NCBI GenBank assembly: GCA_964511435.1
Contig: CAZEFH010000001.1
Coordinates: 9,346-73,345, forward strand
From: an uncultured Candidatus Saccharibacteria bacterium
GTDB lineage: Bacteria > Patescibacteriota > CPR2 > UBA1875 > CAIMLA01
DNA length: 64,000 nucleotides
Direction of reading: 5' to 3'
Shown here: piece by piece, positions 1 to 64,000 of the stretch
Layout: every line of letters starts with the position of its first letter
How positions within the stretch are numbered: the stretch's first letter is position 1
Translations under genes and position numbers: made by a program
Notes under the pieces: generated by a model
Seen by the model: the letters and a program-made list of their open reading frames with translations, nothing else
The model's database searches: none
Told to the model about the DNA's origin: nothing

Positions 1-618
1 TGGTGTGCCAAAACCCTCAACCACTCCAAGATTTGGCACGACTGTCGTAAACTGATAGTCTGCAATCTTGGGTTTTGCTGCTGAAATTACGGAAAGTAAA
101 GTAGATTTACCAATGTTTGGCAGTCCTACCAGCGCCACGTCGGCTACTAGCTTTAGTTCAAGGCGCAGTGGCAATTCTTCGCCCTTTGTGCCAAGTTCGG
201 CGAACCTAGGTGTCTGGCGAGTGGATGAAGTAAAGTGAGCGTTACCAAAGCCACCTTCGCCACCACGAGCAACAACAGCCTCGGCGCCATCATGGTCAAG
301 ATCGGCAATTACCTTGCCCGTTTCAGCATGATATACGGTAGTTCCTACTGGAACATCAACAATTAGATCCATTCCATCGCGACCGTGCTTTCTTCTACCC
401 TTTCCCTGTTCTCCAGGTTCAGCCTTCAAGTGTCGGTTAGTTTTATAAAAGTAAAGAGTATTCCAGCTAGGATTTACGCGAAAGATAACATTACCACCGT
501 TTCCGCCATCACCGCCATCTGGACCTCCGAATTCGCGATATTTTTCATGCAAAAAACTAAGCGACCCGTCGCCGCCATTTCCCGCCTTGATATTTATCTC
601 AACCTTGTCACAAAACAT
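1..618 (-). CDS. obg: GTPase Obg/CgtA, 3'-partial (C-terminus runs off the window start)
   Basis: Minus-strand translation from the ATG at 618 gives [44 protein letters not shown]... (glycine-rich Obg fold) then the GTPase G1 motif [11 protein letters not shown]; AGGAAG RBS upstream. Not in the ORF track as a single ORF because it is truncated. Confidence 0.85.
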
Positions 619-685
619 AAGAAAAATAACTTCCTATTAGAAAGTTATTTTAGCACAAAAATGTATTTTTGTCACCACTTCGGCT

Positions 686-2014
686 CTATCCGCTACAGCC
701 ACCGAAGTAGTTACATGGGTTCTGCTGAGAGCCGCCCAATAAAATCTCAAAGTGTAGATGAGTACCTGTAGAACGACCCGTACTACCCATATACCCTATT
801 ACCTGCCCCTTGGAGACATAGCCGTCAAGAATCTCCAGACTGGACATATGGCCATAGCGAGTAAAGTAACCGTTTCCATGGTCTATGAGAATAGTATTAC
901 CGAATCCGCCGTTCCAGCCATATTTAGCCTCCACAATCCGCCCCGAATCAGATGCATATATTGGAGTACCGTAACCACCAGGAATATCTATTGCCCAGTA
1001 GTGATAGCCATTGTAATACCCTTCTGCATTAACCGTTGGGAAAATGAAGTTGCCATTGCCGAACTGGGCAGTTGAGCTGCCACTACTACCCCCCGACCCA
1101 TAATTATCTTCACTACTGCTTGTGGTGGTCTCTACTGGCTTCGGTGCTTCTGGAATTGCGCCATCTGGTATCAAAAGCTGCATACCGTCAGAAATATCTA
1201 CACCCTCGAGGTTGTTAGTCGACACAATGACTGACTCCGTCACCTCAAACTGTGTAGCAATTCCAGCAAGAGTGTCGCCAGTCTTCACTGTATAAAGCAC
1301 CCCTGTCACTGGCAAGATTGTAAGCTCGACTCCCGGTTTGATATCATCAACATTCTCAATGTTGTTTGCATATCTTATAGTATCGGTCGAGATACCGAAC
1401 TTAGCAGCGATAGTAGATAGAGTGTCACCTGCCTGGACTACGTATTTCTTTATTTCCTTGGTTGAACCTATGGCCGTAGGGCTAACACCAAGTATTGGTA
1501 TCGTTGATATTGAATCTATAGTTGTTCCAAGCATATTGTATTGATTATTAAGTTTATCGGCGACAGTGGCGGCATCAGCACCAAGCTGTCTGCTATGCCA
1601 TCCGGCAATAGTCGCTACTACGTCTGCTTCGAGTACGCGCTGCCTTTCTTCTGAGATATAGGTCGTCTTTGTTTTGTTCTCTGTGGTCGTCAGCATCAAC
1701 GGGTTTACCTTTTGTTCCTGGGTATCAAGTGAAAAAGTTGAAAAACCACTAAAGAGTGCGAGAGCAATCACCATCATAATAGAAAGATGAGAGATGTCAG
1801 ATAGCGGACGCTTGAAAGTCGCGGTAATCTTGCGACGCGCACCAAAAATTCCCTTCTTTGCAGCTAGGGCCTTTTCACTGGTTTCTTCGATTATTGCAGG
1901 AGCTGCCTTACGGGCTCCTTTATGTAAGCGACTAAATGTCTTTACTACTCCGGAGGTAACATTTCTGATCCATCCGGTTAGTCTCTTTGTGTGAGTAGCG
2001 ATACCCACCTCCAA
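686..2014 (-). CDS. LysM-repeat peptidoglycan hydrolase with C-terminal M23 (LytM) peptidase domain
   Basis: Two or more LysM-like repeats (YVVQAGDTLSTIAAKFGIS, YTVKTGDTLAGIATQF) and M23 signature GNTILIDHGNGYFTRYGHM...GSTGRSTGTHLHFEI; N-terminal TM segment. True start may be internal to the track ORF. Confidence 0.8.
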   Translation of the reverse strand: MEVGIATHTKRLTGWIRNVTSGVVKTFSRLHKGARKAAPAIIEETSEKALAAKKGIFGARRKITATFKRPLSDISHLSIMMVIALALFSGFSTFSLDTQEQKVNPLMLTTTENKTKTTYISEERQRVLEADVVATIAGWHSRQLGADAATVADKLNNQYNMLGTTIDSISTIPILGVSPTAIGSTKEIKKYVVQAGDTLSTIAAKFGISTDTIRYANNIENVDDIKPGVELTILPVTGVLYTVKTGDTLAGIATQFEVTESVIVSTNNLEGVDISDGMQLLIPDGAIPEAPKPVETTTSSSEDNYGSGGSSGSSTAQFGNGNFIFPTVNAEGYYNGYHYWAIDIPGGYGTPIYASDSGRIVEAKYGWNGGFGNTILIDHGNGYFTRYGHMSSLEILDGYVSKGQVIGYMGSTGRSTGTHLHFEILLGGSQQNPCNYFGGCSG

Positions 2015-2061
2015 AACTTAAAACAGCTAATATTTTACTTGGTATCGTAGTCAGAGTCAAG

Positions 2062-3105
2062 CTAACGTAAGTACTTCTCGACCAGGGCATTGTGCTCATC
2101 AAGTGTCTTTGCATAGTACATTTGTGAGTCAGCAGCGATAAAGTAACGAAAATCCGTAATCTCTGGGTAGAGAACCGCCGTGATAGAATCTAGCCCGGGG
2201 TTACAAATCGGTCCGACAGGTAAACCGTCAATCTTATAGGTATTATAGGGTGATTCTAGCTCAAGATCGACGGCCGTTAGATCCTTGCGGTCTTCACCAA
2301 GAGCGTAAGCAACCGTGACATCAGACTGCAACCTCATTCCCTCGTTTAACCGGGAAATAAAAATACCCGCAACCACCTTACGGTCAGCTGGCTTATCAGC
2401 CTCTCTTTCCACCACTGAAGCTAGTACAATAGTTTTATAGAGACCTAGCCCTGATTTTCCCGCCACGGCGCGCATATCAGCGGTAATTCGTTTGTCAAAA
2501 TTAGAAAGCATCATCTGCACGATACTATCTGCAGTTGATGTTACTGAGACCTGATAAGTATCGGGGAAAAGGAACCCCTCGAGATCTACATTGTCTGGTT
2601 TTTGTTTCAGGAATTCGTAATCATATCTTTTCTTTGTAGCCGCAGTAAAGTCTTTCGCCTCTACTATTCCCTTATCCTCGAGGTAGTTACCGATATCTTT
2701 AATAGTCCAGCCCTCAGGTATGGTAATTGTTCGACTTGCTATCTTACCCTTGCTCAAAATATCTGCAATTGTAAGCGGTGTCATGGATGCAGATAGATTA
2801 TAATCACCAGCCTGAATATTGCCAGAAAGTCCAGAGACCTTCATATAAACCATAAACATGATATCGCTCGATATTATCTTATTCTTCTCTAGATTACTCG
2901 AAATCACCCGGAGGCCATCGCCGTTTACCACCGTGAAACGCTGCTCGGAAGCAGTTTTTGCCTTCGGAGTATGTATAAAATAGTCAAAAACAGCAACAGT
3001 AAATATCGCTATCGTTACCAGAGAAACAAGACTTATGGTTAACCACATAATCCATTTATGAGCAGCGAAATATTTACCCATATTCTGTATAAAGTTATTA
3101 TTCAA
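2062..3105 (-). CDS. mltG: Endolytic murein transglycosylase MltG (YceG family)
   Basis: N-terminal TM helix, YceG-like core (TIPEGWT, VVAGIFISRLNEGMRLQSDVTVAYAL). Confidence 0.8.
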   Translation of the reverse strand: MNNNFIQNMGKYFAAHKWIMWLTISLVSLVTIAIFTVAVFDYFIHTPKAKTASEQRFTVVNGDGLRVISSNLEKNKIISSDIMFMVYMKVSGLSGNIQAGDYNLSASMTPLTIADILSKGKIASRTITIPEGWTIKDIGNYLEDKGIVEAKDFTAATKKRYDYEFLKQKPDNVDLEGFLFPDTYQVSVTSTADSIVQMMLSNFDKRITADMRAVAGKSGLGLYKTIVLASVVEREADKPADRKVVAGIFISRLNEGMRLQSDVTVAYALGEDRKDLTAVDLELESPYNTYKIDGLPVGPICNPGLDSITAVLYPEITDFRYFIAADSQMYYAKTLDEHNALVEKYLR

Positions 3106-3508
3106 GACGTTTCCTTTCCATATAACTCTCGAGAATTACACAAGCCGCCATCGCATCGGTATCACCTTTTTCACGGTTCTTGTCACCTATCTCTGAGAGT
3201 CTACGTTCTGCCTCCTTCGAGGTCAAGACTTCATTCTCAAAATCTAGCGTAGTACCGGGGAACGCTTCTCTCAATTCATTTATAAAGTTCTTTACATCCG
3301 CAGCCTGAGATCCTAGCCCACCACTAGGAAGATATGGCATCCCGATTACCAATACATCTGGCTGTTCCATCTCTATCATTGTCCTTATTTCGGGCAAAGC
3401 CTTTTCACGAAGAAAATGACCTTTAGGAGAAGCGATGATGCCCAGATCATCACTTGCGGCCACACCAATTCTCCTTTCCCCTACATCTAGAGCAATATAT
3501 TTTGACAC
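3098..3508 (-). CDS. ruvX: Holliday-junction resolvase-like RuvX/YqgF
   Basis: MSKYIALDVGERRIGVAASD... RNase H-fold YqgF signature; about 136 aa. Confidence 0.85.
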   Translation of the reverse strand: MSKYIALDVGERRIGVAASDDLGIIASPKGHFLREKALPEIRTMIEMEQPDVLVIGMPYLPSGGLGSQAADVKNFINELREAFPGTTLDFENEVLTSKEAERRLSEIGDKNREKGDTDAMAACVILESYMERKRLE

Positions 3509-5154
3509 TATTTCCTCGAACTATCTGAAGCGGTTATTACTAGATAGATATTATTTTTTATTCTAGGGAAGCTCCTAACAAATGGTGGGAAGTATTCTAG
3601 CTTAGTACTATCTACTCCATCGAGAGACTGGAGGTAATTTGCGGCTTGAGTATTATTTAGCCCGGTTAACTCCGCTTTAATCTTGGACTCATCGAGCTTC
3701 ACTGATGTATAGGCCGTGGTAGATACAGCTCCAGATATTTTGCCTGTTTCTAGATTACTACTATCAACCTTAAGTTCTAGTGTCGATGAACCGTCATCAA
3801 CAATAGTGAGAGTCGATCCAAGCTGCCTGTTCACCTCTGCCTTTACAAGCTCTGAGAGGTCCTTCAGACTCACCGCGACTGCCTTCACCGACAGCTTTAC
3901 GGTTATTTCAAAATTATCACCCTCATCTCCAACCTTCGGAATCGCAGTCGCTGAAGTAACTTCGGTTTTCTTACTATCTTCAATTACCTTGAGTTCACTG
4001 GACTTGGTCGCAAACTCGGCTGTCGCTTCATTAGTAGCCTCCTTTGATAATGATTCCTTGGCATTATCAAAGTCACTTTGGGAAACGACCTTTACCTGCT
4101 TGGTCGTACCGCCAGAAATAGCAGTTTTCGATGATACGTCAGGAACAGGATCATTAAGAGCGCTAAATGTCTTACCGACACCTACATTGTATTTTTCACC
4201 AGGGTTTACAGCTGTAACGCTTACAGACTGAACAGAGCCAGGCGCAAGGGTTACAGCAGTATCGGTAGTATAGATTAGGCTCGAATCTGAGCCAAGAGAA
4301 ATTCTAGTTCCGGAAATCCATGTACGAGCTGCATTGGCTGAGGACAGATAAATTTCAATTGTACCAGTCGCCTTTGTCCCTGCGTCCTTAGTACCAGTAG
4401 CCTCAAACTTCTTACTACTCTCCTTTGTCGCCTCAACTATTTGTGTTGGCACGACTGCTTTCTCAGTATCAAGGTTAGCGTCTTTATCGCCAGCGATATT
4501 GATATTCACCATCTTGCTCTCAGCCTTCATATAGATAGTTGCCTTGGCCCGTGGCAAATAGATGTAAGCAAGAATAAGCAGAAATACTACTGGAATACCA
4601 CCAAAAAGTAAAACTTTCTTCCAAGGAAACTTTGGCATCAAGTTATCAGACTTCTTCTTTGGTGCTGCAAGATCATATTCTCCATCGGCTCCTTCTTCGA
4701 GTGAAACGGATTCAAACTCAGCATCTTGCTCATCCTCTGACCCCTCGGTGATAGTGATCTCTTCTGGTTCTTCAGTAACCACTGGAGCTACAGGTGGCTT
4801 TTCACCAATAACTTCACTAGTAGCTAGGAGCGGATCTGCCTCACGGACCGACGCCTCCTTTACTGCTGGCACCTCAGGAACTGCTGATAAACCGTGGATA
4901 TTACTAGCCGCTGCTATGCCAATCTTTTCTGCCAGTGTTCGCGCGACCTTATCACCAGTCACTATCGAAATAGTCTTCGAGAGCTCATCTGCTTTCCGCT
5001 TGATAAGTTTGAGATTCACGACGCTTTGAGAAATACTAGCACCCTTAGGAACCACGAGAACAATGTTCGAATACTCAGTTTTGCGTATTTTTTCTATAAC
5101 AGAGGTAATCTCTTCATCAACCTCAAGATAAATTGTCTTTGGACTCACAGCCAT
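3508..5154 (-). CDS. Hypothetical bitopic membrane protein with a cytoplasmic N-domain and a Ser/Thr-rich extracytoplasmic domain
   Basis: 548-aa ORF with one TM helix (VLLFGGIPVVFLLILAYIYL) after a roughly 175-aa N-terminal domain and low-complexity S/T/A/V-rich C-terminal region; translationally adjacent to the upstream FtsA-like gene (stop/start 5154/5156). Confidence 0.55.
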   Translation of the reverse strand: MAVSPKTIYLEVDEEITSVIEKIRKTEYSNIVLVVPKGASISQSVVNLKLIKRKADELSKTISIVTGDKVARTLAEKIGIAAASNIHGLSAVPEVPAVKEASVREADPLLATSEVIGEKPPVAPVVTEEPEEITITEGSEDEQDAEFESVSLEEGADGEYDLAAPKKKSDNLMPKFPWKKVLLFGGIPVVFLLILAYIYLPRAKATIYMKAESKMVNINIAGDKDANLDTEKAVVPTQIVEATKESSKKFEATGTKDAGTKATGTIEIYLSSANAARTWISGTRISLGSDSSLIYTTDTAVTLAPGSVQSVSVTAVNPGEKYNVGVGKTFSALNDPVPDVSSKTAISGGTTKQVKVVSQSDFDNAKESLSKEATNEATAEFATKSSELKVIEDSKKTEVTSATAIPKVGDEGDNFEITVKLSVKAVAVSLKDLSELVKAEVNRQLGSTLTIVDDGSSTLELKVDSSNLETGKISGAVSTTAYTSVKLDESKIKAELTGLNNTQAANYLQSLDGVDSTKLEYFPPFVRSFPRIKNNIYLVITASDSSRK

Positions 5155-5155
5155 A

Positions 5156-6415
5156 CTAGCTCATGCTCCTTACAATCTTATTCAATATTCCTGGAAGTAC
5201 TTCGTCTTCGACATCCATATCCACCACCAAGCTACCCAGACCCATCGGTGTAATATCTTGTTGGTCTTTGATATGACCAGTCTCATCTACCATATTTACT
5301 ACTTCAGATGGCTTAATAAAGCTAATCTTTGGCTTCTTTGCAAATGGAAGGTCCTTATACCAGTCACTACCATCAAGGGCTTTTTTAATCTCTGGCAGGG
5401 CCGCACCACCGCCACAGAGTAATATGCGCGATGGCAATGAATCTACTTCAGAAAACTCAGAAAGACTGAGTTCTACCCCCGAAAGCCATACTTCAGCATC
5501 AAGCTCGAGCGATGCACGGACTTTTTCACTATCCTCTTTTTCTAGCTGATCTGTCGCATAGGCAATTTTGATTTCCTCAGCCTTCGCAAACGGAACATTA
5601 AACGACTGCGCTACACGCTTCGTGAAGCTACGACCACCAATGGCAAACATCTTTGTTCCCTCGAGGCCACCGTTGCGTACCACGGCAATATCGCTAGTAC
5701 CACCACCAATATCGATAAATATCGCCGAAAACTCTCCTGCCTCGTCCACACCGACCGACTTCGCTACCGCGTATGGCTCAGCCGCAATACTGATGAGCTC
5801 CAGTCCTAGATCGGCTGCAATGGTCTGCAGCGCTCCCAGATGTACCATTGGTGCAAAAGCATTGAAAATGCCGATTTGAACGTCCTTGCCCTGAAATCCG
5901 ACCGGGTTGGTCACCTTATAACCATCTATTTTGACATCGACAATGGAGGCCGAAACTAGCTTCACGTCTAGTGCCTGCTGGCCTGTTTCCCAAGCCAGCT
6001 GCTCGCGTGCAGCGTCAAAAGCCTTCCACTGGACCTTATTTACAATATTTTTTAGCTCTGCGAGATCAATCTTCTTGGTTGGATTCAGACGTTCATAGTG
6101 AACTGTAGTGGTAGTCCCCTTCACGAGCTCCCCGGCGATACCGATAATACATTCATCTGCTACCACGCCACTCATTTCCTCCGCCTGATCTAGTGCCCTT
6201 GAGCAGTTCTCTACCACCCCGGCAATATCGGTCACAGTCCCACCATGCATATCACCGAGTCGCTGACGTGCCCTGCCAGTACCCACAATAATGCCCTTAC
6301 CGTCCTCGATCTTAAAAATAAGAGCCTTAACAAACTCGGTACCAATGTCGAGTGAGACATAGTGTGGCACCTTAGGCTCTTTTGTGGTCTTCAGTTTTTC
6401 AAGAATGTTCTTCAT
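5156..6415 (-). CDS. Actin-fold ATPase, FtsA-like (FtsA/PilM superfamily)
   Basis: Phosphate-1 motif VSLDIGTEFVKALIF, phosphate-2 IFIDIGGGTSDIAVV, AIGGRSFT, AEEIKIAY, matching the FtsA pattern (IDIGGGTTDIAV / IPVGG / AEEIKI). No ftsZ in the window. Confidence 0.7.
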   Translation of the reverse strand: MKNILEKLKTTKEPKVPHYVSLDIGTEFVKALIFKIEDGKGIIVGTGRARQRLGDMHGGTVTDIAGVVENCSRALDQAEEMSGVVADECIIGIAGELVKGTTTTVHYERLNPTKKIDLAELKNIVNKVQWKAFDAAREQLAWETGQQALDVKLVSASIVDVKIDGYKVTNPVGFQGKDVQIGIFNAFAPMVHLGALQTIAADLGLELISIAAEPYAVAKSVGVDEAGEFSAIFIDIGGGTSDIAVVRNGGLEGTKMFAIGGRSFTKRVAQSFNVPFAKAEEIKIAYATDQLEKEDSEKVRASLELDAEVWLSGVELSLSEFSEVDSLPSRILLCGGGAALPEIKKALDGSDWYKDLPFAKKPKISFIKPSEVVNMVDETGHIKDQQDITPMGLGSLVVDMDVEDEVLPGILNKIVRSMS

Positions 6416-6466
6416 AACCCTCTCGTACTATTCTAGTGTACAAGCCAAGAATATTCAACTGATACC

Positions 6467-6949
6467 CTAAAATAACAGGTCGAGACCGACAATCTCTAGA
6501 TTCGTATTTCCACTCGGCAGAGCTATCTCCACCGTGTCCCCAAGCCTGTGCCCCAGAAGCGCCTTCCCCACAGGACTTTCCGGCGTCACGGCTAGCACTC
6601 CCTTAGGTAGTTTCTTGTCCAGCTCCGCAAGAGTCAAGTAATATTTTGAGGTCTTTCCAGTCTCGTCACTTACTGTAACCAATGAGTAGTGGTTAATGCT
6701 CTCACCACTAATCTCACTCTGTTCAACTTGCTGGTATTTATCAAATATTCTCTTTAGAAAGTCGATGCTCTGCTGTAAGTTTTTCATATCCAGATGCACG
6801 GCCGCATATTCAGGGCTAGAAGCTGGGAATGAACCAGTCCTACTCATAGCATCGCCAAGTCCAAGGCCAAGCTGAGAGAGCTTCGCTTCCTTTTCATTAA
6901 TTCTTTTTCTTAGAAATTCGCCGTCTTCTGTGGTGAGAAACAGCTTCAT
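6467..6949 (-). CDS. greA: Transcription elongation factor GreA
   Basis: N-terminal coiled coil plus C-terminal FKBP-like domain (VSDETGKTSKYYLT...LLGHRLGDTVEI); 160 aa. Confidence 0.8.
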   Translation of the reverse strand: MKLFLTTEDGEFLRKRINEKEAKLSQLGLGLGDAMSRTGSFPASSPEYAAVHLDMKNLQQSIDFLKRIFDKYQQVEQSEISGESINHYSLVTVSDETGKTSKYYLTLAELDKKLPKGVLAVTPESPVGKALLGHRLGDTVEIALPSGNTNLEIVGLDLLF

Positions 6950-6951
6950 TA

Positions 6952-8835
6952 TTACTCCAGAACAGCTTTTATTCGCCTTACTCCAGAGGAGCTGGACTCC
7001 TCCTTTTTGATGCGGAATTTACCAAGTTCACTGGTATTCTTTACGTGCGGCCCACCACATATCTCTTTCGAGAATGCATCTGTTGAATATAGGTCTCCAC
7101 CGATAGTATATACTTTTACCTTTTCACCATATTTAGAATCAAAAATACCTGTAGCCCCATTACCCTTTGCGTCCTCTACTGTCGTAATAGTTTCAAACAC
7201 TGGTAAATGAGAATTAATTTTGTCATTCACCATTTCTTCGACAGCTTGTTTTTGAACGTCAGTTAGCTTGTCTGGATGAGAAAAATCAAAACGAATTCTC
7301 TCTGATGTGATATTCGCACCACGCTGGCTAACATGTGGCCCTAGAATTCGACGAAGCGCCTCAAGCATCAAATGAGCGGCAGTGTGATAGCGAACTGTTT
7401 GCTCTGAAGTATCCCCTAGGCCGCCTTTGAATTTCTTTTCAGCGCCTTTACGTGATAAATTTTGGTGTTCGGAAAATTCTTTATCAAATTCTGCTTTTAT
7501 TTCGTTAATCTTGTCCGCATCAAATTTGGGGTCTTTAGATAATTCTTCAATCGTCATTTCGTATGGAAACCCATAAGTTTGAAACATATGAAATGCTAAG
7601 CTTTTCTCAAATTTATTGCCCGATAACGATTGCTCACGTCCCTTTTCAAATACCTTTAACCCATTCTCAAGCGTTTTATTAAACTTCTCTTCTTCCTTTT
7701 CCAACGCTGCATAAATAAATTGTTCATTTTCCTGAAGAAGCGGATATACTTTGCCCATTTTCGCGACCACTTCACGGGCAACAGATGAAGTAAATAACCC
7801 GGATATCTCCAAGTTCCGTCCATGACGAATTGCCCGGCGAATCAATCTACGAACTATATAGCCGCGATCGATATTTGAGGGCTCCACGCCTTCGGCAAGC
7901 ACAAAAGTAGCGGCTCTCAAATGGTCAGCTACTATCCTCATCGATTTCATGGTTTCCAGCCAGCAATCAGGCATAGTCTCATAGCCCAAGTCTCCAGGTG
8001 TAAATTCATATTTCTTTTTTGAAAGCTCTTCAATTTTGCCAATGATTGGCTGGAAAAGGTCAGTTTCAAACACAGAGCTTTTCTTTTGAGCAAACATCAA
8101 TTGTCTTTCTAATCCAATACCAACATCTACATTCTTCTGCTCTAGCTTCTCAAATTTACCTTCAGCATTCTTAAAGTACTCCATGAAGACATTGTTACCA
8201 ATCTCCACATACTTATCACAGTCACATGCAGGATCACAACTAGGACTACATTTTGGCAATCCAGTATCGATAAACATCTCTGTATCTGGCCCGCATGGTC
8301 CAGTCTCTGCCGCTGGTCCCCACCAGTTCTCTTTTTTGTCATATTTATAGATTCTATCTGCCGGAATTCCGATCTCATCTTTCCAGGTATTGTATGACTC
8401 TTCGTCAAACGGAGCGTCGTCATCACCTGCAAAAACTGAGATAGATATCTTGTCTTTATCAAAACCCAACACTTTCGTATAAAAATCAAACGTGTAGCGG
8501 ATCGATTCCTTCTTAAAATAATCACCGAGTGACCAATACCCAAGCATTTCAAAGAATGTCAGGTGACAGGTATCTCCGACTTCATCAATGTCTTTAGTCC
8601 TGAGACAAATCTGAGAATCAACTAGTCTCTTGCCAAGTGGGTGCCTCTCGCCCATCAAATATGGTACTAAAGGGTGCATACCGGCTGTCGTAAATAGTAC
8701 TGACGGGTCATTCTCCGGCACTACGGGATATGAAGGAATCGGCGCGTGGCCACTTTCTTTCATAAAATCAATAAATTTTTGTCTTAGTTGTTCTGAAGTC
8801 ATATTATATTTTTTACGAATTTCACTTATTGTCAT
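6952..8835 (-). CDS. alaS: Alanine--tRNA ligase, short form (catalytic plus editing domains, no C-Ala domain)
   Basis: LFTTAGMHPLVPY class-II AlaRS core; editing-domain HTAAHLMLEAL...CGGPHV; only 627 aa versus about 870 for full-length bacterial AlaRS. Confidence 0.9.
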   Translation of the reverse strand: MTISEIRKKYNMTSEQLRQKFIDFMKESGHAPIPSYPVVPENDPSVLFTTAGMHPLVPYLMGERHPLGKRLVDSQICLRTKDIDEVGDTCHLTFFEMLGYWSLGDYFKKESIRYTFDFYTKVLGFDKDKISISVFAGDDDAPFDEESYNTWKDEIGIPADRIYKYDKKENWWGPAAETGPCGPDTEMFIDTGLPKCSPSCDPACDCDKYVEIGNNVFMEYFKNAEGKFEKLEQKNVDVGIGLERQLMFAQKKSSVFETDLFQPIIGKIEELSKKKYEFTPGDLGYETMPDCWLETMKSMRIVADHLRAATFVLAEGVEPSNIDRGYIVRRLIRRAIRHGRNLEISGLFTSSVAREVVAKMGKVYPLLQENEQFIYAALEKEEEKFNKTLENGLKVFEKGREQSLSGNKFEKSLAFHMFQTYGFPYEMTIEELSKDPKFDADKINEIKAEFDKEFSEHQNLSRKGAEKKFKGGLGDTSEQTVRYHTAAHLMLEALRRILGPHVSQRGANITSERIRFDFSHPDKLTDVQKQAVEEMVNDKINSHLPVFETITTVEDAKGNGATGIFDSKYGEKVKVYTIGGDLYSTDAFSKEICGGPHVKNTSELGKFRIKKEESSSSGVRRIKAVLE

Positions 8836-9084
8836 AAGGGTATTTTAGCAGTAAAACGCTCTTATCTCAATACACGAAAGTCCTTTCGGACGGGCGCCCT
8901 TAGGCGCCCGTCCGGCCTAGACCACTCGGGACCAGCGCTTCCGAGCAGCAAGGTTCACGCAGGCGCGCCTGAAGCGCCGCCTCTGATCACCCGACAAACC
9001 ACCGATGTTGTCTCGATAGAACTTCTTGAGTTCCTTCCGAGTCCGAACCATTCGAAGACGAAACCACAGCATACAGCTGCCTCC

Positions 9085-9555
9085 CTAGTCGATGAGCCCC
9101 TTTTCTTGGAGCTCCCTTACTTCTTCCATGGAATAGCGAATGCTCGGCTCAAACTCAGCAATTCGAGCTAGAAGCTGTTGCTTTCCAGGATATCTAGACG
9201 GAACAGACTTGAGAGTCTTACGAAGCCGAATGACTTCATTTCGTGCCTCAAGCCCCTCCAGTCGCCAAATCAGAACAAAGCACTCGCGAACGTACTGGAT
9301 TCTCTGGTGATAAGCCGCTTCTCGCTTCCGACGCTTTGCCTCCTCCGGGTCTGCCTTGACGATAGCTTGCGGACCCAGAACCTCGATCCGTGATTGCTGA
9401 TCACGTTGACGTATGGCCGTAGCAACTCTCTGTGACTCTTCTCGACTATACCACGGGAAGTCGTTACTCACTCCCGTAAGGGTGCGCGTCCCCATATGAG
9501 GGAAGCAGTGAAACCCTCTTGTGCCGGCTCCGATGGTCGTTGAAACATCGATCAT
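9085..9555 (-). CDS. Hypothetical protein (156 aa) in GC-rich island
   Basis: Intact ORF with strong RBS (GGTAAGGAGGGAGC-ATG) and promoter-like TCGACA-N15-TATAAA upstream; markedly higher G+C than flanking genes; basic/charged composition; no family recognised. Confidence 0.55.
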   Translation of the reverse strand: MIDVSTTIGAGTRGFHCFPHMGTRTLTGVSNDFPWYSREESQRVATAIRQRDQQSRIEVLGPQAIVKADPEEAKRRKREAAYHQRIQYVRECFVLIWRLEGLEARNEVIRLRKTLKSVPSRYPGKQQLLARIAEFEPSIRYSMEEVRELQEKGLID

Positions 9556-9747
9556 TAGCTTCCCTCCTTACCAGACTCGCCTGCTGACTTGTCTCACGGG
9601 CATTTTATAGCAAAATCGACGTCTTGTCGATGCTTTTATAAGGACGAAGGCCACGCGCGCTAATGATGCACGGTGGCCTTCAGTTTGCGGCATAGCCGCT
9701 ACCTACAAACGATGTCTTTCCTGACATAGAACGGGTGCGCCCCCTCA

Positions 9748-9993
9748 CTAGTTGAAGTACAGAAGCTTCGCGCGTTCGATCGTACGGCGTTCCTCCGCGG
9801 CAGAGGCGAAGAGATTCTTCATCGCGCTTCTGGCATTGCGGAGCTCTGCTGCGGTGCCCTCGTTCTGGACCAGTAGCCGAGTCCGCTCCGCCTTGAGCAA
9901 GCGGATGAGCGCCTTCGCCTGAGCTGGAGTGACCCCCATCTCCCGAACCAGAGTATCATCGACAAGCTCCTGGACGCTCGACATCGTTCTCAC
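9748..9993 (-). CDS. Hypothetical small protein (81 aa) in GC-rich island, possible DNA-binding/antitoxin-like
   Basis: Intact ORF with GGGAGGTGAG RBS; preceded by a perfect 9-bp inverted repeat (10033-10056); helical, Arg/Ala-rich; no confident family. Confidence 0.5.
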   Translation of the reverse strand: MRTMSSVQELVDDTLVREMGVTPAQAKALIRLLKAERTRLLVQNEGTAAELRNARSAMKNLFASAAEERRTIERAKLLYFN

Positions 9994-10103
9994 CTCCCTT
10001 CCAGGGAAGTCGTAGGTACGCCGATATGCAAACGGATCCGCATTCTAGCGGATCCGAGTAAACTACATATCTGACGCCTATATTGTAACACTTCGGTCAA
10101 TGG

Positions 10104-11255
10104 TTATATAGTAGACACGATGATTCCCCCACCGAGTAGTTCTTCGTCTTGGTAGAAAACAACTGATTGTCCAGAAGTGATGGCTTTTTGCGGCTCAGTA
10201 AATTTAACTGTGATACTATTTGTTTTCTTTTTGGTAATTTCACACTCCGCAAGTTCAGCTTGATATCTTATTTTTGCCTTACAGTGGAAAGGAAATTCAA
10301 CTGGATTTACCCAATGCGGATTTTCAACTATAAGTCCTGAACCATAAAGCTCGTCTTCAGGACCGATAATTACTTCGTTTTTATCGACATTCAGTCCTGT
10401 AACATACATTACTTCAAAAAATCCCCCACCGAGACCCTTCCTTTGCCCAATTGTGTAGAATGGAAGGCCATTATGTCGACCCAAAATATTCCCCACCGAG
10501 TCGACTATGTTGCCCGGTTTTGCCTTCACTTTCCCAGTCAGAAACTCTTGAGTGGTCGTCATTACAAAGCAAATGTCCTGACTTTCGGTTTTCTGTGCTG
10601 TCTTGAGACTATATTTTGCCGCCAGTTTTCTGGTTTCGGTCTTTTCGAGCTCTCCGATTGGAAATTCGACACGTGCCAGCTGCTCCTGCGTTAGGTTGTA
10701 AAGGAAATAGGACTGGTCTTTTGTTCGATCAAGACCTCGCAGTAATTTGTATCTGGTAGTTGGTAGTTCGCCCCTTTCTGCGTCATTCCTGGTCGTACCC
10801 GTCCGCTCCGAAGCCTTTGGCGAAGGCGGAAGCCAGGAATCCATTCCCTTTTCTTGGACCCCAGCCTGTGATGGGGTGACGGGGATGGAAGAAACCCTTA
10901 CATAATGTCCGGTCACCAGCTTATCGGCACCTATTTTCTGGGCTTCTTCCAGCAACCGTCCAAACTTAATCAACCGATTACAGCGTACACACGGGTTGGG
11001 CGTCATACCAGCTTCGTATTCCGCGATAAAATCATCAATTATCTCCTTTTGGAACTGCTTTCTTAATTCAACAATAAAATGTTTGATACCAAGCTGTTCG
11101 CAAACGTCCCTCGCATCATTTATTACATCTTCATTTCCCAAGAGGTCCATAGTCAAACCGATGACACCATCCTTGCCATATTTCTCAACCATCAGCGCGG
11201 CAGCGACCGATGAGTCGACTCCTCCACTCATAGCAACTGCTATCTTACAATTCAT
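10104..11255 (-). CDS. mnmA: tRNA-specific 2-thiouridylase MnmA (carries a roughly 45-aa GC-rich in-frame insertion)
   Basis: PP-loop SGGVDSS, catalytic CVRCN, GHYVRV...LLRGLDRTKDQSYFLY; insertion SSIPVTPSQAGVQEKGMDSWLPPSPKASERTGTTRNDAERGELPTT lies between conserved blocks. Confidence 0.85.
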   Translation of the reverse strand: MNCKIAVAMSGGVDSSVAAALMVEKYGKDGVIGLTMDLLGNEDVINDARDVCEQLGIKHFIVELRKQFQKEIIDDFIAEYEAGMTPNPCVRCNRLIKFGRLLEEAQKIGADKLVTGHYVRVSSIPVTPSQAGVQEKGMDSWLPPSPKASERTGTTRNDAERGELPTTRYKLLRGLDRTKDQSYFLYNLTQEQLARVEFPIGELEKTETRKLAAKYSLKTAQKTESQDICFVMTTTQEFLTGKVKAKPGNIVDSVGNILGRHNGLPFYTIGQRKGLGGGFFEVMYVTGLNVDKNEVIIGPEDELYGSGLIVENPHWVNPVEFPFHCKAKIRYQAELAECEITKKKTNSITVKFTEPQKAITSGQSVVFYQDEELLGGGIIVSTI

Positions 11256-11676
11256 GTTTTATTCCTAATAAATAATCGTAAAGATTCTGAAATTGACCCT
11301 TATTTTCTGGATTTAGCTTTGCTAATGCACCTTGATAATCGAGCCAAATTAACTCATCGTCACTGTTTTCTTTAATCAAAGTTCCGGAAACCGGTAAAAG
11401 TAAGAACATTTTTACCCTAACGTTTTTCCCAACGAATTCATTAAAATACTCCAGGTTGGGCAAACTTTTCAGAATCTTGGTTTTTAAGCCTGTCTCCTCA
11501 TAAACTTCTCTAACGGCCGTTTCCTCGGCAGTTTCCCCCTTTTCGACGTGACCTTTAGGAAAAGAAAAACTAGTATGCTCACCCTTATAAAGCAAGATTT
11601 GATTGTCAGAATTTACGACTACTCCGCCGCCTTTTAATATCGCGCCGTCAGAATCAAAGACCTCATCACTTCTCAT
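11245..11676 (-). CDS. NUDIX hydrolase
   Basis: Nudix box GHVEKGETAEETAVREVYEETGL. Confidence 0.8.
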   Translation of the reverse strand: MRSDEVFDSDGAILKGGGVVVNSDNQILLYKGEHTSFSFPKGHVEKGETAEETAVREVYEETGLKTKILKSLPNLEYFNEFVGKNVRVKMFLLLPVSGTLIKENSDDELIWLDYQGALAKLNPENKGQFQNLYDYLLGIKHEL

Positions 11677-12260
11677 TATTTATCCCCCAAACTTTGAGCA
11701 AAATTGATAAAAATCTTGCTCACTTCCCCAAATGTAAGATATCGAGCCACATTGTTATCCCACCAGTTCTTCTTACTCCAGTTCTGATCCTTGGCAGAGT
11801 GATTGATAATTTTGAAATCCTCTCCTAGTTCTTTCTTGAATAAATTATTTGCACGGCGTTGATGATAAGGCGAGGTAACTAAGATTATGCCTTGATAGCC
11901 ATTTTCACGAATAATTCTAGCACTAAACTGAGCGTTTTCCGCGGTAGTTTGTGACTTCTCTTCGAGAATTATCGCATCGGCAGGGATGCCTGCCTTTATC
12001 GCGATTCTTGCCATGGCTAGGGCATTTGAAACATCGCCTTCGGCAGCCGCACCCGAGAAGATTATCTTTGGCGCCCATCCCTGCTCATAGAGTTTCACGC
12101 CTTCCGTGATGCGTGAATCAGTATCACCTCCAGATACAACAACGATTACATCTGTCTTTTCTAGTGGGTTCTGCGGCGATAAGTAGAGTGCCAAGGCAAA
12201 TGGAATAAAGACAACTATCAGCACAGCTATCAAGATGGCGGCTATTAGTTTCTTAATCAT
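11676..12260 (-). CDS. DUF218/YdcF (SanA/ElyC-like) membrane-anchored protein
   Basis: N-terminal TM, VIVVVSGG...RITEGVKLYEQGWAPKIIFSG...VTSPYHQRRA pattern of the YdcF/DUF218 family. Confidence 0.7.
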   Translation of the reverse strand: MIKKLIAAILIAVLIVVFIPFALALYLSPQNPLEKTDVIVVVSGGDTDSRITEGVKLYEQGWAPKIIFSGAAAEGDVSNALAMARIAIKAGIPADAIILEEKSQTTAENAQFSARIIRENGYQGIILVTSPYHQRRANNLFKKELGEDFKIINHSAKDQNWSKKNWWDNNVARYLTFGEVSKIFINFAQSLGDK

Positions 12261-13216
12261 CAGTCTATAAACTCCTGGACAAATATCTTGCCATCAGCAC
12301 CACAATCAATTACCGCTATCCCTATTTTGCTGTAATCACCGGAAAGAATGTTCGCCTTGTGCCCAGAAGATTCCATTAGCCCTTTCATAGCCGCATCGGC
12401 ATCCTCGGCGAGCGCCAGGTTTTCGCCAGCAAAGAAGAAGCTTATACCCGCCTCCTTCATCCGATCAAATGGAGACTTCCCGGCTAGGTTAATGTGGGAT
12501 AAATAGCCTTTCTGAGCCATATCCTTACCGTGAGCCTCTGCTACCGAAGACAGCTTTTTATCAAGTACCAGGTCTTCAAATCCTGCCCGCTCTCTTTCAA
12601 GATTCACACTTGCAAGCATCTCCTTGGCACTACTTTGATCCAAAACCGGATGTGTTAACTTAAAGCTGAGAGTCACCTTGTCTGTACTGCCACTAGATAT
12701 AGTCGTAAATCGAGCGATAGTGGAAGCAGCTTCGCCAAATGTTTTCTCAAAGGCTCGAGACAGTGGTGCAGTTGATTTTGCGACAACTTTACCAGAAAGT
12801 GAACTCGATAAATCGTCTTCAACATCACCGCCAAGAGGCAATATCATCAAGGTACTAGAGATTGCAAAAAGGAATATTGAGCCCTTCACTAGGCCCAGGA
12901 CTATTCCTCCCCAGATATTCCAGCGTGAATCCAAAACCTCATCGTCAACTCTGCCTAGCATATATAACATCGCTATATAACAAGCTATCTCTATGATAAA
13001 CCAAATCAGAAAAAAGCTCCCTGCCTTAATGAATGACTGTGGGATTGATAGAAACTGATTCCCTACCTTTGCAAGACTCCCATATAGAAAGAAAGCACAT
13101 CCAAACGAGACCACCAAGATTAGTAAGTCACCAGCTTCTTTGATGAGGCCTCTGCGATAACCGAGCAAACCAAAGAGACCAAGCCCCAATAAAATAATAA
13201 GGTCAATATAATTCAT
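12260..13216 (-). CDS. CvpA-like membrane domain fused to a CAP/SCP (PR-1-like) domain
   Basis: N-terminal four-TM colicin-V-production-like region (MNYIDLIILLGLGLFGLLGYRRG...) and C-terminal CAP-like block GHKANILSGDYSKIGIAV. Confidence 0.65.
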   Translation of the reverse strand: MNYIDLIILLGLGLFGLLGYRRGLIKEAGDLLILVVSFGCAFFLYGSLAKVGNQFLSIPQSFIKAGSFFLIWFIIEIACYIAMLYMLGRVDDEVLDSRWNIWGGIVLGLVKGSIFLFAISSTLMILPLGGDVEDDLSSSLSGKVVAKSTAPLSRAFEKTFGEAASTIARFTTISSGSTDKVTLSFKLTHPVLDQSSAKEMLASVNLERERAGFEDLVLDKKLSSVAEAHGKDMAQKGYLSHINLAGKSPFDRMKEAGISFFFAGENLALAEDADAAMKGLMESSGHKANILSGDYSKIGIAVIDCGADGKIFVQEFID

Positions 13217-13283
13217 CGCTATACTATTTTAACTTTTCAGACAAATAAAAGCCACCGCCGGCTTCGGCGGTGGCTAGGACAGG

Positions 13284-13538
13284 CTACTTAAGGCGCCCCA
13301 CCATGCACGAGGCAAATGACTTCGCCTTTTTGACTAGACTTTGAGCTTCCTCACTACCAGCCCTTGGATAACCAAGCCTAGTGAGAACCTCCTCGGCGAC
13401 TTTTACATCACCCGTAAATTCAACCGTCTGACAGCTGGGATCTACTTTCACGTCTGTGAGACCATTTTTCAATAGTGCATCTTCAATGCTCTTGGCACAG
13501 CCGCCACACTTAATGTTGACTACTTCTATCTTTGACAT
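13284..13538 (-). CDS. Heavy-metal-associated (HMA) domain protein, CopZ-like with CGGC metal site
   Basis: VVNIKCGGCAKSIEDAL ferredoxin-like HMA fold; AGGAGG RBS. Confidence 0.75.
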   Translation of the reverse strand: MSKIEVVNIKCGGCAKSIEDALLKNGLTDVKVDPSCQTVEFTGDVKVAEEVLTRLGYPRAGSEEAQSLVKKAKSFASCMVGRLK

Positions 13539-13555
13539 TCCTGCCTCCTATATTA

Positions 13556-13660
13556 TTAGCAGCCACAGCCGCATGAACATTCTGATCCACAAGTACACTC
13601 TGCACCACTGGCACAGCCACACTCGCAAGTACATTTGCTTCCGCAATCACACTTTGACAT
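13556..13660 (-). CDS. Cysteine-rich metallothionein-like peptide (34 aa, 13 Cys), unannotated sORF
   Basis: Minus-strand ATG at about 13660 preceded by AAAGGAG RBS (5 nt spacer); translation MSKCDCGSKCTCECGCASGAECTCGSECSCGCGC*; below the 60-aa cut-off of the ORF track. Coordinates may be off by 1 nt. Confidence 0.6.
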   Translation of the reverse strand: MSKCDCGSKCTCECGCASGAECTCGSECSCGCGC

Positions 13661-13662
13661 CC

Positions 13663-15000
13663 TTACTCCTTTCTTTCTTTATATTTAAACACACCACTAT
13701 ACATCCCCATCGAGCAAGTAAACCGCAGTTCGTCACCCTTGGGTGGAATAAACGTAATTACGTTTTTACCTCGGAGCAGCAATTTCTGTACATCAATCTC
13801 CGGAGCAAGGATAAAGGCCGCGCAAGTAGAAATGTCCTGTACATCGATAATCCATCTGACTGGGATATTGGGATCAATCTCAAAACTACTTGGTTCATAC
13901 CCATCGCGAGTTACCTTCATCCTTACGATTTGCTCCCCATCTTGTATTTGGACATCACCGTGAGTCAGCTGTTCTACTACTTGCGGCAAAGGAATACCCA
14001 CAAGTCTAGCGCCAGCAATACCGTTCAAAACAGCAAAAACAACCACGATAGAACCAACAATAATATAAAACTTTTCTCGAAATCCCTTGGTAATGATTGA
14101 ACTAGCTCCTCCTACTATTACCAGCCCAGGTACCGTCCCAAGAGCAAAAGCCGCCATCAGCAGTCCTCCACCCCAGAAGCTGCCGGTACCAATAGCAATT
14201 AGTTGTGTTGCCTGGGTAAAGCCACATGGCAAAAAAAATGTTGCTACACCGCCGATAAATGCGCCCAAGTGACTATAACGATTTTTCTCTCTGATAGTAC
14301 GCTGTGAAAATGAAGCCCATCGCGGTAAGGGAAGACTAAATCTAGAAAGTTTGGGGATGGTTCCAGTCAGCTGAATACCAATTATTAGCATCGTTATAGA
14401 AACCAGCAATGTTGCTACCCCATTGCCAAGGGAAGATATACGAAACGATTGACCGATAGATCCGAGAAGTCCTCCAAGGATAAAGAAACCGAGTATACGT
14501 CCAAGGTTGAAGTAAATATTAGGGACAAATGTTTGCCAAGTCCCAACCTCAGGATGAAGCTCACGATATTTGGCAGAAATACCCAAAACGAGACCCCCCA
14601 CAAGAGCCATACATGTAGACAGCCCTGCCACTAAGCCCAAAATAAGTGCCGCTGATAGATTGTATCCGTTAGTAAGGGTTGACGGCAATATTTGCGCAAA
14701 CCCCATGACACTGCCAAGAATAAGTAGTGTAGAGAAACCAATGCCCGAAATTATGACCCACAAATATCTGCTACCATCACGTGAAAACCAGCGCTCATTC
14801 GAGTCGTTAATAAAATATCCAGCACCCTTGATAGCCGCCACTACAGCAGCAATTTTGTAGTTACCAGACACTACAATCTCGCCACGAGCATTACTTGCGC
14901 GTACACTCACTACGCCATCGATTCTACCTACCTTCTGCTTCAAGAGAGTCTCGCAAGCAGGGCAATGCATTCCGCTTACTTTGATAGTTTCTTTGGGCAT
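13663..15000 (-). CDS. Membrane metal-handling protein: N-terminal HMA domain (GMHCPAC), DsbD/CcdA-like polytopic core, C-terminal extracytoplasmic domain
   Basis: Start moved to the internal Met (MPKETIKVSGMHCPACE) at 15000, 1 nt after the iscU stop (translational coupling); multiple TM helices with conserved Cys (LSTCMALVGG, FLPCGFTQ); the Cys/Met-containing C-terminal domain (TCSMGMY) is cupredoxin-like but only tentatively so. Confidence 0.65.
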   Translation of the reverse strand: MPKETIKVSGMHCPACETLLKQKVGRIDGVVSVRASNARGEIVVSGNYKIAAVVAAIKGAGYFINDSNERWFSRDGSRYLWVIISGIGFSTLLILGSVMGFAQILPSTLTNGYNLSAALILGLVAGLSTCMALVGGLVLGISAKYRELHPEVGTWQTFVPNIYFNLGRILGFFILGGLLGSIGQSFRISSLGNGVATLLVSITMLIIGIQLTGTIPKLSRFSLPLPRWASFSQRTIREKNRYSHLGAFIGGVATFFLPCGFTQATQLIAIGTGSFWGGGLLMAAFALGTVPGLVIVGGASSIITKGFREKFYIIVGSIVVVFAVLNGIAGARLVGIPLPQVVEQLTHGDVQIQDGEQIVRMKVTRDGYEPSSFEIDPNIPVRWIIDVQDISTCAAFILAPEIDVQKLLLRGKNVITFIPPKGDELRFTCSMGMYSGVFKYKERKE

Positions 15001-15001
15001 A

Positions 15002-15388
15002 CTATTTTTTATTTCGATAGTCTTTGATTGCTGCCTGTAGCGCATTCGCTGCTAGGTTTGAACAGTGCATCTTCACTGGAGGAAGACCACCAAGAGAGGC
15101 TGCTACCTCGGCGTTGGTCACCTTTTCTGCCTCATCCAGGGGCATTCCTTTTACCATTTCGGTAATACGACTAGAAGTAGCAACGGCAGCACCACAGCCG
15201 AAGGTCTGAAACTTCACATCCTTGATAATTTCTTTACCGTCAACTTCCTCAATATCGAGATAGATCTTCATAATGTCTCCACAGGTAGGATTCCCTGTCT
15301 CTCCCACACCGTTTGCATCCTTAATTGTTCCCACATTGCGTGGGTTCATAAAGTGATCCATCACTTCCTTCGTATATAAATCTGCCAT
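15002..15388 (-). CDS. iscU: Fe-S cluster scaffold protein IscU/NifU-like
   Basis: Conserved Cys ligands in GNPTCGD, FGCGAAVATS, HCSNLA; 128 aa. Confidence 0.9.
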   Translation of the reverse strand: MADLYTKEVMDHFMNPRNVGTIKDANGVGETGNPTCGDIMKIYLDIEEVDGKEIIKDVKFQTFGCGAAVATSSRITEMVKGMPLDEAEKVTNAEVAASLGGLPPVKMHCSNLAANALQAAIKDYRNKK

Positions 15389-15390
15389 AA

Positions 15391-15753
15391 TTAGTCTCCT
15401 ATTCTTTTTATACTTTCAACTGTTACCACTATCGCCCCTTTGGCCGGGAACCCTTCGTGGATTTGTTTAACCTGGTTATGCCAGATATCATTTACGGAGT
15501 ACGATGCTCGCCCCGTCATCTTATAGCCGAAACACTCGTCCTCCCAGTTTCTGTTCCATACTACCAGGACCACCTTATTATTTTTTGCAATGTTCGATAC
15601 TGTCTTTGTGAGGTAGTTGTCACCTATCAGAAGCTTATCTTTCTCCACCACTTTCACGTCAGCAACTACGGCAACATCTGGGTTGTCAAGAACACATGTA
15701 GCTATTGCCACAGGGTTCTTCTCTATTAATCTGACTGCTTCTTGATTAATCAT
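15391..15753 (-). CDS. Pyridoxamine 5'-phosphate oxidase-like FMN-binding split-barrel protein
   Basis: Size and pattern (AIATCVLDNPDVAVVADV...VVLVVWNR) fit the PNPOx-like family; weak call. Confidence 0.5.
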   Translation of the reverse strand: MINQEAVRLIEKNPVAIATCVLDNPDVAVVADVKVVEKDKLLIGDNYLTKTVSNIAKNNKVVLVVWNRNWEDECFGYKMTGRASYSVNDIWHNQVKQIHEGFPAKGAIVVTVESIKRIGD

Positions 15754-15755
15754 CT

Positions 15756-16958
15756 CTACTCTATCGGGCTCATTTTTCTTAACTTTTCTACTATTCCTGG
15801 TAAGTAATTCATCATCTCATCTATGTCTTCACGCTTATTTAACTTGCCCAGACTGAAACGTACCGCTCCATGGGCATCAATATCGGCAATCCCCATCGCC
15901 TTCGTGACATTGCTTGGCTCGAGACTGCCAGAAGTGCAAGCGGAGCCAGAAGAAGCGGCGATGCCCACCATATCAAGATTAATTAGAATTGATTCACCCT
16001 CTATTCGCTTAAATAGAATAGTAGCTATATGTGGCAATCGTTTAGAGTCATCATCAGGTCCTAGCAGCTCCACGTCAGGAATTTCCTTTACAACCCGTTC
16101 CGTAAGATAATCTCTAAGTACTGTTATTTGCTTTTTGTTATTTGCTTTTTGTTCGCTTGCAAGCTCCATTGCCTTGACCATACCCACGATATACGGCACA
16201 TTTTCAGTCCCAGCTCGTAGGCTTCGTTCCTGCGCTCCACCGAGCTGCTGTGGTCGAAACTTGGTGCCAGACTTTACATATAGAAGACCGACTCCCTTGG
16301 GACCATAGAATTTGTGTGCGGTAAGGCTAAGCATATCGACGCCGAGGTCATGAACATTTGTATCAAGGTATTGAAAGGCTTGTACGGCATCGGTATGAAA
16401 CACTATTGGCAGGGTGTTGCTCTCCTTTTGCCTTTTTGATTTTACATCTTTAATTATTTCACCGATTTCCTTAATCGGCTGAATAGAACCAACTTCATTA
16501 TTACCATACATAATGGTAACTAGAGCGGTGTTGTCCTTAATTGCGGCAGCCACATCAGCCGGGCTTACTAAGCCTTGACCATCAACCGGCAAAATAGTAA
16601 TCTCGGCGCCGTAAGCTTTTTCAAGTCGCTTTACGACATCCAGAACACAGTGATGCTCGATGGCGCTTGTTATAATGTGTGGTCGGTTTTTAAGGATATT
16701 AGCTGCTGCCTCAGCCACGCCAAGAAGAGCCAGGTTATTTGACTCTGTGGCACCGGAAGTAAAGATAATTTCACCCGGTTTGGCAACACCAAGAAGCTTC
16801 GCAGCCCTTTCACGGGCGTTGTTCAGAGCATCCTTAGCCTCACGACCAAGTGCATAAATGCTCGATGGATTCCCCCAAACATCAGTAAAATATTGGCACA
16901 TTTCTTTTCGGACTAGCTTATCAATCGGCGTAGTTGCAGCATGATCAAAATAAATCAT
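15756..16958 (-). CDS. iscS: Cysteine desulfurase (IscS/NifS class)
   Basis: PLP-fold motifs SGATESNNLAL, SLTAHKFYGPKGVGLLYV, SSGSACTSG active-site loop. Confidence 0.9.
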   Translation of the reverse strand: MIYFDHAATTPIDKLVRKEMCQYFTDVWGNPSSIYALGREAKDALNNARERAAKLLGVAKPGEIIFTSGATESNNLALLGVAEAAANILKNRPHIITSAIEHHCVLDVVKRLEKAYGAEITILPVDGQGLVSPADVAAAIKDNTALVTIMYGNNEVGSIQPIKEIGEIIKDVKSKRQKESNTLPIVFHTDAVQAFQYLDTNVHDLGVDMLSLTAHKFYGPKGVGLLYVKSGTKFRPQQLGGAQERSLRAGTENVPYIVGMVKAMELASEQKANNKKQITVLRDYLTERVVKEIPDVELLGPDDDSKRLPHIATILFKRIEGESILINLDMVGIAASSGSACTSGSLEPSNVTKAMGIADIDAHGAVRFSLGKLNKREDIDEMMNYLPGIVEKLRKMSPIE

Positions 16959-17176
16959 TACCTTATCTCCTTTTTCACATGAGCGATGCAGCCCTTACAC
17001 TCATTAATCTGGTCGCGTTCGAGATTCTCGATCTTCTTGTAGTCATCCCAGGAAATAAGCACCCCTACTGGATCAGAGTAACGCAAAATCACCGTCCCAG
17101 TACCACTTTTTAGTCCTGTAAGGATTTTTGACGCATTATTGGCTAGTTCCGCGGTCGTAATAAATTTTTCTTTCAT
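16958..17176 (-). CDS. Phd/YefM-like antitoxin-fold small protein (orphan)
   Basis: MKEKFITTAELANNASKILTGLKSGTGTVILRYSDPVGVLISWDDYKKI resembles the Phd/YefM N-terminus; stop overlaps the iscS start; no cognate toxin adjacent. Confidence 0.5.
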   Translation of the reverse strand: MKEKFITTAELANNASKILTGLKSGTGTVILRYSDPVGVLISWDDYKKIENLERDQINECKGCIAHVKKEIR

Positions 17177-17243
17177 AATGTCCTTAAATAAAATGTTACC
17201 CTACTTCTAGGGTAACATTTGAGGTAACATTGTGTCAATGTTT

Positions 17244-17735
17244 TTATGGTGTGGTGGTAAACTCTTTCTTAATCCAGCCAGTCTGGCTCTGATAAACTAC
17301 CTTAAGCCATTCATTCACCTCTTGGATGACTTCGAGCTTCGTCTTATCGGCGATTATACCAAGTGATTCCGACTCCGCACTGGCTTCTTTGCGCAGATTC
17401 AACCCACCTTCTGCATTGATATAGATATACTTTGGAAGCGGCCTCGAGTCAACATCCTTTACGACAGATCCCTCTATTTTGTTCTTATTCTCAACCGAAT
17501 TCTGGCTTTGATAAACTCGGTAGCCCGTATAAGCAACGCCTCCTATCATAAGGAAAATAATCACGTAGAGCAGAATCTGAATCCAGACGTTTCTGTTTGG
17601 CTCATCGAGAGAAATAGTATCAGAAGGCTGCTCTAGCTTCAGCTCCTCTTCTGGAACCGCTGCCATAAAATCTTCGAGCGTTTTCTTCCTTTGTGCATCC
17701 ATACTACACCTTGATGTTAAATAGTCTCTCTGCAT
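17244..17735 (-). CDS. Membrane-anchored bacterial SH3 (SH3b) domain protein
   Basis: TM helix (ILLYVIIFLMIGGVAY) then SH3b block GGLNLRKEAS...WLKVVYQSQTGWIKKEFTT; real start probably downstream of the track start; paralogous to 32996-33820. Confidence 0.65.
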   Translation of the reverse strand: MQRDYLTSRCSMDAQRKKTLEDFMAAVPEEELKLEQPSDTISLDEPNRNVWIQILLYVIIFLMIGGVAYTGYRVYQSQNSVENKNKIEGSVVKDVDSRPLPKYIYINAEGGLNLRKEASAESESLGIIADKTKLEVIQEVNEWLKVVYQSQTGWIKKEFTTTP

Positions 17736-18540
17736 TCATTGTAGTCGCATCTAGTACTTCCTGCAAAGTAATTTGTTTCACTTCAGCGATTGTTTCTGCT
17801 ACCTTGAGTACATTAATCGGTTCATTCCTAGTTCCTTTAAGATCTCCGGGTCCAAGATATGGGCAATCCGTTTCTACTAGAATGTTTGCGAGACTAGTTT
17901 CGCGGATTAGACGATGATAAGCGTCAGAATAAGTAACTATTCCATTCATCCCGATAGCGTAGCCGAGTTCGATGAATTTACGTGCCGTCTTATACCCACC
18001 GTTAAAACTATGAATCACACCATTCTTTTTTACAGGATGCTCTGACAAAATCTTGAGCAAATCTGGGTATCCATCCCAACAGTGTACAATAATCGGTTTC
18101 TGAACTTCATTTGCAAGACGGATGAACTCTAGTAAAACCTCCTTTTGCTTAGATTTAAGAGTTTCAATATCGTCGCCTACTTCAAAATGATGATAGTCTA
18201 GCCCTATCTCCCCAATAGCAACTACTTTCTCATCCCTAGCTAGTTCTAAATATTTCTGATAATCAAATTCTTCGCCAATGGTATGAATTTCGGTTGATTC
18301 CAGCTCATCCGTATCCGCGTAATCAAAACTCCCCTTCTTCAGATGTACCGGGTGAGTGCCGACCGCTGCCCAGACCCCGCTGTATTCGTGAGCCATAGCA
18401 ACCGCCTTCTCACTAGTAGTGTATTGGGTTCCGACATTAATCACCGCCACCCCAGCATCATGGGCCCTGCAAATAACTGCATCATAATCGTCTTTAAATG
18501 CAGCAAAGTTTACGTGGGCATGTGTATCAACGACTTTCAC
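17704..18540 (-). CDS. tatD: TatD-family metal-dependent hydrolase/DNase
   Basis: VVDTHAHVNF, IGEIGLDYHH, HCWDG..., VETDCPYL TatD signatures. Confidence 0.85.
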   Translation of the reverse strand: MKVVDTHAHVNFAAFKDDYDAVICRAHDAGVAVINVGTQYTTSEKAVAMAHEYSGVWAAVGTHPVHLKKGSFDYADTDELESTEIHTIGEEFDYQKYLELARDEKVVAIGEIGLDYHHFEVGDDIETLKSKQKEVLLEFIRLANEVQKPIIVHCWDGYPDLLKILSEHPVKKNGVIHSFNGGYKTARKFIELGYAIGMNGIVTYSDAYHRLIRETSLANILVETDCPYLGPGDLKGTRNEPINVLKVAETIAEVKQITLQEVLDATTMNAERLFNIKV

Positions 18541-19774
18541 GAACTGGCCTCAGCTTAGGAATTAATCTGATCTTCTTGTCAGTATCACAATACGGTAATT
18601 CACATTTTGACCTGGGCATCAGCCCCGCGAGCATCGCTCCAAGTGCGCCAAAGAGCAGACCCACCACAAGAACCTCTCTAGTACCAAGTAGAAATGTGGC
18701 CCCAATCAATATCAGGTAAACCAAAATTTTAACAAAATCAATCACTGACTCCATGTACAGTATGTACTCGGAGCGGCTATTTTCGTCTGCATGAAGATAA
18801 TACTCCGAAGTATATGGAGCCTGACGCATCGAAGCGGCGACAGTTTGTACCAGGTTGAGTGTTGCCACCTGAACAAATGAATCTACAAAGATAAATAGCG
18901 CAAAAAGCACACTGTCAATGAAGCTTGACTCCTTTATAAAGCGATGTCTATTTTTGTTATTTACTTTTCTACCAACGAAATATGTCGTCACAATCGTAAG
19001 GACCAGAGCAATCGAAGTAACAAAGCCAACGTTTTCATACGTCTTAACAATCAAATAAACGAACATTGGCCAAATGACCAAAGAGATAGTAGCCTCTATG
19101 CCGGCTCCACCATATGACAAAAGGTCTCTCCAGATATCACGAATTCGTATTTTAGAGAGATTGATCGGTTGCTTCTCATGTCTTTCACCCTTCTTAAGTA
19201 ATGGAAGAAAAACAACCGAAAGAGCCGCAATCACAATCAGATAGAGATAATTAAAACCAAAGTTTGTCGCTATCCAGCCACCGGTAAATGGTGCGATTGC
19301 CCCCAGAATCGCCAATATTATATAGATATTACTCACATCCTTGGTAGCCTGTCCTTTGTGCTTGGACCGAGAAAAGTCGTAGTGATAAGCTTGCCAATAT
19401 AGTGCTAAGTGAAGACCACCACAGATTGCCGGGAACCATAATGGCCAGTGATAGGTAGGAATTGTAGCAAATAGCCAGAAGTGAGCGACTAGAAACGGCA
19501 TTGATAAAGCAATCGCATGTTTTGGTCCAAACTGATTCCGCAGTTTTGCCGCAAAATACTCGGCACAAAACTCCACCGTAAACATAGTAAGGTTTGTGAG
19601 CAGAATATCGCGCAATGTAAATCCGAGATTATACAGATACAGAGGTATAAACATCGATATCATTGAACTTACAAAGCCACGTAAGCTCATCACAAAAAAG
19701 ATTTCATTCAGCTCTGTATGCCGAATACGAAACATTTGATGCGAGATATTGGCGCGATGGTCTCCGACTGACAA
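18527..19774 (-). CDS. Polytopic membrane transporter, MFS-like
   Basis: About 12 predicted TM helices in two halves, no soluble domain; family assignment by topology only. Confidence 0.55.
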   Translation of the reverse strand: MSVGDHRANISHQMFRIRHTELNEIFFVMSLRGFVSSMISMFIPLYLYNLGFTLRDILLTNLTMFTVEFCAEYFAAKLRNQFGPKHAIALSMPFLVAHFWLFATIPTYHWPLWFPAICGGLHLALYWQAYHYDFSRSKHKGQATKDVSNIYIILAILGAIAPFTGGWIATNFGFNYLYLIVIAALSVVFLPLLKKGERHEKQPINLSKIRIRDIWRDLLSYGGAGIEATISLVIWPMFVYLIVKTYENVGFVTSIALVLTIVTTYFVGRKVNNKNRHRFIKESSFIDSVLFALFIFVDSFVQVATLNLVQTVAASMRQAPYTSEYYLHADENSRSEYILYMESVIDFVKILVYLILIGATFLLGTREVLVVGLLFGALGAMLAGLMPRSKCELPYCDTDKKIRLIPKLRPVRESR

Positions 19775-19791
19775 ATTCCCTCCTACTGTGA

Positions 19792-21267
19792 TTATTTTTC
19801 AACTTCTAGACGTGGAAAGACTGGCTCTGGCTTCTTGGTTTCGAGCTGATGACGAATCTTTTCAATCGCTGTCGGCATAAATGGTTCAAGATAGTCACAA
19901 ATCAGAAATATCTCATTATATACGTTAGTCATTACTGTTAGTAGTTCTGCTTCATCAAATTTGGCAAGTTCCCAAGGCTTCTTTTCCTCGAGATACTGAT
20001 TTGTTGGACGAATCACATTCTGCCACACATCTGTAAGAACCGCCTCGAAGTGAAGGTCTTTCATATTTTCAGCTATCGCCTCACGCATCTTGGCGTCTTC
20101 GTAGCATTCACCTATTTCACATACCGGATTGTCACGTTTCTCTGGCTTCAGATTGTAACGGTTAATCATTGATAACGTACGCTGAACCAGGTTACCCAGC
20201 CCGTTGGCTAGCTCATAGTTGTAGCGATCCGCAATCTTTGACTCTGAAATGTCGCCATCAGATCCAAAAGGAAACTCACGGAGCACTGCATAGCGCACCG
20301 CATCAGCACCAAATTTTTCCACTAATTCATTCGGTCTTAGAACGTTGCCGAGTGATTTACTCATTTTTTTACCATCGACAGTAAAGTAGCCGTGGACAAA
20401 CAGTTGCCTCGACGTCGGGAGGTCAAGCGACATTAACATCGCTTGCCAGATAGTGGCATGAACACGCACAATATCCTTTGCCATTAGCTGAACGTCAGCT
20501 GGCCAAAACCTATCTGATAGTTTGGTATCAACTGGCCATCCGAGGCCCGTAAGATAATTGAGGAAAGCGTCAATCCAGACATAAGTTGTCATATTTTCAG
20601 CAAAAGGTAAATCGATACCCCATGACACCTGGTCCTTTCTCCTGGAAACTGCAATATCCTCAAGGCCACTGCGAATGAACGATAGGATCTCATTTTTCCG
20701 AGCCTCCGGACGTATCAATATCTCATCATTCTCAATTCGCTTCTCCAATTCATCCTGATATTTCGAAAGCGCAAAAAGATAAGCATCCTCTTCTTGTACT
20801 TCGCACTTCCTGTTGTGATCCGGGCAAATATCGCCTTCTAAAAGCTCCGATTTAGTTTTATATTGCTCACAACCTACACAATATAACGCTCTATAAGAAC
20901 CCTTATATATGTCACCATTATCATACATTGCCTGTGTTGCTCGTTTAACTGCCTCTTCATGGTCATCGTCCGTAGTTCGGATGAATCGGCTATACTCGAT
21001 ATCAAGATTCTTCCAAGTATCCTTGAAGTTTTTTACTAATCCATCCGTAAATTTTTTTGGAGACATGCTCTTTTGTTCCGCGACTTCCTGAATCTTCGCC
21101 CCATGCTCATCTGTGCCAGTCATAAAATAAACGTTTTCGGCACCCAGATGAGAACGATAATATCTTGCTAGAACATCGGCAGCAATCGTCGTATATGCAC
21201 TGCCGAGATGTGGCTCAGCATTTACATAGTATATCGGGGTGGTAACGTAAAACTTCTCTTTAGACAT
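19792..21267 (-). CDS. metG: Methionine--tRNA ligase (core only, no C-terminal tRNA-binding domain)
   Basis: HIGH-region PIYYVNAEPHLGSAY, zinc knuckle CVGCEQY...CPDHNRKCE, KMSKSLGNV. Confidence 0.9.
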   Translation of the reverse strand: MSKEKFYVTTPIYYVNAEPHLGSAYTTIAADVLARYYRSHLGAENVYFMTGTDEHGAKIQEVAEQKSMSPKKFTDGLVKNFKDTWKNLDIEYSRFIRTTDDDHEEAVKRATQAMYDNGDIYKGSYRALYCVGCEQYKTKSELLEGDICPDHNRKCEVQEEDAYLFALSKYQDELEKRIENDEILIRPEARKNEILSFIRSGLEDIAVSRRKDQVSWGIDLPFAENMTTYVWIDAFLNYLTGLGWPVDTKLSDRFWPADVQLMAKDIVRVHATIWQAMLMSLDLPTSRQLFVHGYFTVDGKKMSKSLGNVLRPNELVEKFGADAVRYAVLREFPFGSDGDISESKIADRYNYELANGLGNLVQRTLSMINRYNLKPEKRDNPVCEIGECYEDAKMREAIAENMKDLHFEAVLTDVWQNVIRPTNQYLEEKKPWELAKFDEAELLTVMTNVYNEIFLICDYLEPFMPTAIEKIRHQLETKKPEPVFPRLEVEK

Positions 21268-21868
21268 TTTCTCTCTCCAAGAGTAATTTTAGCTCATTTT
21301 CGCACTGCTGTGGAGACTGAAACAGAATTGTCCTCATCCCAAGCTCACGTGCTGGCACAAGATTCTCTTCACGATCATCAATAAAGACACATTCACCTGT
21401 CAACACGCCAAGCCCATCCAATGCTACTTGGTAAAATCTAGAATCGGGCTTTGCTAGATGTAATTTCGAAGAAACATATATATTACTCACATCAAATATA
21501 TTTTCGTAGTGCCAATTCGCGCCGTTTATACGGTCGAATGCGTCAACAAAGTTCGTGAGAAGAGCAATCTTATAGTCAGCCCTAAGCTTTTTAAGTAATT
21601 CTTTCATTTCCGGCTTAGACTGATAGCATTCTAGAAAAAACGGCCAAATTTCCTCTGGCTTGCACTCTTTTCCTATAGACTCGGCAAGACGATGGAAAAA
21701 TACATCTGTTGTAATTTCTCCTTTATCAGCAGGTGCAACAACCTCATGGAAAATAGGGCGTAAATACTCAACATCGACACCATAATAGCTCGCAAATGCA
21801 GGTATCGTAGTATCATTATCACACGTCGTTAGCACACCGTTATTGTCAAAAATCACCGCCTTAATCAC
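21260..21868 (-). CDS. HAD-superfamily hydrolase
   Basis: Motif I VIFDNNGVLT; typical HAD size. Confidence 0.65.
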   Translation of the reverse strand: MIKAVIFDNNGVLTTCDNDTTIPAFASYYGVDVEYLRPIFHEVVAPADKGEITTDVFFHRLAESIGKECKPEEIWPFFLECYQSKPEMKELLKKLRADYKIALLTNFVDAFDRINGANWHYENIFDVSNIYVSSKLHLAKPDSRFYQVALDGLGVLTGECVFIDDREENLVPARELGMRTILFQSPQQCENELKLLLERENV

Positions 21869-22523
21869 GTTTCCCCTCCAAGATTACGACAAACTCACCC
21901 TTTTCCTTTAGTTGAGACAAGACGTCGCTGACTCTACCACGATATACTTCTTCGAATTTCTTCGTTAGTTCACGGCAAACCGCCACCCGTCTGTCGCCTA
22001 CAAATTCAAGTAACTCCGTGAGAAGCCTCCGGATCCGAAATGGAGATTCGTACAAAATAATTGTTCGATTTTCGAGAGCGATTTCTTTCAGCTTTGTCTG
22101 CCTGCCCTTTTTATGAGGCAAGAAGCCAATAAAGACAAACTCATCTGTATTTAGTCCAGAGACTGATAGTGCGGTGATTGCCGCTGACACACCTGGAATT
22201 GGTACTACTTCAATCTGATTTTCGATTGCCTCGCGAATCAGAGCTTCACCTGGATCACTAATACCTGGTGTACCTGCATCAGTTACAACCGCCACGTCTT
22301 TACCGCTCAAAATCGAATCAATTATTTGTTCAACTTTGCTATCCTTAGAGTGCTGATGATATGAAATAAGAGGCTTCTTAATCTCAAAATGATTAAGGAG
22401 CTGTAATGAGTGACGTGTATCCTCACAGGCAATCATATCAACGCTCTTCAATGTCTCCAGCGCACGTAAAGTAATATCAGCAAGGTTACCTATCGGTGTT
22501 GATACAACGTATAATTTCCCCAT
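21861..22523 (-). CDS. rsmI: 16S rRNA (cytidine1402-2'-O)-methyltransferase RsmI (short form)
   Basis: MGKLYVVSTPIGNLADITLRALETLKSVDMIACEDTRHS tetrapyrrole-methylase fold N-terminus. Confidence 0.8.
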   Translation of the reverse strand: MGKLYVVSTPIGNLADITLRALETLKSVDMIACEDTRHSLQLLNHFEIKKPLISYHQHSKDSKVEQIIDSILSGKDVAVVTDAGTPGISDPGEALIREAIENQIEVVPIPGVSAAITALSVSGLNTDEFVFIGFLPHKKGRQTKLKEIALENRTIILYESPFRIRRLLTELLEFVGDRRVAVCRELTKKFEEVYRGRVSDVLSQLKEKGEFVVILEGKRD

Positions 22524-22792
22524 TACCTTATCTCAAACGGCTTCTCTTCGCCGGTTGGCTTCTCTTCTGTTACGTCAACATTTTCTACGGTCGCTAAGGC
22601 TGAGCCATCTTTTGCCCATTTTACTAGTTTATCTACGTTTTTATCATCCCCTTCAAATACAGCAAATACGCTTCCATCTGGCTCGTTACGGCACCAACCC
22701 AAAAGCTCGAGAGCTTTCGCTTCTTTCTCCATATTATGACGGAAGAATACCCCCTGCACATCACCCGTGATGACTAATTTAACTCGCTTCAT
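22523..22792 (-). CDS. acyP: Acylphosphatase
   Basis: VITGDVQGVFFRHNMEKEAKALELLGWCRNEPDGSV acylphosphatase signatures; 89 aa. Confidence 0.85.
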   Translation of the reverse strand: MKRVKLVITGDVQGVFFRHNMEKEAKALELLGWCRNEPDGSVFAVFEGDDKNVDKLVKWAKDGSALATVENVDVTEEKPTGEEKPFEIR

Positions 22793-23634
22793 CGCTCCCC
22801 CTCTCCCTGATGAATTTCTAAATATGCGTTATATATATTATACCAGTCGGCCATAGAGAGACCTTCTGCTCGAATTTGAGGATTAATTCCAATTCCCTTA
22901 AGCATTTCTTCAATAACATCCTTGCGAATCAAGAGACCTCCAGAAAGTGAATTCACAAGCTGCTTGCGCTTCTCACCAAATCCCGCTTTCACTATTCTAA
23001 AGAATAACCTCTTATCCACGTCAAAAAGTGGCTTTTTATATACCCGAATTCGTAAAATTGCTGAGTCTACCTTGGGCGCTGGGAAAAATGACGCTCTGGG
23101 AACTACCTCAACGATACTGGGATTACCATAGAATTGCACCGAAACTGCGAGTACGCTCATTCTCGAAGGCTTGGCACAGATCCGCTCTGCGACTTCTCGC
23201 TGTACAAGAAGAACCATTTCCTCTGGCTTGTTCTCTGACTCCAAGAATCTACGGATAATAGCACTGGTGATGTAATACGGTACGTTAGCAACTACCTTAT
23301 ATTCGCCTAACTCATGAGTATCGTATTTCAGAATATCAGTATTCTCTACTTTCAGATTACAATCTTTGATACAGGTAGTCTTGACGATGGCCGCCATCGA
23401 CCGGTCAAGCTCCACTGCAATCACTTCCTTGGCCTTTTTACAAAGTTCCTTCGTTAAAATACCGAGCCCCGGACCAACCTCGACTACTCGCTCAGAACCC
23501 GTAAGCTCAGCCGCCTCCACAATAGTCTCAAGTGCCCGTTCATCGATAAGAAAGTGTTGTCCGAGTTCCTTCTGTGGATATGCCCCATAGGCTTTGAGTG
23601 TCCGCTTAATCTCTGTAATATCAGTTAAATCCAT
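22789..23634 (-). CDS. rsmA: 16S rRNA (adenine1518/1519-N6)-dimethyltransferase RsmA/KsgA
   Basis: QHFLIDERAL...VVEVGPGLGILT SAM-binding motif. Confidence 0.85.
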   Translation of the reverse strand: MDLTDITEIKRTLKAYGAYPQKELGQHFLIDERALETIVEAAELTGSERVVEVGPGLGILTKELCKKAKEVIAVELDRSMAAIVKTTCIKDCNLKVENTDILKYDTHELGEYKVVANVPYYITSAIIRRFLESENKPEEMVLLVQREVAERICAKPSRMSVLAVSVQFYGNPSIVEVVPRASFFPAPKVDSAILRIRVYKKPLFDVDKRLFFRIVKAGFGEKRKQLVNSLSGGLLIRKDVIEEMLKGIGINPQIRAEGLSMADWYNIYNAYLEIHQGEGER

Positions 23635-23692
23635 AAAAATAGGGCTCCTTCGGCCCTTATTCTAGCGCATTTTGTGCTTAAAGTCTATGTAA

Positions 23693-24904
23693 TTAGGCTC
23701 CTGAGCAGCCGCCCCAGGCTCCCCAACCATTCTGACTGACACGGAGGGCTGTCGCATATATCTGTGCGTTGACGTCATACATATTCGAGGCTGGATGTCC
23801 AGCCCTGGCTGCCCATGAGTATAAACTGCCATCCCACTGGAATAGGCCATAATATCCATATGGACTCTGCGAGTAAACATTAGCATGGCTCTCGCACATC
23901 ATCACGCGGGCCATCTTGCCAGCGTCTATTCCATACTGATTTGATGCCGCAACAATAATGGGCCATAAATCATCGATGCCATAAGGCTTCACACCAATCT
24001 CAATAACCTTGTTTTGTGGAGAAGCCAAGACTTCGCTAGCCGTTACTTCACGTGAAACCTCGACGCCATTATGATAAACAATGTGGACCGATTGCCTCTT
24101 ACTACCATTTACACCACCCTGAGTCACCCTGCTCTGACCCTGATACATCTCGTAGTTGTCTTGATTGATGGTCTGATAAACAATGGTCACTGTCTCCTCG
24201 ATATCAGCATAGTTCACCCTAGTCACAATAATATGGCCGCTTGAAGGTGCTGGCGCAAGCCTGTCAGGGTCAGTAGAGTCGTTCTGGTTCAGAGTAATAC
24301 CACCGTCACGAAGGACATTAGTCACTGTCTGAGCCCAGCTATGAACAATAACTTCCTTGTCATCAACGGACACTGTGTAGACAGGGGCTCGCTTGATAGT
24401 AATCATCTGTCCGGCCATGTTTTCGGTCGCGGGATCAAGAATGAGCTCCTTCGTGATGATATCTGCCTTATCATAATTAACCTTGAGCTGACTTAGAATA
24501 CCCGGAATGTCAGTATAGGCCGACTGGCCAACCCAAGACTGTCCATTATCATTAATGAGAACTGGGACGGCCGGAATAAGCTTCGCACTGATGTCTTCAC
24601 CAACAAGCGGTGTATCAAGGTCTGGAGACGTAATATCATTCTTCGCGAGTATTATCCCCTGTTTCTCGAGCGCATTACCTAGTGTATTCTCGGTGGTAGT
24701 GAATGTGGTTGTTTTGGCTCCTGCAGTATAGCTCACCTTGGTAGTTATAGTTGGCACCACACTTTCGCCCTTCACTTGCTGTGAGAGGCAAGCAAGGAGT
24801 AGAAAAGACAAACAAAAAACGACTAAAAAGCCGTTTTTGAGGCGTAAATAATGGTTATGTAGTCTATCTATAACAAAGTTTATCTTCAAAATAAGTGGTC
24901 GCAT
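23693..24904 (-). CDS. Secreted RpfB-like protein: G5/DUF348-type repeats plus C-terminal resuscitation-promoting-factor (Rpf) lysozyme-like domain
   Basis: Signal/TM anchor, then C-terminus MCESHANVYSQSPYGYYGLFQWDGSLYSW...QNGWGAWGGCSGA parallels the Rpf domain consensus (CExGGNW...NGYYGGLQF...W...GWGAW..C). Confidence 0.65.
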   Translation of the reverse strand: MRPLILKINFVIDRLHNHYLRLKNGFLVVFCLSFLLLACLSQQVKGESVVPTITTKVSYTAGAKTTTFTTTENTLGNALEKQGIILAKNDITSPDLDTPLVGEDISAKLIPAVPVLINDNGQSWVGQSAYTDIPGILSQLKVNYDKADIITKELILDPATENMAGQMITIKRAPVYTVSVDDKEVIVHSWAQTVTNVLRDGGITLNQNDSTDPDRLAPAPSSGHIIVTRVNYADIEETVTIVYQTINQDNYEMYQGQSRVTQGGVNGSKRQSVHIVYHNGVEVSREVTASEVLASPQNKVIEIGVKPYGIDDLWPIIVAASNQYGIDAGKMARVMMCESHANVYSQSPYGYYGLFQWDGSLYSWAARAGHPASNMYDVNAQIYATALRVSQNGWGAWGGCSGA

Positions 24905-24943
24905 TTAGCGTACTCGTCATTGTATCTTGGATTAACAGTCGTG

Positions 24944-25453
24944 TCAATCTTTGTCCACAGACCCAAAATCAAGGTAGTAAATATCAGTTTCTTGCCTATT
25001 ATCATTCGTCGTATGCTCCACGAATTTCCAACCAAGCTTTTCGTAAAGAGCCTGCGCGTTCTCGGTGTGTAGGTACAGTCGACTATAGCCAAGCCTCTTC
25101 GCTTCAGAGACAACACGACTAACTAGATCGCTTGCAATCCCCTGCCTACGATACTCTGGCTTTACCAGAACGCCCACAAGCCAAGGTGAGAATGCAGGCC
25201 GCGTCTCTAGATCATGTTCAGCAAGACCAGCTGTTCCAAGAATCTTTTTATCTTGGTGTGCTACAAGTACGAATGGGACCGATCCAATATTGAGTCGTTC
25301 GCGATATTTTTCCTTTTTCTGCTCAATAAACTGCGAGTCTTTCCGCTGTCCCCACTCGTTTATCCATAGCTCGGTCAGCTCATCCAAAAACTCTGGTCTT
25401 TCACCAAGGTAGGACACGTCATATTTCATTTTAGATTTTCTTGAGCTTCGCAT
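24944..25453 (-). CDS. GNAT-family N-acetyltransferase
   Basis: Acetyl-CoA binding block RRQGIASDLVSRVVSEAKRLGY. Confidence 0.75.
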   Translation of the reverse strand: MRSSRKSKMKYDVSYLGERPEFLDELTELWINEWGQRKDSQFIEQKKEKYRERLNIGSVPFVLVAHQDKKILGTAGLAEHDLETRPAFSPWLVGVLVKPEYRRQGIASDLVSRVVSEAKRLGYSRLYLHTENAQALYEKLGWKFVEHTTNDNRQETDIYYLDFGSVDKD

Positions 25454-27545
25454 AGCTCAGCGAGAGCCACTTGATGCCATAGTCATCGAAGTTGACCGTA
25501 ATCTCATCGTCATCAATCTCAGTAATCATTCCTTCACCAAAATCTTCATGTTCCACTCGATCACCAGATTTCAGATAGCCCCCAATTTTCTCTTCCGCTA
25601 CCACCTCAACTTTATTAGTAAGAACATTTTCGTATCCAGTTATCAGGTGACTAGGTATGTCGGCCAGGAAGCGACTCGGGGAGTTATTCATTGTTCTACC
25701 ATAAAGCATACGGGAGTTTGCAAGAGTAAAGTACAGCCGCTCACGCGCTCGAGTAATACCGACATAACAGAGACGGCGCTCTTCCTCCAACTGTTCATTA
25801 TCCCAGGCGGAGTTCGAGTGTGGAAAGAGATTCTCCTCCATCCCCGCCATAAAAACAGCCTTGAATTCAAGTCCTTTGGCAGCATGGAGTGTCATCAATG
25901 TCACTGCTTCTTCATCCGGGTTCCAATTATCAATATCAGCTATAAGGGCCACTTCCTCAAGGAATTCTTCAAGCTTTGCTTCGGCATGATTATTCACATA
26001 CTCTTGTGCAACAGTTAGCAATTCTCGTACGTTTTCTACTCTTTCCTCACCAACAGTAGTACCGTCATTTAGAAAATCTTCGTAACCGCTTTTCTTAATT
26101 ATAAGCCCCACTAGTTCTGGTAGAGTTTCGACTTCAAGAGAGCGTCTAAACACCTCAAGTAAACGAGCAAAATCCGTGAGTGCACCAGTTTGTTTTGGAC
26201 CCAGCCCCATTTCGGGCACTCTATCTAGCAGAGTCGAAATATTTATATTGTGCTGTCTTCCAAAATCGATCAATTTCTTCACGGTTGTATCACCGATTCC
26301 TCGTCCAGGTACATTAATAATACGCTCAAACGCTACCCAGTCGCTGTCTGAGCTAACTATTCTAAGATACGCGATGATATCCTTGATTTCCTTGCGCTCA
26401 AAGAAGCGAAAACCACCGATAATACGATAAGGTACTCGGAAGCGTACAAATTCTGACTCAATCGCCCGTGACTGAGCATTTGTCCGATACAATACTACGA
26501 TATCAGATAGTTTGTAGTGCTCCTCTCGCACCAGCCTTTCTGACTCACGGATGATAAGCTGGGCTTCGTCACGTTCATCGCGAGCATCCATCGTTACTAT
26601 CGGGATGCCAGCTTCATTTACGGTAAAAAGTTTCTTATCACTCCGGTTCTCATTCTTCGTAATCACATGATGAGCTGCATCCAGGATTGCCTTGGTTGAG
26701 CGATAATTCTGCTCTAGTTTGATGATCTTGGCATCAGGCCAGTCGCGTTCAAAGTCGAGAATGTTGCGAAAGTTTGCCCCACGCCAAGAATATATTGACT
26801 GCCAGTCATCACCTACTACGCAAAGATTTCGACTCTCTGCAGACAGTAACTTGGCAAAAAGATATTGAGCATGATTGGTATCCTGATACTCGTCGATGTG
26901 AATATAGCGCCAACGTGTTTGATATTTGTGTAACACTTCTGGAAATTTCTGAAAAAGGACCACCGTCTGCATCAGTAAATCATCAAAGTCCATCGCATTA
27001 TTGCGCATCAGATTCTGTTGATAAAGAGGATATGCCTTAGCGGCTATTTCCTGCCAGTAGCCACTAGCAGCACCAGCGTACTTCTCAGGACCCATCAGCT
27101 CATTCTTGGCACTTGAGATATAGTTTAGCAAAGTAGAAGCAGACGTTTTCTTGTCTTCTACCACTAGCTCATTCATCACCTGCTTCATTGCCGCCTGAGA
27201 GTCAGCCGTATCAAAAATCGTAAAGCTACGCTTGTAGCCGAGATGGTGACCGTCCTCTCTCAGAATCCGAGCACAAATAGAGTGAAAAGTTCCCATCATT
27301 GGCTGTGCATTATCACCCACCAGGCTGCGTACCCGTTCTGCCATTTCTTTCGCCGCCTTATTGGTAAAGGTGACGGCGAGAATATTGTCAGGCTTCACAC
27401 CTTTCTCACGGATAAGATAGGCTACCCGGTGAGTCAGGGCTTTTGTTTTTCCCGATCCAGCACCAGCCAGAATTAAAACTGGCCCCTCAGTGGCCAGTAC
27501 GGCTTCTTTTTGTGAGTCATTTAGACCCGTGAGAATTTCTTGCAT
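25431..27545 (-). CDS. pcrA: ATP-dependent DNA helicase PcrA/UvrD
   Basis: LNDSQKEAV...LILAGAGSGKT (Walker A), DEYQDTN, helicase motifs III-VI; 704 aa. Confidence 0.9.
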   Translation of the reverse strand: MQEILTGLNDSQKEAVLATEGPVLILAGAGSGKTKALTHRVAYLIREKGVKPDNILAVTFTNKAAKEMAERVRSLVGDNAQPMMGTFHSICARILREDGHHLGYKRSFTIFDTADSQAAMKQVMNELVVEDKKTSASTLLNYISSAKNELMGPEKYAGAASGYWQEIAAKAYPLYQQNLMRNNAMDFDDLLMQTVVLFQKFPEVLHKYQTRWRYIHIDEYQDTNHAQYLFAKLLSAESRNLCVVGDDWQSIYSWRGANFRNILDFERDWPDAKIIKLEQNYRSTKAILDAAHHVITKNENRSDKKLFTVNEAGIPIVTMDARDERDEAQLIIRESERLVREEHYKLSDIVVLYRTNAQSRAIESEFVRFRVPYRIIGGFRFFERKEIKDIIAYLRIVSSDSDWVAFERIINVPGRGIGDTTVKKLIDFGRQHNINISTLLDRVPEMGLGPKQTGALTDFARLLEVFRRSLEVETLPELVGLIIKKSGYEDFLNDGTTVGEERVENVRELLTVAQEYVNNHAEAKLEEFLEEVALIADIDNWNPDEEAVTLMTLHAAKGLEFKAVFMAGMEENLFPHSNSAWDNEQLEEERRLCYVGITRARERLYFTLANSRMLYGRTMNNSPSRFLADIPSHLITGYENVLTNKVEVVAEEKIGGYLKSGDRVEHEDFGEGMITEIDDDEITVNFDDYGIKWLSLSYAKLKKI

Positions 27546-27590
27546 AGATATAATTATACCGGCCTTTCGGCCGGTATAAAAGTGTACAAA

Positions 27591-27830
27591 TTAGTCCTTC
27601 ACCCTTATTGCCATGTCTGGGCAGATACGTTCGCAACTTTTACACTGGATGCAATTCGCAATATCACATTTTACGGTTGGTCGGCCGAAGTATCCTAACA
27701 CTTCTTCATCCCAACTAAGTACTTTCTTGGGGCAAATCTCAATACAAAGACCGCAGCTCTTACATTGCTCTGGAAACTGAGTCCAGACTTTTCCCTTTTC
27801 TTCAAACGTTTTCGGTTCTGCGTTTTGCAT
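27591..27830 (-). CDS. porD: 2-oxoacid:ferredoxin oxidoreductase delta subunit (2x[4Fe-4S] ferredoxin)
   Basis: CKSCGLCIEICP and CIQCKSCERICP. Confidence 0.8.
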   Translation of the reverse strand: MQNAEPKTFEEKGKVWTQFPEQCKSCGLCIEICPKKVLSWDEEVLGYFGRPTVKCDIANCIQCKSCERICPDMAIRVKD

Positions 27831-27831
27831 C

Positions 27832-28443
27832 TTAGACTCCTAGCTCCTCAAAAACTGACTTTCCCTTCTTCTTTGGTGAATATGCTTCTTTCGCAAGCGA
27901 AACCCCAAGCTCTAGTGCCTTGCGGTTCAAGCTCTTTAACTGTGGCTTTTTTAGATATTTTGTGGCAAAATGCTTGTCCATTGCTGTTTCCACTATTTTC
28001 TGGTCTAGGATTTTCATCTCTGATACTATTGCGCCCATCAAAATCACGTTAAAAACCTGTGGTACAAGCTTATCTTTTGCAAGAGAAGTCGCCGGTACCG
28101 CCAGTTTCTCAGCGGCAACATTACGAAGCTCTGATCCGAGTATCGTATCGCTGTCATAGATATAAAGAGAAGTATCACCAATATATTCTTGTACTCGATG
28201 AATCGCCCGATCGCGTAAAACAACTATGATATCTGCAGTTGAGAATTTCGGAAACCCGATAACGCCTTTACTTATTTGGAGAAATCCTAAAGAAACACCA
28301 CCACGCTGCTCCACACCATAGTTGGGCATATACGAAACATTAAGACCAGCAACAAAAGCTGCCTCCGCCAAAATATGAGAAATCGCCTGGACGCCTTGAC
28401 CTCCCTCGCCGGCAATAAGAACTCTATATACTGCTTTATCCAC
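27832..28443 (-). CDS. porC: Pyruvate/2-oxoacid:ferredoxin oxidoreductase gamma subunit
   Basis: IAGEGGQGVQ...PNYGVEQRGG pattern of POR gamma. Confidence 0.8.
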   Translation of the reverse strand: MDKAVYRVLIAGEGGQGVQAISHILAEAAFVAGLNVSYMPNYGVEQRGGVSLGFLQISKGVIGFPKFSTADIIVVLRDRAIHRVQEYIGDTSLYIYDSDTILGSELRNVAAEKLAVPATSLAKDKLVPQVFNVILMGAIVSEMKILDQKIVETAMDKHFATKYLKKPQLKSLNRKALELGVSLAKEAYSPKKKGKSVFEELGV

Positions 28444-29155
28444 GAAGTACCCCCACAGGATAAATTTCCTCTAATTTCTTTGAGAACTCTATGGTTGCAG
28501 CAGCGTCCGTTTTCCAATTTGTCGGACAATATGAAACAATCTCGACCAAGGAAAAATTTCCTGCCAGCTGTGCCTGAATCGCCTTTTTCAAAGTATTTTT
28601 GAGGCCAATAATGTTGTTCACACTAGCTCGCGCGATAAATGCCTTTTCTGATGCCACATTTAGTAGTAGTTCGGGGCCATAGATTGGCTTATCAGCCGTA
28701 AATTTTCCCTCCGGTGTCGTATCAGTCACTTCATGCGAGAAAGTTGTCGGGCTTGACTGTCCCCCCGTCATCGCGTAAACGCTATTATTTACCCCAATGA
28801 TAGTCACGGGTTCATTTCGATGCGCTGTATGAATAAGACCCTGAAGGCCAATAGCATAAAGACCGCCATCCCCCGCGATACCAATAGCGACACTTTCCTT
28901 CTGCGCCCTCTTATATCCCGAAACCATGGGTGTCACTCGACCATGATGAGATTGAGCCGTATCAAGATTATAATAATTCCAAGCTAGTAGATTACAGCCG
29001 ATATCGATCCCAAATACTGTTCTCGGAGCAATCTCAAGCTCGTCAATCACTTCTCCAAGAGTCTTTAGAATGATGCCGTAGCCACATCCAGGACAGAAAT
29101 TACTTGGCTTACTAGTAGGCTTCACTACTTTAGGCATTCGTGGACCTTCCATCAC
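28436..29155 (-). CDS. porB: Pyruvate/2-oxoacid:ferredoxin oxidoreductase beta subunit (TPP-binding)
   Basis: NFCPGCGYGIIL, GIAGDGG TPP motif. Confidence 0.85.
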   Translation of the reverse strand: MMEGPRMPKVVKPTSKPSNFCPGCGYGIILKTLGEVIDELEIAPRTVFGIDIGCNLLAWNYYNLDTAQSHHGRVTPMVSGYKRAQKESVAIGIAGDGGLYAIGLQGLIHTAHRNEPVTIIGVNNSVYAMTGGQSSPTTFSHEVTDTTPEGKFTADKPIYGPELLLNVASEKAFIARASVNNIIGLKNTLKKAIQAQLAGNFSLVEIVSYCPTNWKTDAAATIEFSKKLEEIYPVGVLRG

Positions 29156-30225
29156 AGTGCCTCCCGTATCTTTTCTTCTATATCCTCAACCGTAATACCT
29201 TCTGCTGGCTTGTAAAGGCGAATAAACTCCGCATCTGTCGCTTGAGCCAATGTCTCGCGAACAATGCGGCCAAAGTGTCCGGCACTACTCTCAGCAATAA
29301 TGATTTTCTTCGCTTTTGCAACTGACTTTATCGCTCCCGCTGTATCAAATGGGCGCATTGTGATTGGGCGAAATAGTCCTACCTTCGCCCCCGCTTTGCG
29401 CATTTCAGCCACCGCAACCTTGGCAGCATAACCTACGGTGCCCCAAGCAAAAACAACTATGTCAGCATCAGCCGTGCGAAAACTTTCCGATTCAATTATT
29501 TGAGGAGAGACCTTAGCAAATTCGGAAAATAGATCTCCTAAGTGTTCCACTAATTCTTCTTCAATCGAGAAGCAATTGCGCATATTTTTGATATCACCAT
29601 TCAGAAAATATGGTTCTGAATCAGCAACTTCCACCTTCTCTGACAAGTCTACTGGGGCAAGAGTCTTCGAGAGATAGCCGTCACCAAGCACAATTACAGG
29701 AAAACGGTATTCCCAAGCTACGTCAAAGGCCTTCTGCATATAGTGGTAGAGTTCAGAAACAGTTGCTGGGGCATAGATAATACGAATACCTTCTCCGTTA
29801 CCACCGAAACGTGCAAGGGTCAGTTCTTGTTGGGAATAGATGACTGTACCCGTAGATGGACCGCCGCGCTGGCCGACATACATTACAAATGGTAGTCGAT
29901 ATGACTCCGCTACGGAGAGTGGGTCCTGCATCAGAACATGCCCAATACCGGCTGTAGCCGTCCAAGCTTTGCGGCCAGCAAGTAAGGCCCCTATAACAGC
30001 GAAGCCAGAAGCAGTTTCGTCTTCCATCTGCATGAATTCTAGTTTAGAATTCTTTGCCGCAACCTTCGCCCAGCCAGAAAGAACCTCAGTTGTTGGCGTA
30101 ATCGGATAGCCTGCAAAAAAGTCAGCTCCCGCTGCGAGTGCACCACGAAGAACGACTTCATTTCCGGTCAGTAGTTCTTTTTTATTCATGGTAATAGGTT
30201 TTTTAGCCAACTTCCCTCCAGACAA
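29152..30225 (-). CDS. porA: Pyruvate/2-oxoacid:ferredoxin oxidoreductase alpha subunit
   Basis: GNEVVLRGALAAGADFFAGYPITPTTE, MQMEDETASGFAVIGA, POR-alpha family. Confidence 0.85.
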   Translation of the reverse strand: MSGGKLAKKPITMNKKELLTGNEVVLRGALAAGADFFAGYPITPTTEVLSGWAKVAAKNSKLEFMQMEDETASGFAVIGALLAGRKAWTATAGIGHVLMQDPLSVAESYRLPFVMYVGQRGGPSTGTVIYSQQELTLARFGGNGEGIRIIYAPATVSELYHYMQKAFDVAWEYRFPVIVLGDGYLSKTLAPVDLSEKVEVADSEPYFLNGDIKNMRNCFSIEEELVEHLGDLFSEFAKVSPQIIESESFRTADADIVVFAWGTVGYAAKVAVAEMRKAGAKVGLFRPITMRPFDTAGAIKSVAKAKKIIIAESSAGHFGRIVRETLAQATDAEFIRLYKPAEGITVEDIEEKIREAL

Positions 30226-30240
30226 TGTATCTATTCTACT

Positions 30241-32319
30241 CTACTTCTTCTCTGGCTCAAAGACCATCTTTGCGTCCAGAGCGAGAATTCCATGATGATC
30301 AGTGTTCACTCGTATTGGATTTATATCAACTTCACGAATGTGAGGAAAATCCACCATCAATTGGGACAAACCCGAGATAGCCACAGCCAAGGCGTCGATA
30401 TCAAATTTCTCCCCTTTACGGTAACCGTGAAGAATCGCATTGTAGCGAATACCCTCTATCATCTCTCGTGCCCTTTCAATGCTAACAGGCGCTAGACCTA
30501 GGCGGAAATCCTTGAAAAGCTCGATATAGACACCCCCCAAACCAAACATGGTAATTGGTCCAAATAGTGGGTCTCTCTTCGCGCCTATCGCCACTTCCAC
30601 TGTCGAACGGACCATGTGATAAACTGTTACACCCAATATCTTCGCTTTTGGATGATGTTTCTTGGCATTCTTTAACACTTCCTGATATGACTGCCTCAAA
30701 TCATCCTCGTTCTCAATTGCCAGCTTGATAGCGCCTACTTCTGTTTTGTGTAGTATATCTGGTGAAGTTACCTTCAGTACCACTGGATAACCAATCTCTT
30801 TTGCTGCTTTCACTGCCTGGGTCGCATTTGTCGTTAACTTCGACCCTGCCATCGGAATGCCATAAGCCATAAATATTTTGGCAATGTCGGCGTCATCTAG
30901 CAGCTTATAAGCCTTAATTACTCTCCCTGCGATGTCCTTTCTCACCTTGGTATAAGTCTCTATTTTTGGCTTCTGATAGTAATATTTAGCGTATGCAGCA
31001 AGTTTATCAAGTGCTAGTATTGCCCGCTCAGGGTATAGAAATGTACAAATTTTGTGCTCAGAAAGATACCTTCTCGCATCTTCTAGTTTTGGACCACCAA
31101 TGAGGACAACCGCCATATCTCCGGACGAATACTTTGTAATAACCTCGGCAATTTTAACCGCATCAGTAGATGATTGCGGTGTCAAAATTACTAGCTTAAG
31201 ATCACTATCATGTTTACCCTTTAGCATTTTAAAGGCAAGTTCGAAAGTTCTACTAGTCGCATCTCCTAGGAGATCTATTGGGTTCTCTACAACAGCTCCG
31301 AATGGTAGCACCTTCGTTAGGGTTTCTTTTTGAATAGCAGTAGGAGTAAAGAAGCTTAGATTTTTGGAGGCGGAGACCGCGTCAGTGGCCATCACCGCAG
31401 GACCACCGGCGTTTGTAAGAATTAGTAACTTGTCGCCTTTTGGTAGCTTCATGTCAGCAAAGACAGTCGCAAGTTCGAACAGGTCTTCAAGTGTCTCGGC
31501 CCTAATTATTCCTGACTCTCTCAGAACCGTCTCAATGATTACATCATCAGCTGCTAGTGCACCTGTGTGTGAGCCGGCAATCTGTTCACCGCGTAAGCTA
31601 CGACCAGCCTTAAGTAAGATAAATGGTTTTCTTCTGGTCACTTTTCTCGATATCTCGAGAAAACGTTCCGGATCACTGATAGACTCAAGATATCCGATAA
31701 CGACATCGGTAGCCTTGTCGTTCGCAAAATATTCAAGGACATCTGCTTCATTAATGTCCATCTTATTCCCAAGACTAACAAAGTGAGAAAAGCCGACATT
31801 GTTGCCGTTTGCCCAATCTAGTATTGCCGTACAAGTCGCCCCACTCTGTGAAAGCACAGCGATGTTTCGTTTTTTAGGCATATTAACGGCAAAAGAAGCA
31901 TTTAATTTCGTCGTAGGATCTATGATACCAAGACAGTTCGGACCTAAAACTCGAATGCCATAGGTGGCAGCAATCTTAGCCACTTTCTGCTGAAGTTCTA
32001 CTCCCCTGGGACCGGCTTCAGCGAAACCAGCAGAAATAATAACCACACTACGAATGCGCTTTTTGCCACAATCTAGCATCACCTCGGGGACTAAAGCCGC
32101 AGGAACGACTATTACCGCGAGATCAATAAGAGAACTAATGTCAGCTAGTTTCTGGTATGTTTTGTACCCTAAAATATTGTCTTCATGTAAATTAATAGGG
32201 AATATTCGGCCCTGGTAGCCACCATCGATGACATTCTTAAGAACAGCAAACCCAATCTTGTTTGGATTTGCCGAAGCGCCAATAATAGCAACCGACCGCG
32301 GCTGAAAAAAGTCTTTCAA
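30241..32319 (-). CDS. Acetyl-CoA synthetase (ADP-forming), fused alpha/beta (CoA-binding plus ATP-grasp)
   Basis: N-terminal succinyl-CoA-synthetase-like CoA-binding fold (PRSVAIIGASANPNKIGF) and C-terminal ATP-grasp; 692 aa. Confidence 0.8.
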   Translation of the reverse strand: MKDFFQPRSVAIIGASANPNKIGFAVLKNVIDGGYQGRIFPINLHEDNILGYKTYQKLADISSLIDLAVIVVPAALVPEVMLDCGKKRIRSVVIISAGFAEAGPRGVELQQKVAKIAATYGIRVLGPNCLGIIDPTTKLNASFAVNMPKKRNIAVLSQSGATCTAILDWANGNNVGFSHFVSLGNKMDINEADVLEYFANDKATDVVIGYLESISDPERFLEISRKVTRRKPFILLKAGRSLRGEQIAGSHTGALAADDVIIETVLRESGIIRAETLEDLFELATVFADMKLPKGDKLLILTNAGGPAVMATDAVSASKNLSFFTPTAIQKETLTKVLPFGAVVENPIDLLGDATSRTFELAFKMLKGKHDSDLKLVILTPQSSTDAVKIAEVITKYSSGDMAVVLIGGPKLEDARRYLSEHKICTFLYPERAILALDKLAAYAKYYYQKPKIETYTKVRKDIAGRVIKAYKLLDDADIAKIFMAYGIPMAGSKLTTNATQAVKAAKEIGYPVVLKVTSPDILHKTEVGAIKLAIENEDDLRQSYQEVLKNAKKHHPKAKILGVTVYHMVRSTVEVAIGAKRDPLFGPITMFGLGGVYIELFKDFRLGLAPVSIERAREMIEGIRYNAILHGYRKGEKFDIDALAVAISGLSQLMVDFPHIREVDINPIRVNTDHHGILALDAKMVFEPEKK

Positions 32320-32337
32320 GAATACCCTCCCCTATAT

Positions 32338-32982
32338 TTAGCCGTCGGCACCAACTACAACCGTTTGCCCATTTTCATTTTGTTCTTCTTCAAGAACTTC
32401 GGTGTCGGTAGTTTGAATTTCTTCGGTCGTATCTGGGATCACGGTAGTTGTTTCTTCAGTTGTGGTGTCCTCAGTTGTGTCTGTCTCCTCGGTAACCTCA
32501 GGCTGAAGCGGATCGGGTGCCTCGTTCAGGACAGCCAGCTCCTTATTTAGTGTGTCTAGCTGCGCTTGCTGTTCTTCTAGTTTCTTATTATTTACCGAGC
32601 CAACGATAAAATAACTAACAACACCAAATATAAGCGTCGCTACCAGACCACTTAAAACAATCATCACTACACCTCTAGTATTCGCAGGTGAGTGCTTGCT
32701 ATAGCTCTGATGGATCTTTGTTTCTTCCGGTGCTGCGACCGGTGCTATCTGATCCATACTCACTCCGGGCTGAACCGGATCAGGAACGCTCGCTACAGGC
32801 TCATTGACTATATCTGAAGGCGTACTTACAGAGCTAGCAAGATTGATCTTTACGTCATCCGGTTTGTCAAAACCGCCATAAAAATGATCAGCCTGAGTAT
32901 TTACTGGCTCCTGCTGCTTTGCAGCTCCAGTAAAAGAATCTGGCTGATCAGTATTAGGATTAATTGTGTCTACCATCATCAT
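32338..32982 (-). CDS. Hypothetical acidic low-complexity membrane protein with coiled-coil
   Basis: Single TM (VVMIVLSGLVATLIFGVVSYFIV), coiled-coil EEQQAQLDTLNKELAVL, Thr/Glu-rich tail. Confidence 0.45.
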   Translation of the reverse strand: MMMVDTINPNTDQPDSFTGAAKQQEPVNTQADHFYGGFDKPDDVKINLASSVSTPSDIVNEPVASVPDPVQPGVSMDQIAPVAAPEETKIHQSYSKHSPANTRGVVMIVLSGLVATLIFGVVSYFIVGSVNNKKLEEQQAQLDTLNKELAVLNEAPDPLQPEVTEETDTTEDTTTEETTTVIPDTTEEIQTTDTEVLEEEQNENGQTVVVGADG

Positions 32983-32995
32983 GGCACTTCCCTCT

Positions 32996-33820
32996 CTAAC
33001 CTATTGTAAGAGTATTTAACATTTTCTGCAAATCATCGGCATAACCACCAGCTTCGGAAAAGATAAGACAACCAGCCCCAGCAGGGACGATTACGGTCGA
33101 TACTTGAGTATTTGAAGTTGGTGATGTAAAAGTATACTTCTGCGCTACTCTACCCGCAACCGTCATCGTTTCTACCTTCACTCCAGACATCGCCGCATAA
33201 GTCTTGTTAACTTGGTCGGCTGTTTTTGATGATAGATTCACTACCACTGGAGCGATAAAATCACTTCCTGCGGGAATAGTTGCCGGTAATGACTGATTAC
33301 TAAATGCCACCACGGAAATAAACCCAAGAGCGTCATTTTTACCATAATCCTGTAGATTCCAGCCAGTCTGATATTTAATCTTGTAGCCACTACCGTTATA
33401 AGTCTTCCAGTCCTTGGTTGGATCTATAGCGGCGGTAGCCGTAGTGGTATATTCTTTTGCAATCCAGCCTGTTTTATCCTGATAAGAAACTTTGTACCAT
33501 CCCTCAAGCTCCTCTGTCACGGTCAGCTTTGTCCCATTCGGTATTAGCAGTTGTCTTTCCGAACCAGCACTGTGGTCGGTACGTAGACTCAACCCTCCAT
33601 CAGCATTTACATAAACTACTAGCTCTTTTTTCACTGGCTGATCTCCAGTCGTGACAGCCACTTCAAGTTTCTTCCCGGTAGTCGGGGTCATATTTGTAAA
33701 GCGATAGAAAGTGAAGCCAATCAGCGTCAGAGCGCTGGCAATAACCGCAATGACGATAAATTTCTGTCTGCGCTTTGCTAGGGGCGATTTCTTCATTCGA
33801 TAAAGGTTTCTTGATAACAT
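32996..33820 (-). CDS. Membrane-anchored SH3b-domain protein
   Basis: TM anchor plus SH3b block ADGGLSLRTDHSAGS...GWYKVSYQDKTGWIAKEYTT; paralog of 17244-17735. Confidence 0.65.
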   Translation of the reverse strand: MLSRNLYRMKKSPLAKRRQKFIVIAVIASALTLIGFTFYRFTNMTPTTGKKLEVAVTTGDQPVKKELVVYVNADGGLSLRTDHSAGSERQLLIPNGTKLTVTEELEGWYKVSYQDKTGWIAKEYTTTATAAIDPTKDWKTYNGSGYKIKYQTGWNLQDYGKNDALGFISVVAFSNQSLPATIPAGSDFIAPVVVNLSSKTADQVNKTYAAMSGVKVETMTVAGRVAQKYTFTSPTSNTQVSTVIVPAGAGCLIFSEAGGYADDLQKMLNTLTIG

Positions 33821-34296
33821 TAAAGTGCACTTATCCCTTTAATTTTCCAGGCTTCATCCTCTTTCACCAAAAGGAACTGCCGTCCGTACAAATCCTCTCC
33901 CACCTGAACATTCATAGAAACATCCATGTCCTCTCCGTCTGCCACAACCTCTGATTCACCGATTGTTACATTCGAGAGATCACTCCCAAGTTTCAAGGTA
34001 TTCTTAATGTCCATGTTTTGGACCGAGGCAGCAAGGTATAGCTTCGCATTTACAGTGTTATCTGACTTTACTTCTGAAAGGAAAGTACGGACAACTTCTT
34101 CAGGTGTAAACCCGTTGATATCCTTTATCGCCCTTATGTCCTCAACCTGTTTCCTAACCGACGTAATTTTGTTAGCCACTTCGCTATTTTTGGCTTGAAA
34201 AACACTGTTTTGAAAAATCACTACGGCAGCAACAGAGACCACCAGTAGTATGGCCATGCAAATTGCTGTAACTAGCGGTAACCGATCTTTCAACAT
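33820..34296 (-). CDS. Hypothetical membrane-anchored protein
   Basis: N-terminal TM, about 130-aa soluble domain; stop/start overlap with neighbours suggests an operon. Confidence 0.45.
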   Translation of the reverse strand: MLKDRLPLVTAICMAILLVVSVAAVVIFQNSVFQAKNSEVANKITSVRKQVEDIRAIKDINGFTPEEVVRTFLSEVKSDNTVNAKLYLAASVQNMDIKNTLKLGSDLSNVTIGESEVVADGEDMDVSMNVQVGEDLYGRQFLLVKEDEAWKIKGISAL

Positions 34297-34308
34297 TTTA
34301 TCCTCCTA

Positions 34309-35292
34309 CTAACTCTCTTCGACTTTTGTTAATTCTATTTTAGCGCTAAGATCGCGAAATGTCAGTAGTCCATCCTGCGCACCTATCTTCTCTACTACAC
34401 TACCGGCGTTATAAGAGGCCGCCTTCATCGCATAACCTGTTCCGTAACCAAGAATTCTCATTGCCACAAACGTTGACCCAAAAGCATCACCGCAACCAGT
34501 AGTTTCCACTGCATTATGAGAACTCGCAGCCACAAAGTATTCTTTCTTTCCATCTGTAGCGTAACTACCATTACCACCATCAGTAATAACCACCGTCCCT
34601 TTGGTAATCTCATTTAGGCACTTCAGTAGCGCCTTTTCATCTCTCGGAAGAAACTTATCCCTACTCATCGCTAAAGATTCTGCCTCAGTTCGATTCAATA
34701 TCAGAATGTCGGTCTCCTCAAGATAACTACTGAGGTCTTCGTAGCCTCCAGCTAGCTGTTCGCTGCCTGGATTCCAGGCAATCTTTATTCCATGAACTCT
34801 AGCATAGGAAAATATCTCCGGTATCAGATCTGCCGACTTACCAGTAAGAGAAGTGATATAAAACCATTTTGTCTTAAGGCGACGCCAATCGTGGACGTTT
34901 AAATGGTCATTTGCACCCCGAAAAAGGAACATCGTATGATCCTTCCCAGGCAAGCCCACAATAATTGACATAGCAGTATGGTTCTTGATATCACGACTAA
35001 TGTGGTCGATATTCACTCCCAGGTTATAGAGCGTATCAATAACAAGACTACCTGTCCCTTCATGACCAATATTTAGAAGCGTAGAAACAGTAAGTCCTAG
35101 CTTCACAAAGGAAACAGCCGAATTCATACCTCCACCACCATAAGTAAAGAGACTATCATCAGGGATTATCTTACCACCATATTCAAAAGCAAGCAGCTTC
35201 TGATGCCTTTCCAGATTATTGATAACCTTGGCCTCTTTCGTCATAAAGAAAACGTCTCTAGAGGCACCACCAATTGTGATTACATCAAACAT
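34309..35292 (-). CDS. PfkB-family carbohydrate kinase (ribokinase-like)
   Basis: N-terminal GG motif region and C-terminal TGCGDAFGSTF anion-hole/catalytic Asp motif. Confidence 0.8.
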   Translation of the reverse strand: MFDVITIGGASRDVFFMTKEAKVINNLERHQKLLAFEYGGKIIPDDSLFTYGGGGMNSAVSFVKLGLTVSTLLNIGHEGTGSLVIDTLYNLGVNIDHISRDIKNHTAMSIIVGLPGKDHTMFLFRGANDHLNVHDWRRLKTKWFYITSLTGKSADLIPEIFSYARVHGIKIAWNPGSEQLAGGYEDLSSYLEETDILILNRTEAESLAMSRDKFLPRDEKALLKCLNEITKGTVVITDGGNGSYATDGKKEYFVAASSHNAVETTGCGDAFGSTFVAMRILGYGTGYAMKAASYNAGSVVEKIGAQDGLLTFRDLSAKIELTKVEES

Positions 35293-35293
35293 T

Positions 35294-36820
35294 TTATCTC
35301 TTGTCCTTTACTAATGATTTTGCAGTCATTTCTTGTGGTATCGGTAGCCCCATCAGCTCAAGGACTGTTGGTGCTACATTCGCTAGATTGGGTTCAGCTA
35401 TCTTCGCTAAGCGGTAATCATCGGAAGAAACTAGGATAAACGGTACTGGATTCGTGGTGTGCGCAGTATATGGGGTACTATCAACTTCCGCCATTTTTTC
35501 AATATTACCATGGTCTGCGATAATAATTACTTCATATTTTTGTCGATACGCTTCCTCTACGATTTGTCCAAGACAATCATCGACTGTCTCCGCCGCTTTT
35601 ACTGCAGCCTTCATCAAGCCGGTATGACCAACCATGTCAGGATTGGCATAATTAACAACGATAAAATCAAATTTACCAATCTTTTCAAGCAGTGCCTTCG
35701 TAACCCCACGGGCACTCATTTCCGGCTGAAGGTCATAAGTGGCTACCTTCGGCGACTGGACCAACATTCGGTCTTCACCCTTTTCCTGATATTCGTTGCC
35801 GCCGTTCAAAAAATAAGTAACATGCGCGTATTTTTCGGTTTCGGCGATATGAAACTGGGTTAATCCGTGCTCCGAAATCACATCGCTCAGTGTCTCTGGA
35901 ACACTCTGAAATGGAAACATTACCGCCGTCACTGGCAGTTTGGCATCATACTCTGCCATAGTTGTAAAATAAAGTTTTTTCACTACCTTATCGCGCTTAA
36001 AACTGCTGAACTTATCTGAAACAAGAGCCCTACTAAGCTGTCTCGGTCGATCACTACGAAAGTTAAAGAAAACTACCGCATCACCATCCGAGATTAGCCC
36101 CTGAGCATCTATCACTGTTGGTCGGATAAACTCATCGGTCACTCCAAGCTGATAACTGCTTGTAATAGCTTCCTCCGCGGTATCGGCAAGGTCGCCCTTA
36201 CCCGAGACCATGGCATCATAAGCAGCTTTAGTTCGGTCCCATCTATGATCACGATCCATCGCATAATATCTTCCGCAGACTGTGGCAATCTTACCTACTC
36301 CTAGGTCGCGAATTTTCTTCTCTAGTTTCTCGATACTACTTATTCCAGAGTGAGGATCAACGTCACGACCGTCAGTAATTGCATGAATATAGACCTCATG
36401 GACACCGTGCTCCCGCGCTGCGCCGAGCAGAGCGAACAGATGCTTTTCGTGCGAATGCACTCCTCCTGGACTAACAAGGCCCACTAGATGTAGCTTCCGG
36501 TGATTTTCCCTGGCATAACGAAGCGTTGAAATCAGGGCCTTGTTTTGATAAAAGGTGCCGTCAGCAATGGTTTCATTTATCTTTGGTAAGTCCTGCAATA
36601 CAACTCTTCCGGCACCGATGTTTAGGTGACCGACTTCTGAGTTTCCTATTTGCCCCCTGGGCAGACCAACAGCCTCACCAGAAGCCGCTAACTTCAGATG
36701 AGGGAAAGCAGACCAGAGATGGGTGAAATTAGGAACTTTGGCAACACTAAGAGCGTTGGCTGGTCCAGCGGGAGCCAGACCCCAACCATCAAGAATTACG
36801 AGCATTACCCTCCGTTGCAT
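35294..36820 (-). CDS. gpmI: 2,3-bisphosphoglycerate-independent phosphoglycerate mutase
   Basis: VMLVILDGWGLAP, alkaline-phosphatase-like core, GNSEVGHLNIGAGR; 508 aa. Confidence 0.9.
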   Translation of the reverse strand: MQRRVMLVILDGWGLAPAGPANALSVAKVPNFTHLWSAFPHLKLAASGEAVGLPRGQIGNSEVGHLNIGAGRVVLQDLPKINETIADGTFYQNKALISTLRYARENHRKLHLVGLVSPGGVHSHEKHLFALLGAAREHGVHEVYIHAITDGRDVDPHSGISSIEKLEKKIRDLGVGKIATVCGRYYAMDRDHRWDRTKAAYDAMVSGKGDLADTAEEAITSSYQLGVTDEFIRPTVIDAQGLISDGDAVVFFNFRSDRPRQLSRALVSDKFSSFKRDKVVKKLYFTTMAEYDAKLPVTAVMFPFQSVPETLSDVISEHGLTQFHIAETEKYAHVTYFLNGGNEYQEKGEDRMLVQSPKVATYDLQPEMSARGVTKALLEKIGKFDFIVVNYANPDMVGHTGLMKAAVKAAETVDDCLGQIVEEAYRQKYEVIIIADHGNIEKMAEVDSTPYTAHTTNPVPFILVSSDDYRLAKIAEPNLANVAPTVLELMGLPIPQEMTAKSLVKDKR

Positions 36821-36843
36821 ACTACTATTGTAGCAGAAATAGT

Positions 36844-36870
36844 ATAAAAAAGAGCCTCTTTTGAGGCTCT
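36844..36870 (-). terminator. Intrinsic terminator (minus strand) after the membrane-protein gene, before gpmI
   Basis: Minus strand reads AGAGCCTC-aaaa-GAGGCTCT followed by TTTTT. Confidence 0.6.
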
Positions 36871-37651
36871 AGCTCTTGATTTCCACTAAGTCCCGGTACA
36901 TCAGGTAAACGTAAAGAACCCCGATAATAGTAAGAATCATCGAAACCACCATATCAAGCACCGAGAATATCGAACCAGCTGTACCGCCGGTACTTGCAAG
37001 ACGCTGAGTAATATCACCAATGATGCCGGTCGCGATACCAAGGACAATAAACCGGCCTACTAGTGGCCAAAAATAGCCTTTTACCAGTTCTTTGCTTCTC
37101 TTTAGTACTTCTATACCCCGCTTTCCTTCGGCAACAAAAACAAGCGTAAACATCGAAAACCAAATTGCAACTACAAATCCCGGGATAATAAACAAAACAC
37201 TGCCAAGAATCACAGCAAATACGGTGGCTAGCGATACCAGTAAATAACTAGGTAAACTTGTGAGACCATACCTTAGTGTATCCGGTATATTGATTGCATC
37301 TTTGTTTAAACGCTGCCAGACATACTTGGAAAAAGCTAAATTCATCAAACTTCCTAGCAGTAGCGCTATGACTACAAAGGCAATAATCCAGGGATCTGTC
37401 ACAAACCCTTTTATCAAATCCCAGTATTTCTCTGGACTAGAGTGTGCTGGCAGATTAACAATTTCGCTTAATTTTGACCAGTTGGAACTAACAAAGCCCG
37501 CGGCAATTACTGCCACCGGTATGGAAGTAATAAGACCAGCTACAATCTGAAACAATAGATAGTCTTTCCAATATATCTTGAAGTTATCAATAGAGCCCTC
37601 GATAAGCTCCATGATGCCACGTATTTTAGTGCTTGTATCTGCCTTTTCCAT
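36869..37651 (-). CDS. Hypothetical polytopic membrane protein
   Basis: Five or six TM helices, no recognisable soluble domain. Confidence 0.45.
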   Translation of the reverse strand: MEKADTSTKIRGIMELIEGSIDNFKIYWKDYLLFQIVAGLITSIPVAVIAAGFVSSNWSKLSEIVNLPAHSSPEKYWDLIKGFVTDPWIIAFVVIALLLGSLMNLAFSKYVWQRLNKDAINIPDTLRYGLTSLPSYLLVSLATVFAVILGSVLFIIPGFVVAIWFSMFTLVFVAEGKRGIEVLKRSKELVKGYFWPLVGRFIVLGIATGIIGDITQRLASTGGTAGSIFSVLDMVVSMILTIIGVLYVYLMYRDLVEIKS

Positions 37652-37659
37652 TTGACCCC

Positions 37660-38952
37660 TTATCTTAGTTCGTTTTCAATTTCTAACAGTCTATTATATT
37701 TCGCTAACCGCTCACCGCGTGCTGGCGCCCCAGACTTAATCTGTCCCACTCCCGTTGCCACCGCAAGATCAGCAATTAAAGTATCACTAGTCTCACCACT
37801 ACGATGCGAAATCATACAATGATATCCGTTTGTAGTTGCCAGTTTTATTGCAGAAAGAGTCTCGCTGATGGTCCCTATTTGATTGACCTTAATAAGGACT
37901 GCATTTGCAACTTTCTGGTCAATTCCTTTTTGAATCCGCTCTGGGTTTGTCACAAAAAGATCATCACCAACCAGCTGGACCTTACTACCAATGCGATCAG
38001 TGAGCTGCTGCCAGCCTTCCCAATCATCCTCACTAAGACCATCTTCGATAGAAATTACTGGGTAACTTGCAATAATTTCCTTGTACCAGCTACCAAGCTG
38101 CTGTGCACTAAGACCAATTCCCTCGCTCGCAAGGATGTATTTCCCATCCTTATCTGGGTGATAGAGCTCACTAGCAGCGACATCGAGTGCGATAGCAACA
38201 TCTTTCCCTGGTTTATATCCAGCTGCAGTAATCGCTTCTACGAGTAGGTCCAGTGACTTCGTATTTGATTCTAGATTCGGCGCAAAACCTCCTTCATCGC
38301 CCAGGCCAGTAGATAATCCACGACTAGATAACAAACCCTTCAAAGCATGGTAAACTTCGGTTGCAATTCGTAGATTTTCGGCAACGGTATCTTTTTGTGG
38401 CACAATCATCGACTCTTGGATATCTATATTGTTGTCTGCATGTTTGCCGCCGTTTAAAACATTGAAAAACATCTTTGGCAGAACATAGTTGCTTTTCACC
38501 CCTAGTTCAGTCTGATATGAACCGTCGTTCTCATAAAGTGTCATCAAATATTTATATAGTGGCATTTCTAGTGCCTTTGCTGCTGCCACTGCGACCGCTC
38601 CTGAGACGCCAAGAATAGCATTCGCACCTAGTTTGCTTTTATTCTTAGTGCCATCAGCCTGAATCATAGCCTTATCGATTTCACTTTGGTTCAGGGGGTT
38701 CGCCTCAAGAAGCAAATCACGAATAGGCCCATTCACATTTTGGATAGCCTTCTCTACTCCCTGACCACCATATGCCTTTTTACCATCACGAAGTTCGAGT
38801 GCTTCATGAACCCCGGTAGAAGCGCCGCTTGGAACAGAAAAAATACCCGTAAAATCATCAACCGTTACACTCACTTGTAGGGTTGGGTTTCCACGAGAAT
38901 CAAGAATCTGGATTGCAGTAACATCTTTTATCTTCATAGCAATATTATTCAC
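37660..38952 (-). CDS. eno: Enolase
   Basis: [16 protein letters not shown]..., SHRSGETED-like [21 protein letters not shown]. Confidence 0.95.
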
Positions 38953-39027
38953 TACTATCGACTGAATTTCTAGTCTTATTGTCCCTTTTGCATCACAAAC
39001 TAATCGGGTGCTGACCTTTAAGGGACT

Positions 39028-39795
39028 TTACTTGGTTAGAATAAAGTAGACAGCCAAACCTCCACCTAGAAGCAATATTCCCAAGACAATACCAATGACA
39101 ACAATCATGAGCTCTTGCTTGTGGCTCATAGACATTGGTGCCTTACCATAATCTTGGTTCTGATTCACTTGAGTTGGCATTTTTTCAAGCTTTTCTTCTT
39201 CAGCTGACTCATTTTCAGCAAGAGGATCACGATAGATAGCGGGGTCCTGAGGTAGAGCCCCCTTAGATTCTGGCAATTTCACTACTTTGTTAACAGACTC
39301 TGTTTCTAGTGTATCAATTGCTGCTTCAGGAATTCTCATCGCCTCAGACGGTACTTCTTCCGGCGATGTTTCTTCTACAATTTCAGAATCCTGAGGAGAA
39401 GTATCTACTTCATTATCATTAACAGGAAGTGATGGCACTTCTTCCACTACTGGTGGTATGACTTCGATATTCATATTTTGTGGTGTATATATACCAGCCA
39501 CCTGTTCATCTTTAGATGTGCTTGGGTCTACAGTATCCGTAATCTGGGAAACATCTTCTGAGTGAGCAGCTGTATCAGCCATAGTTTCCGTACTCGAGGC
39601 GAGACTATCATCAACTGGGACATCTTCAGTAATTGCCTGGCTTCCTGGTTCAGTAACCACTTTCTCCCCCTCAAATGAGCCCTCACCCCAGCTGCCAACA
39701 TTAACTTCTGACTCCGGAACTTCTTTACCACAATCAGAACAAATATATCTTCCATTTATGTTCGCGAGTTCAGTTTTGCAATTAGGACAAAGCAA
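39028..39795 (-). CDS. Zinc-ribbon protein with acidic low-complexity linker and C-terminal TM anchor
   Basis: MLCPNCKTEL...YICSDCGK CxxC...CxxC zinc ribbon; Glu/Asp/Pro-rich middle; terminal TM. Confidence 0.5.
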   Translation of the reverse strand: MLCPNCKTELANINGRYICSDCGKEVPESEVNVGSWGEGSFEGEKVVTEPGSQAITEDVPVDDSLASSTETMADTAAHSEDVSQITDTVDPSTSKDEQVAGIYTPQNMNIEVIPPVVEEVPSLPVNDNEVDTSPQDSEIVEETSPEEVPSEAMRIPEAAIDTLETESVNKVVKLPESKGALPQDPAIYRDPLAENESAEEEKLEKMPTQVNQNQDYGKAPMSMSHKQELMIVVIGIVLGILLLGGGLAVYFILTK

Positions 39796-39804
39796 AGTTA
39801 CTCC

Positions 39805-42195
39805 TTACCCTTTATCACCGAGGCGGGCCTCGAGCTCTTTAATCTCATCTTTCATTTTCACAACTTCATTCAGAAGAATCTTTTCCTCAACTGCTGCTAC
39901 AAGGTGGCGGGTGCTGTCTATCATGTCGGGGTTAACAGAGATAGAAGTAGCGCCATACTCTACCATCTTCTGCGCCACCTCAGGATAAACACTCGGAGCC
40001 TGACCACAGATAGAACAAGTAACGCCATATTTAGCACAGGTTTCTACGGTCCGCTGAATCATCCACTGAACAGCCGGGTAGCGTTCATCAAATTCTTCCG
40101 CTACGACGCTCGAGTCACGATCTAGACCGAGGGTTAGCTGCGTCAAATCATTTGAACCAATTGAAACCCCATCGATGCCCATCTCACAATATTTGTCTAT
40201 TTCAATGACGGCGCTTGGCACCTCAACCATAATCCAGAGCTTGAAGTCAGGATCTGTCTGTTTATTAAGACCATTTGCTTCAACAATTTCCTTCACTTTC
40301 GCAAATTCATCAGTCCGACGAACAAATGGAATCATCAAGTGGAGATTGTTGTAGTTTTTACGCACTCGCTTGATGGCTTCTAGCTCAAGCGCAAATTCTT
40401 CTGGGTCCTTGAGATAACGAAAACAACCACGGTAGCCAATCATCGGATTCTCTTCCTGTGGTTCAAACTCTTCTCCGCCCTTTAGACCACGATACTCATT
40501 CGTCTTAAAGTCAGTCGCTCGATAGACCACATTACGCGGGTGAAATGCCTTGGCAAATGCCTCCATTCCTTCTGCCAACTTCGTAACATACTCTTCTTGA
40601 CGCCCCTCTTTGATCATCGCTTTTGGATGCTCACCAATCGATTCCATGATGATAAATTCGGCACGCAAAAGTCCAACACCATCAACGTTCATCGCCGCCA
40701 CTTTTTCGGCTAATGAAGGCTCTGCAAGATTAACATATATCTTAGTTGCAGTAACTGGCGCTGCAGCCTGAACGGTAGCCGTGCCCGCTGGCACCGCTTC
40801 GACCTTTGGTGCCTCCACTTTACCGTCATAAACATTACCACCCTTACCATCAACTGTAACAATCTGACCATCTTTCAGTGTCGTTGTAGCAGTACCAGTG
40901 CCAACTACGCATGGGATTCCCAGCTCACGAGAAACAATCGCGGCATGGCAGGTACGTCCACCAGCATCTGTAATAATACCCGCCGCCCGCTTCATGGCAG
41001 GCACAAAGTCCGGTGTCGTCATCTCAGTTACTAGGACATCACCTTCTTTAATCTTGTCGATTTCTGATGGGCTATGAATGATTTTCACTGGACCCGAAGC
41101 CATACCTACACTGGCAGCTTGCCCCTTGATTATTACTGCATGACTACCATTATCCGCTCCTGAGTTTTCTTCGGTCACTGATTCCTCCTTTTTATCTCCT
41201 AGTGTCGTCACTGGTCTAGATTGCACCATATATATCTTGCCACCCTCAAGTGCCCACTCGGTATCCTCTGGCTGACCATAATGTTTCTCAATTGCGAGAG
41301 CGAGATCAGTGAGTTGCATAATCTGTTCATCAGTTATCTTTTGAGCTTCCTGCTTCTCGGCAGATACGGGGATACTCTCTTTTTTGAGAACCGAAAGATC
41401 CCCTGTATCGCCCGATCCAGATTCACGAGTGAGCATCCATTCCTGTTTGAAGATTTCTTTCGAGGTGATTTTTTTGGTTTTCTTATCAACGAGGTATCGA
41501 TCTGGAGTCACCGCACCCAGCACCACTACTTCCCCTAGGCCATAGGCAGCTTCAATTGAAATATGATCCAGGTCATTGTTTGAAGGATCAATTGTAAACA
41601 TCACTCCGGCAGCTTCTGAATTGACCATTTTTTGAATCGGTACGGCAATACCAACATCGAGTTGCCCAAATCCCTGCTCGTCACGGTAATAAATTGCCCG
41701 AGCCTCAAAAAGTGAAGCCCAACATTTCAAAACTGCTTCCAGCACTGCTGCATCACCAAGCACGTTAAGGTAAGTTGCCTGCTGACCCGCAAACGACGCC
41801 CCAGCCAGATCCTCTGCGGTTGCTGATGAGCGAACCGCCACATACAATTCACTGATTGGTGTACCACTAGTTTCGGCCAGCTTGTGATAATTATCGAGAA
41901 TCTCGGTTTTTAGCTCTTCTGGCAAAGGAGTTTCAAGAATCAACTGCTTACACTTTTCGGCTCTCTCTTGCAAATCTTTCGAGTTTTCCTTATCAAAACC
42001 TTCTATGACCGAACTAATTTTTTGTTCAAGGCCAGTAGCCTTCACGTATGCAAAATAAGCATCGGCAGTAATAATGTAACCTGGCGGTACTGGGAGCCCA
42101 GCACGAGTCAATTCTCCGAGATTAGCGCCCTTACCTCCGACTATTGCGCCATCATCCTTACCTACTTCACTAAACCATACAACATCTTTTGCCAT
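39805..42195 (-). CDS. ppsA: Phosphoenolpyruvate synthase (pyruvate, water dikinase) family
   Basis: N-terminal ATP-grasp GGKGANLGEL, phosphohistidine domain TCHAAIVSRELGIPCVVG, C-terminal PEP-utilising TIM barrel; 796 aa. Confidence 0.85.
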   Translation of the reverse strand: MAKDVVWFSEVGKDDGAIVGGKGANLGELTRAGLPVPPGYIITADAYFAYVKATGLEQKISSVIEGFDKENSKDLQERAEKCKQLILETPLPEELKTEILDNYHKLAETSGTPISELYVAVRSSATAEDLAGASFAGQQATYLNVLGDAAVLEAVLKCWASLFEARAIYYRDEQGFGQLDVGIAVPIQKMVNSEAAGVMFTIDPSNNDLDHISIEAAYGLGEVVVLGAVTPDRYLVDKKTKKITSKEIFKQEWMLTRESGSGDTGDLSVLKKESIPVSAEKQEAQKITDEQIMQLTDLALAIEKHYGQPEDTEWALEGGKIYMVQSRPVTTLGDKKEESVTEENSGADNGSHAVIIKGQAASVGMASGPVKIIHSPSEIDKIKEGDVLVTEMTTPDFVPAMKRAAGIITDAGGRTCHAAIVSRELGIPCVVGTGTATTTLKDGQIVTVDGKGGNVYDGKVEAPKVEAVPAGTATVQAAAPVTATKIYVNLAEPSLAEKVAAMNVDGVGLLRAEFIIMESIGEHPKAMIKEGRQEEYVTKLAEGMEAFAKAFHPRNVVYRATDFKTNEYRGLKGGEEFEPQEENPMIGYRGCFRYLKDPEEFALELEAIKRVRKNYNNLHLMIPFVRRTDEFAKVKEIVEANGLNKQTDPDFKLWIMVEVPSAVIEIDKYCEMGIDGVSIGSNDLTQLTLGLDRDSSVVAEEFDERYPAVQWMIQRTVETCAKYGVTCSICGQAPSVYPEVAQKMVEYGATSISVNPDMIDSTRHLVAAVEEKILLNEVVKMKDEIKELEARLGDKG

Positions 42196-42212
42196 AACCC
42201 CTCCTATACTCT

Positions 42213-43067
42213 TTAGGCCTTACCGGCGCTTCCAAACATCACTATTTTCTTTTTCACTACTTCCTTAATCGCCTCGATTTCTTCTGGTAAATATTTATAA
42301 GGAACAATTTCATCCGGATTTTCATTTAGTTCTTCTCGCAAAGTATCGGTGTAGGCTACTCTAAGCTCGGTATTCACATTTACTTTGGCAATTCCTAGGG
42401 AAATTGCTCGCCTCACCTGGTCTTCAGGAATTCCAGAACCTCCATGGAGCGAAAGTGGAATCCCAATCTTCCCAAGCTCCTCTAGTCTCTCAAAGTCCAG
42501 CTTCGGTTCATTCTCATATATCCCATGAATATTCCCAATCGATGACGCTAAGACGTCGATTCCAGTCGCCTGTACAAAAGCCTTAGCCTGTTCAGGATCA
42601 GTATATGTACTCTTTTCCATCTTCGCTGATTCATCGTGAACTTCACTGGCACCACCAACATGACCCAGCTCACCCTCAACCGTAATCCCTTGAGAATGGG
42701 CGTAATCTGTAGATTCTTTTGTTAGCTTTAGATTTGATTCATAAGAAAGAGCAGAAGCATCGATATGTACAGAAGTATAGCCAGCAGTGATGGCCTCCTT
42801 AATCTGCTCGAGGCTTTGACCATGGTCAAGATGTATCGCAACTGGTACAGTCGAACCCTCAGCAATATTTGTTACGATATCTACCACGTTAGTGGCTCCC
42901 ATATAATTCATCTCACCTGGACTAGTTTCTATCACTACTGGAGCCTCTAGCTCTTCTGCGGCTGCTATTATCGCTTTTATGGCCTCCAGCGTAGAGACAT
43001 TGAAAGCACCGATAGCGTAGCCGCCTGCAAGGGCTTTCTGATAAAGTTCTTTACTTTTTACGATCAT
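42213..43067 (-). CDS. fba: Fructose-bisphosphate aldolase, class II
   Basis: GGYAIGAFNVS, HLDHG, class-II metal ligands. Confidence 0.9.
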   Translation of the reverse strand: MIVKSKELYQKALAGGYAIGAFNVSTLEAIKAIIAAAEELEAPVVIETSPGEMNYMGATNVVDIVTNIAEGSTVPVAIHLDHGQSLEQIKEAITAGYTSVHIDASALSYESNLKLTKESTDYAHSQGITVEGELGHVGGASEVHDESAKMEKSTYTDPEQAKAFVQATGIDVLASSIGNIHGIYENEPKLDFERLEELGKIGIPLSLHGGSGIPEDQVRRAISLGIAKVNVNTELRVAYTDTLREELNENPDEIVPYKYLPEEIEAIKEVVKKKIVMFGSAGKA

Positions 43068-43245
43068 TTTTCTTGTCCTTTTCTACTATTTTCCCTACGG
43101 TCTTCGGCCAAACATATCCAAACAGTTTCGCAAGCCCCCAGCCCATAAAAGCGACTATTCCAACCAGAAGCGCTACGAGGCCACCACCGAAAATCCAGTC
43201 GATAGCTCCCGTGTTGGGCTGAGTATATCCGGGCACGATTGACAT
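43051..43245 (-). CDS. Small hypothetical single-TM protein (64 aa)
   Basis: ORF bridging tpiA and fba with a hydrophobic core (GGGLVALLVGIVAFMGWGLAKLF) and Lys-rich tail; coding status uncertain. Confidence 0.35.
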   Translation of the reverse strand: MSIVPGYTQPNTGAIDWIFGGGLVALLVGIVAFMGWGLAKLFGYVWPKTVGKIVEKDKKNDRKK

Positions 43246-44051
43246 TATTTATTCTTCCCTTTAACAGGTTTTTTGGCAGATTTTGTAGGCACATTTTTCT
43301 TGTCAAACGCCTTCACGATAGTGCTAAATTTCTTGTGGTCTAGACTTGCGCCCCCGACCAGAACCCCATCTAGCTCTTTTGCTGCGGCAATCTTCTCGGC
43401 ATTTCCTTCATTAACACTGCCACCATAAAGAATCCTGACTCCACTAGCGGCCCTTTCACCATAGAGTGCTTTCACAAGCCCTCGGAAGTCTTTCGCCATT
43501 TTTTCGATATCACCATTCTCACATGTCATGCCAGTACCAATAGCCCAAACTGGCTCATATGCAACGACAGATTCAGCGATTTCTTCGGCGGTAAGACCAG
43601 AAAGCGCTGTTTCCAGCTGAGAAAGAACTACTACTTTCGATAAACCATCACCCTTCTCGTGGTATGTTTCACCGACACAAATGATAGGACGAATATTACT
43701 AGCCACTGCGGCGGCGGCTTTTTTCGCTATCTGCTTATCGGTTTCACCAAAGAGCGCCCTGCGTTCAGAGTGACCAACTATGACATACTTCACAAAATTG
43801 GCTAGTTGTAAGGCAGAAATCTCGCCGGTGTATGGACCCATTCCTTCATGATGAAGGTTCTGCGCCCCGATAGAAATGTCCCCAGATGCAAGCTCCTTTG
43901 AGGCTGCATATATATCAAGGTATGATGGACAAACAACCACCTCAGCATTTTTCACCTTTGATAGTTCCTTTTTGAGTTTCTCAATAAGGACCGTACTCTC
44001 AGGAACCGTAAGATTCATTTTCCAATTTCCAACAACGAGTTTCTTGTTCAT
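43245..44051 (-). CDS. tpiA: Triosephosphate isomerase (with Lys-rich C-terminal tail)
   Basis: VVGNWKMN, catalytic His/Glu context, GGASL; tail KKNVPTKSAKKPVKGKNK. Confidence 0.9.
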   Translation of the reverse strand: MNKKLVVGNWKMNLTVPESTVLIEKLKKELSKVKNAEVVVCPSYLDIYAASKELASGDISIGAQNLHHEGMGPYTGEISALQLANFVKYVIVGHSERRALFGETDKQIAKKAAAAVASNIRPIICVGETYHEKGDGLSKVVVLSQLETALSGLTAEEIAESVVAYEPVWAIGTGMTCENGDIEKMAKDFRGLVKALYGERAASGVRILYGGSVNEGNAEKIAAAKELDGVLVGGASLDHKKFSTIVKAFDKKNVPTKSAKKPVKGKNK

Positions 44052-44080
44052 TGTTTTTATCCGACAGCTATCGGACCCTC

Positions 44081-45250
44081 CTACTCTAATATTGCCACAC
44101 CCGGCAACGCTTTACCCTCTAGAAATTCCATACTAGCCCCGCCAGCCATGGAAACAAAACTAAATTTATCTTTTATCTCTTCTTCCAGCACTGCGATTGT
44201 GTCACCGCCTCCAATTACGCTAAAGGCACCCGAGCGTGCAATTGCTTTTCCGACTGCCACTGTTGCCTTGGCAAAGTTAGGATACTCTGCAATCCCCAGT
44301 GGACCATTCCAGAAAACCGTTTTTGCAGAGGCAATTTCCCGCTCGAACTCTGCCACCGTTTCGGCTCCCAAATCAACGATGATGTCTAGCTCACCTACTT
44401 CAGATACGGGCGTAGTGATACCGCGGGCATTCTCCGAAACATTCTTCGTTACAACCACATCTTTGGGTAGAACAACTTTTACTCCTTTTACCCTAGCATC
44501 AAGGATAATTTCTAGCGATTTTTTGACATATTCTTCCTCATAAAGTGAGCAACCGACCTCGACACGCTGTGAACAAAGAAAAGTATTGGCCATCCCACCA
44601 CCGATGAGCATCGTGTCTACTTTATCAAGCAGGTTATCAAGAATCCCAAGTTTATCAGAAACTTTTGCTCCTCCAGAAATAAAGACAAACGGCTTTTCTG
44701 CACCACTAAGTATCTTCGAGAGATTGTCTACCTCTTTCTGAAGTTGAAATCCAGCGTATGCTGGAAGCCATTTTGCCACACCTACAACTGAAGAATGCGC
44801 CCGGTGCGAGTCAGGAAAAGCATCATTAACATAGAAGTTACAGCCCCTTGCTAGTTGTTGAGCAAAGAAAGGTTCGTTTGCTTCTTCTTCGGGATGAAAT
44901 CTTACATTCTCAAGAAGGATAACATCGCCACTTTTTGCTTCTGCAACAGCTTTATCTCTCTTGTCTCCGACACAGTCATCAACAAAATGAACACTTTTAT
45001 TGATCAGCTTCTCCAATTCTTTTACAACTGGTTTAAGTGATAATTCAGGGTCTACTTTGCCATCCGGTCTCCCCAAATGAGCCGCCAAAATAACTACGGC
45101 GCCATGTTCAAGAAGAAAGTTAATTGTTTCAAGTGAAGATACAATACGTTCGTTATCCGTAACCTTTCCTTCTGCCATAGGAACGTTGTAGGTCACCCTA
45201 ACGTAGACTTTCTTACCCTCTAGATTGTCGAGATCCTGGATTCTTTTCAT
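44081..45250 (-). CDS. pgk: Phosphoglycerate kinase
   Basis: RVTYNVP..., ILAAHLGRP, GGGMANTF, PGK family length. Confidence 0.9.
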   Translation of the reverse strand: MKRIQDLDNLEGKKVYVRVTYNVPMAEGKVTDNERIVSSLETINFLLEHGAVVILAAHLGRPDGKVDPELSLKPVVKELEKLINKSVHFVDDCVGDKRDKAVAEAKSGDVILLENVRFHPEEEANEPFFAQQLARGCNFYVNDAFPDSHRAHSSVVGVAKWLPAYAGFQLQKEVDNLSKILSGAEKPFVFISGGAKVSDKLGILDNLLDKVDTMLIGGGMANTFLCSQRVEVGCSLYEEEYVKKSLEIILDARVKGVKVVLPKDVVVTKNVSENARGITTPVSEVGELDIIVDLGAETVAEFEREIASAKTVFWNGPLGIAEYPNFAKATVAVGKAIARSGAFSVIGGGDTIAVLEEEIKDKFSFVSMAGGASMEFLEGKALPGVAILE

Positions 45251-45251
45251 C

Positions 45252-46247
45252 TTATTTTCCTATATAAACACACATTTCGGCCAAACGACAGCTATAGCCC
45301 CATTCGTTGTCATACCAACCAATAATTTTAAAGAAGTTACCGCCAATGTTCTTGGTAAGTAGTGAATCATAGATTGCTGAATAGTGATTACCCTTATAAT
45401 CCATCGATACCAGTGGCTCGGTGGCGCAGTAAAGATAGCCCTTCATGCGACCCTTGGCAGCTTCCTGCATCTTGGCCGTAATCTGCTCCACCGTCGTCTC
45501 TTTCTCTAGCTCCACTGTCAGGTCTGTTACAGAGACAGTAGGCGTAGGGACACGTAGAGCAATACCATCTAGCTTGCCATCAACCTCAGGAATCACCTCC
45601 TTAAGCGCCTTTGCGGCACCTGTACTAGTAGGGATGATATTGATGGCAGCAGCCCTGGCGCGACGCAGATCCTCGTGTGGAAGATCAAGAATGCGTTGAT
45701 CGTTAGTATATGAGTGCACTGTGGTCATAAGACCGGCCTTCAGGCCAAAGTTATCAACAAGAACCTTCACTATTGGCGCGAGGCCATTAGTAGTACAGGA
45801 GGCATTAGAAACAATATTGTGTTTCTTTTTGTCATACTTTTCTTCGTTCACTCCGAGCACTAGGGTCACGTCAACGTTCTTGGCAGGTGCAGAGATCAGC
45901 ACCTTCTTTGCTCCAGCCTTCAGGTGCGCCTTCGCCTTTTCCCCGTCTGTGTAAAACCCTGTGCATTCGAGCACTACATCTACCTTTAGACCCTTCCATG
46001 GCAAAAGCGCGGCATCTTTTTCTGAATATACTTTCACCCGCTTATGATTAACGAATATCGAACGATCAGCTGGTTCAATACTGGCATTCCAAACCCCGTA
46101 GTTACTATCGTATTTAAGTAAGTGCGCTAGGGTCGGAACATCCGTAAGATCATTGATTGCCACTATTTCAACGTGCGGATATTTTTCAGTTAAGATCTTG
46201 AATACTTGGCGGCCGATACGGCCGAAGCCGTTGATTGCTACTTTCAT
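45252..46247 (-). CDS. gap: Glyceraldehyde-3-phosphate dehydrogenase
   Basis: MKVAINGFGRIGRQV, SNASCTTN active-site Cys. Confidence 0.95.
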   Translation of the reverse strand: MKVAINGFGRIGRQVFKILTEKYPHVEIVAINDLTDVPTLAHLLKYDSNYGVWNASIEPADRSIFVNHKRVKVYSEKDAALLPWKGLKVDVVLECTGFYTDGEKAKAHLKAGAKKVLISAPAKNVDVTLVLGVNEEKYDKKKHNIVSNASCTTNGLAPIVKVLVDNFGLKAGLMTTVHSYTNDQRILDLPHEDLRRARAAAINIIPTSTGAAKALKEVIPEVDGKLDGIALRVPTPTVSVTDLTVELEKETTVEQITAKMQEAAKGRMKGYLYCATEPLVSMDYKGNHYSAIYDSLLTKNIGGNFFKIIGWYDNEWGYSCRLAEMCVYIGK

Positions 46248-46248
46248 G

Positions 46249-46482
46249 CTATTTCCCTCTCCTTTTAGCCTTCGCTAGCTCTTCTTTTGCATATTCCTTA
46301 AGTCTATCTATAAACACAATCTTGATACCCAGGAGCTCTAGACCTACAAACACTAGTAGCCACCCCGGTAGTATTGGTAAGGCTATACCCGCAATCCCAA
46401 TCACGAGTGCCAATATACCAAGAATAAGCTTAAACAGGTCGAAAATACTCTCGTGTTTCCGACTAACCTTAAACTCCTTCAT
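46249..46482 (-). CDS. Small two-TM protein, PGPGW-like (DUF)
   Basis: ALPILPGWLLVFVGLELLGI pattern. Confidence 0.45.
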   Translation of the reverse strand: MKEFKVSRKHESIFDLFKLILGILALVIGIAGIALPILPGWLLVFVGLELLGIKIVFIDRLKEYAKEELAKAKRRGK

Positions 46483-46559
46483 AAATACATTGTATCAAGA
46501 AAGACAAAGGAACAATAGCAATAAAGCAAAAATCCCACCGTGAATGGTGAGATTTTAGC

Positions 46560-46581
46560 TGGCAGTCCCAAGGGGAATCGA
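46560..46581 (-). repeat. 22-nt exact duplicate of the 3' end of tRNA-Glu (att-like direct repeat/scar)
   Basis: tggcagtcccaaggggaatcga identical to 46746-46767; upstream copy lacks the rest of the tRNA. Confidence 0.7.
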
Positions 46582-46745
46582 GGCACAGCCTCTTCTCACC
46601 ACTATCACCGTCGTCATTCCCAACTATATTTAGGATCTAGCTCTCTCGTTTTAATCTGTAAACTGAATACTTACGTTTATCATTCAGGGGTTTTCATCCC
46701 CTTCAACTAAAAAGTAGATAACAACCGAAGTTATTACCTACTTTT

Positions 46746-46820
46746 TGGCAGTCCCAAGGGGAATCGAACCCCTGTTACCAGGATGAAAACCTGGCGTCCT
46801 AACCTCTAGACGATAGGACC
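46746..46820 (-). tRNA. tRNA-Glu (anticodon TTC), CCA encoded
   Basis: Cloverleaf by hand: acceptor GGTCCTA/TGGGACT, D-arm TCGTCTAGAGGTTAGGAC-like, anticodon stem CCAGG/CCTGG with loop TTTTCAT, T-arm GGGG TTCGATT CCCC; close to E. coli tRNA-Glu. Confidence 0.85.
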
Positions 46821-46851
46821 ACGTCAGAATTTGCTACAAGATTATAGCAGA

Positions 46852-49338
46852 TTACTTGCCTATTTTCAACATTTTCGAGGCGGATGTCCTAGTGCCACCG
46901 ACTAACTTTGTAAGTTCAAGTACAACTAGGAGACTGGCGGCGATACCGCCCACCATCCAGATGAGATGCCAGGGGAGTTCTCCAAAACGAAATACTTTTA
47001 CCAGAAAGCTAGTACTAGTCGCTAGTACTAGCATCACGTATGTAAATATAACTACGGCAATAAGCGCCCTGTTGTCATTACGAGGCAGCTTCGTAAGTAA
47101 TAATTCTTTCTTAGATAAATTTACCAGTATAAGTACTACATTTATTGTAACTAGCAGAGCAAAAACAAAGGTTCTCGCCGTATTTTCACCGACAACCGGT
47201 AGCAACTGCAGATACGATACCGTAAGCACAACACCACTCACGAACCCTAGTAAAATCGGTGATAGTAGATTGCGGAGAGATACTATGCGCTCACTAACTG
47301 TACGAGGCCTTCGATCCATGATGTCACGATCTTCAGTGTCCGATTCAAAGACTACCGTACAGGTCGGATCAATCACAAACTCCAGAAAGACTATGTGCGC
47401 GGGGAAGAGTACCAGCGGTAGTCCTAGAAGTACCGGTACTACTGAAAGAATAACGATTGGGATATGTACGGCGATGAGATAACCTATGGCCTTCTGGAGA
47501 TTGTCATAGATTCTCCGACCTAGTTTGACTCCTCCAACTATAGAATTGAAATTGTCGTCGAGAAGTACGATACTAGCCGCCTCGCGAGCGACATCAGTCC
47601 CCCTTTGGCCCATGGCAATACCAATATGAGCCGCTTTTAGAGCTGGAGCATCATTGACACCGTCTCCAGTCATTGCCACCACCTCCCCCATCTCTTTCAG
47701 GGTCTGGACAATCAGTAACTTCTGAGTAGGCACTACACGACTAAAAACAGATGTCTTCTCGAGTATCTGTCTCCTCTTTGCATCACTAGCTTTCTCAAAC
47801 TCCGCTCCACTGACCACACCCTCAGTCTCGATGCCTATCTGCTTGGCTATCGAAAATGCAGTTTCGTGATAATCGCCGGTGATCATGATTATCCGGAGCC
47901 CTGCTCGTTGTGCTAACACAACCGATTCGGGGACACCACGACGGATTGGGTCCGCCATCGCCGCAAGTCCTACGAATTCAAACTTAATATCATGACGATT
48001 CTCGGGTAATTCTGACCCTTGATATTCTGCTTTCGCTACTGCCAGTACCCGGAAACCATCATGAGCAAAGCTAGCCACACTAGTAAGAATCTGCTTCTTC
48101 TCCTTGACACTCAGATGACAAAGGTCGATTACCGCTTCTGCCGCCCCCTTCAGGGCTACCTCATAGTCTTCCCCGAAACGATATCCGTGAGCGACACAGA
48201 GAGATTCTGGCGTAACCGGATATTCTTTCACAAGTTCATAATGGTCATAAAGCTTATCAAGATCGAGGTATTTCTTCCCTTCAACCACAAATGCCGATTC
48301 CATGGGATCAAACGGCTTCTTTTGTGATGCTAGGAGACCGTATTTAATTACTTCTTTATCGGCAGTAAAGTCGTTCAGCATCACCTCTCCGCCTACTGGG
48401 ACTATTGCCTCGATTTTCATCCTGTTTTCAGTCAACGTGCCTGTCTTATCAACACAGAGTACTGTTGCGGCACCAAGAGTCTCTATCGAAGCAGAGCGAC
48501 GTGTCAGGACATTATGTCTTGCTAGCCTCCAGGCCCCCATCGTCATAAATAGTAGCAGAACGATTGGAAACTCTTCTGGCAGAATTCCGATAGCAAGAGT
48601 TAGCCCAGAAAGAATCCCCTGTATCAGATTGCCACGAGTTACTGTATAGACGGCTGCCAGAACAATACAGAGTAGTATTCCGATAATCGCAAGATATCGC
48701 ACCAGGGTAGTAATTTCTTTTTGCAGCAAGGTCTTTTCTATCTCTATTGATTTTAGCGACTTACCAATCTTCCCCAGCTCAGTCTGAACCCCTGTCGCCT
48801 GAACCACCGCTACGCCGTGTCCACTGACCACCATAGAACCAGAGAAAACTTTGTTCTGGTCCGATACATTCTTCTCGACCGCTACTGATTCTCCCGTCAG
48901 TAGTGATTCGTCTACTTGAAGATTAACTGCTTCCAGCAGTCTCGCATCTGCCGGTACTCTATCCCCTTCTACTAGATGGACAATATCTCCGACCACCACT
49001 TCGCGTCCAGGAATACGAACTTCGCGACCACCGCGTACAACGATTGCTCGCGGACTCGAGAGCTGAGTCAGGGCCTGTAGCGATTTTTCGCTCTTGCGTT
49101 CTTGATAGAGCGATATCGCCACCACTCCTACAATCGATAGTAGCAGCAGTAGCGCTTCGGCGACATCACCGAGAAATATATATAGTAGACCTGCTGCAAG
49201 AAGCAGAGAAATCATCGGTTCTTTGATTATTTCTAGTAGAAAATACCCCAAAGTTTTGGGTTTTGCGGTAGGAAGTTCGTTGTACCCATTTATCTTCAGT
49301 AATCGTGCCGCCTCAGCGGTCGTAAGGCCTGTCTGCAT
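46852..49338 (-). CDS. P-type cation-transporting ATPase (type II, Ca2+/Mg2+-like)
   Basis: Phosphorylation motif CVDKTGTLTEN, TGES-like actuator (TGESVAV), MITGDYHETA, GDGVNDAPALK; 10 TM topology. Confidence 0.85.
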   Translation of the reverse strand: MQTGLTTAEAARLLKINGYNELPTAKPKTLGYFLLEIIKEPMISLLLAAGLLYIFLGDVAEALLLLLSIVGVVAISLYQERKSEKSLQALTQLSSPRAIVVRGGREVRIPGREVVVGDIVHLVEGDRVPADARLLEAVNLQVDESLLTGESVAVEKNVSDQNKVFSGSMVVSGHGVAVVQATGVQTELGKIGKSLKSIEIEKTLLQKEITTLVRYLAIIGILLCIVLAAVYTVTRGNLIQGILSGLTLAIGILPEEFPIVLLLFMTMGAWRLARHNVLTRRSASIETLGAATVLCVDKTGTLTENRMKIEAIVPVGGEVMLNDFTADKEVIKYGLLASQKKPFDPMESAFVVEGKKYLDLDKLYDHYELVKEYPVTPESLCVAHGYRFGEDYEVALKGAAEAVIDLCHLSVKEKKQILTSVASFAHDGFRVLAVAKAEYQGSELPENRHDIKFEFVGLAAMADPIRRGVPESVVLAQRAGLRIIMITGDYHETAFSIAKQIGIETEGVVSGAEFEKASDAKRRQILEKTSVFSRVVPTQKLLIVQTLKEMGEVVAMTGDGVNDAPALKAAHIGIAMGQRGTDVAREAASIVLLDDNFNSIVGGVKLGRRIYDNLQKAIGYLIAVHIPIVILSVVPVLLGLPLVLFPAHIVFLEFVIDPTCTVVFESDTEDRDIMDRRPRTVSERIVSLRNLLSPILLGFVSGVVLTVSYLQLLPVVGENTARTFVFALLVTINVVLILVNLSKKELLLTKLPRNDNRALIAVVIFTYVMLVLATSTSFLVKVFRFGELPWHLIWMVGGIAASLLVVLELTKLVGGTRTSASKMLKIGK

Positions 49339-49344
49339 CAGTAA

Positions 49345-51576
49345 CTATTCCTTTGCTGATACAACTTCACTTGCTGTCGGTGGTGTTGCTGCAATAGTTT
49401 CTGTTGTCTTGGGCGCTGGTGCGCTCGCTAGCTTGGGCATAGAGCGCTTCTTTAGCGGGAATCTAAAACCAAAGATAGAGCCCTTACCCTCAGTGGAGTC
49501 AAAAATGATTTCTCCACCATGATCCTCGACTACACGCTTGGCGAGGTAGATACCTAGACCAGTTCCGTCTGGGCGAGCAGTGCGGGCATTATCAGCACGG
49601 AAGAATTTCTCAAAGAGGTGATCTCTTTGTGCCTTCGGTACTCCGATGCCGGTATCATGAACTTCGTAGATAAAGTCGTCTTTGTCATGACGAAGGACTA
49701 CGGTCACACCACCTGTATTGGTATAGTAGATGGCATTGTCCATAAAGTTCATCACTACCTGACGAATCTTCGTCTCATCAGCATAGATATGTGGCACCTT
49801 ACCCTTCTTCTCTACCTTAAGATAAAGCCCCTTCGCCTTGGCACTATTCGTCAGCTGCTTCATCTCCTCTTCCACTACCTTCTCGATGTCTACCTCTTTT
49901 GGTTCAAGGAAGAAACGGCCGGTATCCATACGAGAAACGTTCAGAAGGTCGTTGATAAGACCGACCATTCTATTTGCACCGCTGTAGGCCTCGTTGATGA
50001 AGTCGTACTGGCTCACCTTGATATCGCCCGCGTCACCCTCGAGAAGCATCGACAGATAGCCCTTAATGGCGGTCAGCGGCGTACGGAGTTGATGAGATGC
50101 CATCGAGATAAACTCGTCTTTGGCATGGTCGAGCTCCATCAGCTGCTCATTCTTCTGTTTCAATCTGTAAGTAGCTCTCTTAACTTCCTGACGAAGGGTG
50201 GTGTTGAAGCGACTAATTTCCTCATATGCCTTGGCATTCTCAACTGCAATCGCCAGCTCTGGTCCGAGAATTTCTAGCACACTTAGGTCCTGTTGTGAGT
50301 ACATATCGCCCGAGCTCTTCTCACCAAGGAGCATAACGCCGATAATCTCGCCCTCAGTCTTCAGTGGTATTGCTAGATTTGCCTCATATTCAGAGAGAAG
50401 GTGCTTCATGCGAGAGCCTTCCTCGAGGTCGTCATAGTGTATTACGCCATCATGAGTCATCTTGAGCACATCACGAGGATCGACATCCGGCGTCTTCTTG
50501 TAACCCGTCGCCTGGACGGTGTACATCCGAGTATCGTCCTTGATGAGTGCAAAGAGTACTCGACTAGCCTTCAGATTCTTGGTAATGATGTCGCCAACCT
50601 TGTATAGTAGCTCAATAAGGACGATGGTCGAGCCCATCGTATTTGAAAGCTCAGAGAGCAGCTCATCTTGATCATACTGATTGCGGAAAAAGATCTTGTC
50701 AGTAGCCTTGGTAATCCAGGTTTTAAGCGGCTGAAAAAGAAATACCATAATAACAGCGATGACGGTACGCATTGCGCCCTCGGCAAAATTGAATCCTTGC
50801 ATCTGCCCCGGGAAAAACAACATTTCTAGTCCTAGAACTGAAAGGGCGTAAAATGAAGCCAAAGAAGAAATTAATAGAATATATGCCAGGGATCTAGCAA
50901 CAACAAGCCTAATATCAAGAAAATGGTGTCTAATTATTGCGTAAGCAGAAAAACCTACAAGAATCATTGAACTTTGAGCATCAAATGGCACTGCGGGTGT
51001 TATATTAAATAAAGGCAAAATAAGCCCTATCAATATAGCTACAGCTGCATAAAATGATAATCCGAGCAAGATTATCGTTAACTGAGTCCTTTTTACGCCT
51101 CTTGAACCTAATCTTGCCTTTATTACAAGATAAAACAGATATAATAAGGCTACAAAAACTGCCACGCTGAACGCATTAAAAAGTGGACCTGTACCAAAAC
51201 TATAACCTGCAGCACCACCTTTTTCTAACGAGCTAATAATCGTCCCATCGATAAATGGAACTACAAACAATACAAGCGCAAGAAGGTAGAATAATACAAT
51301 CCCAAAAATCTTATTCTTATTTTCTAACAAAAATAAGAACCAAGGAACTAACAAAGGAGCTATAACTCCACCAGTTGCATAAACGAGTTTAAACGCAAGT
51401 AAATTTTTATCAAACACAAAGAAATAAAAATTTGCTAAAGCCCAAATCGCTGAGGCAAAGGAAAAAATAAGAAAAGTAATATTTACGGCTCTCTTTGGAT
51501 TCTTTAAAAAAACCAAAAGACCTAAAACTATGTTTGTTATCGCGGCTAAAATTGAAAGTGAATTTAAGGAATCCAT
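49345..51576 (-). CDS. Sensor histidine kinase with N-terminal 7-8 TM sensing domain, GAF-like linker, HisKA and HATPase_c
   Basis: Multi-TM N-terminus, H-box LDHAKDEFISMASHQLRTPLTAIKGY, N/G boxes (NAIYYT, HDTGIGV, GTGLGIYL). Confidence 0.85.
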   Translation of the reverse strand: MDSLNSLSILAAITNIVLGLLVFLKNPKRAVNITFLIFSFASAIWALANFYFFVFDKNLLAFKLVYATGGVIAPLLVPWFLFLLENKNKIFGIVLFYLLALVLFVVPFIDGTIISSLEKGGAAGYSFGTGPLFNAFSVAVFVALLYLFYLVIKARLGSRGVKRTQLTIILLGLSFYAAVAILIGLILPLFNITPAVPFDAQSSMILVGFSAYAIIRHHFLDIRLVVARSLAYILLISSLASFYALSVLGLEMLFFPGQMQGFNFAEGAMRTVIAVIMVFLFQPLKTWITKATDKIFFRNQYDQDELLSELSNTMGSTIVLIELLYKVGDIITKNLKASRVLFALIKDDTRMYTVQATGYKKTPDVDPRDVLKMTHDGVIHYDDLEEGSRMKHLLSEYEANLAIPLKTEGEIIGVMLLGEKSSGDMYSQQDLSVLEILGPELAIAVENAKAYEEISRFNTTLRQEVKRATYRLKQKNEQLMELDHAKDEFISMASHQLRTPLTAIKGYLSMLLEGDAGDIKVSQYDFINEAYSGANRMVGLINDLLNVSRMDTGRFFLEPKEVDIEKVVEEEMKQLTNSAKAKGLYLKVEKKGKVPHIYADETKIRQVVMNFMDNAIYYTNTGGVTVVLRHDKDDFIYEVHDTGIGVPKAQRDHLFEKFFRADNARTARPDGTGLGIYLAKRVVEDHGGEIIFDSTEGKGSIFGFRFPLKKRSMPKLASAPAPKTTETIAATPPTASEVVSAKE

Positions 51577-51577
51577 T

Positions 51578-52837
51578 TTAGATCAATCCGAGCTCTTTTC
51601 CAATTTCCTCGCAAGCCTTAATATATGCATCAAGATGTTTCTTTGTATGTGTTACCATAACGATAATTCTAAATCGACTCTCTCCCTCAGGAACGGCAGG
51701 CCATCGGACGATTGGTGACAGGAATTTCCGTTCAAAAAGTTTATTTCCGAACTCTACTCCCTTCTTCTCTGGACCAACCATTAGAGCCACTGAAGGAATA
51801 TTGTCATTACCGACTATCGTAAAGCCCCTTTTCCTTAATTCATCTCTAAGATACTGAGATTTTTCAAAAAGTTCTTTACGAAGCTTTTGACCCTTTTTAA
51901 TTTGCTTAACTGATTCAATCATCCCTCCTGACATCGAACAAGTCAAAGATGAAGATAAGATTGACGATCTTGTTGCAATTCTTAAGTAGTCAATTAACTC
52001 TTTTTTGCCGCAAAGATAGCCACCAGTACCTCCCATAGCCTTATCCATACAACCCATAAGTATGTCGATATCTTTTACGCAATGGAAATGCTCTGGAGTT
52101 CCCCCACCATTTTCGCCTAAGATACCAATGCTATGCGCGTCATCAAGCATTATTTTTGCATCATACTTCTTTGCAACTTTAATTAATGCTTTTAAGTCTG
52201 TTATTTCTCCATCAAGACTAAATACGCCCTCCGTGATGATTAACTTGTTCTGTATCTTATTATACTTCTGCAGTTTTTCTTCTAGATCAGCAAAGTCATT
52301 GTGTTTAAAAACAACCTTTTTGGCTGCACTTAATTTACAACCGTCAACAATTGACCCGTGATTATACTCATCACTGAAAATAACTCCACTGCCTTTTTTA
52401 TAAGGAAGACCCATCATAAATTCATCCATAACAGCTCGAATGACTCCGACATTAGCCATATATCCAGTAGGTAATGTCAGGCAGTCTTCCGTTCCCGTTA
52501 AGGACGCTATTTCTCGTTCTAGTTCTTCAATAATGTCAACGTTGCCGCTAATTACTCGCGAACCACCTGGACCCATCCCATATTTTTCAATTGCTGCAAT
52601 ACCGGCCTTCTTAACGGCAGAATTCTCAGACATTCCCAAGTAATTGTTTGCACAAAATATGGTAAACTTCTCACCATTAATTATACAATCTGGCTCGTTT
52701 ACCCCGTCTGAAATTACTGGGAACATTGGGTAAAGTTCCGTGTCTTTGAGATAATCGACCAAACGATATGCATTTTCGAAATGCTTCTTCTCTTTATTTA
52801 ATTTAGAACCAGCAAACAGCTTAATTTCTTTAAGCAT
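51578..52837 (-). CDS. Alpha-oxoamine synthase family PLP enzyme (serine palmitoyltransferase / CqsA / BioF / Kbl class)
   Basis: FCANNYLG, SGNVDIIEELE, DDAHSIG, PLP-lysine loop GCMDKAMGGTGGYL; about 60-aa N-terminal extension as in SPT/CqsA-type members; stop abuts the HK start. Confidence 0.8.
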   Translation of the reverse strand: MLKEIKLFAGSKLNKEKKHFENAYRLVDYLKDTELYPMFPVISDGVNEPDCIINGEKFTIFCANNYLGMSENSAVKKAGIAAIEKYGMGPGGSRVISGNVDIIEELEREIASLTGTEDCLTLPTGYMANVGVIRAVMDEFMMGLPYKKGSGVIFSDEYNHGSIVDGCKLSAAKKVVFKHNDFADLEEKLQKYNKIQNKLIITEGVFSLDGEITDLKALIKVAKKYDAKIMLDDAHSIGILGENGGGTPEHFHCVKDIDILMGCMDKAMGGTGGYLCGKKELIDYLRIATRSSILSSSLTCSMSGGMIESVKQIKKGQKLRKELFEKSQYLRDELRKRGFTIVGNDNIPSVALMVGPEKKGVEFGNKLFERKFLSPIVRWPAVPEGESRFRIIVMVTHTKKHLDAYIKACEEIGKELGLI

Positions 52838-52910
52838 CTTTCCTCCAGAATTATTTACTTAATTCAATTCTAGCACCGAAAAGCCAGCCGTTACAACCAC
52901 TCTACAATTA

Positions 52911-54656
52911 TCAGTTGTACATTTCGTCTATAAGTGCGGCCTGTTTCTCGAGTACGACTTGCCTCTTGAGCGAGAGCTTCGGTGTAAACTCCCCTGTTTC
53001 GATACTGAAGGGCTCTGTGAGCAAGCGGAACTTACGGACTCGTTCGATGGATGAAAGCCGATGTGTCTTTTCTATCGCCTCACCAGCGATGAGGTCGATA
53101 ACTTCCTGCATCTTGGCAAGCTTGTGGTTGCCCTTGATACCAAAGCGCTCTGAAAGCTTGGCATAGTCAGGTACGATAAGGGCAGCGATATGCTTTCGCC
53201 CATCCCCCATCACAAACGCTTGTTCGATATATTCGCTGCTCTCTAGGGCGGTCTCAATCGGTACAGGGGCCACCTTCTTGCCCGTTGTTAGAACGATAAG
53301 ATCCTTTTTGCGCCCAGAAATGGTCAGAAATCCTTCACCGTCGATATAGCCGAGGTCACCAGTCTTAAACCAGCCATCCTTTGTAAAAGCATCTGCAGTA
53401 TCACTTTTACGGATGTAGCCCTGAGTAATCGTAGGACCTTTTACTAATATCTCCCCTTCGCGAGTGAACCTTACCTTGACGTTATAGATTGGGTCACCGA
53501 CGGTACCGAAGCGATACTTTGCGAGCTGATTGACGGCGATAATCGGTGAAGTTTCTGTTAGGCCGTATCCCTCTATAACAATCATGTCTAGCTTCTCAAA
53601 GAAGCGACCAATCTTTGCAGGTAGACTTGCTCCCCCGGAGACGAAGAAACGGATGTTGCCGCCAAATATGGCTTTTACTTTCGAGAAAACAATCTTGTCA
53701 AAGACGGGGTAAAATATACTACCCTTCTTTGTCGCAAAAGCTAGCTTAAAGATAAGTTTTGTTACTGGACTCGCCTTGGCCTTTGCCATTACCTTTTCAT
53801 ATATCTTCTCAAATAGGCGCGGCACCGCGAGGACAATCGTGGGCTGATACTCCAGGATTTCCTGAGTCAAGGTATCGAGACTGAGACAGTAGCCGATGGC
53901 GGCACCGGCATAAATCGGAATGTAGTAGCCGGCTGTACGCTCAAAAACATGCGAGAGCGGTAGCACTGAGAAGAACTTGTCTGTTGGTAAGATCCATATA
54001 GACCTCGTTGTGCCCACAATATCCTGAATAAAGTTCTCATGGGTTAAGAGTACGCCCTTAAGATGTCCGGTAGTACCAGAGGTATAGATAATACTAGCCA
54101 GGTCACTTGGTTTTACTGCTAGGGCTCCTTTCACTATACTCGCCTGGTCTTCTTCGGTCAGTTTCACGTCGTCAATGTGATTTCTGAAGTAGTGCAGCTT
54201 CGAGAGCTTGCTCTCCTTGATTTTTGAATAGGAAAATAAATGACTCACCGTTGGCATATTATCGGCAATCGCCAGTAATTTATCCTCAATATAGCGCTCA
54301 GAGAAAAAGATTAGTTTCGGTTTCGTCTCCTTTACAATTTCGGCTATTTGCTCCGGTGAGAGCACCTCATGGACAGGCACCGTCACTCCCCCGAGAAGTT
54401 GCATCGCCAGGTCCGTAATTACCCACTCGGGACGATTCTCGGAAATAATCAGTGATTTGTCACCAGACTTGAACCCGAGCTCGGTCAGAGCCTGCGCTAA
54501 CTGCATTACCTTATTTTTTAGTTCAAAATACGAGAGACTTTCGTAGTGGTGCCCTTTTTTATACCGCAAGGCTTCATTGTCCGCCCTCAGCTCTGCTGAA
54601 GTCAGAAACATATCACCTAAGTTTATCGGAACCCATTGCTTACTCTTTTTTTCCAT
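52911..54656 (-). CDS. Long-chain fatty-acid--CoA (or --ACP) ligase, AMP-dependent synthetase family
   Basis: AMP-binding motif IIYTSGTTGHLKGVLLTHENF, TGDLGYIDGEG, 581 aa. Confidence 0.85.
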   Translation of the reverse strand: MEKKSKQWVPINLGDMFLTSAELRADNEALRYKKGHHYESLSYFELKNKVMQLAQALTELGFKSGDKSLIISENRPEWVITDLAMQLLGGVTVPVHEVLSPEQIAEIVKETKPKLIFFSERYIEDKLLAIADNMPTVSHLFSYSKIKESKLSKLHYFRNHIDDVKLTEEDQASIVKGALAVKPSDLASIIYTSGTTGHLKGVLLTHENFIQDIVGTTRSIWILPTDKFFSVLPLSHVFERTAGYYIPIYAGAAIGYCLSLDTLTQEILEYQPTIVLAVPRLFEKIYEKVMAKAKASPVTKLIFKLAFATKKGSIFYPVFDKIVFSKVKAIFGGNIRFFVSGGASLPAKIGRFFEKLDMIVIEGYGLTETSPIIAVNQLAKYRFGTVGDPIYNVKVRFTREGEILVKGPTITQGYIRKSDTADAFTKDGWFKTGDLGYIDGEGFLTISGRKKDLIVLTTGKKVAPVPIETALESSEYIEQAFVMGDGRKHIAALIVPDYAKLSERFGIKGNHKLAKMQEVIDLIAGEAIEKTHRLSSIERVRKFRLLTEPFSIETGEFTPKLSLKRQVVLEKQAALIDEMYN

Positions 54657-54718
54657 ATCTATCGCCTCTTAACCTGTAAATAATATCAAAGCGAAGCGCA
54701 AATGTCACTTTGACTGTC

Positions 54719-56137
54719 TTACTCTGAACCAAATAAGTCCTTCGCGATTGTCAGGAGAGATTCCTTTGAGGTGATTTTGGAACCGATAGGCAACTTTAGA
54801 CTCCCCTCATAACCATAGTTTGCAGTGAGTGAAAAACTATAGCTAGTAAGAACGGGCAAATTTTGAGTCAATCCTTCTTCTTCATCGATATTCTCTAGTC
54901 TGGTATTATTCTGCATCGCCATTGTCTTTGCCGTACCGCCAAGACTAATGACTCGTCTGCTTTTAGGTGAAACTATAAAGCTCAAGCTTAAGACTTCTTC
55001 GTCCTGAATAAGCTTATCTTCTTCTCCTGTGATTATCTTTGATATACTTCTTAGACTGTCGGCGTTCAAAACCAGGCGATATTTTTCGCACTTAACACCG
55101 TCAATATCTTCCTGGCCCTCAAATCTGATATTATTCGCTATTTCATTATTACTTGCTGGATTTGTAATAATCCCCTTGAGACCCTCGAGGTCAGAGAAGA
55201 TAAAGTCCCAGAAACCAGAAATATTACTGTACTGTGCAAATTTCCTTACACTAGTATCACCGTTTCTTAGAAACGCCGAGTCCTTAGTTTTTAAATACAA
55301 AAGGCCAAAGGTACCCGTATCACCACTTGCTTCTAACTTTGCATTTTTGCTTGAATCAACATCAAGTACAAAGTTACCGCTTTGTCCGTTGCCAGTAAAC
55401 TCAAATTTGTACTCAGACTGTTCTAGGTTGCTAATATTTTTGAGAGCATCAGAAAGTAGCTGTGCCCGCTGATTTTTACCATAAGAAATATAGCCGTAGT
55501 AGCCACCAACACCAAGAACTAGCACAATTGCGGCTGCAAAAACATATTTTAGATAACTAAATATTGGCTGCGAGGCCTTCTTCCTAGTAGGCTCACCAGG
55601 ACCAGAAACCCCACTAACAACTGGGTTTTTTATGGTACTGCCGTCCACAGCAACTCTCGGTGCTGGCTGTGGCGACTCAGGATAAAGCGGGTCCGGTACC
55701 ATTGCTGGGTTAGGAGTAGCCGCTACTTGTGGCATCGGGGAATAAGTTCTTTCCGGTGGCTCAAAAGTTTGAGGGCTAATCTCCGGCGCTGGTTCTGAAA
55801 CTTGGGCACTTGTCTCATTGGCAGAAACCGCTGATTCTGACATGAACATATCAGTCGGCTCGGCGTGATATGTCGATGCTACCTGCCCCAAGGCCTCACT
55901 GTTATTCGTCTGCGCCTGATAGATTTGGTTTGTTCCAATATCAAATTCAGCATTTTCTTCTCTAGGCGAAATTTGGTCGGAAAATGAAGGCACAGATACA
56001 GCTGGTGAGCTCTCTGTCTGGGCTTCTGCTTTCCCTCCGATATTGATGTCCTCAGGACGTACAATCGGTGGCATACTTGTGTCTTCGGGCTGACCACTAG
56101 TAACGGCATCAAGCTGATTGTCTAGATTATCTCCCAT
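54719..56137 (-). CDS. Hypothetical bitopic protein: Pro-rich N-terminal region, one TM, about 270-aa extracytoplasmic domain
   Basis: TM helix FAAAIVLVLGVGGYYGYI; Pro/Ser-rich N-terminus; lies between ABC exporter and acyl-CoA ligase genes. Confidence 0.5.
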   Translation of the reverse strand: MGDNLDNQLDAVTSGQPEDTSMPPIVRPEDINIGGKAEAQTESSPAVSVPSFSDQISPREENAEFDIGTNQIYQAQTNNSEALGQVASTYHAEPTDMFMSESAVSANETSAQVSEPAPEISPQTFEPPERTYSPMPQVAATPNPAMVPDPLYPESPQPAPRVAVDGSTIKNPVVSGVSGPGEPTRKKASQPIFSYLKYVFAAAIVLVLGVGGYYGYISYGKNQRAQLLSDALKNISNLEQSEYKFEFTGNGQSGNFVLDVDSSKNAKLEASGDTGTFGLLYLKTKDSAFLRNGDTSVRKFAQYSNISGFWDFIFSDLEGLKGIITNPASNNEIANNIRFEGQEDIDGVKCEKYRLVLNADSLRSISKIITGEEDKLIQDEEVLSLSFIVSPKSRRVISLGGTAKTMAMQNNTRLENIDEEEGLTQNLPVLTSYSFSLTANYGYEGSLKLPIGSKITSKESLLTIAKDLFGSE

Positions 56138-56155
56138 GTTCCCCTCCCCCCGGCA

Positions 56156-56983
56156 CTATACTGACAGGTCTCTTCTAACAAATCTGACCAGTGCCAGAAA
56201 GCCGAATACTGCTGCAATCCCAAGATAAAATACTAAGAAGTTGTCTACGAATGCACCTTTAACCAAGTTGACTCCCCCACCAAAGTAGTGAAAGATAGAG
56301 AAATACTGAATATCTACATAGTCTTTATTTAGTCCAGCGACAATATTCGCAATGTAACTAAGTAAAATAACTCCTACCGCCAGAAAAGAAGCTTTACTCT
56401 TTTCGGAAAATATTGAAGACGAAAAAGCAGCGAAGCTATAAACCGCAAGTGAAAAACATAGCCCAGAAATAGCAAGGTAGGAAAAATCGATACCAGTAAG
56501 ACTTATCTTATGTAGTGCGGCAAGTAAGTAAACCGAGTAGACTGTTACAAACGTAAATACTGCAAGCATAGCCACGCCGGCAAGGTAACGCTCTAGGAAT
56601 AACCTGGCTCTAGATACAGGAAGTGAGATAACTTGCTCAATCGTTCCTTTCTCCACTTCGCCCGCGATCATGCCATTAGCAAGCGATATTGCGAGAATGA
56701 TGACTATTACCGGCCAGATAAAGCTGTATTGTTCACTCGCAACAAAAACCTGAAACTTAGTAAAGTTCAGCATGGATGGGTCGAGACCGAAAACTGTCCA
56801 TATTTCCTTCGGATAACTATCGAGGAGAGTAGTAATTTTATCTTGTGCAAGGTTCCCGAAGGTCGGGAAAAGTGCTACATACATCTCGAGAAATACTACC
56901 GTTGAGGCGATATATAGCAGTAAGGATTTATAACGATCTTTGATAGTACGAAAAAAAATTGCAAACATCCTAACACCTCTCAT
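56156..56983 (-). CDS. ABC-2 type transporter permease
   Basis: Six TM helices, size and placement immediately downstream of the ABC ATPase (overlap 56970-56983). Confidence 0.7.
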   Translation of the reverse strand: MRGVRMFAIFFRTIKDRYKSLLLYIASTVVFLEMYVALFPTFGNLAQDKITTLLDSYPKEIWTVFGLDPSMLNFTKFQVFVASEQYSFIWPVIVIILAISLANGMIAGEVEKGTIEQVISLPVSRARLFLERYLAGVAMLAVFTFVTVYSVYLLAALHKISLTGIDFSYLAISGLCFSLAVYSFAAFSSSIFSEKSKASFLAVGVILLSYIANIVAGLNKDYVDIQYFSIFHYFGGGVNLVKGAFVDNFLVFYLGIAAVFGFLALVRFVRRDLSV

Positions 56984-57872
56984 AAAACTTCATGAACACA
57001 TCTTCGAGATTCGCATGTGTTACTTCGATATCAATCAACTTATGTTTGGAAACTGCGCCCATAACCTGATTAATGTCACCGCTCGCGGTGATTACAAGAC
57101 CGTCAGAAACTTCCTCTACTGAATCGACGCCCGCAAGTTCGAACTCTTTCTTTGTAAATTTATCTGCGAAACGTACCTCGATACGATGAAGTTTCTTGTC
57201 ACCTAAGTCTTTGATATTCTCTACCGCTGCCAGCTTGCCCTCTTTAATAATGGCGACTCTATCACAAAGCTTTTCTACCTCTGGTAGATTATGAGAGGAA
57301 ATAAAGATTGTCGTTCCCTTTTTCTTCATATCCAGAAGAATTTCGTAGATTGCATTCTGAAGCAAGGGGTCGAGACCGACTGTCGGCTCATCCATAATCA
57401 CTACCTTCGGACTATTCATCAGGGCGAGAATAAGACCAAGCTTCTGCTTGTTACCACTAGAGAGGTGTCGAAACTTCGCCAGTGGGTTGAAGTCAAGCTT
57501 CTTTATCAGTTCCTTCACACTATCCGAATTACCACGAATACTTTCGAAAAAGTGAATATGTTCCCAGCCTGTCCAGTTATCGTATAGTTTTACATTGCCT
57601 GGCAGATAGCCGATATGTCTCTTTTCTTTGATACCACTCTCAAAAAGCTTCTCTCCCAGAACTGTAACAGTTCCGCTGGTGGGTTGATTGAAACCCATCA
57701 GACAGCGAATTGTAGTTGTTTTTCCGGCTCCATTCGGTCCTAGAAAGCCAAATATTTCACCTTCTTTAATTTCGAAGCTGATGCCATCTACGGCGTGAAG
57801 CTTACCAAACTGTTTTTTGAGGTCTCGTACTTCAATAACGTTTTTCATATTTACCATTTTAGGCCTGAGCAA
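56970..57872 (-). CDS. ABC transporter ATP-binding protein
   Basis: Walker A GPNGAGKTT, signature LSSGNKQKLGL, Walker B VVIMDEPTVGLD; true start probably one of the internal Mets (MVNMKNVIEV). Confidence 0.9.
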   Translation of the reverse strand: MLRPKMVNMKNVIEVRDLKKQFGKLHAVDGISFEIKEGEIFGFLGPNGAGKTTTIRCLMGFNQPTSGTVTVLGEKLFESGIKEKRHIGYLPGNVKLYDNWTGWEHIHFFESIRGNSDSVKELIKKLDFNPLAKFRHLSSGNKQKLGLILALMNSPKVVIMDEPTVGLDPLLQNAIYEILLDMKKKGTTIFISSHNLPEVEKLCDRVAIIKEGKLAAVENIKDLGDKKLHRIEVRFADKFTKKEFELAGVDSVEEVSDGLVITASGDINQVMGAVSKHKLIDIEVTHANLEDVFMKFYERC

Positions 57873-57887
57873 ATATTTTGTCCATAA

Positions 57888-58405
57888 TCAAAAATGACCC
57901 TATGGGTCATGAGTTAGTAAGGTTAACGCGGGGAGATCGCGACGGTGTCGGGCAGCAAACCCAACCAGTTCTTCGTCGCGATCTCCCACGAAATCCGCAT
58001 GCGCCCCTTCCTCGAGTATGGGGTCGCGCCTGTCGCGGGTGGTTTCCAACCAATGGAGTCAGGAGCGCTATTGCGACTGGCTCGGAAGGCCTTATAGCCA
58101 CCACTTAAACGGCAAACATGCAGATCTTGCGTCACGGGAGTGACTAGAGCTTTGCTTCAACTAGGCGACTTCGTCTCATCAGGCTCACCTGACGAGCTAC
58201 CCCGTCCCTTACGTTTCGCTGTCTCCAATCCCGTCCCGTATCTCACAGCAGTTTCGCTCTTGGCGGTTGCTCACAATCCTCTTTACGAGGACGCCTCAGA
58301 CCATGAATCGTCTGGACAGTGTAAGCTATTAAGGTTTCACCCCCGCGGTAGGCTATTCGCTGCTGTTAGAATCTAGTTGTCAAACTGTCGTCTTAGACGA
58401 CAATG
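57888..58405 (-). ncRNA. Candidate large structured non-coding RNA or long regulatory leader (class unknown), GC-rich
   Basis: Minus-strand consensus promoter (TTGACA 58435-58440, 17-nt spacer, TATAAT 58412-58417) and intrinsic terminator (stem ATGACCC/GGGTCAT 57895-57911 followed by a T-run on the minus strand). The region is much more G+C-rich than flanks, full of long stems (e.g. 13-bp GGGAGATCGCGACG/CGTCGCGATCTCCC), and carries only R/P-rich pseudo-ORFs. Confidence 0.5.
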
Positions 58406-58411
58406 TTCAAG

Positions 58412-58440
58412 ATTATACACGAATATCGTATATTTGTCAA
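58412..58440 (-). promoter_or_regulatory. Sigma70 consensus promoter (minus strand) driving the GC-rich RNA / ABC operon
   Basis: Reverse complement reads TTGACA-aatatacgatattcgtg-TATAAT (17-nt spacer). Confidence 0.6.
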
Positions 58441-58452
58441 CACTTTTTTTAT

Positions 58453-58480
58453 TTGACACTGTCTACTCACAGTGTAAAAT
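58453..58480 (+). promoter_or_regulatory. Sigma70-like promoter for the receiver-domain gene, with a palindrome in the spacer
   Basis: TTGACA (58453-58458) - 16 nt - TAAAAT (58475-58480); spacer contains CACTGTCTACTCACAGTG inverted repeat; AGGAG RBS before the ATG at 58497. Confidence 0.55.
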
Positions 58481-58496
58481 GAAATTAGGAGATATT

Positions 58497-58886
58497 ATGG
58501 CAATCAAAGTTCTACTCGCAGAAGACGACATTCAGCTCGTCGATATGTATAGCCGCAAGTTTGCCCTGGACGGCTTCGAAGTCCGCCTCGCTGAAGATGG
58601 ACAGAAGGCAATCGACTTTCTGAAAGAGGGCTATGTACCCGATGTAGCTATACTTGACGTGATGATGCCAATGGTTGACGGCCTACAAGTACTTGCCTAT
58701 ATCAAGGACCAAAAGGAACTCGCTGACGTAATTGTCATTATGCTTACAAACCTCTCTGACGAAAAAACAGCTGAAAGAATCTACGAGCTTGGCGCCACTG
58801 AGTACTTAGTGAAAGCAGAGCTTACTCCCCTAGAAGTATCGGCCAAGGTGAAGGAATTAATCTCGTATTACAAAAAGGATAAATAA
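58497..58886 (+). CDS. Single-domain response regulator (CheY-like receiver only)
   Basis: VLLAEDDIQLVDMY...DVAILDVMMPMVDGLQVL...LTNLSDEK...EYLVKA; start set at the Met with RBS (58497) rather than the track start 58377. Confidence 0.8.
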   Translation: MAIKVLLAEDDIQLVDMYSRKFALDGFEVRLAEDGQKAIDFLKEGYVPDVAILDVMMPMVDGLQVLAYIKDQKELADVIVIMLTNLSDEKTAERIYELGATEYLVKAELTPLEVSAKVKELISYYKKDK

Positions 58887-58895
58887 TAGCTTTTA

Positions 58896-58922
58896 CAAAA
58901 AGAGCCAGGTAGGGCTCTTTTT
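58896..58922. terminator. Bidirectional intrinsic terminator
   Basis: AAAA-GAGCC-aggtag-GGCTC-TTTTT between the convergent response-regulator and thioredoxin genes. Confidence 0.7.
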
Positions 58923-58945
58923 AATTTTGCATTTTTAGTTTTTAC

Positions 58946-59464
58946 TTACTTTAGATATTTATCGATGAGTTCTTTAAATTCTGCCTTAGTTCTCTCGCCC
59001 GTAAAACTCTCTACTTTTTCTCCATCTTTGAAAATCGTAATCGCTGGAACATAGGCAAAATTCTTATCCCAATTTAGGATAAATTCACGATTCGCATCGA
59101 CTGCTACGCTCATTTTTGCCACAACTAGCCTATCACCATATTCATTCGACAGATCTGTTAGAATCGGTGCTATCTTCTGGCAATGCGAGCAGGTTGGTGA
59201 GTACATATCCACTAGCACCACACCCTTCCCTGTAGTCACCTGGTTAAAATTTTCTGGGGTTAGCTTTACTTCTCGCGCGTCAAGTTTATCTACGTCTGCC
59301 GTCGAAGTCGAGGTGTTCACTGTTTCACTGTTATTTGTATCGTCTGTATTAGTACTATTTGAGCCGGTATTATTCCACGCCAAATATATCACACCTACAA
59401 ATGCGAGCACTACGACTACCGCGACTATAGGTAACAACTTCTTGTTTTTTTCTTTTTCAGCCAT
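58946..59464 (-). CDS. Membrane-anchored thioredoxin-family protein
   Basis: N-terminal TM, low-complexity Asn/Thr linker, thioredoxin active site CSHC (YSPTCSHCQKIAP). Confidence 0.8.
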   Translation of the reverse strand: MAEKEKNKKLLPIVAVVVVLAFVGVIYLAWNNTGSNSTNTDDTNNSETVNTSTSTADVDKLDAREVKLTPENFNQVTTGKGVVLVDMYSPTCSHCQKIAPILTDLSNEYGDRLVVAKMSVAVDANREFILNWDKNFAYVPAITIFKDGEKVESFTGERTKAEFKELIDKYLK

Positions 59465-59596
59465 ATTTCTCCTTCCTGCCCGTCCGAAACTTATTGTGTA
59501 GGATGGTCGGTTTAAGTATTATATCACTGTTCTTTGATTGTAAAAACACTCCTGATAAGCTATAATCTAGTGGCTTTTTATAGCGAATTGTGACAC

Positions 59597-59672
59597 GCGC
59601 CCGTAGCTCAGGGGATAGAGCAGTAGCCTTCTAAGCTATTGGTCGTTGGTTCGAATCCAACCGGGCGCGCCA
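59597..59672 (+). tRNA. tRNA-Arg (anticodon TCT), CCA encoded
   Basis: Acceptor GCGCCCG/CGGGCGC, anticodon stem GTAGC/GCTAT, loop CTTCTAA, T-arm GTTGG TTCGAAT CCAAC. Confidence 0.85.
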
Positions 59673-59723
59673 AATATTATTGAATATTAGAGCAATTTCT
59701 GTTATAATCTTCTAGTCATTTGA

Positions 59724-59799
59724 GGGCCCGTAGCTCAGTCGGTAGAGCAATTGCCTCTTAAGCAACTGGTCGTGGGTTCGAGTCCCACCGGGCCCTCCA
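59724..59799 (+). tRNA. tRNA-Lys (anticodon CTT), CCA encoded
   Basis: Acceptor GGGCCCG/CGGGCCC, anticodon loop CTCTTAA, T-arm GTGGG TTCGAGT CCCAC. Confidence 0.85.
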
Positions 59800-59810
59800 T
59801 AGAAATTTCT

Positions 59811-59835
59811 CCCCGCCCAGGCGGGGTTATTTATT
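59811..59835 (+). terminator. Intrinsic terminator after the tRNA pair
   Basis: CCCCGCC-cag-GCGGGG followed by TTATTTATT. Confidence 0.7.
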
Positions 59836-59841
59836 GGAAAC

Positions 59842-61047
59842 ATGATGAAAAATAACACGCATACACTTGGTTTTGTTCTTGGTCGCGATACTGCCCTTTC
59901 AGTGGCAGAAATTTTTGCTTACCTAAAAAGACAAGAGATTACGGTTTACTCAGAAAATCTTATCGGCAATGTACTTATACTCGAGCTAAGTAGCGGAAAG
60001 GTTAGTATTGGTGATCTCGGCGGTACTATTAAGATATTTGAAGTAATCGGGACTTACGAGACCCCGGCCCAAATAATCGAGACCCTTATCACAAAGGTTG
60101 ATTTTGAATCAGAAAAACGTATCAATTTCGGCGTTTCTGGATACGGAAATGTGAACAAAAATCTTGTTCTAAAAGTAGGTTATGAGATTAAGAGTAAGCT
60201 TGCCGATAGCGGATATTCTGCCCGCTTCGTCACTGGTAAAACTGTCGACCTATCTAGCGTAATCGTAACCGAAAACAAACTACTAGAGAGAGGGTTTGAA
60301 GCCAATATTCTTAGAGTGAGCGATGGATATTTACTCGGGGTTACTAATCAGGTTCAGGACTATAAAGCCTACTCCAAGCGTGATTTTGGTCGCCCCGTCC
60401 GTGACGCTCGCAATGGTATGCTACCACCGAAGCTCGCTCAAATCATGATTAATCTCGCTGCAAAGCCGACTTCGGCTACTATTTATGATCCCTTCTGCGG
60501 TAGCGGCACCATCCTCCAAGAAGCCCTATTCCTCGGCTATAGAGACATTTACGGAAGTGACATCGAGAAGAAAAACATTGAGGATAGCAGAGAGAACCTC
60601 GACTGGTTATATAAGGGCTTCGGGATGCCGAAGGTGCCCGAGGACAAGCTTTTCGTCAGCGACGCCCTGCAGCCATGCAAAGTTGTAACTGCGGCCGCAA
60701 TAGTTGCTGAAGGATATCTTGGAGAGCCGGTACGAAGATACAAAGATATCGCCGTTAAAGACGCTCAGAAACTAGCTCAGTTCTACGAAGTCGCCCTAAA
60801 ACAGCTTATTTCACAGCTCTCTAGCGGGGGCACAATTGTACTCGCCATCCCCTTCTTCGTTGTCGGGAAAGAATATATCTACCTCCCAATCATGGATTCT
60901 ATCGAGCAGCTGGGTCTGACCCATGAAAACTACATCCCAAGTAGCCTAGGAATCAGACTCTTTGGCCGCGGTAATCTCACCTACTCTCGCCCCGACCAGT
61001 TCGTCGGACGAGAGATACTTATTCTTGAAAAAGAAGCTAAAAAGTAA
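59842..61047 (+). CDS. THUMP-domain RNA (guanine-N2) methyltransferase family protein
   Basis: SAM motif I DPFCGSGTILQEA typical of m2G methyltransferases (RlmL/Trm11/TrmN class) with an N-terminal THUMP-like region; 401 aa. Confidence 0.7.
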   Translation: MMKNNTHTLGFVLGRDTALSVAEIFAYLKRQEITVYSENLIGNVLILELSSGKVSIGDLGGTIKIFEVIGTYETPAQIIETLITKVDFESEKRINFGVSGYGNVNKNLVLKVGYEIKSKLADSGYSARFVTGKTVDLSSVIVTENKLLERGFEANILRVSDGYLLGVTNQVQDYKAYSKRDFGRPVRDARNGMLPPKLAQIMINLAAKPTSATIYDPFCGSGTILQEALFLGYRDIYGSDIEKKNIEDSRENLDWLYKGFGMPKVPEDKLFVSDALQPCKVVTAAAIVAEGYLGEPVRRYKDIAVKDAQKLAQFYEVALKQLISQLSSGGTIVLAIPFFVVGKEYIYLPIMDSIEQLGLTHENYIPSSLGIRLFGRGNLTYSRPDQFVGREILILEKEAKK

Positions 61048-61174
61048 TATAATATTCGAGTTATAATCAATTGGAGTCCCCGAAAACGGTAATTTTTAAG
61101 GGGAAGAGGAAAAGTCGCGTAAAGTTTGAGCTTTTACACCAGTGAAAGCGGCAACTGACAGCGAACTTTGACGC

Positions 61175-61251
61175 CGGGGTGTAGCACAGTTGGCTAGTGC
61201 GCGCGGTTTGGGACCGCGAGGTCGAAGGTTCGAGTCCTTTCACCCCGACCA
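61175..61251 (+). tRNA. tRNA-Pro (anticodon TGG), CCA encoded
   Basis: Acceptor CGGGGTG/CACCCCG, anticodon stem CGCGG/CCGCG loop TTTGGGA, T-arm GAAGG TTCGAGT CCTTT. Confidence 0.85.
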
Positions 61252-61252
61252 G

Positions 61253-61279
61253 AAAAAACTGCCTTTCGGCAGCTTTTTT
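61253..61279. terminator. Bidirectional intrinsic terminator
   Basis: AAAAAA-CTGCC-tttc-GGCAG-CTTTTTT; overlaps the stop codon of the minus-strand glycosyltransferase. Confidence 0.7.
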
Positions 61280-62780
61280 AATTCCGTCTCAGGAGATCAA
61301 ATGTATCATATGACTTCTCGAGATGATAATTAGTATCAAAATACTCTGTCATGGGCTTATTTTTGTAATATAGTGTACTACGGTCTTTATAGACAACGAC
61401 ATACTTTGTCTGTGACTTCTCCATTTCAGAGATAAATAGTTTATTCAAATCAAATCCATAGTGGTCACGGTAATCAAGCAGCAGCACACTGGCAGAGACA
61501 AAACGACTACCACTATCACGATGAGAGAGTTGATAGAAAGTAGCGCCATAATCTGCCGTAAAGACCTTATCTGTAGGCAAAGTATGACTCTCTACATATT
61601 TGGCAATCTCGCTGTACTCTTTTGCTTCTACACTAGTGTAACCATGATACCAGCGGTATACCTGAACATCAGAATAAGCCAAGTTGATAGCAGCCCCAAA
61701 ACAGAAGATGGCTATAAATATAATCCAGAGATATTTACCGACTTGTTCACGCGAAAAGATAATCGTAGTGGCTACTAGTGCATATACCGGCATCAGGATC
61801 TCAAAATAATATAGATATGGTACCCCCACTGCGAAAAATGCAAAGGAGCCAAATATTACTGATATAACAAGGTACCAGTAGGCCAGATTCTGATACTGTT
61901 TGCGTATCTGAATAAAGAAAAATAGTGGACCTAGGATAATCAGAGGAGAGGCGAAGAGAACTAGGACATAGAAAAGCGTTAGATTCGAGAGGTCGCCTTT
62001 CCAGGCACTAGTAGAATACTTGGCGCTGAAGGAGAAACAAGCGATAATTGCTTCATTTAAAGTACCCTTGGCAGCGAAATAACTTGCCCATGCACCAGCT
62101 TGAACAAATAGAGGTAATACAAATATCAGACTATGTCCGACAAGTTTCGCGAAATCCTTATAGAAGTCCACAAGCATCAGAATCCCAATAGGAACACCGA
62201 GCAGGAGGAAATTTCCTTTCATGAAGAAAAGAATCGAGAAACAGACGCCTGAGGCAAATAATTGCCAGATCTTGCGGTCACGCCGGTAAGTAAAGTATGA
62301 AAGCAACATCCCCAGATAGAACACAAGGCCGAAGTTCTCGTTATTGTTTCCACTACTAGTAAACTGCTGCAAGCTAGACCAGAAGGTAAAAATAATGACC
62401 GACACCTTGATTGCTAGTTCGGTTCGTGACTTTATTAGCTGAGGGAGTAGTAGCTTCGCAAGTAAATAAAACATGTATATACCAAGAAGTGCCACTAGAG
62501 TGAAAAATATTCGATGGAGAATAATATTGTCACCAAGAATTATGGACATCAGGCCATTGATAAAAAAGATTACTGGTGGCTTGTGATCCCAGGCAGTTAC
62601 ATACAGGCTCCCACCATGAAACCAGTTGTTGCCAACATAGTAAAAGATCCAATGGTCACTATCGTATGGATAAGACCAGGTGGAGAAACGACAAACCACG
62701 AAGGTAATCGCTACTAGCCCCCAGTAACCGAGCGTAGAATTCCACATTTTCAAACCAAAATCTTTGAGCCTTGCAAACAC
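61278..62780 (-). CDS. GT-C fold membrane glycosyltransferase (ArnT/PMT, GT39/GT83-like)
   Basis: About 12 TM helices with N-terminal loop motif region (YPYDSDHWIFYYVGNNWFHGGSLYVTAWDHKPP) typical of dolichyl/undecaprenyl-phosphate-sugar dependent transferases. Confidence 0.7.
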   Translation of the reverse strand: MFARLKDFGLKMWNSTLGYWGLVAITFVVCRFSTWSYPYDSDHWIFYYVGNNWFHGGSLYVTAWDHKPPVIFFINGLMSIILGDNIILHRIFFTLVALLGIYMFYLLAKLLLPQLIKSRTELAIKVSVIIFTFWSSLQQFTSSGNNNENFGLVFYLGMLLSYFTYRRDRKIWQLFASGVCFSILFFMKGNFLLLGVPIGILMLVDFYKDFAKLVGHSLIFVLPLFVQAGAWASYFAAKGTLNEAIIACFSFSAKYSTSAWKGDLSNLTLFYVLVLFASPLIILGPLFFFIQIRKQYQNLAYWYLVISVIFGSFAFFAVGVPYLYYFEILMPVYALVATTIIFSREQVGKYLWIIFIAIFCFGAAINLAYSDVQVYRWYHGYTSVEAKEYSEIAKYVESHTLPTDKVFTADYGATFYQLSHRDSGSRFVSASVLLLDYRDHYGFDLNKLFISEMEKSQTKYVVVYKDRSTLYYKNKPMTEYFDTNYHLEKSYDTFDLLRRN

Positions 62781-63359
62781 CTAAGCCTCCTCTACTACTT
62801 GTTTCTCTATTCCTAGCTTGATCATTAACTCATCCACCTTTTCAAAAAGTTTCTCTAAAGAGTCATTATTTTCAATCAAGTGGTCCGCATTTTCGATCAT
62901 AGAGCTAATATTCTGCTTGTGTTCCGACTCACTGTGCATCTCGACTTCCTCATCTTGTCTGAAATCCTCCAGCGAAACCCGATCACTGACTCGATTGCGC
63001 GCCTTCGCCCACTGGTAGCGCTTTTCGAGAGGTGCAAGCGTTGCGATAACGATTCCTTCGAGCTGTTTCACTGCTTTTAGTTCACCCACCGCTCTAATAC
63101 CGTCAACAATTACTCTACCGCCCCCGGCTGCAATCGCCTTTTTTACAAAATAATCCGCCCCGTGAGACAAGCGTAGGTCATTCGCCGTTTTTACCATCAG
63201 CTCTCTCGTGGGCTCACCTAAATCGTTTTTTGCAATATGGTCACGCACCAGCTGGCCCGTAGAAACATGTCTGAAGCCGTAGTGTTGCTCCAGGTATTTC
63301 CCTGCGGTGTCTTTCCCGCTCAGAGGCATCCCAACTAGCGCGATAATTGCTTTCTCCAT
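62781..63359 (-). CDS. P-loop nucleotide/nucleoside kinase-like protein
   Basis: Start moved to MEKAIIALVGMPLSGKDTAG (Walker A) at about 63359; the track ORF's extra N-terminus is read-through across the antisense of three tRNA genes. Confidence 0.6.
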   Translation of the reverse strand: MEKAIIALVGMPLSGKDTAGKYLEQHYGFRHVSTGQLVRDHIAKNDLGEPTRELMVKTANDLRLSHGADYFVKKAIAAGGGRVIVDGIRAVGELKAVKQLEGIVIATLAPLEKRYQWAKARNRVSDRVSLEDFRQDEEVEMHSESEHKQNISSMIENADHLIENNDSLEKLFEKVDELMIKLGIEKQVVEEA

Positions 63360-63447
63360 ATTTTGTATTATAGCAAACAGTGGTTGTCTACTGCGAATAT
63401 ATTGAAAAATGGGCCAATTTCTGCTAAAATAACTAGGCATTTTACGA

Positions 63448-63523
63448 GCGGGTATCGTATAGCGGCTTATTATGCGACCCTTCCAAGGTCGAGAGGCGGG
63501 TTCGATTCCCGCTACCCGCTCCA
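63448..63523 (+). tRNA. tRNA-Gly (anticodon TCC), CCA encoded
   Basis: Acceptor GCGGGTA/TACCCGC, anticodon stem CGACC/GGTCG loop CTTCCAA, T-arm GCGGG TTCGATT CCCGC. Confidence 0.8.
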
Positions 63524-63524
63524 A

Positions 63525-63602
63525 GCGCCTATAGCTCAGTTGGATCAGAGCGTGTGGTTTCGGCCCACAAGGTCGGGGGTTCGAGTCCCTCTGGGCGCGC
63601 CA
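63525..63602 (+). tRNA. tRNA-Arg (anticodon TCG), CCA encoded
   Basis: Acceptor GCGCCTA/TGGGCGC, anticodon stem TGTGG/CCACA loop TTTCGGC, T-arm GGGGG TTCGAGT CCCTC. Confidence 0.8.
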
Positions 63603-63617
63603 AAATAAAATGCACAT

Positions 63618-63694
63618 GGTGGTCGTAGCTCAGTTGGTAGAGCCGCGGTTTGTGGTACCGCTGGTCGCGGGTTCGAGTCCCGTCGACCACCCCA
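63618..63694 (+). tRNA. tRNA-His (anticodon GTG) with genomically encoded G-1 and CCA
   Basis: G(-1)-GTGGTCG...CGACCAC-C-CCA; anticodon stem GCGGT/ACCGC loop TTGTGGT; C73 discriminator. Confidence 0.85.
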
Positions 63695-63705
63695 TATAGA
63701 AATTT

Positions 63706-63734
63706 AAAAGAACCCCTTATGGGGTTCTTTTATT
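63706..63734. terminator. Bidirectional intrinsic terminator
   Basis: AAAAGAACCCC-ttat-GGGGTTCTTTTATT between the tRNA cluster and the convergent HU gene. Confidence 0.7.
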
Positions 63735-63739
63735 ACTGC

Positions 63740-64000
63740 TTATCGTACTTCTTCTTTGAGGTTCTTGCCGGCGCGGAAACGAGGCATCTTCATCTCAGGG
63801 ATGCGGATGATTTCGCCACTCTGTGGATCACGACCACGACGTGCAGCTCGCTTACCTAGGTCAAAGGTACCGAAACCGGTAACAGCAACCTTTTCGCCCT
63901 TTTTCACGGTGCGAGTAACTATATCTACGAATTTATCCAGAAAAGCATCCACTTCCTTCTTAGTAAGCTTGGTTTCCTTTGAAAGTACATCTATAAGTTC
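63740..64000 (-). CDS. hup: DNA-binding protein HU, 5'-partial (N-terminus beyond window end)
   Basis: ...VAVTGFGTFDLGKRAARRGRDPQSGEIIRIPEMKMPRFRAGKNLKEEV; upstream in-frame ...ELIDVLSKETKLTKKEVDAFLDKFV continues to the window edge. Confidence 0.85.
   Translation of the reverse strand, partial: ELIDVLSKETKLTKKEVDAFLDKFVDIVTRTVKKGEKVAVTGFGTFDLGKRAARRGRDPQSGEIIRIPEMKMPRFRAGKNLKEEVR

Follow-up and report, generated by a model that had tools for sequence, protein, structure and literature searches.

The GC-rich island that lies between mnmA and alaS at positions 8836–10103 of the window (by which we mean the whole 64,000-nt stretch of Candidatus Saccharibacteria DNA analysed here) is probably a composite of two adjacent parts: an old orphan gene, which we call p78 after the length of its product, and a downstream cargo slot in which unrelated genes appear to have been gained and lost. 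All features of the island described below are on the minus strand.

The compositional switch at 8836 and 10103 that a sequence-only reading of this DNA had described proved to be real. GC content is 54.4% over bases 8836–10103 versus 44.4% for the whole window, and among sliding bins of 1268 nt (mean 44.4%, s.d. 2.3%) the island is the highest, with the top ten bins all overlapping it. In 200-nt bins the edges are sharp, GC content rising from 0.40 to 0.52–0.60 near 8836 and falling from 0.54 to 0.375 near 10103. The 12-nt palindrome CAGGCGCGCCTG is indeed present at 8960–8971, but it carries no weight, because by our own estimate chance alone would yield about 0.3 of them in 1.27 kb. The 10-nt complementarities within the island are at chance level only.

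Two minus-strand genes, of 81 and 156 aa, had been proposed within these borders. Both open reading frames exist (9993..9748 and 9555..9085, respectively), and each is preceded by a good Shine-Dalgarno (SD) sequence, GGGAGG in the first case and AAGGAGG in the second. The start of the first gene, however, has to be moved: the GTG at 9993 lies within the SD sequence, and in all orthologues as well as in the public annotation translation begins at the ATG at 9984, giving the 78-aa protein (9748..9984). The predicted p78 product is basic (pI 8–9.8) and consists of four helices, and its C-terminus is invariant and aromatic, (K/L)LYF. The gene occupies the same position between mnmA and alaS in four of the four other lineages found, with identities of 72–96% between lineages that rank in the same order as those of the flanking genes. 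It has evolved under purifying selection (dN/dS 0.07–0.17), and its synonymous sites are saturated (dS 1.4–1.9). Judged by dN/dS, p78 is clearly protein-coding. The alternative that the sequence-only reading had allowed for, an RNA element instead of a protein, does not hold for p78, given this dN/dS; the untranslated regions nevertheless carry conserved RNA structure.

The composition of p78, like that of the island, is atypical, which is one mark of a recently acquired genomic island. Among 66 open reading frames it is the sole one with a GC3 above 0.55, the values in three lineages being 0.75, 0.70 and 0.61 versus a background of 0.42 ± 0.04. When substitutions were polarised, p78 showed 30 changes from G/C to A/T versus 10 in the opposite direction, whereas the flanking genes showed 265 versus 338 (Fisher p = 1.4e-4); parsimony polarisation with saturated outgroups may overcount losses of G/C in GC-rich sequence, and the comparison set of five lineages, two pairs of which are close, keeps the polarisation and covariation counts small. 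Because GC3 stays high while GC is being lost, the pattern points to an ancient, vertically inherited acquisition that is still ameliorating. A second mark of such an island, absence from the locus in relatives, is lacking: each of the four other lineages has p78 together with its untranslated regions, and the cargo part alone differs. A foreign origin from a high-GC source, as the sequence-only reading had suggested, is plausible, since only p78 exceeds a GC3 of 0.55 and only p78, not its flanks, is losing GC. What does not survive is the recency of the acquisition or its extension to the whole island, for the four other lineages carry p78 at this locus too, equally elevated in GC, the very situation in which that reading had been prepared to give up recent transfer, and p78 has diverged much as its neighbours have. 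In having a GC3 far from that of the genome and substitutions skewed towards host composition, p78 resembles the ancient transfers described by the Lawrence-Ochman model of amelioration. It differs in that no donor or homologue can be named and in that the anomaly has outlived synonymous saturation, and for the latter reason a very GC-rich source or some selection is needed. Sharply bounded GC-rich DNA in a reduced genome of Saccharibacteria therefore need not be a recent import, as the anomaly here persists across saturated lineages while visibly decaying.

p78 appears to be encoded by a short, strongly structured mRNA of its own. An extended −10 element, TGTTACAAT (10082..10090), aligns with TATAAT in all orthologous loci and has no proper −35; since a consensus scan did not call this element, we treat it as a putative promoter. 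The earlier suggestion of a separate promoter-like element for each gene thus holds fully for the 156-aa open reading frame, which is preceded by a site matching at 10 of 12 positions, and in part for p78, which has the extended −10 only. Downstream of the element is a 56-nt leader hairpin, P1 (10020..10075; −30.7 kcal/mol, z −5.0), the top of which is the 9-bp inverted repeat previously noticed in front of the first gene and confirmed here at 10033–10057. The lower stem of P1 is conserved; in the 9-bp upper stem the sequence has been wholly replaced between lineages with pairing retained, and six of the upper-stem pairs show double compensatory changes. The 5′ end of the mRNA probably lies at the start of P1 or close to it, and in that position the hairpin would stabilise the p78 RNA in the manner of the 5′-terminal stem-loops of the ompA type, which it resembles in being a long hairpin at the presumed 5′ end.

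A second leader hairpin, P2 (9991..10011), has the SD sequence GGGAGG as its 3′ arm, so that the ribosome-binding site is base-paired; the same is true of the SD sequence (GGGAGG or equivalents) in five of five lineages. Translation of p78 should consequently need the stem to open, in response perhaps to temperature, to a trans-acting factor or to p78 itself. A conserved hairpin that pairs the SD sequence is shared with known SD-sequestering leaders, such as the RNA thermometers ROSE and fourU and the autogenous leaders of small basic proteins. The p78 leader differs from these and from leaders of the ompA type in that it matches no Rfam family. Several measures support its structure. Across the five sequences, 95% of alignment cells in paired positions are paired, versus 33–49% when the partners are slid, and nine pairs have changed on both sides; the observed pairing and covariation values were reached in 0–2 of 500 shuffles, and the leader as a whole folds with a z of −4.1. 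A covariance model built on it finds one copy per locus, at 82–106 bits, and no extra copies in 112 kb of related sequence. With no Rfam match on the island at E values up to 1, the leader belongs to no described RNA family, and p78 represents a lineage-restricted orphan family whose covarying leader is a candidate new cis-regulatory motif.

On the other side of the gene, a conserved 3′ untranslated segment (9682..9747) carries GAGGGGGCGC, which is invariant and immediately follows the stop codon, as well as CAGGAAAGACAYCG and a small hairpin at 9687–9699. We considered a small conserved open reading frame in this region, behind GAGGGGG, and rejected it: the frame is not kept between the lineages (four sequences read), and the region is for that reason taken to be non-coding. 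It is followed by T1 (9646..9681), a terminator-like GC hairpin with a weak U-tract (−26 kcal/mol, z −5.9) that is conserved with compensatory changes at all loci. This is the GC hairpin that the sequence-only reading had seen in the spacer between the two genes, which measures 192 nt. T1 would end the p78 transcript and border the cargo slot on its left.

In what lies between T1 and the alaS promoter, the locus shows four content states. The order in this window is mnmA, p78, the 156-aa open reading frame and alaS; in L001 the cargo is instead a 129-aa orphan that is unrelated to the 156-aa protein apart from its N-terminus; in L005 alaS follows p78 with no cargo; and in L008–L011 the cargo is a radical-SAM gene. 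L003 is a fourth version of the locus. The same point thus holds unrelated content or none, as at a turnover hotspot. Apart from their ends, the cargoes share no DNA or protein similarity, and the unrelated cargo genes are likewise GC-rich. The radical-SAM protein is 338 aa long, with a CX3CX2C motif and a Cys-rich C-terminus; its gene lies directly downstream of p78 in L008–L010, with its own promoter and leader, and is separated from p78 by the terminator hairpin. That the cargo of this window or of L001 might be a degenerate radical-SAM remnant was considered and rejected, as there was no protein or DNA similarity and the resemblance of the N-termini was at chance level.

The slot is bracketed by T1 on one side and by a second conserved hairpin, T2, with the alaS promoter on the other, with a copy of the promoter at each side. 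The cargo promoter-like site, TCGACA-17-TAAAAT (9602..9630; 10 of 12 positions), aligns with the alaS promoter of the cargo-less L005. T2 (8887..8914), the right edge of the slot, corresponds to the 12-bp perfect GC stem reported from the sequence; it has 12 perfect pairs (−32.7 kcal/mol, z −5.0) and a weak U-tract, and over T2 and the alaS promoter-like site (8842..8870) the window is 88% identical to the end of the L009 locus, whose cargo is the radical-SAM gene. As the p78 promoter has no −35 and both terminator-like hairpins have weak U-tracts, transcription may read through from mnmA or on into the cargo.

Evidence of recombination at a flank comes from a sister lineage and not from the window itself. 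L010 and L008 have no mismatches in 1034 nt of mnmA and one in the 1.8-kb islet (one in 2.8 kb together), versus 29 mismatches in 630 nt of alaS, beginning 30 nt inside the gene. In L010 it may be alaS that was imported, and not the islet that was exchanged, to leave this breakpoint. The likely route by which cargo would be swapped is homologous recombination, acting through the conserved flanking sequences and from one promoter copy to the other. The mobility signatures of a genomic island (an integrase or transposase, direct repeats, a tRNA target) were not seen: there are no flanking direct repeats or att-like sites at the island, no tRNA within 35 kb and, in L001, no recombinase families among the called genes within ±10 kb. 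No recombinase, repeat or donor that we found explains the source of the cargo.

The locus is similar to core-gene recombination and integration hotspots, such as flexible genomic islets and defence hotspots, in its fixed position between mnmA and alaS, its unrelated or absent content, its atypical composition and the recombination breakpoint at its flank. Unlike those, it is very small (0–1.3 kb, one gene), has no integrase, tRNA, att repeats or mobile-element genes within 10 kb, is anchored on one side by a conserved orphan gene of the same odd composition and lies in a reduced Saccharibacteria genome. These results leave current understanding unchanged; a tiny turnover site beside alaS could be used to study gene gain and loss in these epibionts, which are naturally transformable.

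The cargo in this window is an orphan, predicted helical 156-aa protein (9085..9555), possibly what remains of a gene that once encoded 212 aa and was interrupted by an amber codon. A very basic 51-aa open reading frame (8917..9072), which lies within the island and had been overlooked, is in the same frame as the 156-aa one, with a TAG and four codons between them, and has a GGGAGG 7 nt upstream of its ATG; this frame is either a small gene in its own right or the tail of the former 212-aa gene. Neither p78 nor the 156-aa protein belongs to a recognised family, as had been suspected, and searches with p78, the 156-aa, 51-aa and 129-aa proteins and the fused 212-aa sequence returned nothing significant from Pfam, PHROGs, NCBIfam, PADLOC, PDB sequences, phages, plasmids or viral contigs. 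When 1.84 billion representative proteins were searched exhaustively with HMMER, no true homologue of the 156-aa protein emerged; two repeat proteins that were reported are noise, because each was matched in 7–15 low-scoring stretches. That search covered the 156-aa protein, and p78 was searched with a word-indexed tool, so that remote homologues that would assign p78 a function may exist. Three other candidates were set aside: an ANTAR match of p78 (14 residues, 15 bits) and a phrog_20158 match of the 156-aa protein (E about 1e-3), both below a safe threshold, and a tblastn match in Erwinia jumbo phages, which fell on the non-coding strand of an annotated gene.

Because the 156-aa protein has no orthologue, its coding status rests on its SD sequence, promoter, length and confident single-sequence fold, and one could argue that p78 is the only functional gene here, the 156-aa and 51-aa open reading frames being debris of a decaying cargo (a 212-aa frame with an amber mutation) or chance open reading frames. 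The single TAG between two frames in register, the lack of a homologue anywhere searched and the complete loss of cargo in L005 all fit this account, and GC-rich DNA favours long open reading frames, with about 0.1 of this length expected in the slot by our own estimate. We nonetheless consider it unlikely, as the SD sequence AAGGAGG is strong and the promoter-like site is good, the C-terminal 87 residues (70–156) are predicted from the single sequence to be helical with a pLDDT near 90, and the first ~33 residues, and only these, show collinear similarity to the 129-aa cargo of L001 (7 of 2000 shuffles).

High GC might alternatively have been kept by selection for RNA structure, with the ~430-nt p78 transcript being both a structured RNA and an mRNA, in which case composition would be silent on origin. 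Structured RNAs classically stand out as GC-rich islands in AT-rich genomes; both untranslated parts of the transcript are structured and conserved, GC3 stays at 0.60–0.75 despite saturated synonymous sites, and the invariant GAGGGGGCGC is predicted to pair with an invariant segment of the coding sequence. We find this improbable, however. In p78, though not in the flanking genes, recent substitutions favour A/T by 3:1, and for that reason its GC appears to be decaying rather than maintained; moreover, the predicted pairs in the coding part are mostly invariant or broken with little covariation, Rfam contains no match, and the high GC of the unrelated cargo genes favours a shared foreign history.

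Equally doubtful is that the slot is a conflict hotspot that houses fast-turnover anti-phage or host-interaction effectors, with p78 as a conserved regulator or helper. Orphan, unrelated cargoes at a fixed site between core genes and an N-terminal segment common to two of them would be in keeping with such a role, and the radical-SAM cargo weakly matches a prokaryotic viperin model (21.5 bits). The viperin match, however, spans the generic radical-SAM core only, and the C-terminus looks like a Cys-rich twitch/SPASM-type domain; PADLOC has no match for p78 or the 156-aa and 129-aa proteins, and p78 persists in L005 with no cargo at all. A bolder form, to which we give very little credence, would make p78 and the slot a dedicated cargo-exchange module of epibiotic Saccharibacteria, p78 being a translationally gated regulator or chaperone and the cargoes interchangeable effectors for phage or host conflict, some of which share a ~30-residue N-terminal tag. 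In a weaker variant, the p78 transcript would itself be a new dual-function structured RNA.

Returning to the composite island, its two genes had been likened to an antitoxin/toxin or small regulator/effector pair, recently acquired from a high-GC actinobacterial donor. Its atypical GC and GC3, the two small adjacent genes with good SD sites and the loss of GC from p78 that is expected of an import all agree with this proposal, and two small adjacent genes on the same strand, the first small and helical, are reminiscent of type II toxin-antitoxin operons. The proposal is now highly improbable, being already largely refuted by synteny: p78 occupies this locus in four other lineages, its dS is saturated and its divergence is host-like. 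In place of a tight operon there is the 192-nt spacer, with the strong, terminator-like hairpin T1 and a separate 10/12 promoter-like site between the genes. The pair is not conserved together either, the partner being a 129-aa orphan, a radical-SAM gene or, in one genome in which p78 stands by itself, absent. Neither gene has a known toxin or antitoxin family among Pfam, NCBIfam, PADLOC, PHROGs and PDB sequences or by fold searches, and phages, plasmids and viral contigs contain no matches. An actinobacterial donor is not supported, with the 156-aa protein lacking a true homologue in the 1.84 billion representatives, and donor homologues, a further mark of a genomic island, were identified for neither protein (p78 by the word-indexed search).

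That p78 is a RiPP-like precursor substrate or partner of the radical-SAM enzyme, since lost from the window, is scarcely credible: the enzyme's Cys-rich C-terminus and position directly downstream, together with the invariant aromatic C-terminus of p78, would suit a precursor and its maturase, but such partners should be consistently adjacent and co-transcribed, and here the adjacency is confined to one clade, three other lineages have kept p78 with no such enzyme, the two genes are set apart by a terminator hairpin as well as by a separate promoter and leader, and p78 matches no precursor-peptide family.

Finally, the alaS promoter-like site at the edge of the composite island, TTGAGA-17-TAAAAT with a TG, falls within the GC-rich interval and had escaped the sequence-only reading. 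Only 6 nt separate the end of its −10 from the ATG of alaS at 8835, so that alaS is probably leaderless.

The stretch from 8836 to 10103, between mnmA and alaS, has a GC content of 54.4%, compared to 44.4% for the window as a whole. Amongst equal-length bins across the window (mean GC 44.4%, s.d. 2.3%), the ten richest all overlap this stretch, and in 200-nt bins the GC content changes abruptly at both borders, bearing out the atypical composition described in a sequence-only reading of this DNA. Every gene of the region lies on the minus strand, in the order mnmA (11255..10104), a small gene, a 156-aa ORF (9555..9085), a 51-aa ORF (9072..8917) and alaS (8835..6952), with mnmA and alaS identified through the Pfam families listed for their orthologues in L001, a Saccharibacteria MAG. 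The small gene had been proposed as an 81-aa ORF, a length that requires a GTG start; the gene is there, but every orthologue as well as the public annotation uses the ATG (at 9984 in the window) that gives a 78-aa product, henceforth referred to as p78. The hairpins already named in this region exist and are far more stable than shuffled sequence: P1 (10020-10075, which includes a 9-bp repeat; z = -5.0), T1 (9646-9681; z = -5.9) and T2 (8887-8914; z = -5.0). A 12-nt palindrome is also present, but is unremarkable by our own estimate.

We obtained close relatives of p78 in four further lineages, represented by L001, L005 (a Patescibacteria MAG), L003 (a short JGI contig) and a set of JGI contigs (L008-L011). 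All four have p78 immediately downstream of mnmA, and alaS then follows wherever the contig extends far enough. The gene before alaS differs: the window has the 156-aa ORF, L001 a 129-aa orphan unrelated to it, and L008-L010 a 338-aa radical-SAM protein (CX3CX2C motif and Cys-rich C-terminus) unrelated to both; in L005 there is no gene, the p78 terminator hairpin being followed directly by the alaS promoter. As p78 is kept after mnmA while the gene before alaS varies by lineage, comparison of these loci resolves the island into a conserved module and, beside it, a variable slot that holds changing cargo. The leaders of the second genes are homologous between L009 (560-721) and L003 (965-1080), so the cargo of L003 is probably of the radical-SAM type too, likewise with its own structured leader. 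A hairpin in these leaders differs in stem sequence and keeps its pairing (GACTGCA/TGCAGTC versus CCTATCA/TGATAGG).

Several lines of evidence indicate that p78 is an old resident of this locus. Its dN/dS of 0.07-0.17 identifies it as a real protein gene under purifying selection, and its synonymous sites are saturated between the main lineages (dS 1.4-1.9). Amino-acid identity ranges from 72-74% (window versus others) up to 96% (L001 versus L005), and because these values place the lineages in the same order as do the flanking genes, p78 has been inherited vertically since the common ancestor of these lineages. The whole island had been read as a recent import from a high-GC donor, a claim that on its own terms is refuted for p78 by relatives carrying the gene at the same locus. 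An old foreign origin is nevertheless plausible. The GC3 of p78 in the five lineages is 0.75, 0.70, 0.71, 0.61 and 0.60 against a background of 0.42 ± 0.04, and p78 alone exceeds 0.55 amongst the 66 ORFs in the window. Polarising by parsimony the differences within two close pairs, with the other lineages as outgroups, gave 30 G/C to A/T changes in p78 and 10 in reverse, versus 265 and 338 in four flanking genes under comparable treatment (Fisher p = 1.4e-4), from which we conclude that p78 is out of compositional equilibrium and moving toward the host value. The simplest reading is that p78 was acquired from a much GC-richer source before the lineages split and is still ameliorating. The counts for p78 are small and parsimony can overcount G/C to A/T changes, so some selection for GC may also act on the gene. 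The suggested actinobacterial donor is unsupported, since nothing similar was found in the databases searched.

Nucleotide-level conservation and structure extend into both the 5' and 3' flanking regions of p78. Downstream of the -10 element (TGTTACAAT in the window, TATAAT in the other lineages) lies P1, a 56-nt hairpin whose lower stem is conserved in sequence and whose upper stem retains pairing with bases replaced one for one. In every lineage the Shine-Dalgarno sequence is base-paired within a second leader hairpin, P2. Across the five lineages, 95% of cells are paired over 31 pairs, compared to 33-49% with the partners slid, and nine pairs have changed on both sides; such values are reached by only 0-2 of 500 shuffles. 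The leader had no match in Rfam, and a covariance model based on all five leaders located a single copy at each locus. The stop codon is followed by an invariant GAGGGGGCGC and a conserved CAGGAAAGACAYCG, as well as by a small hairpin and the strong GC hairpin T1. A candidate small ORF in this 3' region was rejected, its frame not being kept between lineages. We infer that the p78 mRNA is monocistronic and stable and that its translation would depend on the opening of P2.

That neither island protein belongs to a recognised family, as first noted, holds after searches of Pfam, PHROGs, NCBIfam and PADLOC, in which p78, the 156-aa protein and the 51-aa ORF all lacked a meaningful match. The 156-aa protein had no relative among 5.8 billion clusters in a word-indexed search and no true relative among 1.84 billion representatives in an exhaustive HMMER pass, two formal matches being discounted as long repeat proteins with many weak stretches. 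PDB sequences, phage genomes, plasmids and viral contigs yielded no homologues; one tblastn match in a phage fell opposite an annotated gene, on the wrong strand. AlphaFold models p78 as four helices (pLDDT 84.6); in the 156-aa protein it predicts disorder at the N-terminus and, with confidence, a helical C-terminal half. Neither model had significant structural neighbours.

T1 forms the left edge of the slot. Next comes a promoter-like site, TCGACA-17-TAAAAT, which can be aligned with the promoter of alaS in L005, the genome that lacks cargo. At the right edge stand T2, a hairpin of 12 bp, and the alaS promoter; over these 82 nt the window and the radical-SAM locus share 88% identity despite unrelated preceding genes. 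Cargo-bearing genomes thus have one promoter copy on either side of the cargo, and recombination between the two would be a simple route to cargo loss. No integrase, transposase, tRNA or flanking repeats were found at the slot. Direct evidence of recombination comes from the radical-SAM lineage, in which two strains from different samples (L010 1-3258 and L008 3967-7224) have no differences in 1034 nt of mnmA and a single base difference across the 1.8-kb islet of p78 and radical-SAM gene, and then, from 30 nt into alaS, 29 differences (26 synonymous) in the first 630 nt, placing a sharp breakpoint at the slot/alaS border. The AlaRS of the window (6952-8835, minus strand) shares only 50-52% identity with its counterparts from three related lineages, against 83-89% within those three; neighbouring genes are 82-92% identical. 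The alaS of the window lineage was probably replaced by a divergent copy. The -10 element of alaS (TAAAAT) ends 6 nt upstream of the ATG, with no Shine-Dalgarno sequence (8835-8870, minus strand); the layout is repeated in L001, L005 and L009, and the alaS mRNA is therefore probably leaderless.

The 156-aa cargo has a strong Shine-Dalgarno sequence and a good promoter-like site. Over residues 1-33 it can be aligned, in collinear order, with residues 1-25 of the 129-aa L001 cargo (a score reached by 7 of 2000 shuffles); beyond this segment the two are unrelated. The 51-aa ORF is in frame with it across a TAG and four codons, and together they may represent a putative 212-aa gene broken by an amber codon, or two genes. 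The Logan assembly, made independently from the same run, has the identical sequence here, so the TAG is probably not an assembly error.

Taken together, the island is most likely an old orphan gene, its mRNA structured and gated, beside a small site of gene turnover. Homologous recombination would drive this turnover, the cells being naturally transformable, as Saccharibacteria are. The most interesting possibility remaining is that p78 acts for the changing cargo as a regulator or helper in conflict with phages or the host; to this we assign a low probability. The proposal that the two genes form a toxin-antitoxin or fixed regulator-effector pair finds no support: a hairpin and a promoter separate them, the partner varies between lineages, L005 has p78 alone, and there is no family match.

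Further features were noted in and around these loci. The window MnmA contains an in-frame GC-rich insert of ~41 residues (IPVTPSQAGVQEKGMDSWLPPSPKASERTGTTRNDAERGELPTTR, about 10760-10895, minus strand) that is absent from three orthologues and resembles translated small palindromic repeat elements; the window protein also lacks a 12-residue Cys-containing segment (CYG..SCCSLD) present in the others. A second GC-rich stretch at 57880-58380 (52-59% GC), in which ORFs overlap in all frames with no clean gene, folds on the minus strand with a z of -4.4 and ends in a hairpin and U-run beside an ABC-transporter gene; this candidate for an unclassified structured RNA matched nothing in Rfam and no tRNA or tmRNA. 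L003 carries at 420-465, in the interval from mnmA to the promoter of p78, a short hairpin element (ATTCCCGCGGAGGCGGGAAT, flanks CGTCATT/AATGACG) that is confined to L003 among the lineages compared and looks like a miniature inverted-repeat insertion.

Follow-up and report, generated by a model that had tools for sequence, protein, structure and literature searches.

Bacterial metallothioneins are considered rare, and a review of copper homeostasis describes only two kinds, SmtA/BmtA and MymT. SmtA, whose fold resembles a zinc finger, uses Cys and His as ligands, binds mainly Zn and Cd, and is regulated by SmtB, a protein of the ArsR family. [quoted passage not shown] Another Cys-rich bacterial protein, Csp3, serves as a cytosolic Cu(I) store and protects against copper toxicity (PMC5171941, PMC7558416). 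Proteins combining HMA and DsbD_2 domains (COG2836) have been inferred to be members of the CsoR regulon (PMC4938975). Cu(I) targets Fe-S clusters, and its binding in vivo is established for IscU and IscA (PMC10249872). The present work concerns a small gene in a 64,000-nt stretch of DNA (the whole of which is referred to as the window); its metallothionein-like product would, with a probability that we put at roughly 0.7, buffer Cu(I) as part of a copper cassette located in a slot behind nifS-nifU.

Results

The ORF list, the in-frame homologues described below and the pN/pS values all point to a 105-nt gene on the minus strand (positions 13556-13660, stop codon included), the product of which, read from the sequence and the ORF list, is MSKCDCGSKCTCECGCASGAECTCGSECSCGCGC. 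Its Shine-Dalgarno sequence, AAAGGAG (13666-13672, minus strand), is embedded in the final codons of the upstream membrane protein gene, directly before the TAA of the latter (13663-13665); 5 nt separate AAAGGAG from the ATG of the peptide gene, and 2 nt separate this ATG from the TAA. The product (~3.3 kDa) has 12 Cys among its 34 residues (35%), in CxC or C-x3/x5-C spacing (types CxC, CxCxC and CGC), in a module that begins at residue 4. Given that Cys makes up 0.74% of the residues of the long ORFs in the window, the binomial probability of finding at least 12 in 34 residues is ~1e-17. The peptide is absent from a public collection of ~15 billion predicted proteins, which indicates that gene callers overlooked the ORF. 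The original prediction of an unannotated minus-strand ORF with this ribosome-binding site and with CxC/CxCxC spacing was thus borne out, although it had counted 13 Cys rather than 12. The stretch encoding the peptide matched no Rfam RNA, contained no tandem repeat and did not fold into an RNA of unusual stability (z = 0.25), which speaks against a repeat or an RNA as its explanation.

Metallothioneins were defined operationally by a mass below ~10 kDa, a high content of Cys in CxC/CxxC-type motifs, and the absence or near absence of aromatic residues and His. The peptide and its 40- and 72-aa homologues are of this size, are rich in such motifs and contain no F, W, Y or H at all, so the earlier description of the peptide as metallothionein-like stands. 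Pfam returned no family at E values up to 10 for the 34-, 40- or 72-aa forms or for P0003, including the Metallothio* and Metallothio_Pro models; the only NCBIfam match, between the 40-aa homologue and listeriolysin S (E 0.54), was not significant, and no sequence in the PDB matched the peptide.

The membrane protein encoded immediately upstream (445 aa; 13663-15000, minus strand) was assigned from Pfam, NCBIfam and hydropathy an N-terminal HMA domain (GMHCPAC), a DsbD_2 core in which two TM segments contain Cys (from hydropathy and Cys positions) and a C-terminal cupredoxin-like domain (FTCSMGMY), with Cupredoxin_1 scoring 21.6 bits, below the Pfam cut-off of 27. Relatives of this protein numbered 474 confirmed cases in genome contigs, the best 80 of which bore mostly Patescibacteria/CPR titles. 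On the other side of the peptide gene lies that of a CopZ-like HMA protein (84 aa; 13284-13538, minus strand; Pfam, NCBIfam) that has a CGGC site; a separate Shine-Dalgarno sequence, GGAGG, serves this gene. The exact sequence of the protein is present in the public protein collection. It might be a remnant of the CopA N-terminus, to which its identity (~28%, E 0.16; ~28.6% in a second comparison) does not exceed generic HMA similarity. The operon ends after the HMA gene at an intrinsic terminator (13250-13275, minus strand) with an 11-bp stem containing 9 GC pairs and a T-run. HMA domains therefore flank the peptide on both sides, in addition to the cupredoxin-like domain, as expected of a copper-handling cassette.

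Upstream of the cassette, and also on the minus strand, are the genes for a NifU/IscU-type Fe-S scaffold (15002-15388; Pfam, and TIGR03419 at 194.7 bits, above its cut-off), a PNPOx-like protein of 120 aa (15391-15753; Pfam) that is also kept in the comparison loci L001, L212 and L214, and a NifS/IscS-type cysteine desulfurase (15756-16958; Pfam, NCBIfam). The stop codon of nifU ends 1 nt before the ATG of the membrane protein gene at position 15000, and gaps of 2 nt separate nifS, the PNPOx-like gene and nifU from one another. The first gene of the operon encodes a 72-aa Phd/YefM-like protein with a C-terminal CxxC (16958-17176, minus strand; weak Pfam match), and likewise heads the operon in L081, L212 and L214. 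A probable promoter region read from the sequence (17193-17238, minus strand) contains TTGACA (17233-17238) and a perfect palindrome, ATGTTACCC-N8-GGGTAACAT (17193-17218). The peptide gene is presumably co-transcribed with nifS-nifU. The Pfam identities and the 1-2 nt gaps agree with what had been proposed, namely a peptide set between an HMA membrane protein with a DsbD-like core and a CopZ-like CGGC protein, this set lying downstream of iscS, a PNPOx-like gene and iscU, with the membrane protein starting 1 nt from the iscU stop.

In-frame homologues of the peptide, each with a Shine-Dalgarno sequence and an ATG, were found in two further CPR lineages (comparison loci are given L-numbers; L081-L084 represent one peptide lineage and L212/L213 another), making three peptide-bearing lineages in all. 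A 40-aa form is present in L081-L084 (L081, 8076-8198), and a 72-aa form with a tandem-doubled module and 23 Cys in L212/L213 (L212, 5711-5929). Both groups occupy, on syntenic contigs, the same slot between nifU and cvpA-CAP as the window peptide, and AAGGAG or AAAGGAG precedes the homologues, so that all three lineages have an ATG with a Shine-Dalgarno sequence. In L213, the gene caller picked another frame at the peptide; the peptide gene of L081 and that of L212 are immediately followed by an intrinsic terminator, with cvpA-CAP coming next. The lineages are mutually 68-73% identical at the DNA level. Between the window and L081 there are 33 nucleotide differences, distributed 7/5/21 over the three codon positions, and all 12 Cys are retained even though 8 of the 12 Cys codons have changed from TGT to TGC or the reverse. 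Synonymous changes have reached saturation (pS 0.47-0.87) versus a pN of 0.14-0.22, and the conserved positions extend beyond Cys to G7, T11, G15, A17, G19, E21, T23, G25, G31 and G33. Frame conservation in relatives, the test on which the original prediction was to stand or fall, was thus observed in two further syntenic lineages together with a signature of purifying selection. Judged by these comparisons, the 34-aa ORF is a real gene under such selection. No comparable Cys-rich ORF was found at the 80 best of the 474 loci carrying the membrane protein, all of them more distant, so the membrane protein does not generally have the peptide as a partner. The peptide is a narrow, patchy trait.

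Copper genes occupy the slot between nifU and cvpA-CAP across the whole clade examined: eight lineages have a Cu(I)-type CopA ATPase there, and three have the peptide. Seven of the eight ATPases are complete, with the CxxC, CPC, YN(x4)P and MxxSS motifs, that of L001 scoring 610 bits with TIGR01511 against a cut-off of 397; the one in L206 is cut at the contig end, leaving only its C-terminal YN(x4)P and MxxSS visible. In no lineage examined do peptide and CopA share the slot, which suggests sequestration replacing efflux, at least at this locus, only the slot being visible in the peptide-bearing genomes, where a CopA gene could lie elsewhere. The original prediction had regarded a metal-buffering peptide wired to Fe-S assembly as a non-standard arrangement; the link to Fe-S genes is not unique to this genome, copper cassettes being found behind nifU in the whole clade, and the junction between nifU and the membrane protein gene is similarly tight in L001.

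The peptide lies directly after csoR in a csoR-led operon in L081, and after csoR and a membrane protein gene in another such operon in L212. Both CsoR proteins show C-H-C spacing of the Cu(I) type (C34, H59 and C63 in L081) and find their best NCBIfam match in RicR, below the cut-off of that model; C4...G4 GC-tract palindromes lie upstream in both loci. Membership of a CsoR regulon is therefore indicated in L081 and L212, and also for P0135 in L221 (see below), but not in the window: tblastn detected no CsoR homologue there (best E 0.9), nor was any C4-N(2-18)-G4 element found between its 10.9 kb and 58 kb positions, a region that includes the operon. Lacking both a csoR gene and a CsoR-type operator, the window gives no support to copper responsiveness. 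Its particularity would be a cassette with neither CsoR nor its own promoter, fused to the nifS-nifU transcript, and this copy would either have lost csoR or never have had it. The presence of CsoR and of a Cu(I)-type CopA in the slot of relatives nevertheless gives context to a metallothionein-like, metal-buffering reading, and the peptide gene and its family are genomically associated with CsoR, CopA and HMA genes.

The core common to the peptides is CxCGCxxGxxCTC. Two such modules are present in P0135, a 62-aa protein from a MAG labelled Alphaproteobacteria (L221); a gene for a C-H-C CsoR comes immediately downstream of its gene, and two canonical CsoR boxes, ATACCCCGGCGGGGTAT and TATACCAGTAGGGGGTATA, precede it. 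A rhodanese gene and a C_GCAxxG_C_C gene were also seen near this pair. P0135 is a probable distant relative of the window peptide in an unrelated MAG; the link to a wider CxCGCxEGKxCTC family is statistically weak (E 6.6e-5 to >1), its candidates having been gathered by shared words, which makes low-complexity convergence possible. A metagenome scan with a two-peptide alignment produced 183 pattern stretches, none of which was confirmed by tblastn, probably because of low-complexity filtering, and the matches to a degenerate DNA pattern for CxCxCGCxxGxxCxCG were swamped by (TGYGGN)n microsatellites. The 72-aa form had no tblastn match in plasmids, and the CGCxEGKxCTC pattern none in viral contigs. 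Full-text literature searches returned no paper containing the string EGKECTC and nothing relevant on metallothioneins in Patescibacteria. The peptides are best read as a new sequence family of bacterial metallothionein-like peptides that would bind Cu(I).

Discussion

The explanation that best accommodates these results is that the ORF is most likely translated as a genuine small gene, and that the cytoplasmic peptide would, most likely, form a metal-thiolate cluster by folding round several Cu(I) ions, thereby buffering free, toxic Cu(I); apo-metallothioneins are expected to be disordered. It would act in a copper cassette together with the HMA-DsbD_2-cupredoxin membrane protein and the CopZ-like HMA chaperone. 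Sister lineages have the Cu(I) sensor CsoR and/or the Cu(I) efflux ATPase CopA at this position; here, the peptide would provide sequestration instead of efflux, at least at the nifU slot. In the window genome the cassette is, on this explanation, translationally coupled to nifU; since there is neither a CsoR nor a separate promoter, the Cu(I) sink would be made together with the Fe-S scaffold, itself known to be attacked by Cu(I), and not upon copper induction. Cu(I) binding by the peptide, its stoichiometry and the protection of NifU/IscU are predicted from this arrangement.

A real peptide with a role other than in Cu(I) handling, be it a Zn/Cd buffer, a binder of Fe-S clusters or iron, or a thiol/persulfide sink or carrier for desulfurase sulfur, is unlikely. 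Such a role would suit the presumed co-transcription with nifS-nifU and the closeness of rhodanese and C_GCAxxG_C_C genes to the P0135-CsoR pair, and some CsoR-family members (CstR) sense persulfides; moreover, metallothioneins generally bind Zn and Cd too (PMC7558416). However, the neighbouring CsoR proteins retain the His of the Cu(I)-type signature, the alternative occupant of the slot is a P1B-1 ATPase with a Cu(I) signature, the HMA and cupredoxin partners are typical of copper, and the peptide itself lacks His. The metal of the peptide may still be Zn, Cd or Ag.

The shortness of the peptide and its wealth of Cys, Ser, Thr and Gly, together with the faint listeriolysin S match of the 40-aa homologue, could be those of a RiPP precursor (a thiazole/oxazole TOMM, a lanthipeptide-like product or a radical-SAM thioether peptide), but this is very improbable: in the window, in L081 and in L212, the genes next to the peptide include none for a YcaO/cyclodehydratase, a dehydrogenase, LanB/C/M, a radical SAM enzyme, a protease or an exporter, and instead of a leader/core layout there is a Cys module that starts almost at the N-terminus and is simply doubled in L212. 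Equally slight is the chance of a Cys-codon-rich regulatory leader ORF that senses cysteine or Cys-tRNA supply and controls downstream genes or a terminator. The small size of the ORF, the terminator and cvpA-CAP that follow it in L081 and L212, and the presence in the operon of a gene for the cysteine-consuming NifS would fit such a leader; in the window, however, the next element is not a terminator but an HMA gene with its own Shine-Dalgarno sequence, non-Cys positions are conserved as well, the RNA is not unusually structured, and doubling to 72 aa would be senseless for a leader. As for a chance ORF or non-coding spacer without a product, all three frames of the strand are open across the stretch and gene callers skipped the ORF or, in L213, chose another frame, yet the extreme Cys content, the conservation of start codon, Shine-Dalgarno sequence and frame at 68-73% DNA identity, and the concentration of changes at third codon positions effectively refute this explanation, the probability of which is negligible.

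The reading of the peptide as a Cu(I) buffer supplies a concrete, synthesisable metallothionein candidate of 34 residues. Gene callers systematically miss or mis-frame this family (34-72 aa in CPR, with probable relatives elsewhere), which is probably more widespread than it seems. With peptide and CopA alternating in a single slot, nature has set up an experiment in which sequestration can be compared with efflux in minimal-genome organisms, and a copper cassette fused to an Fe-S operon fits the idea of Fe-S biogenesis as the main Cu(I) target, which becomes testable. A broader proposal is more speculative, and we hold it only tentatively, as rather doubtful: the CxCGCxxGxxCTC module might define a family of bacterial metallothioneins, the third beside SmtA/BmtA and MymT, that would be largely unannotated and would occur in Patescibacteria as well as in MAGs labelled Alphaproteobacteria and in further MAGs. 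It would typically be under CsoR control, would replace CopA as the cytoplasmic Cu(I) defence in ultra-small CPR cells, and would here be hard-wired to nifS-nifU so that each round of Fe-S scaffold synthesis brings its own Cu(I) sink.

Comparison with known systems

Like MymT, the peptide is a very small, Cys-rich, formerly unannotated bacterial product, tied in its homologue loci to a CsoR-family copper repressor and presumed to sequester several Cu(I) ions in the cytoplasm; the CsoR neighbours of the homologues, moreover, score best against the NCBIfam RicR model. MymT is longer (53 aa), has His and a different Cys pattern, and is not known outside pathogenic mycobacteria. No sequence relationship between the two is detectable (no NCBIfam or Pfam match), and the window peptide, unlike MymT, is free of CsoR/RicR control and fused to a nifS-nifU operon. 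With SmtA/BmtA (Pfam Metallothio_Pro) it would share the character of a small bacterial metal-buffering protein that holds metal through thiolates, but it has no match to their HMM and no His, and its context is one of copper, not zinc.

In eukaryotic Cu-thioneins (such as the Neurospora and Agaricus Cu-MTs and yeast Cup1) and in the beta-domain of animal metallothioneins, CxC runs with Gly, Ser or Thr between them form modules of ~25-35 residues that lack aromatics and undergo tandem duplication, as in the L212 form. The lack of a Pfam metallothionein match even at E values up to 10 indicates that this likeness is a convergent pattern and not homology, and eukaryotes offer nothing comparable to the bacterial operon setting with its HMA, CsoR and CopA genes. 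Csp proteins are tetramers of pre-folded four-helix bundles (~120 aa) with Cys lining the core, for which a 34-aa peptide is too short, and no Csp match to the peptide was found in Pfam, NCBIfam or PDB. The closest parallel in gene organisation is with the csoR-copA-copZ and csoR-copZA operons of Firmicutes and Actinobacteria: the sister loci likewise combine csoR with copA or with a gene for an HMA protein, and share with those operons GC-tract palindromic operators, sometimes two per promoter (PMC4938975). What sets the present locus apart from these operons is that a metallothionein-like peptide stands in the position of CopA.

A conserved cysteine-rich ORF in the nifS-nifU operon

Reading of the minus strand between 13100 and 15300, together with the ORF listing, bore out the predicted 105-nt minus-strand ORF at 13556–13660, which translates as a 34-aa Cys-rich peptide (MSKCDCGSKCTCECGCASGAECTCGSECSCGCGC). 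A recount of the translation gave 12 Cys rather than the 13 of the original prediction, with no His or aromatic residues; taking Cys as 0.74% of residues (its share across the long ORFs of the window), the chance of at least 12 Cys in 34 residues is P ∼1 × 10–17. The strong AAAGGAG ribosome-binding site that had been proposed is present at 13666–13672, 5 nt 5′ of the ATG, which lies 2 nt from the stop codon of the preceding gene (13663–15000). The peptide stretch contains no tandem repeat, matches no Rfam family and, as RNA, folds no better than shuffled sequence. Its exact sequence is missing from ∼15 billion predicted proteins, so the peptide is unannotated.

The predicted context of HMA (heavy-metal-associated domain) neighbours and iscS, PNPOx-like and iscU genes was likewise confirmed by Pfam and NCBIfam. 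On the minus strand, the peptide gene is preceded by genes for NifS/IscS (15756–16958), a 120-aa PNPOx-like protein (15391–15753), NifU/IscU (15002–15388) and a 445-aa membrane protein with HMA, DsbD_2 and Cupredoxin_1 domains (13663–15000), and is followed by that of an 84-aa HMA protein with a CGGC site. The Cupredoxin_1 match is weak (21.6 bits versus the Pfam cut-off of 27); hydropathy and manual reading gave ∼7 TM segments, two of which hold a single Cys. Intergenic gaps are 1–2 nt except ahead of the HMA gene, where the gap is 17 nt and a GGAGG site is present, and the operon ends at an 11-bp GC-rich terminator (13250–13275). No convincing internal promoter was found in the operon, promoter-like matches not exceeding the shuffled expectation. 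No homologue of csoR, which encodes a Cu(I)-sensing repressor, was found in the window, nor any CsoR-type GC-tract palindrome near the operon, and the window's single P-type ATPase (46852–49338) lacks copper motifs.

The nifS-nifU operon opens with a gene (16958–17176, minus strand) whose 72-aa product is Phd/YefM-like and has a CxxC at its C-terminus; ahead of this gene, at 17193–17238, are a TTGACA box and the perfect palindrome ATGTTACCC-N8-GGGTAACAT. The gene also heads the operon in the relatives' contigs L081 (5353–5571), L212 (1515–1733) and L214 (34–252), and its product may act in this clade as a small autoregulator of Fe-S assembly. The PNPOx-like gene, fitted tightly between nifS and nifU (gaps of 2 nt), is kept in L001, L212 and L214. 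In L081 and L217 there is instead a MazG-like gene, upstream of nifS; L212 has both, its weak MazG-like gene lying between the PNPOx gene and nifU.

Searched exhaustively with phmmer, a set of 1.84 billion representative proteins yielded a single match, P0002 (E = 5 × 10–4, 71% identity), which is encoded on contigs L081–L084 (sources: three JGI metagenomes and an SRA run). P0002 had been called as 65 aa; the true gene on these contigs is a 40-codon ORF from ATG with an AAGGAGC Shine-Dalgarno site (product MSECTCGDSCTCDCGCAEGKECTCGPDCACGCGCAKTETK). The contigs are syntenic with the window (MetRS, MFS, TatD, SH3, 72-aa Phd/YefM-like, nifS, nifU, a variable slot, cvpA-CAP and DUF218). A third lineage, found using the CvpA-CAP neighbour as a search handle and then gene contexts, is represented by L212 (GCA_964501135.1) and L213, which bear at the equivalent position a 72-aa ORF with a tandem-duplicated module and 23 Cys (MSDCKCGDKCVCECGCAEGKPCTCGPDCSCGCADSEKSECKCGPDCECDCGCGEGKPCTCGDDCVCKCGCGK). 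In-frame conservation in relatives, on which the original prediction had made its claim depend, was therefore found in both L081–L084 and L212/L213.

DNA identity among the three peptide genes is merely 68–73%. The window and L081 genes differ at 33 sites (7, 5 and 21 at codon positions 1, 2 and 3), with 12/12 Cys retained and eight of the 12 Cys codons swapped between TGT and TGC. Among the three genes the proportion of synonymous differences is 0.47–0.87 (saturated in two of the three pairs) and that of non-synonymous differences 0.14–0.22. Judged from these substitutions, the peptide gene is real and selected, the pattern being that of a translated ORF under purifying selection in exactly this frame. 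The frame-specific signature matters because all three frames are open in the window and the call in L213 is in the wrong frame. The peptide was seen in three CPR lineages only, a distribution that is under-sampled. The family is probably under-counted in protein databases, since gene callers mishandle its members in three ways: the window gene (13556–13660) was not called, the L213 call (1066–1291) gives a wrong-frame 65-aa Val/Ala-rich product, and the L081 call (8001–8198) extends 25 codons upstream, into csoR.

The peptide alternates with a copper ATPase in a variable slot

Across 11 lineages, the nifU to cvpA-CAP segment is a variable slot that always contains metal-handling genes. It holds the membrane protein, 34-aa peptide and 84-aa HMA protein in the window; csoR, membrane protein, 72-aa peptide and a terminator in L212/L213; and a DUF1858-like redox-disulfide protein, csoR, 40-aa peptide and a terminator in L081–L084. 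The membrane protein is accompanied by a P-type ATPase of ∼735 aa in L001, L002, L211, L214–216, L219 and L220, and by csoR and an ATPase in L217/L218, while L206–210 carry an ATPase and a separate membrane-anchored cupredoxin. The N-terminal CxxC, CPC, YN(x4)P and MxxSS motifs occur in 7/7 complete slot ATPases, the set that makes up the P1B-1 Cu(I)/Ag(I) signature, and the L001 ATPase passes the NCBIfam copper-translocating ATPase model (610 bits versus a cut-off of 397).

The slot CsoR proteins show the Cys-His-Cys spacing of CsoR that senses Cu(I) (C34, H59 and C63 in L081); their top NCBIfam match is RicR, below its cut-off. The csoR promoters hold GC-tract inverted repeats, CCCC-TTGAC-N11-GGGG, which overlaps the −35 element, and ATCCCCAGAGGGGGGAT. 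Homologues of the peptide are located in csoR-led operons, and the peptide (three lineages) alternates with the Cu(I) efflux ATPase CopA (eight), the two never occurring together in the slot, a count that is descriptive only because the lineages are not independent and it covers the slot alone. A comparable Cys-rich ORF was found in 0/80 more distant membrane-protein loci, several of which, in a crude scan, have CopA or a small HMA gene directly after the membrane protein.

In all relatives examined, the copper slot is bordered downstream by the CvpA-CAP gene (12260–13216, minus strand, in the window), whose product joins a CvpA (colicin V production) membrane domain to a CAP/YkwD domain. In L206 (2–1612) the copper ATPase C-terminus runs on for ∼280 extra residues, and the cupredoxin domain, instead of ending the DsbD_2 protein, forms a membrane-anchored protein of its own (120 aa), as if domains had been split or shuffled inside the slot. 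L217 has, between nifU and csoR, a candidate 47-aa ORF (1901–2044) that is hydrophobic, Met/Tyr/Trp-rich and without family match.

A wider set of CxCGCxEGKxCTC proteins

A profile of the three peptides and the database protein P0003 retrieved ∼25 more small proteins (P0124–P0147), all annotated hypothetical, that consist of one or two copies of CxCGCxEGKxCTC. Their homology to the peptides is probable rather than proven, since the E-values are marginal (6.6 × 10–5 to above 1) and the candidates were gathered through shared words. P0135 (62 aa; 36 contigs; MAG labelled Alphaproteobacteria) is encoded directly ahead of a csoR gene whose product bears the C-H-C signature, behind a promoter with two canonical CsoR boxes (ATACCCCGGCGGGGTAT and TATACCAGTAGGGGGTATA). 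The peptide-CsoR pairing recurs here independently, in an unrelated genome, which is the strongest hint that peptides of this kind are regulated by copper.

In L221 (5001–7195), the next same-strand genes after those of P0135 and CsoR encode a C_GCAxxG_C_C protein and a rhodanese, and a nitroreductase gene on the opposite strand intervenes; this arrangement hints at a thiol/sulfur side to this locus. The module is also inserted in the DUF1292 proteins P0129 and P0131 (the N-terminal region of P0146 is similar), and in P0126 and P0133 it follows a signal or lipoprotein-like N-terminus, so it may also act outside the cytoplasm. P0003 itself (63 aa, 18 Cys; L085 8001–8192) shares CGCAEGKECTCG; its contig looks phage-like (27% GC; ORF6N, Bro-N and SSB neighbours), with a PNPOx-like gene nearby and no CsoR.

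Proposed role and relation to known metallothioneins

The apo-peptide would fold around several Cu(I) ions to form a thiolate cluster, lowering free cytoplasmic Cu(I), and might exchange Cu(I) with the HMA protein and the HMA domain of the membrane protein; the membrane protein could pass either copper or reducing equivalents on towards its cupredoxin-like domain, on the extracytoplasmic side. Since neither CsoR nor a promoter of its own is present, peptide expression in the window genome would track the nifS-nifU operon, not copper. Fe-S clusters are a target of copper damage, and in vivo both IscU and IscA bind Cu(I) (for a summary, see PMC10249872), which offers a rationale for a copper cassette beside nifS-nifU.

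The only serious rival is that the peptide binds another ligand, be it Zn/Cd, Fe-S or persulfide from NifS; both the C-H-C CsoR proteins and the ATPases of Cu(I) type speak against it. The other readings considered were a RiPP precursor, a leader ORF that senses Cys and a chance ORF, and none of the four accounts for the data as well as Cu(I) buffering.

No form of the peptide matched Pfam metallothionein families, NCBIfam or PDB chains; a full-text search found no paper on the motif, and a literature search no link between metallothioneins and Patescibacteria. By composition the peptide fits the metallothionein class as operationally defined, it belongs to none of the known metallothionein sequence families, and it would therefore represent a new sequence family of a known functional kind. 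[quoted passage not shown]

Follow-up and report, generated by a model that had tools for sequence, protein, structure and literature searches.

A gene cluster in the 64,000-nucleotide stretch of Candidatus Saccharibacteria DNA analysed here (the window) raises the question of whether two adjacent genes could provide both a chemical signal and its receptor. On the minus strand, the gene for an alpha-oxoamine synthase (AOS) is followed by that for a multi-transmembrane (TM) sensor histidine kinase. The initial annotation had read this pair as a make-and-sense signalling module and had related it to the CqsA/CqsS and LqsA/LqsS systems or, alternatively, to bacterial sphingolipid clusters.

Organization of the locus

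Gene order, domains and intact catalytic residues can be read directly from the window. The six minus-strand open reading frames and the plus-strand receiver frame are all present at the coordinates given in the initial annotation (Table 1), and the close adjacency of synthase and kinase is borne out by the junction TAA-a-ATG with a single nucleotide between the genes. The intergenic distances, put there at 0-60 nt, are slightly wider, amounting to -14, 18, 62, 73 and 1 nt in the order from ABC ATPase to kinase. In relatives, the ABC ATPase starts at an ATG matching position 57857. A P-type cation ATPase gene that had gone unmentioned starts 6 nt past the kinase stop codon. For the regulator, the likeliest start is the ATG at 58498, which yields 129 residues as in relatives and is preceded by AGGAG 7 nt upstream. 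Two back-to-back consensus promoters do exist as claimed. However, some 540 nt separate the minus-strand one from the ABC gene downstream of it; it is followed by a 500-nt ORF-free, GC-rich, strongly folding stretch plus a terminator-like hairpin, and it is therefore not a simple driver of the operon.

Table 1 Features of the AOS-sensor kinase locus, in window positions.
Feature	Position	Strand	Domain matches or sequence
P-type cation ATPase	46852-49338		
Sensor histidine kinase, 743 aa	49345..51576	-	Pfam HisKA_7TM + GAF + HisKA + HATPase_c
Alpha-oxoamine synthase (AOS), 419 aa	51578..52837	-	Pfam Aminotran_1_2
Acyl-CoA ligase, 581 aa	52911..54656	-	Pfam AMP-binding + AMP-binding_C_3; NCBIfam match
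Promoter-like site near ligase gene	54708-54680		
Bitopic protein, 472 aa	54719..56137	-	no Pfam, NCBIfam or PDB match
ABC-2 permease	56156..56983	-	Pfam ABC2_membrane_2; NCBIfam match
ABC ATPase	56970..57872	-	Pfam ABC_tran; NCBIfam match
Consensus promoter	58440-58412	-	12/12 consensus
Sigma-70-like promoter of regulator gene	58453..58480	+	TTGACA-16-TAAAAT, 11/12 consensus
Receiver-only response regulator, 129 aa	58498..58886 (longest ORF from 58377)	+	Pfam Response_reg only

Identity of the synthase

Both motifs pointed out previously, CANNYLG and GCMDKAMGG, occur in the AOS translation, and the residues H160, D232, H235, K266, R388 and R390 required for catalysis do not vary across the family alignment A1. 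The clade carries the signature GCMDKAxGGTGGYLCG, is monophyletic in a neighbor-joining tree and is marked by an aspartate preceding the PLP lysine. The N-terminal extension, in which a likeness to SPT- and CqsA-type enzymes had been seen, exceeds the N termini of Kbl and BioF by only some 12-17 residues and is not diagnostic.

The protein stays below every curated NCBIfam cutoff for BioF, Kbl, SPT, ALAS and CqsA. Its best curated score, 347 bits, was obtained with the BioF model TIGR00858 (cutoff 426). The Kbl models yielded 336 bits against a cutoff of 460 (NF005394) and 278 against 493 (TIGR01822), three SPT models 312 against 640, 277 against 500 and 221 against 670, and the CqsA model NF005526, ninth among the AOS models, 179 against 428. 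When PDB was searched, Kbl and BioF/KBL reached about 245 bits, SPT 226, ALAS 173 and CqsA 68; Thermus BioF/KBL and Coxiella Kbl were the best matches, with Sphingobacterium SPT (226 bits) also among the best.

By sequence, the nearest relatives are thus Kbl and the bifunctional BioF/KBL enzyme of Thermus (PDB 8s1y, 7poa), which counts against a signalling module in that a role in small-molecule metabolism is compatible with it. The AOS is co-linear with these enzymes over residues 30-419 and has every catalytic residue in common with them. Unlike them, it carries Asp instead of Ser or Gly immediately before the PLP lysine, Cys instead of Thr three residues ahead of it and a 9-residue insertion past the ANVG motif, and its gene has sensor and ligase genes as partners, with no tdh or bio neighbours. 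Genes bioA, bioB, bioD and tdh were found neither among the window ORFs scanned nor beside any in-clade AOS, while bioB adjoins five out-of-clade AOS genes. The initial annotation had named a BioF or Kbl identity with cognate biotin or threonine genes as a finding that would speak decisively against signalling; the AOS falls short of both sets of cutoffs and has no such companions. It is presumably a PLP-dependent acyl-CoA:amino-acid C-acyltransferase and a candidate signal synthase.

The sensor kinase

TM scanning predicts about nine helices for the membrane domain of the kinase, which is of the HisKA_7TM type (PF16927) with 40.8 bits at a gathering score of 28.6 and a match spanning profile positions 3-222 of 224. 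Partner proteins from Actinomycetota reach 176-196 bits with the same profile. NCBIfam yielded a single, weak match for the N-terminal 310 residues, to LIC10906. The HisKA and HATPase_c domains (65 and 91 bits, respectively) and the H-box SHQLRTPL, together with the receiver-only protein, would make up a two-component system at the domain level; this candidate receiver partner is encoded 6.9 kb off on the opposite strand. The kinase is presumed to be a candidate receptor for the AOS product. HisKA_7TM is listed only as a sensor domain (PMC5847659), a point that counts against the module.

Ligase and response regulator

The ligase belongs to the ANL superfamily and is FadD11/long-chain-like according to NCBIfam. 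The AOS is preceded by an orthologue of it in loci L001 and L003 and by an unrelated 488-aa AMP-ligase in L022, such that an acyl-activating enzyme precedes the AOS in four Patescibacteria-type loci including the window. In protein P0151, AMP-binding and PP-binding domains are fused to an AOS of the DK-type. The absence of the ligase from L031, L108, L112 and L114 weighs against the module. It is a Patescibacteria-specific accessory and, we presume, a candidate supplier of acyl-CoA for the AOS.

The place given to the receiver-only regulator in the initial annotation proved partly justified: it adjoins in three of the ten Patescibacteria-type loci, and regulators of the receiver-only kind recur in three lineages. 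L001 encodes a 129-aa orthologue (88% identical) in the same divergent position, L022 encodes a divergent 199-aa regulator, and in L114 the kinase gene is immediately followed by one for a 149-aa receiver-only regulator. Judging from these arrangements, the regulator is a probable phosphoacceptor of the kinase. Its lack of an output domain counts against the module.

Linkage of synthase and presumed receptor across loci

A HisKA_7TM receptor is encoded beside the AOS in 22 of 29 distinct in-clade loci and in none of about 73 out-of-clade loci. On an earlier tally (21/26 versus 0/73 loci), Fisher's test gave p = 4e-17, and the adjacency is far above chance. Five in-clade loci without a nearby receptor, L020, L113, L024, L027 and L028, count against the module. 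Within Patescibacteria the pair is kept over 39%-85% AOS identity, the AOS being followed by an orthologous kinase in L001, L003, L022, L031, L108, L112 and L114, with gaps of 0-3 nt in L003 and L114. The receptors of Patescibacteria-type loci have the architecture 7TM-GAF-HK, and the conserved core is the AOS plus a HisKA_7TM–GAF histidine kinase. The pair also occurs in Actinomycetota with other outputs, namely 7TM-PAS-GAF-GGDEF-HD with GGDEF–HD-GYP output (seven loci), the hybrid kinase 7TM-PAS-PAS-HK-REC (three loci) and 7TM-PAS-GGDEF with GGDEF alone (one locus). Stand-alone 7TM proteins are among the partners as well, and the 7TM gene may follow the AOS gene on the same strand, converge with it or precede it. 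The linkage of synthase to 7TM domain thus crosses phyla and is independent of the output domain. Distances between synthases correlate with those between 7TM domains (r = 0.88), a correlation that shared vertical descent could also give.

In our judgement, the balance tips slightly towards a synthase-receptor signalling module. We favour this reading because a HisKA_7TM neighbour is common beside this AOS clade and absent beside the other AOS enzymes compared, because that neighbour retains the 7TM domain while its output changes, and because the distances of the two correlate. It is further favoured by the near abutment of the synthase and kinase genes, the conservation of all catalytic residues in the AOS, the upstream or fused acyl-activating enzyme, the absence of bio and tdh partners and the precedent of CqsA/CqsS and LqsA/LqsS, where the multi-TM kinase domain binds the lipophilic AOS product (PMC4821796; PMC7567580). 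The make-and-sense reading of the initial annotation draws strength from the persistence of the pair in Patescibacteria and, with other outputs, in Actinomycetota. The second counter-finding named there, an operon lost in relatives combined with a kinase unlike CqsS/LqsS or other lipid-sensing types, was not obtained either.

In such a module, the ligase would convert a fatty or other carboxylic acid, probably scavenged as expected of such a reduced genome, to its CoA thioester, and the AOS would join the acyl-CoA with an amino acid under decarboxylation to form an alpha-amino ketone of hydrophobic character, or a compound derived from it. The product would enter the membrane, be sensed by the HisKA_7TM domain and act via the GAF, DHp and catalytic domains of the kinase on the receiver-only regulator. 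Actinomycetota synthases of this clade would act through the same sensor domain on c-di-GMP synthesis and breakdown or on hybrid kinases. As the pair turns up again in a second phylum with other outputs, it probably represents a self-made chemical signal and its own receptor. We infer the chemistry of the product and its identity with the ligand, and it might serve quorum sensing between cells or act inside its producer.

Comparison with CqsA/CqsS and LqsA/LqsS

As in CqsA/CqsS of Vibrio and LqsA/LqsS/LqsR of Legionella, the gene for a PLP-dependent alpha-oxoamine synthase adjoins that for a multi-TM kinase, here at a distance of 1 nt. The ligand-binding part of the kinase, putative in the window, is likewise a loop-poor multi-TM bundle, the predicted substrate of the AOS is also an acyl-CoA, and the regulator resembles LqsR in being encoded near the kinase and in having no DNA-binding domain. 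Homology, however, could be upheld for neither protein. Among AOS types, CqsA stands furthest from the window AOS (68 bits versus 245 for Kbl in PDB), which lies outside the CqsA lineage. Profiles of the Patescibacteria and Actinomycetota 7TM domains were compared by hhalign with six real CqsS N-termini; the former gave E = 0.1 over 26 columns and the latter no alignment, and PF16927 did not match the real CqsS sequences. Unlike the 6TM module of CqsS, the window sensor is a HisKA_7TM domain of about nine helices combined with GAF; its kinase is not a hybrid, and the window has a dedicated acyl-CoA ligase that CqsA/CqsS lacks. As both membership assignments fail, the module is an analogue of CqsA/CqsS rather than a family member, and its predicted logic is probably similar without common descent. 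The phyla also differ: reports of CqsS-type modules are confined to Bacteroidetes, Chlorobia and Proteobacteria (PMC4821796).

AOS-kinase adjacency in CPR genomes is already known. Bernard et al. (2020, mSystems; PMC7567580) surveyed 51 'CqsA homolog / CqsS-like kinase' adjacencies, assigned to the two families by BLAST and HMM matches. One entry of their list shares organism name and annotation with the in-clade Kerfeldbacteria protein P0043, and in all likelihood their CPR pairs are loci of the type seen in the window. In contrast to that survey, neither the CqsA nor the CqsS assignment passes the membership tests applied here, the partner is HisKA_7TM, and the linkage reaches Actinomycetota with c-di-GMP outputs. 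In the literature searched, we found no earlier report of the cross-phylum HisKA_7TM link or of the non-CqsA/CqsS identity.

Alternative explanations

Less probable, albeit deserving serious consideration, is that ligase and AOS make a structural membrane long-chain base or aminolipid whose level is regulated by the 7TM domain sensing the lipid or membrane composition; the ABC-2 system, which adjoins in the window and L001, may then export or flip the lipid. This would suit the long-chain type of the ligase, the Sphingobacterium SPT match, the PlsC-type acyltransferases (PF01553) adjoining the AOS in L003 and L020 and the MTS or CMAS type methyltransferases beside the pair in eight Actinomycetota loci. 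However, acyltransferase and ABC genes occur sporadically, and one would not expect a structural-lipid enzyme to keep company with a single sensor domain while the output takes four forms. The sphingolipid-cluster reading in particular found no support. The window shares with the SPT clusters of Sphingomonas, Caulobacter and Bacteroidota an AOS beside an acyl-activating enzyme, yet the three SPT scores lie far under cutoff, GCMDKA stands in place of the SPT-type GTxSKS motif, and ketosphinganine reductase, ceramide synthase and ACP were neither matched among the window ORFs scanned nor found among the annotated AOS neighbours of related loci with gene annotation. With SPT cutoffs unreached, the GTFSKS motif absent and none of the partner genes among the window ORFs scanned, serine palmitoyltransferase identity is not supported.

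We consider it improbable that the AOS is an amino-acid or cofactor enzyme, i.e., a Kbl-like glycine C-acetyltransferase or a BioF-like protein, with a sensor that regulates or merely shares the operon and does not sense the product. The top curated scores and PDB matches do belong to BioF, Kbl and BioF/KBL, and an acetyl-CoA pool could come from pyruvate:ferredoxin oxidoreductase and ADP-forming acetyl-CoA synthetase, both encoded in the window. Against this stand the unreached BioF and Kbl cutoffs, the missing tdh and bio genes, and the clade's own active-site motif and insertion; the adjoining ligase and the ligase-ACP-AOS fusion suggest non-acetyl acyl donors, and the tight cross-phylum 7TM linkage would be left unexplained.

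The kinship with Kbl would also accommodate reverse Kbl action on short acyl-CoAs, the unstable aminoketone giving rise to pyrazines or pyrazinones sensed by the receptor, since the pyrazine-type autoinducers DPO and AI-3 come from the Kbl substrate 2-amino-3-ketobutyrate. We regard this as the least probable explanation: known pyrazine routes begin with Tdh, of which no homologue was found in the window or beside in-clade AOS, the known receptors of such autoinducers are soluble, and a long-chain-type ligase with a multi-TM sensor better suits a lipophilic ligand. DPO and AI-3 figure among the signal classes covered in PMC7567580.

ABC transporter genes and the 472-residue protein

Both the ABC exporter and the 472-aa protein had been included in the system by the initial annotation. 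Their synteny is confined to the 85%-identity relative L001, and permease and ATPase are missing from all other AOS-kinase loci. Membership in the favoured signalling module is thus doubtful for the ABC-2 permease and ABC ATPase, which form a possible exporter, and equally doubtful for the 472-aa protein. The latter consists of a Pro-rich N-terminal half, one TM helix (residues 192-210) and a 260-aa C-terminal domain. A search of 5.8 billion proteins returned only the protein itself, and its structure model was unusable (pLDDT 40). In L001, a 551-aa protein with 26% identity to it is encoded at the same position.

Gene organization and transcription of the cluster

Both an ORF scan and domain scans agree with the minus-strand gene order given in the initial annotation, and the two consensus promoters claimed there are both present in the sequence. 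The stop codon of the alpha-oxoamine synthase (AOS) gene and the start codon of the kinase gene are separated by a single base (TAA-a-ATG). Among public genomes, the nearest relative is a metagenome-assembled genome of Patescibacteria (GCA_041738615.1; locus L001; L numbers denote fetched genomic loci with AOS genes), in which the AOS is 85% identical and synteny is complete. The gene for a P-type cation ATPase starts 6 nt past the kinase stop and, because of this spacing, is probably co-transcribed with the kinase gene; it was not found at the corresponding position in L001 or in L003. A promoter-like site, weaker than the consensus promoters, lies just 5' of the ligase gene. Because of this site, the ligase, AOS and kinase genes may be transcribed separately from the ABC genes. 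The base composition of the cluster is unremarkable.

Features of the AOS-kinase cluster and of two further genes in the window
Feature	Position	Strand	Basis
Receiver-only regulator, 129 aa	from 58498 (likely ATG)	plus	start chosen as in relatives
Perfect sigma-70 promoter	58440-58412	minus	
ORF-free stretch	57890-58405	minus	
Terminator-like hairpin	57910-57894		
ABC ATPase	56970-57872	minus	ORF and domain scans
ABC-2 permease	56156-56983	minus	ORF and domain scans
472-aa protein, no family match, single TM helix (residues 192-210)	54719-56137	minus	ORF, domain and TM scans
Weaker promoter-like site	54708-54680		
AMP-forming acyl-CoA ligase	52911-54656	minus	ORF and domain scans
AOS, class-II aminotransferase fold	51578-52837	minus	ORF and domain scans
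Kinase, 743 aa, HisKA_7TM + GAF + HisKA + HATPase_c	49345-51576	minus	ORF and domain scans
P-type cation ATPase (E1-E2 ATPase, Cation_ATPase N-/C-terminal domains)	46852-49338	minus	
ADP-forming acetyl-CoA synthetase	30241-32319	minus	
Pyruvate:ferredoxin oxidoreductase alpha-subunit-like ORF	29152-30225	minus	

The synthase falls into a clade of its own

The AOS fails to reach the curated cutoff of any NCBIfam AOS model, among them those for BioF (347 bits, cutoff 426) and Kbl (336 bits, cutoff 460). More than 110 database clusters are 50-85% identical to it, and the GCMDK motif occurs in 110 of the top 120 database clusters. Across the 32 sequences of the family alignment A1, the catalytic residues (His, Asp, His, Lys and Arg) do not vary, and the motif positions G262, C263, M264, D265, K266, G269-G273, C276 and G277 vary little or not at all. 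In a neighbor-joining tree that included BioF and Kbl of E. coli and about 70 other AOS, many with an SPT-like GTxSKS motif, the relatives of the window protein form a single clade on a long stem, and throughout this clade, the deepest branch excepted, an Asp precedes the PLP lysine. When a representative library was searched with the family profile, the core clade collapsed at 50% identity, and hence this search gives no estimate of clade size. In-clade AOS were not found on viral contigs (IMG/VR), where the best match reached 36% identity. In L020/L021 and L113, the in-clade AOS gene (68% and 56% identity, respectively) has no kinase partner, and the region around it holds genes for phage-type integrases and HTH regulators, restriction-enzyme-like genes and numerous genes lacking a Pfam match. 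These regions look like mobile elements with the synthase alone.

The idea that the AOS feeds a chromophore or other cofactor of GAF or PAS domains in the manner of 5-aminolevulinate synthase (ALAS) is unlikely, given the score against the ALAS model (278 bits, cutoff 338.55) and the occurrence of hybrid-kinase partners without GAF domain.

A HisKA_7TM sensor is the usual partner of the synthase

Neighboring genes were evaluated with an HMM of the kinase membrane domain and with Pfam scans on the fetched loci. A HisKA_7TM protein adjoins the in-clade AOS in 22 of 29 distinct loci, and two more loci probably have such a partner, one of them being fragmented (L018) and the other cut by a contig end (L030). 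Five loci are without it, among them L020 and L113 in the integrase-bearing, mobile-looking regions. Not one of about 73 loci with other AOS types has a HisKA_7TM neighbor (Fisher p = 4e-17, computed on an earlier tally before the count of 22/29). In a metagenome scan with the family alignment, the back-translated patterns were generic and 75 of 80 loci proved to hold other AOS types, which served as a negative control. Apart from those in AOS neighborhoods, the HMM picked up no 7TM protein, neither in the window nor in the fetched loci. The initial annotation had read the adjacency as a make-and-sense module, and the comparative evidence supports this reading; the feature itself is genuine and conserved.

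The partner has the architecture 7TM-GAF-HisKA-HATPase in the Patescibacteria-type loci (the window, L001, L003, L022, L031, L108, L112 and L114 along with L029 and L032). For Actinomycetota (Thermoleophilia, Gaiellales and others), whose AOS are 51-56% identical, we found 7TM-PAS-GAF-GGDEF-HD(GYP) proteins in seven loci. Three further loci have a 7TM-PAS-PAS-HisKA-HATPase-REC hybrid kinase whose gene is convergent, and in one a 7TM-PAS-GGDEF protein is encoded upstream of the AOS gene. Thus, the constant part of the partner is the sensor domain and not the output. Retention of one sensor domain despite changes in output, orientation and phylum is the pattern that would be expected if the sensor detects the product of the synthase or is otherwise functionally coupled to it. 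Pairwise distances of the synthases and of the 7TM domains are correlated with r = 0.88, which fits co-inheritance and is not proof of interaction. In L108 (6880-7533, 217 aa) and L112 (5248-5919, 223 aa), a gene for a stand-alone 7TM protein that has no output domain lies just 5' of the AOS gene. In both cases, a 7TM kinase is also present downstream and a radical SAM gene follows the kinase gene.

Relationship to CqsA/CqsS systems

In the CqsA/CqsS and LqsA/LqsS systems, the AOS makes a lipophilic compound, and the kinase binds it through a multi-TM domain with few loops (PMC4821796). This logic resembles that of the AOS-7TM module, but family membership fails for synthase and sensor alike, so that the CqsA/CqsS homology put forward in the initial annotation was not borne out. 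On the synthase side, the window protein lies outside the CqsA lineage, with 179 bits against the CqsA model (cutoff 428) and only 68 bits for CqsA in a PDB search. On the sensor side, genuine CqsS N-termini were collected from the protein database with a query sequence that was 100% identical to one entry. They did not match PF16927 (HisKA_7TM). When they were compared by hhalign with the 7TM profile from Patescibacteria, 26 columns aligned at E = 0.1, and with the Actinomycetota one there was no alignment. The two 7TM sets, in contrast, each match PF16927 independently, and their mutual alignment is co-linear across 209 columns (E = 6e-4). The sensor of the window kinase is of the PF16927 type and no relation to CqsS was detected.

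The adjacency of AOS and kinase genes in genomes of the CPR (Patescibacteria) has been noted before. A survey from 2020 listed 362 'CqsA homologs' in CPR genomes, 51 of which adjoin kinases matching a CqsS HMM, and complete alpha-hydroxyketone systems were proposed (PMC7567580). One entry on that list agrees in organism name and annotation with the in-clade Kerfeldbacteria protein P0043. The published CqsA/CqsS-like family assignment of the CPR loci is corrected here. A separate synthase clade, a HisKA_7TM partner, linkage in Actinomycetota with c-di-GMP outputs or a failed CqsA/CqsS assignment were not found in the literature searched, nor did it yield work linking CPR to SPT or BioF, or AOS to both an autoinducer and a histidine kinase.

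Accessory genes

The FadD11-like ligase has orthologues in L001 and L003, while the ligase position in L022 is taken by an unrelated 488-aa AMP-ligase and an alpha/beta hydrolase. A ligase is absent from L031, L108, L112, L114 and the Actinomycetota loci. A PDB search with the ligase yielded only generic ANL matches, which point to no particular acyl chain length. Patescibacteria are not known to synthesize fatty acids. According to the best available reading, the ligase would supply acyl-CoA in organisms unable to make acyl chains. The representative library contains a 1096-aa fusion (P0151) of a FAAL-like AMP-binding domain, a phosphopantetheine carrier (PP-binding) and an AOS with Asp-Lys motif; as judged from its sequence, it supports a coupling of acyl activation with this type of AOS. 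PlsC-type acyltransferases are encoded in L003 and L020. Next to the AOS-7TM pair, seven loci of Actinomycetota (L006, L008, L010, L011, L014, L016 and L017) have a conserved gene for a small SAM methyltransferase of the MTS type (about 230-255 aa), and in L107 a CMAS-type methyltransferase is encoded at a similar position (12166-13035). Together, acyltransferases and methyltransferases suggest tailoring of a lipid-like product.

Three lineages have a receiver-only regulator along with the pair. Its gene is transcribed divergently in the window/L001 lineage and in L022, and in L114 it comes directly after the kinase gene. There (L114, 10611-14825), the AOS-kinase-regulator operon is followed by a gene for an EPSP-synthase-fold (MurA-like) protein, and pilM and pilN, genes for type IV pilus assembly, adjoin. 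This neighborhood is a possible hint at the output of the regulator.

Synteny of the ABC pair and the 472-aa protein is confined to L001, whose counterpart of the 472-aa protein is 26% identical. The 472-aa protein is unmatched in Pfam, NCBIfam and PDB, a search of 5.8 billion proteins yielded no homologue of it, and a single-sequence AlphaFold model (pLDDT 40) was set aside. The three proteins are not established as parts of the module, and the exporter, initially seen as a component of the system, is probably rather a neighbor.

Proposed function and alternatives

The best explanation, in which we place slightly better than even confidence, is that the ligase makes an acyl-CoA from which the AOS would form an alpha-aminoketone; this compound would be sensed in the membrane by the HisKA_7TM domain, and the kinase would then signal to the receiver-only regulator. 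The nature of the product, its role as the ligand and the output of the regulator are inferences.

Synthesis of a structural aminolipid with a homeostatic sensor appears rather unlikely. The sphingolipid homology originally proposed found no backing, since the AOS reaches 312 bits against the Bacteroidota-type SPT model (cutoff 640) and sphingolipid or ACP genes were not among the window ORFs scanned; Sphingobacterium SPT (226 bits) comes second in the PDB search. First in that search are BioF/KBL of Thermus and Kbl of Coxiella (about 245 bits). Biotin and threonine-dehydrogenase genes are likewise missing from the window ORFs scanned, and we consider ordinary Kbl or BioF metabolism improbable. 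A short aminoketone or pyrazine as signal is very improbable.

Returning to sensing of an acyl-derived aminoketone, we tentatively advance a wider proposal, in which our confidence is well below even: a signaling family independent of CqsA/CqsS may exist in at least two phyla, with the AOS clade making a lipophilic aminoketone-type signal and HisKA_7TM, a sensor domain widespread among bacteria and archaea that is a ligand orphan, as its receptor. In Patescibacteria, the signal would derive from fatty acids activated by the ligase and, if these are scavenged from a host, could inform an episymbiont about the supply of host-derived lipids or about population density. If true, this would provide a first class of ligands for the orphan HisKA_7TM domain, a second and independently evolved system of AOS synthase plus multi-TM receptor beside CqsA/CqsS and a concrete, testable case of chemical signaling in the largely uncultivated Patescibacteria, with the same signal tied to c-di-GMP control in Actinomycetota.

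Further observations in the window

The 500-nt ORF-free stretch that separates the regulator gene from the ABC gene has a GC content visibly above that of its surroundings and comes with the perfect sigma-70 promoter and the terminator-like hairpin. It folds strongly (MFE -204.6 kcal/mol, z = -5.3). Rfam searches (E <= 1) of the whole window and of 57800-58500 matched tRNAs only and left the stretch unmatched. It is not conserved in L001, where a 188-aa ORF without Pfam match is found instead, and may represent an unknown RNA or a mobile insert.

The remaining genes of the window are housekeeping genes for glycolysis, aminoacyl-tRNA synthetases, cell-wall enzymes, pyruvate:ferredoxin oxidoreductase and ADP-forming acetyl-CoA synthetase. 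The latter two are located within 28436-32319, upstream of the glycolytic gene run; on the basis of these two genes, the organism maintains a CoA thioester pool.
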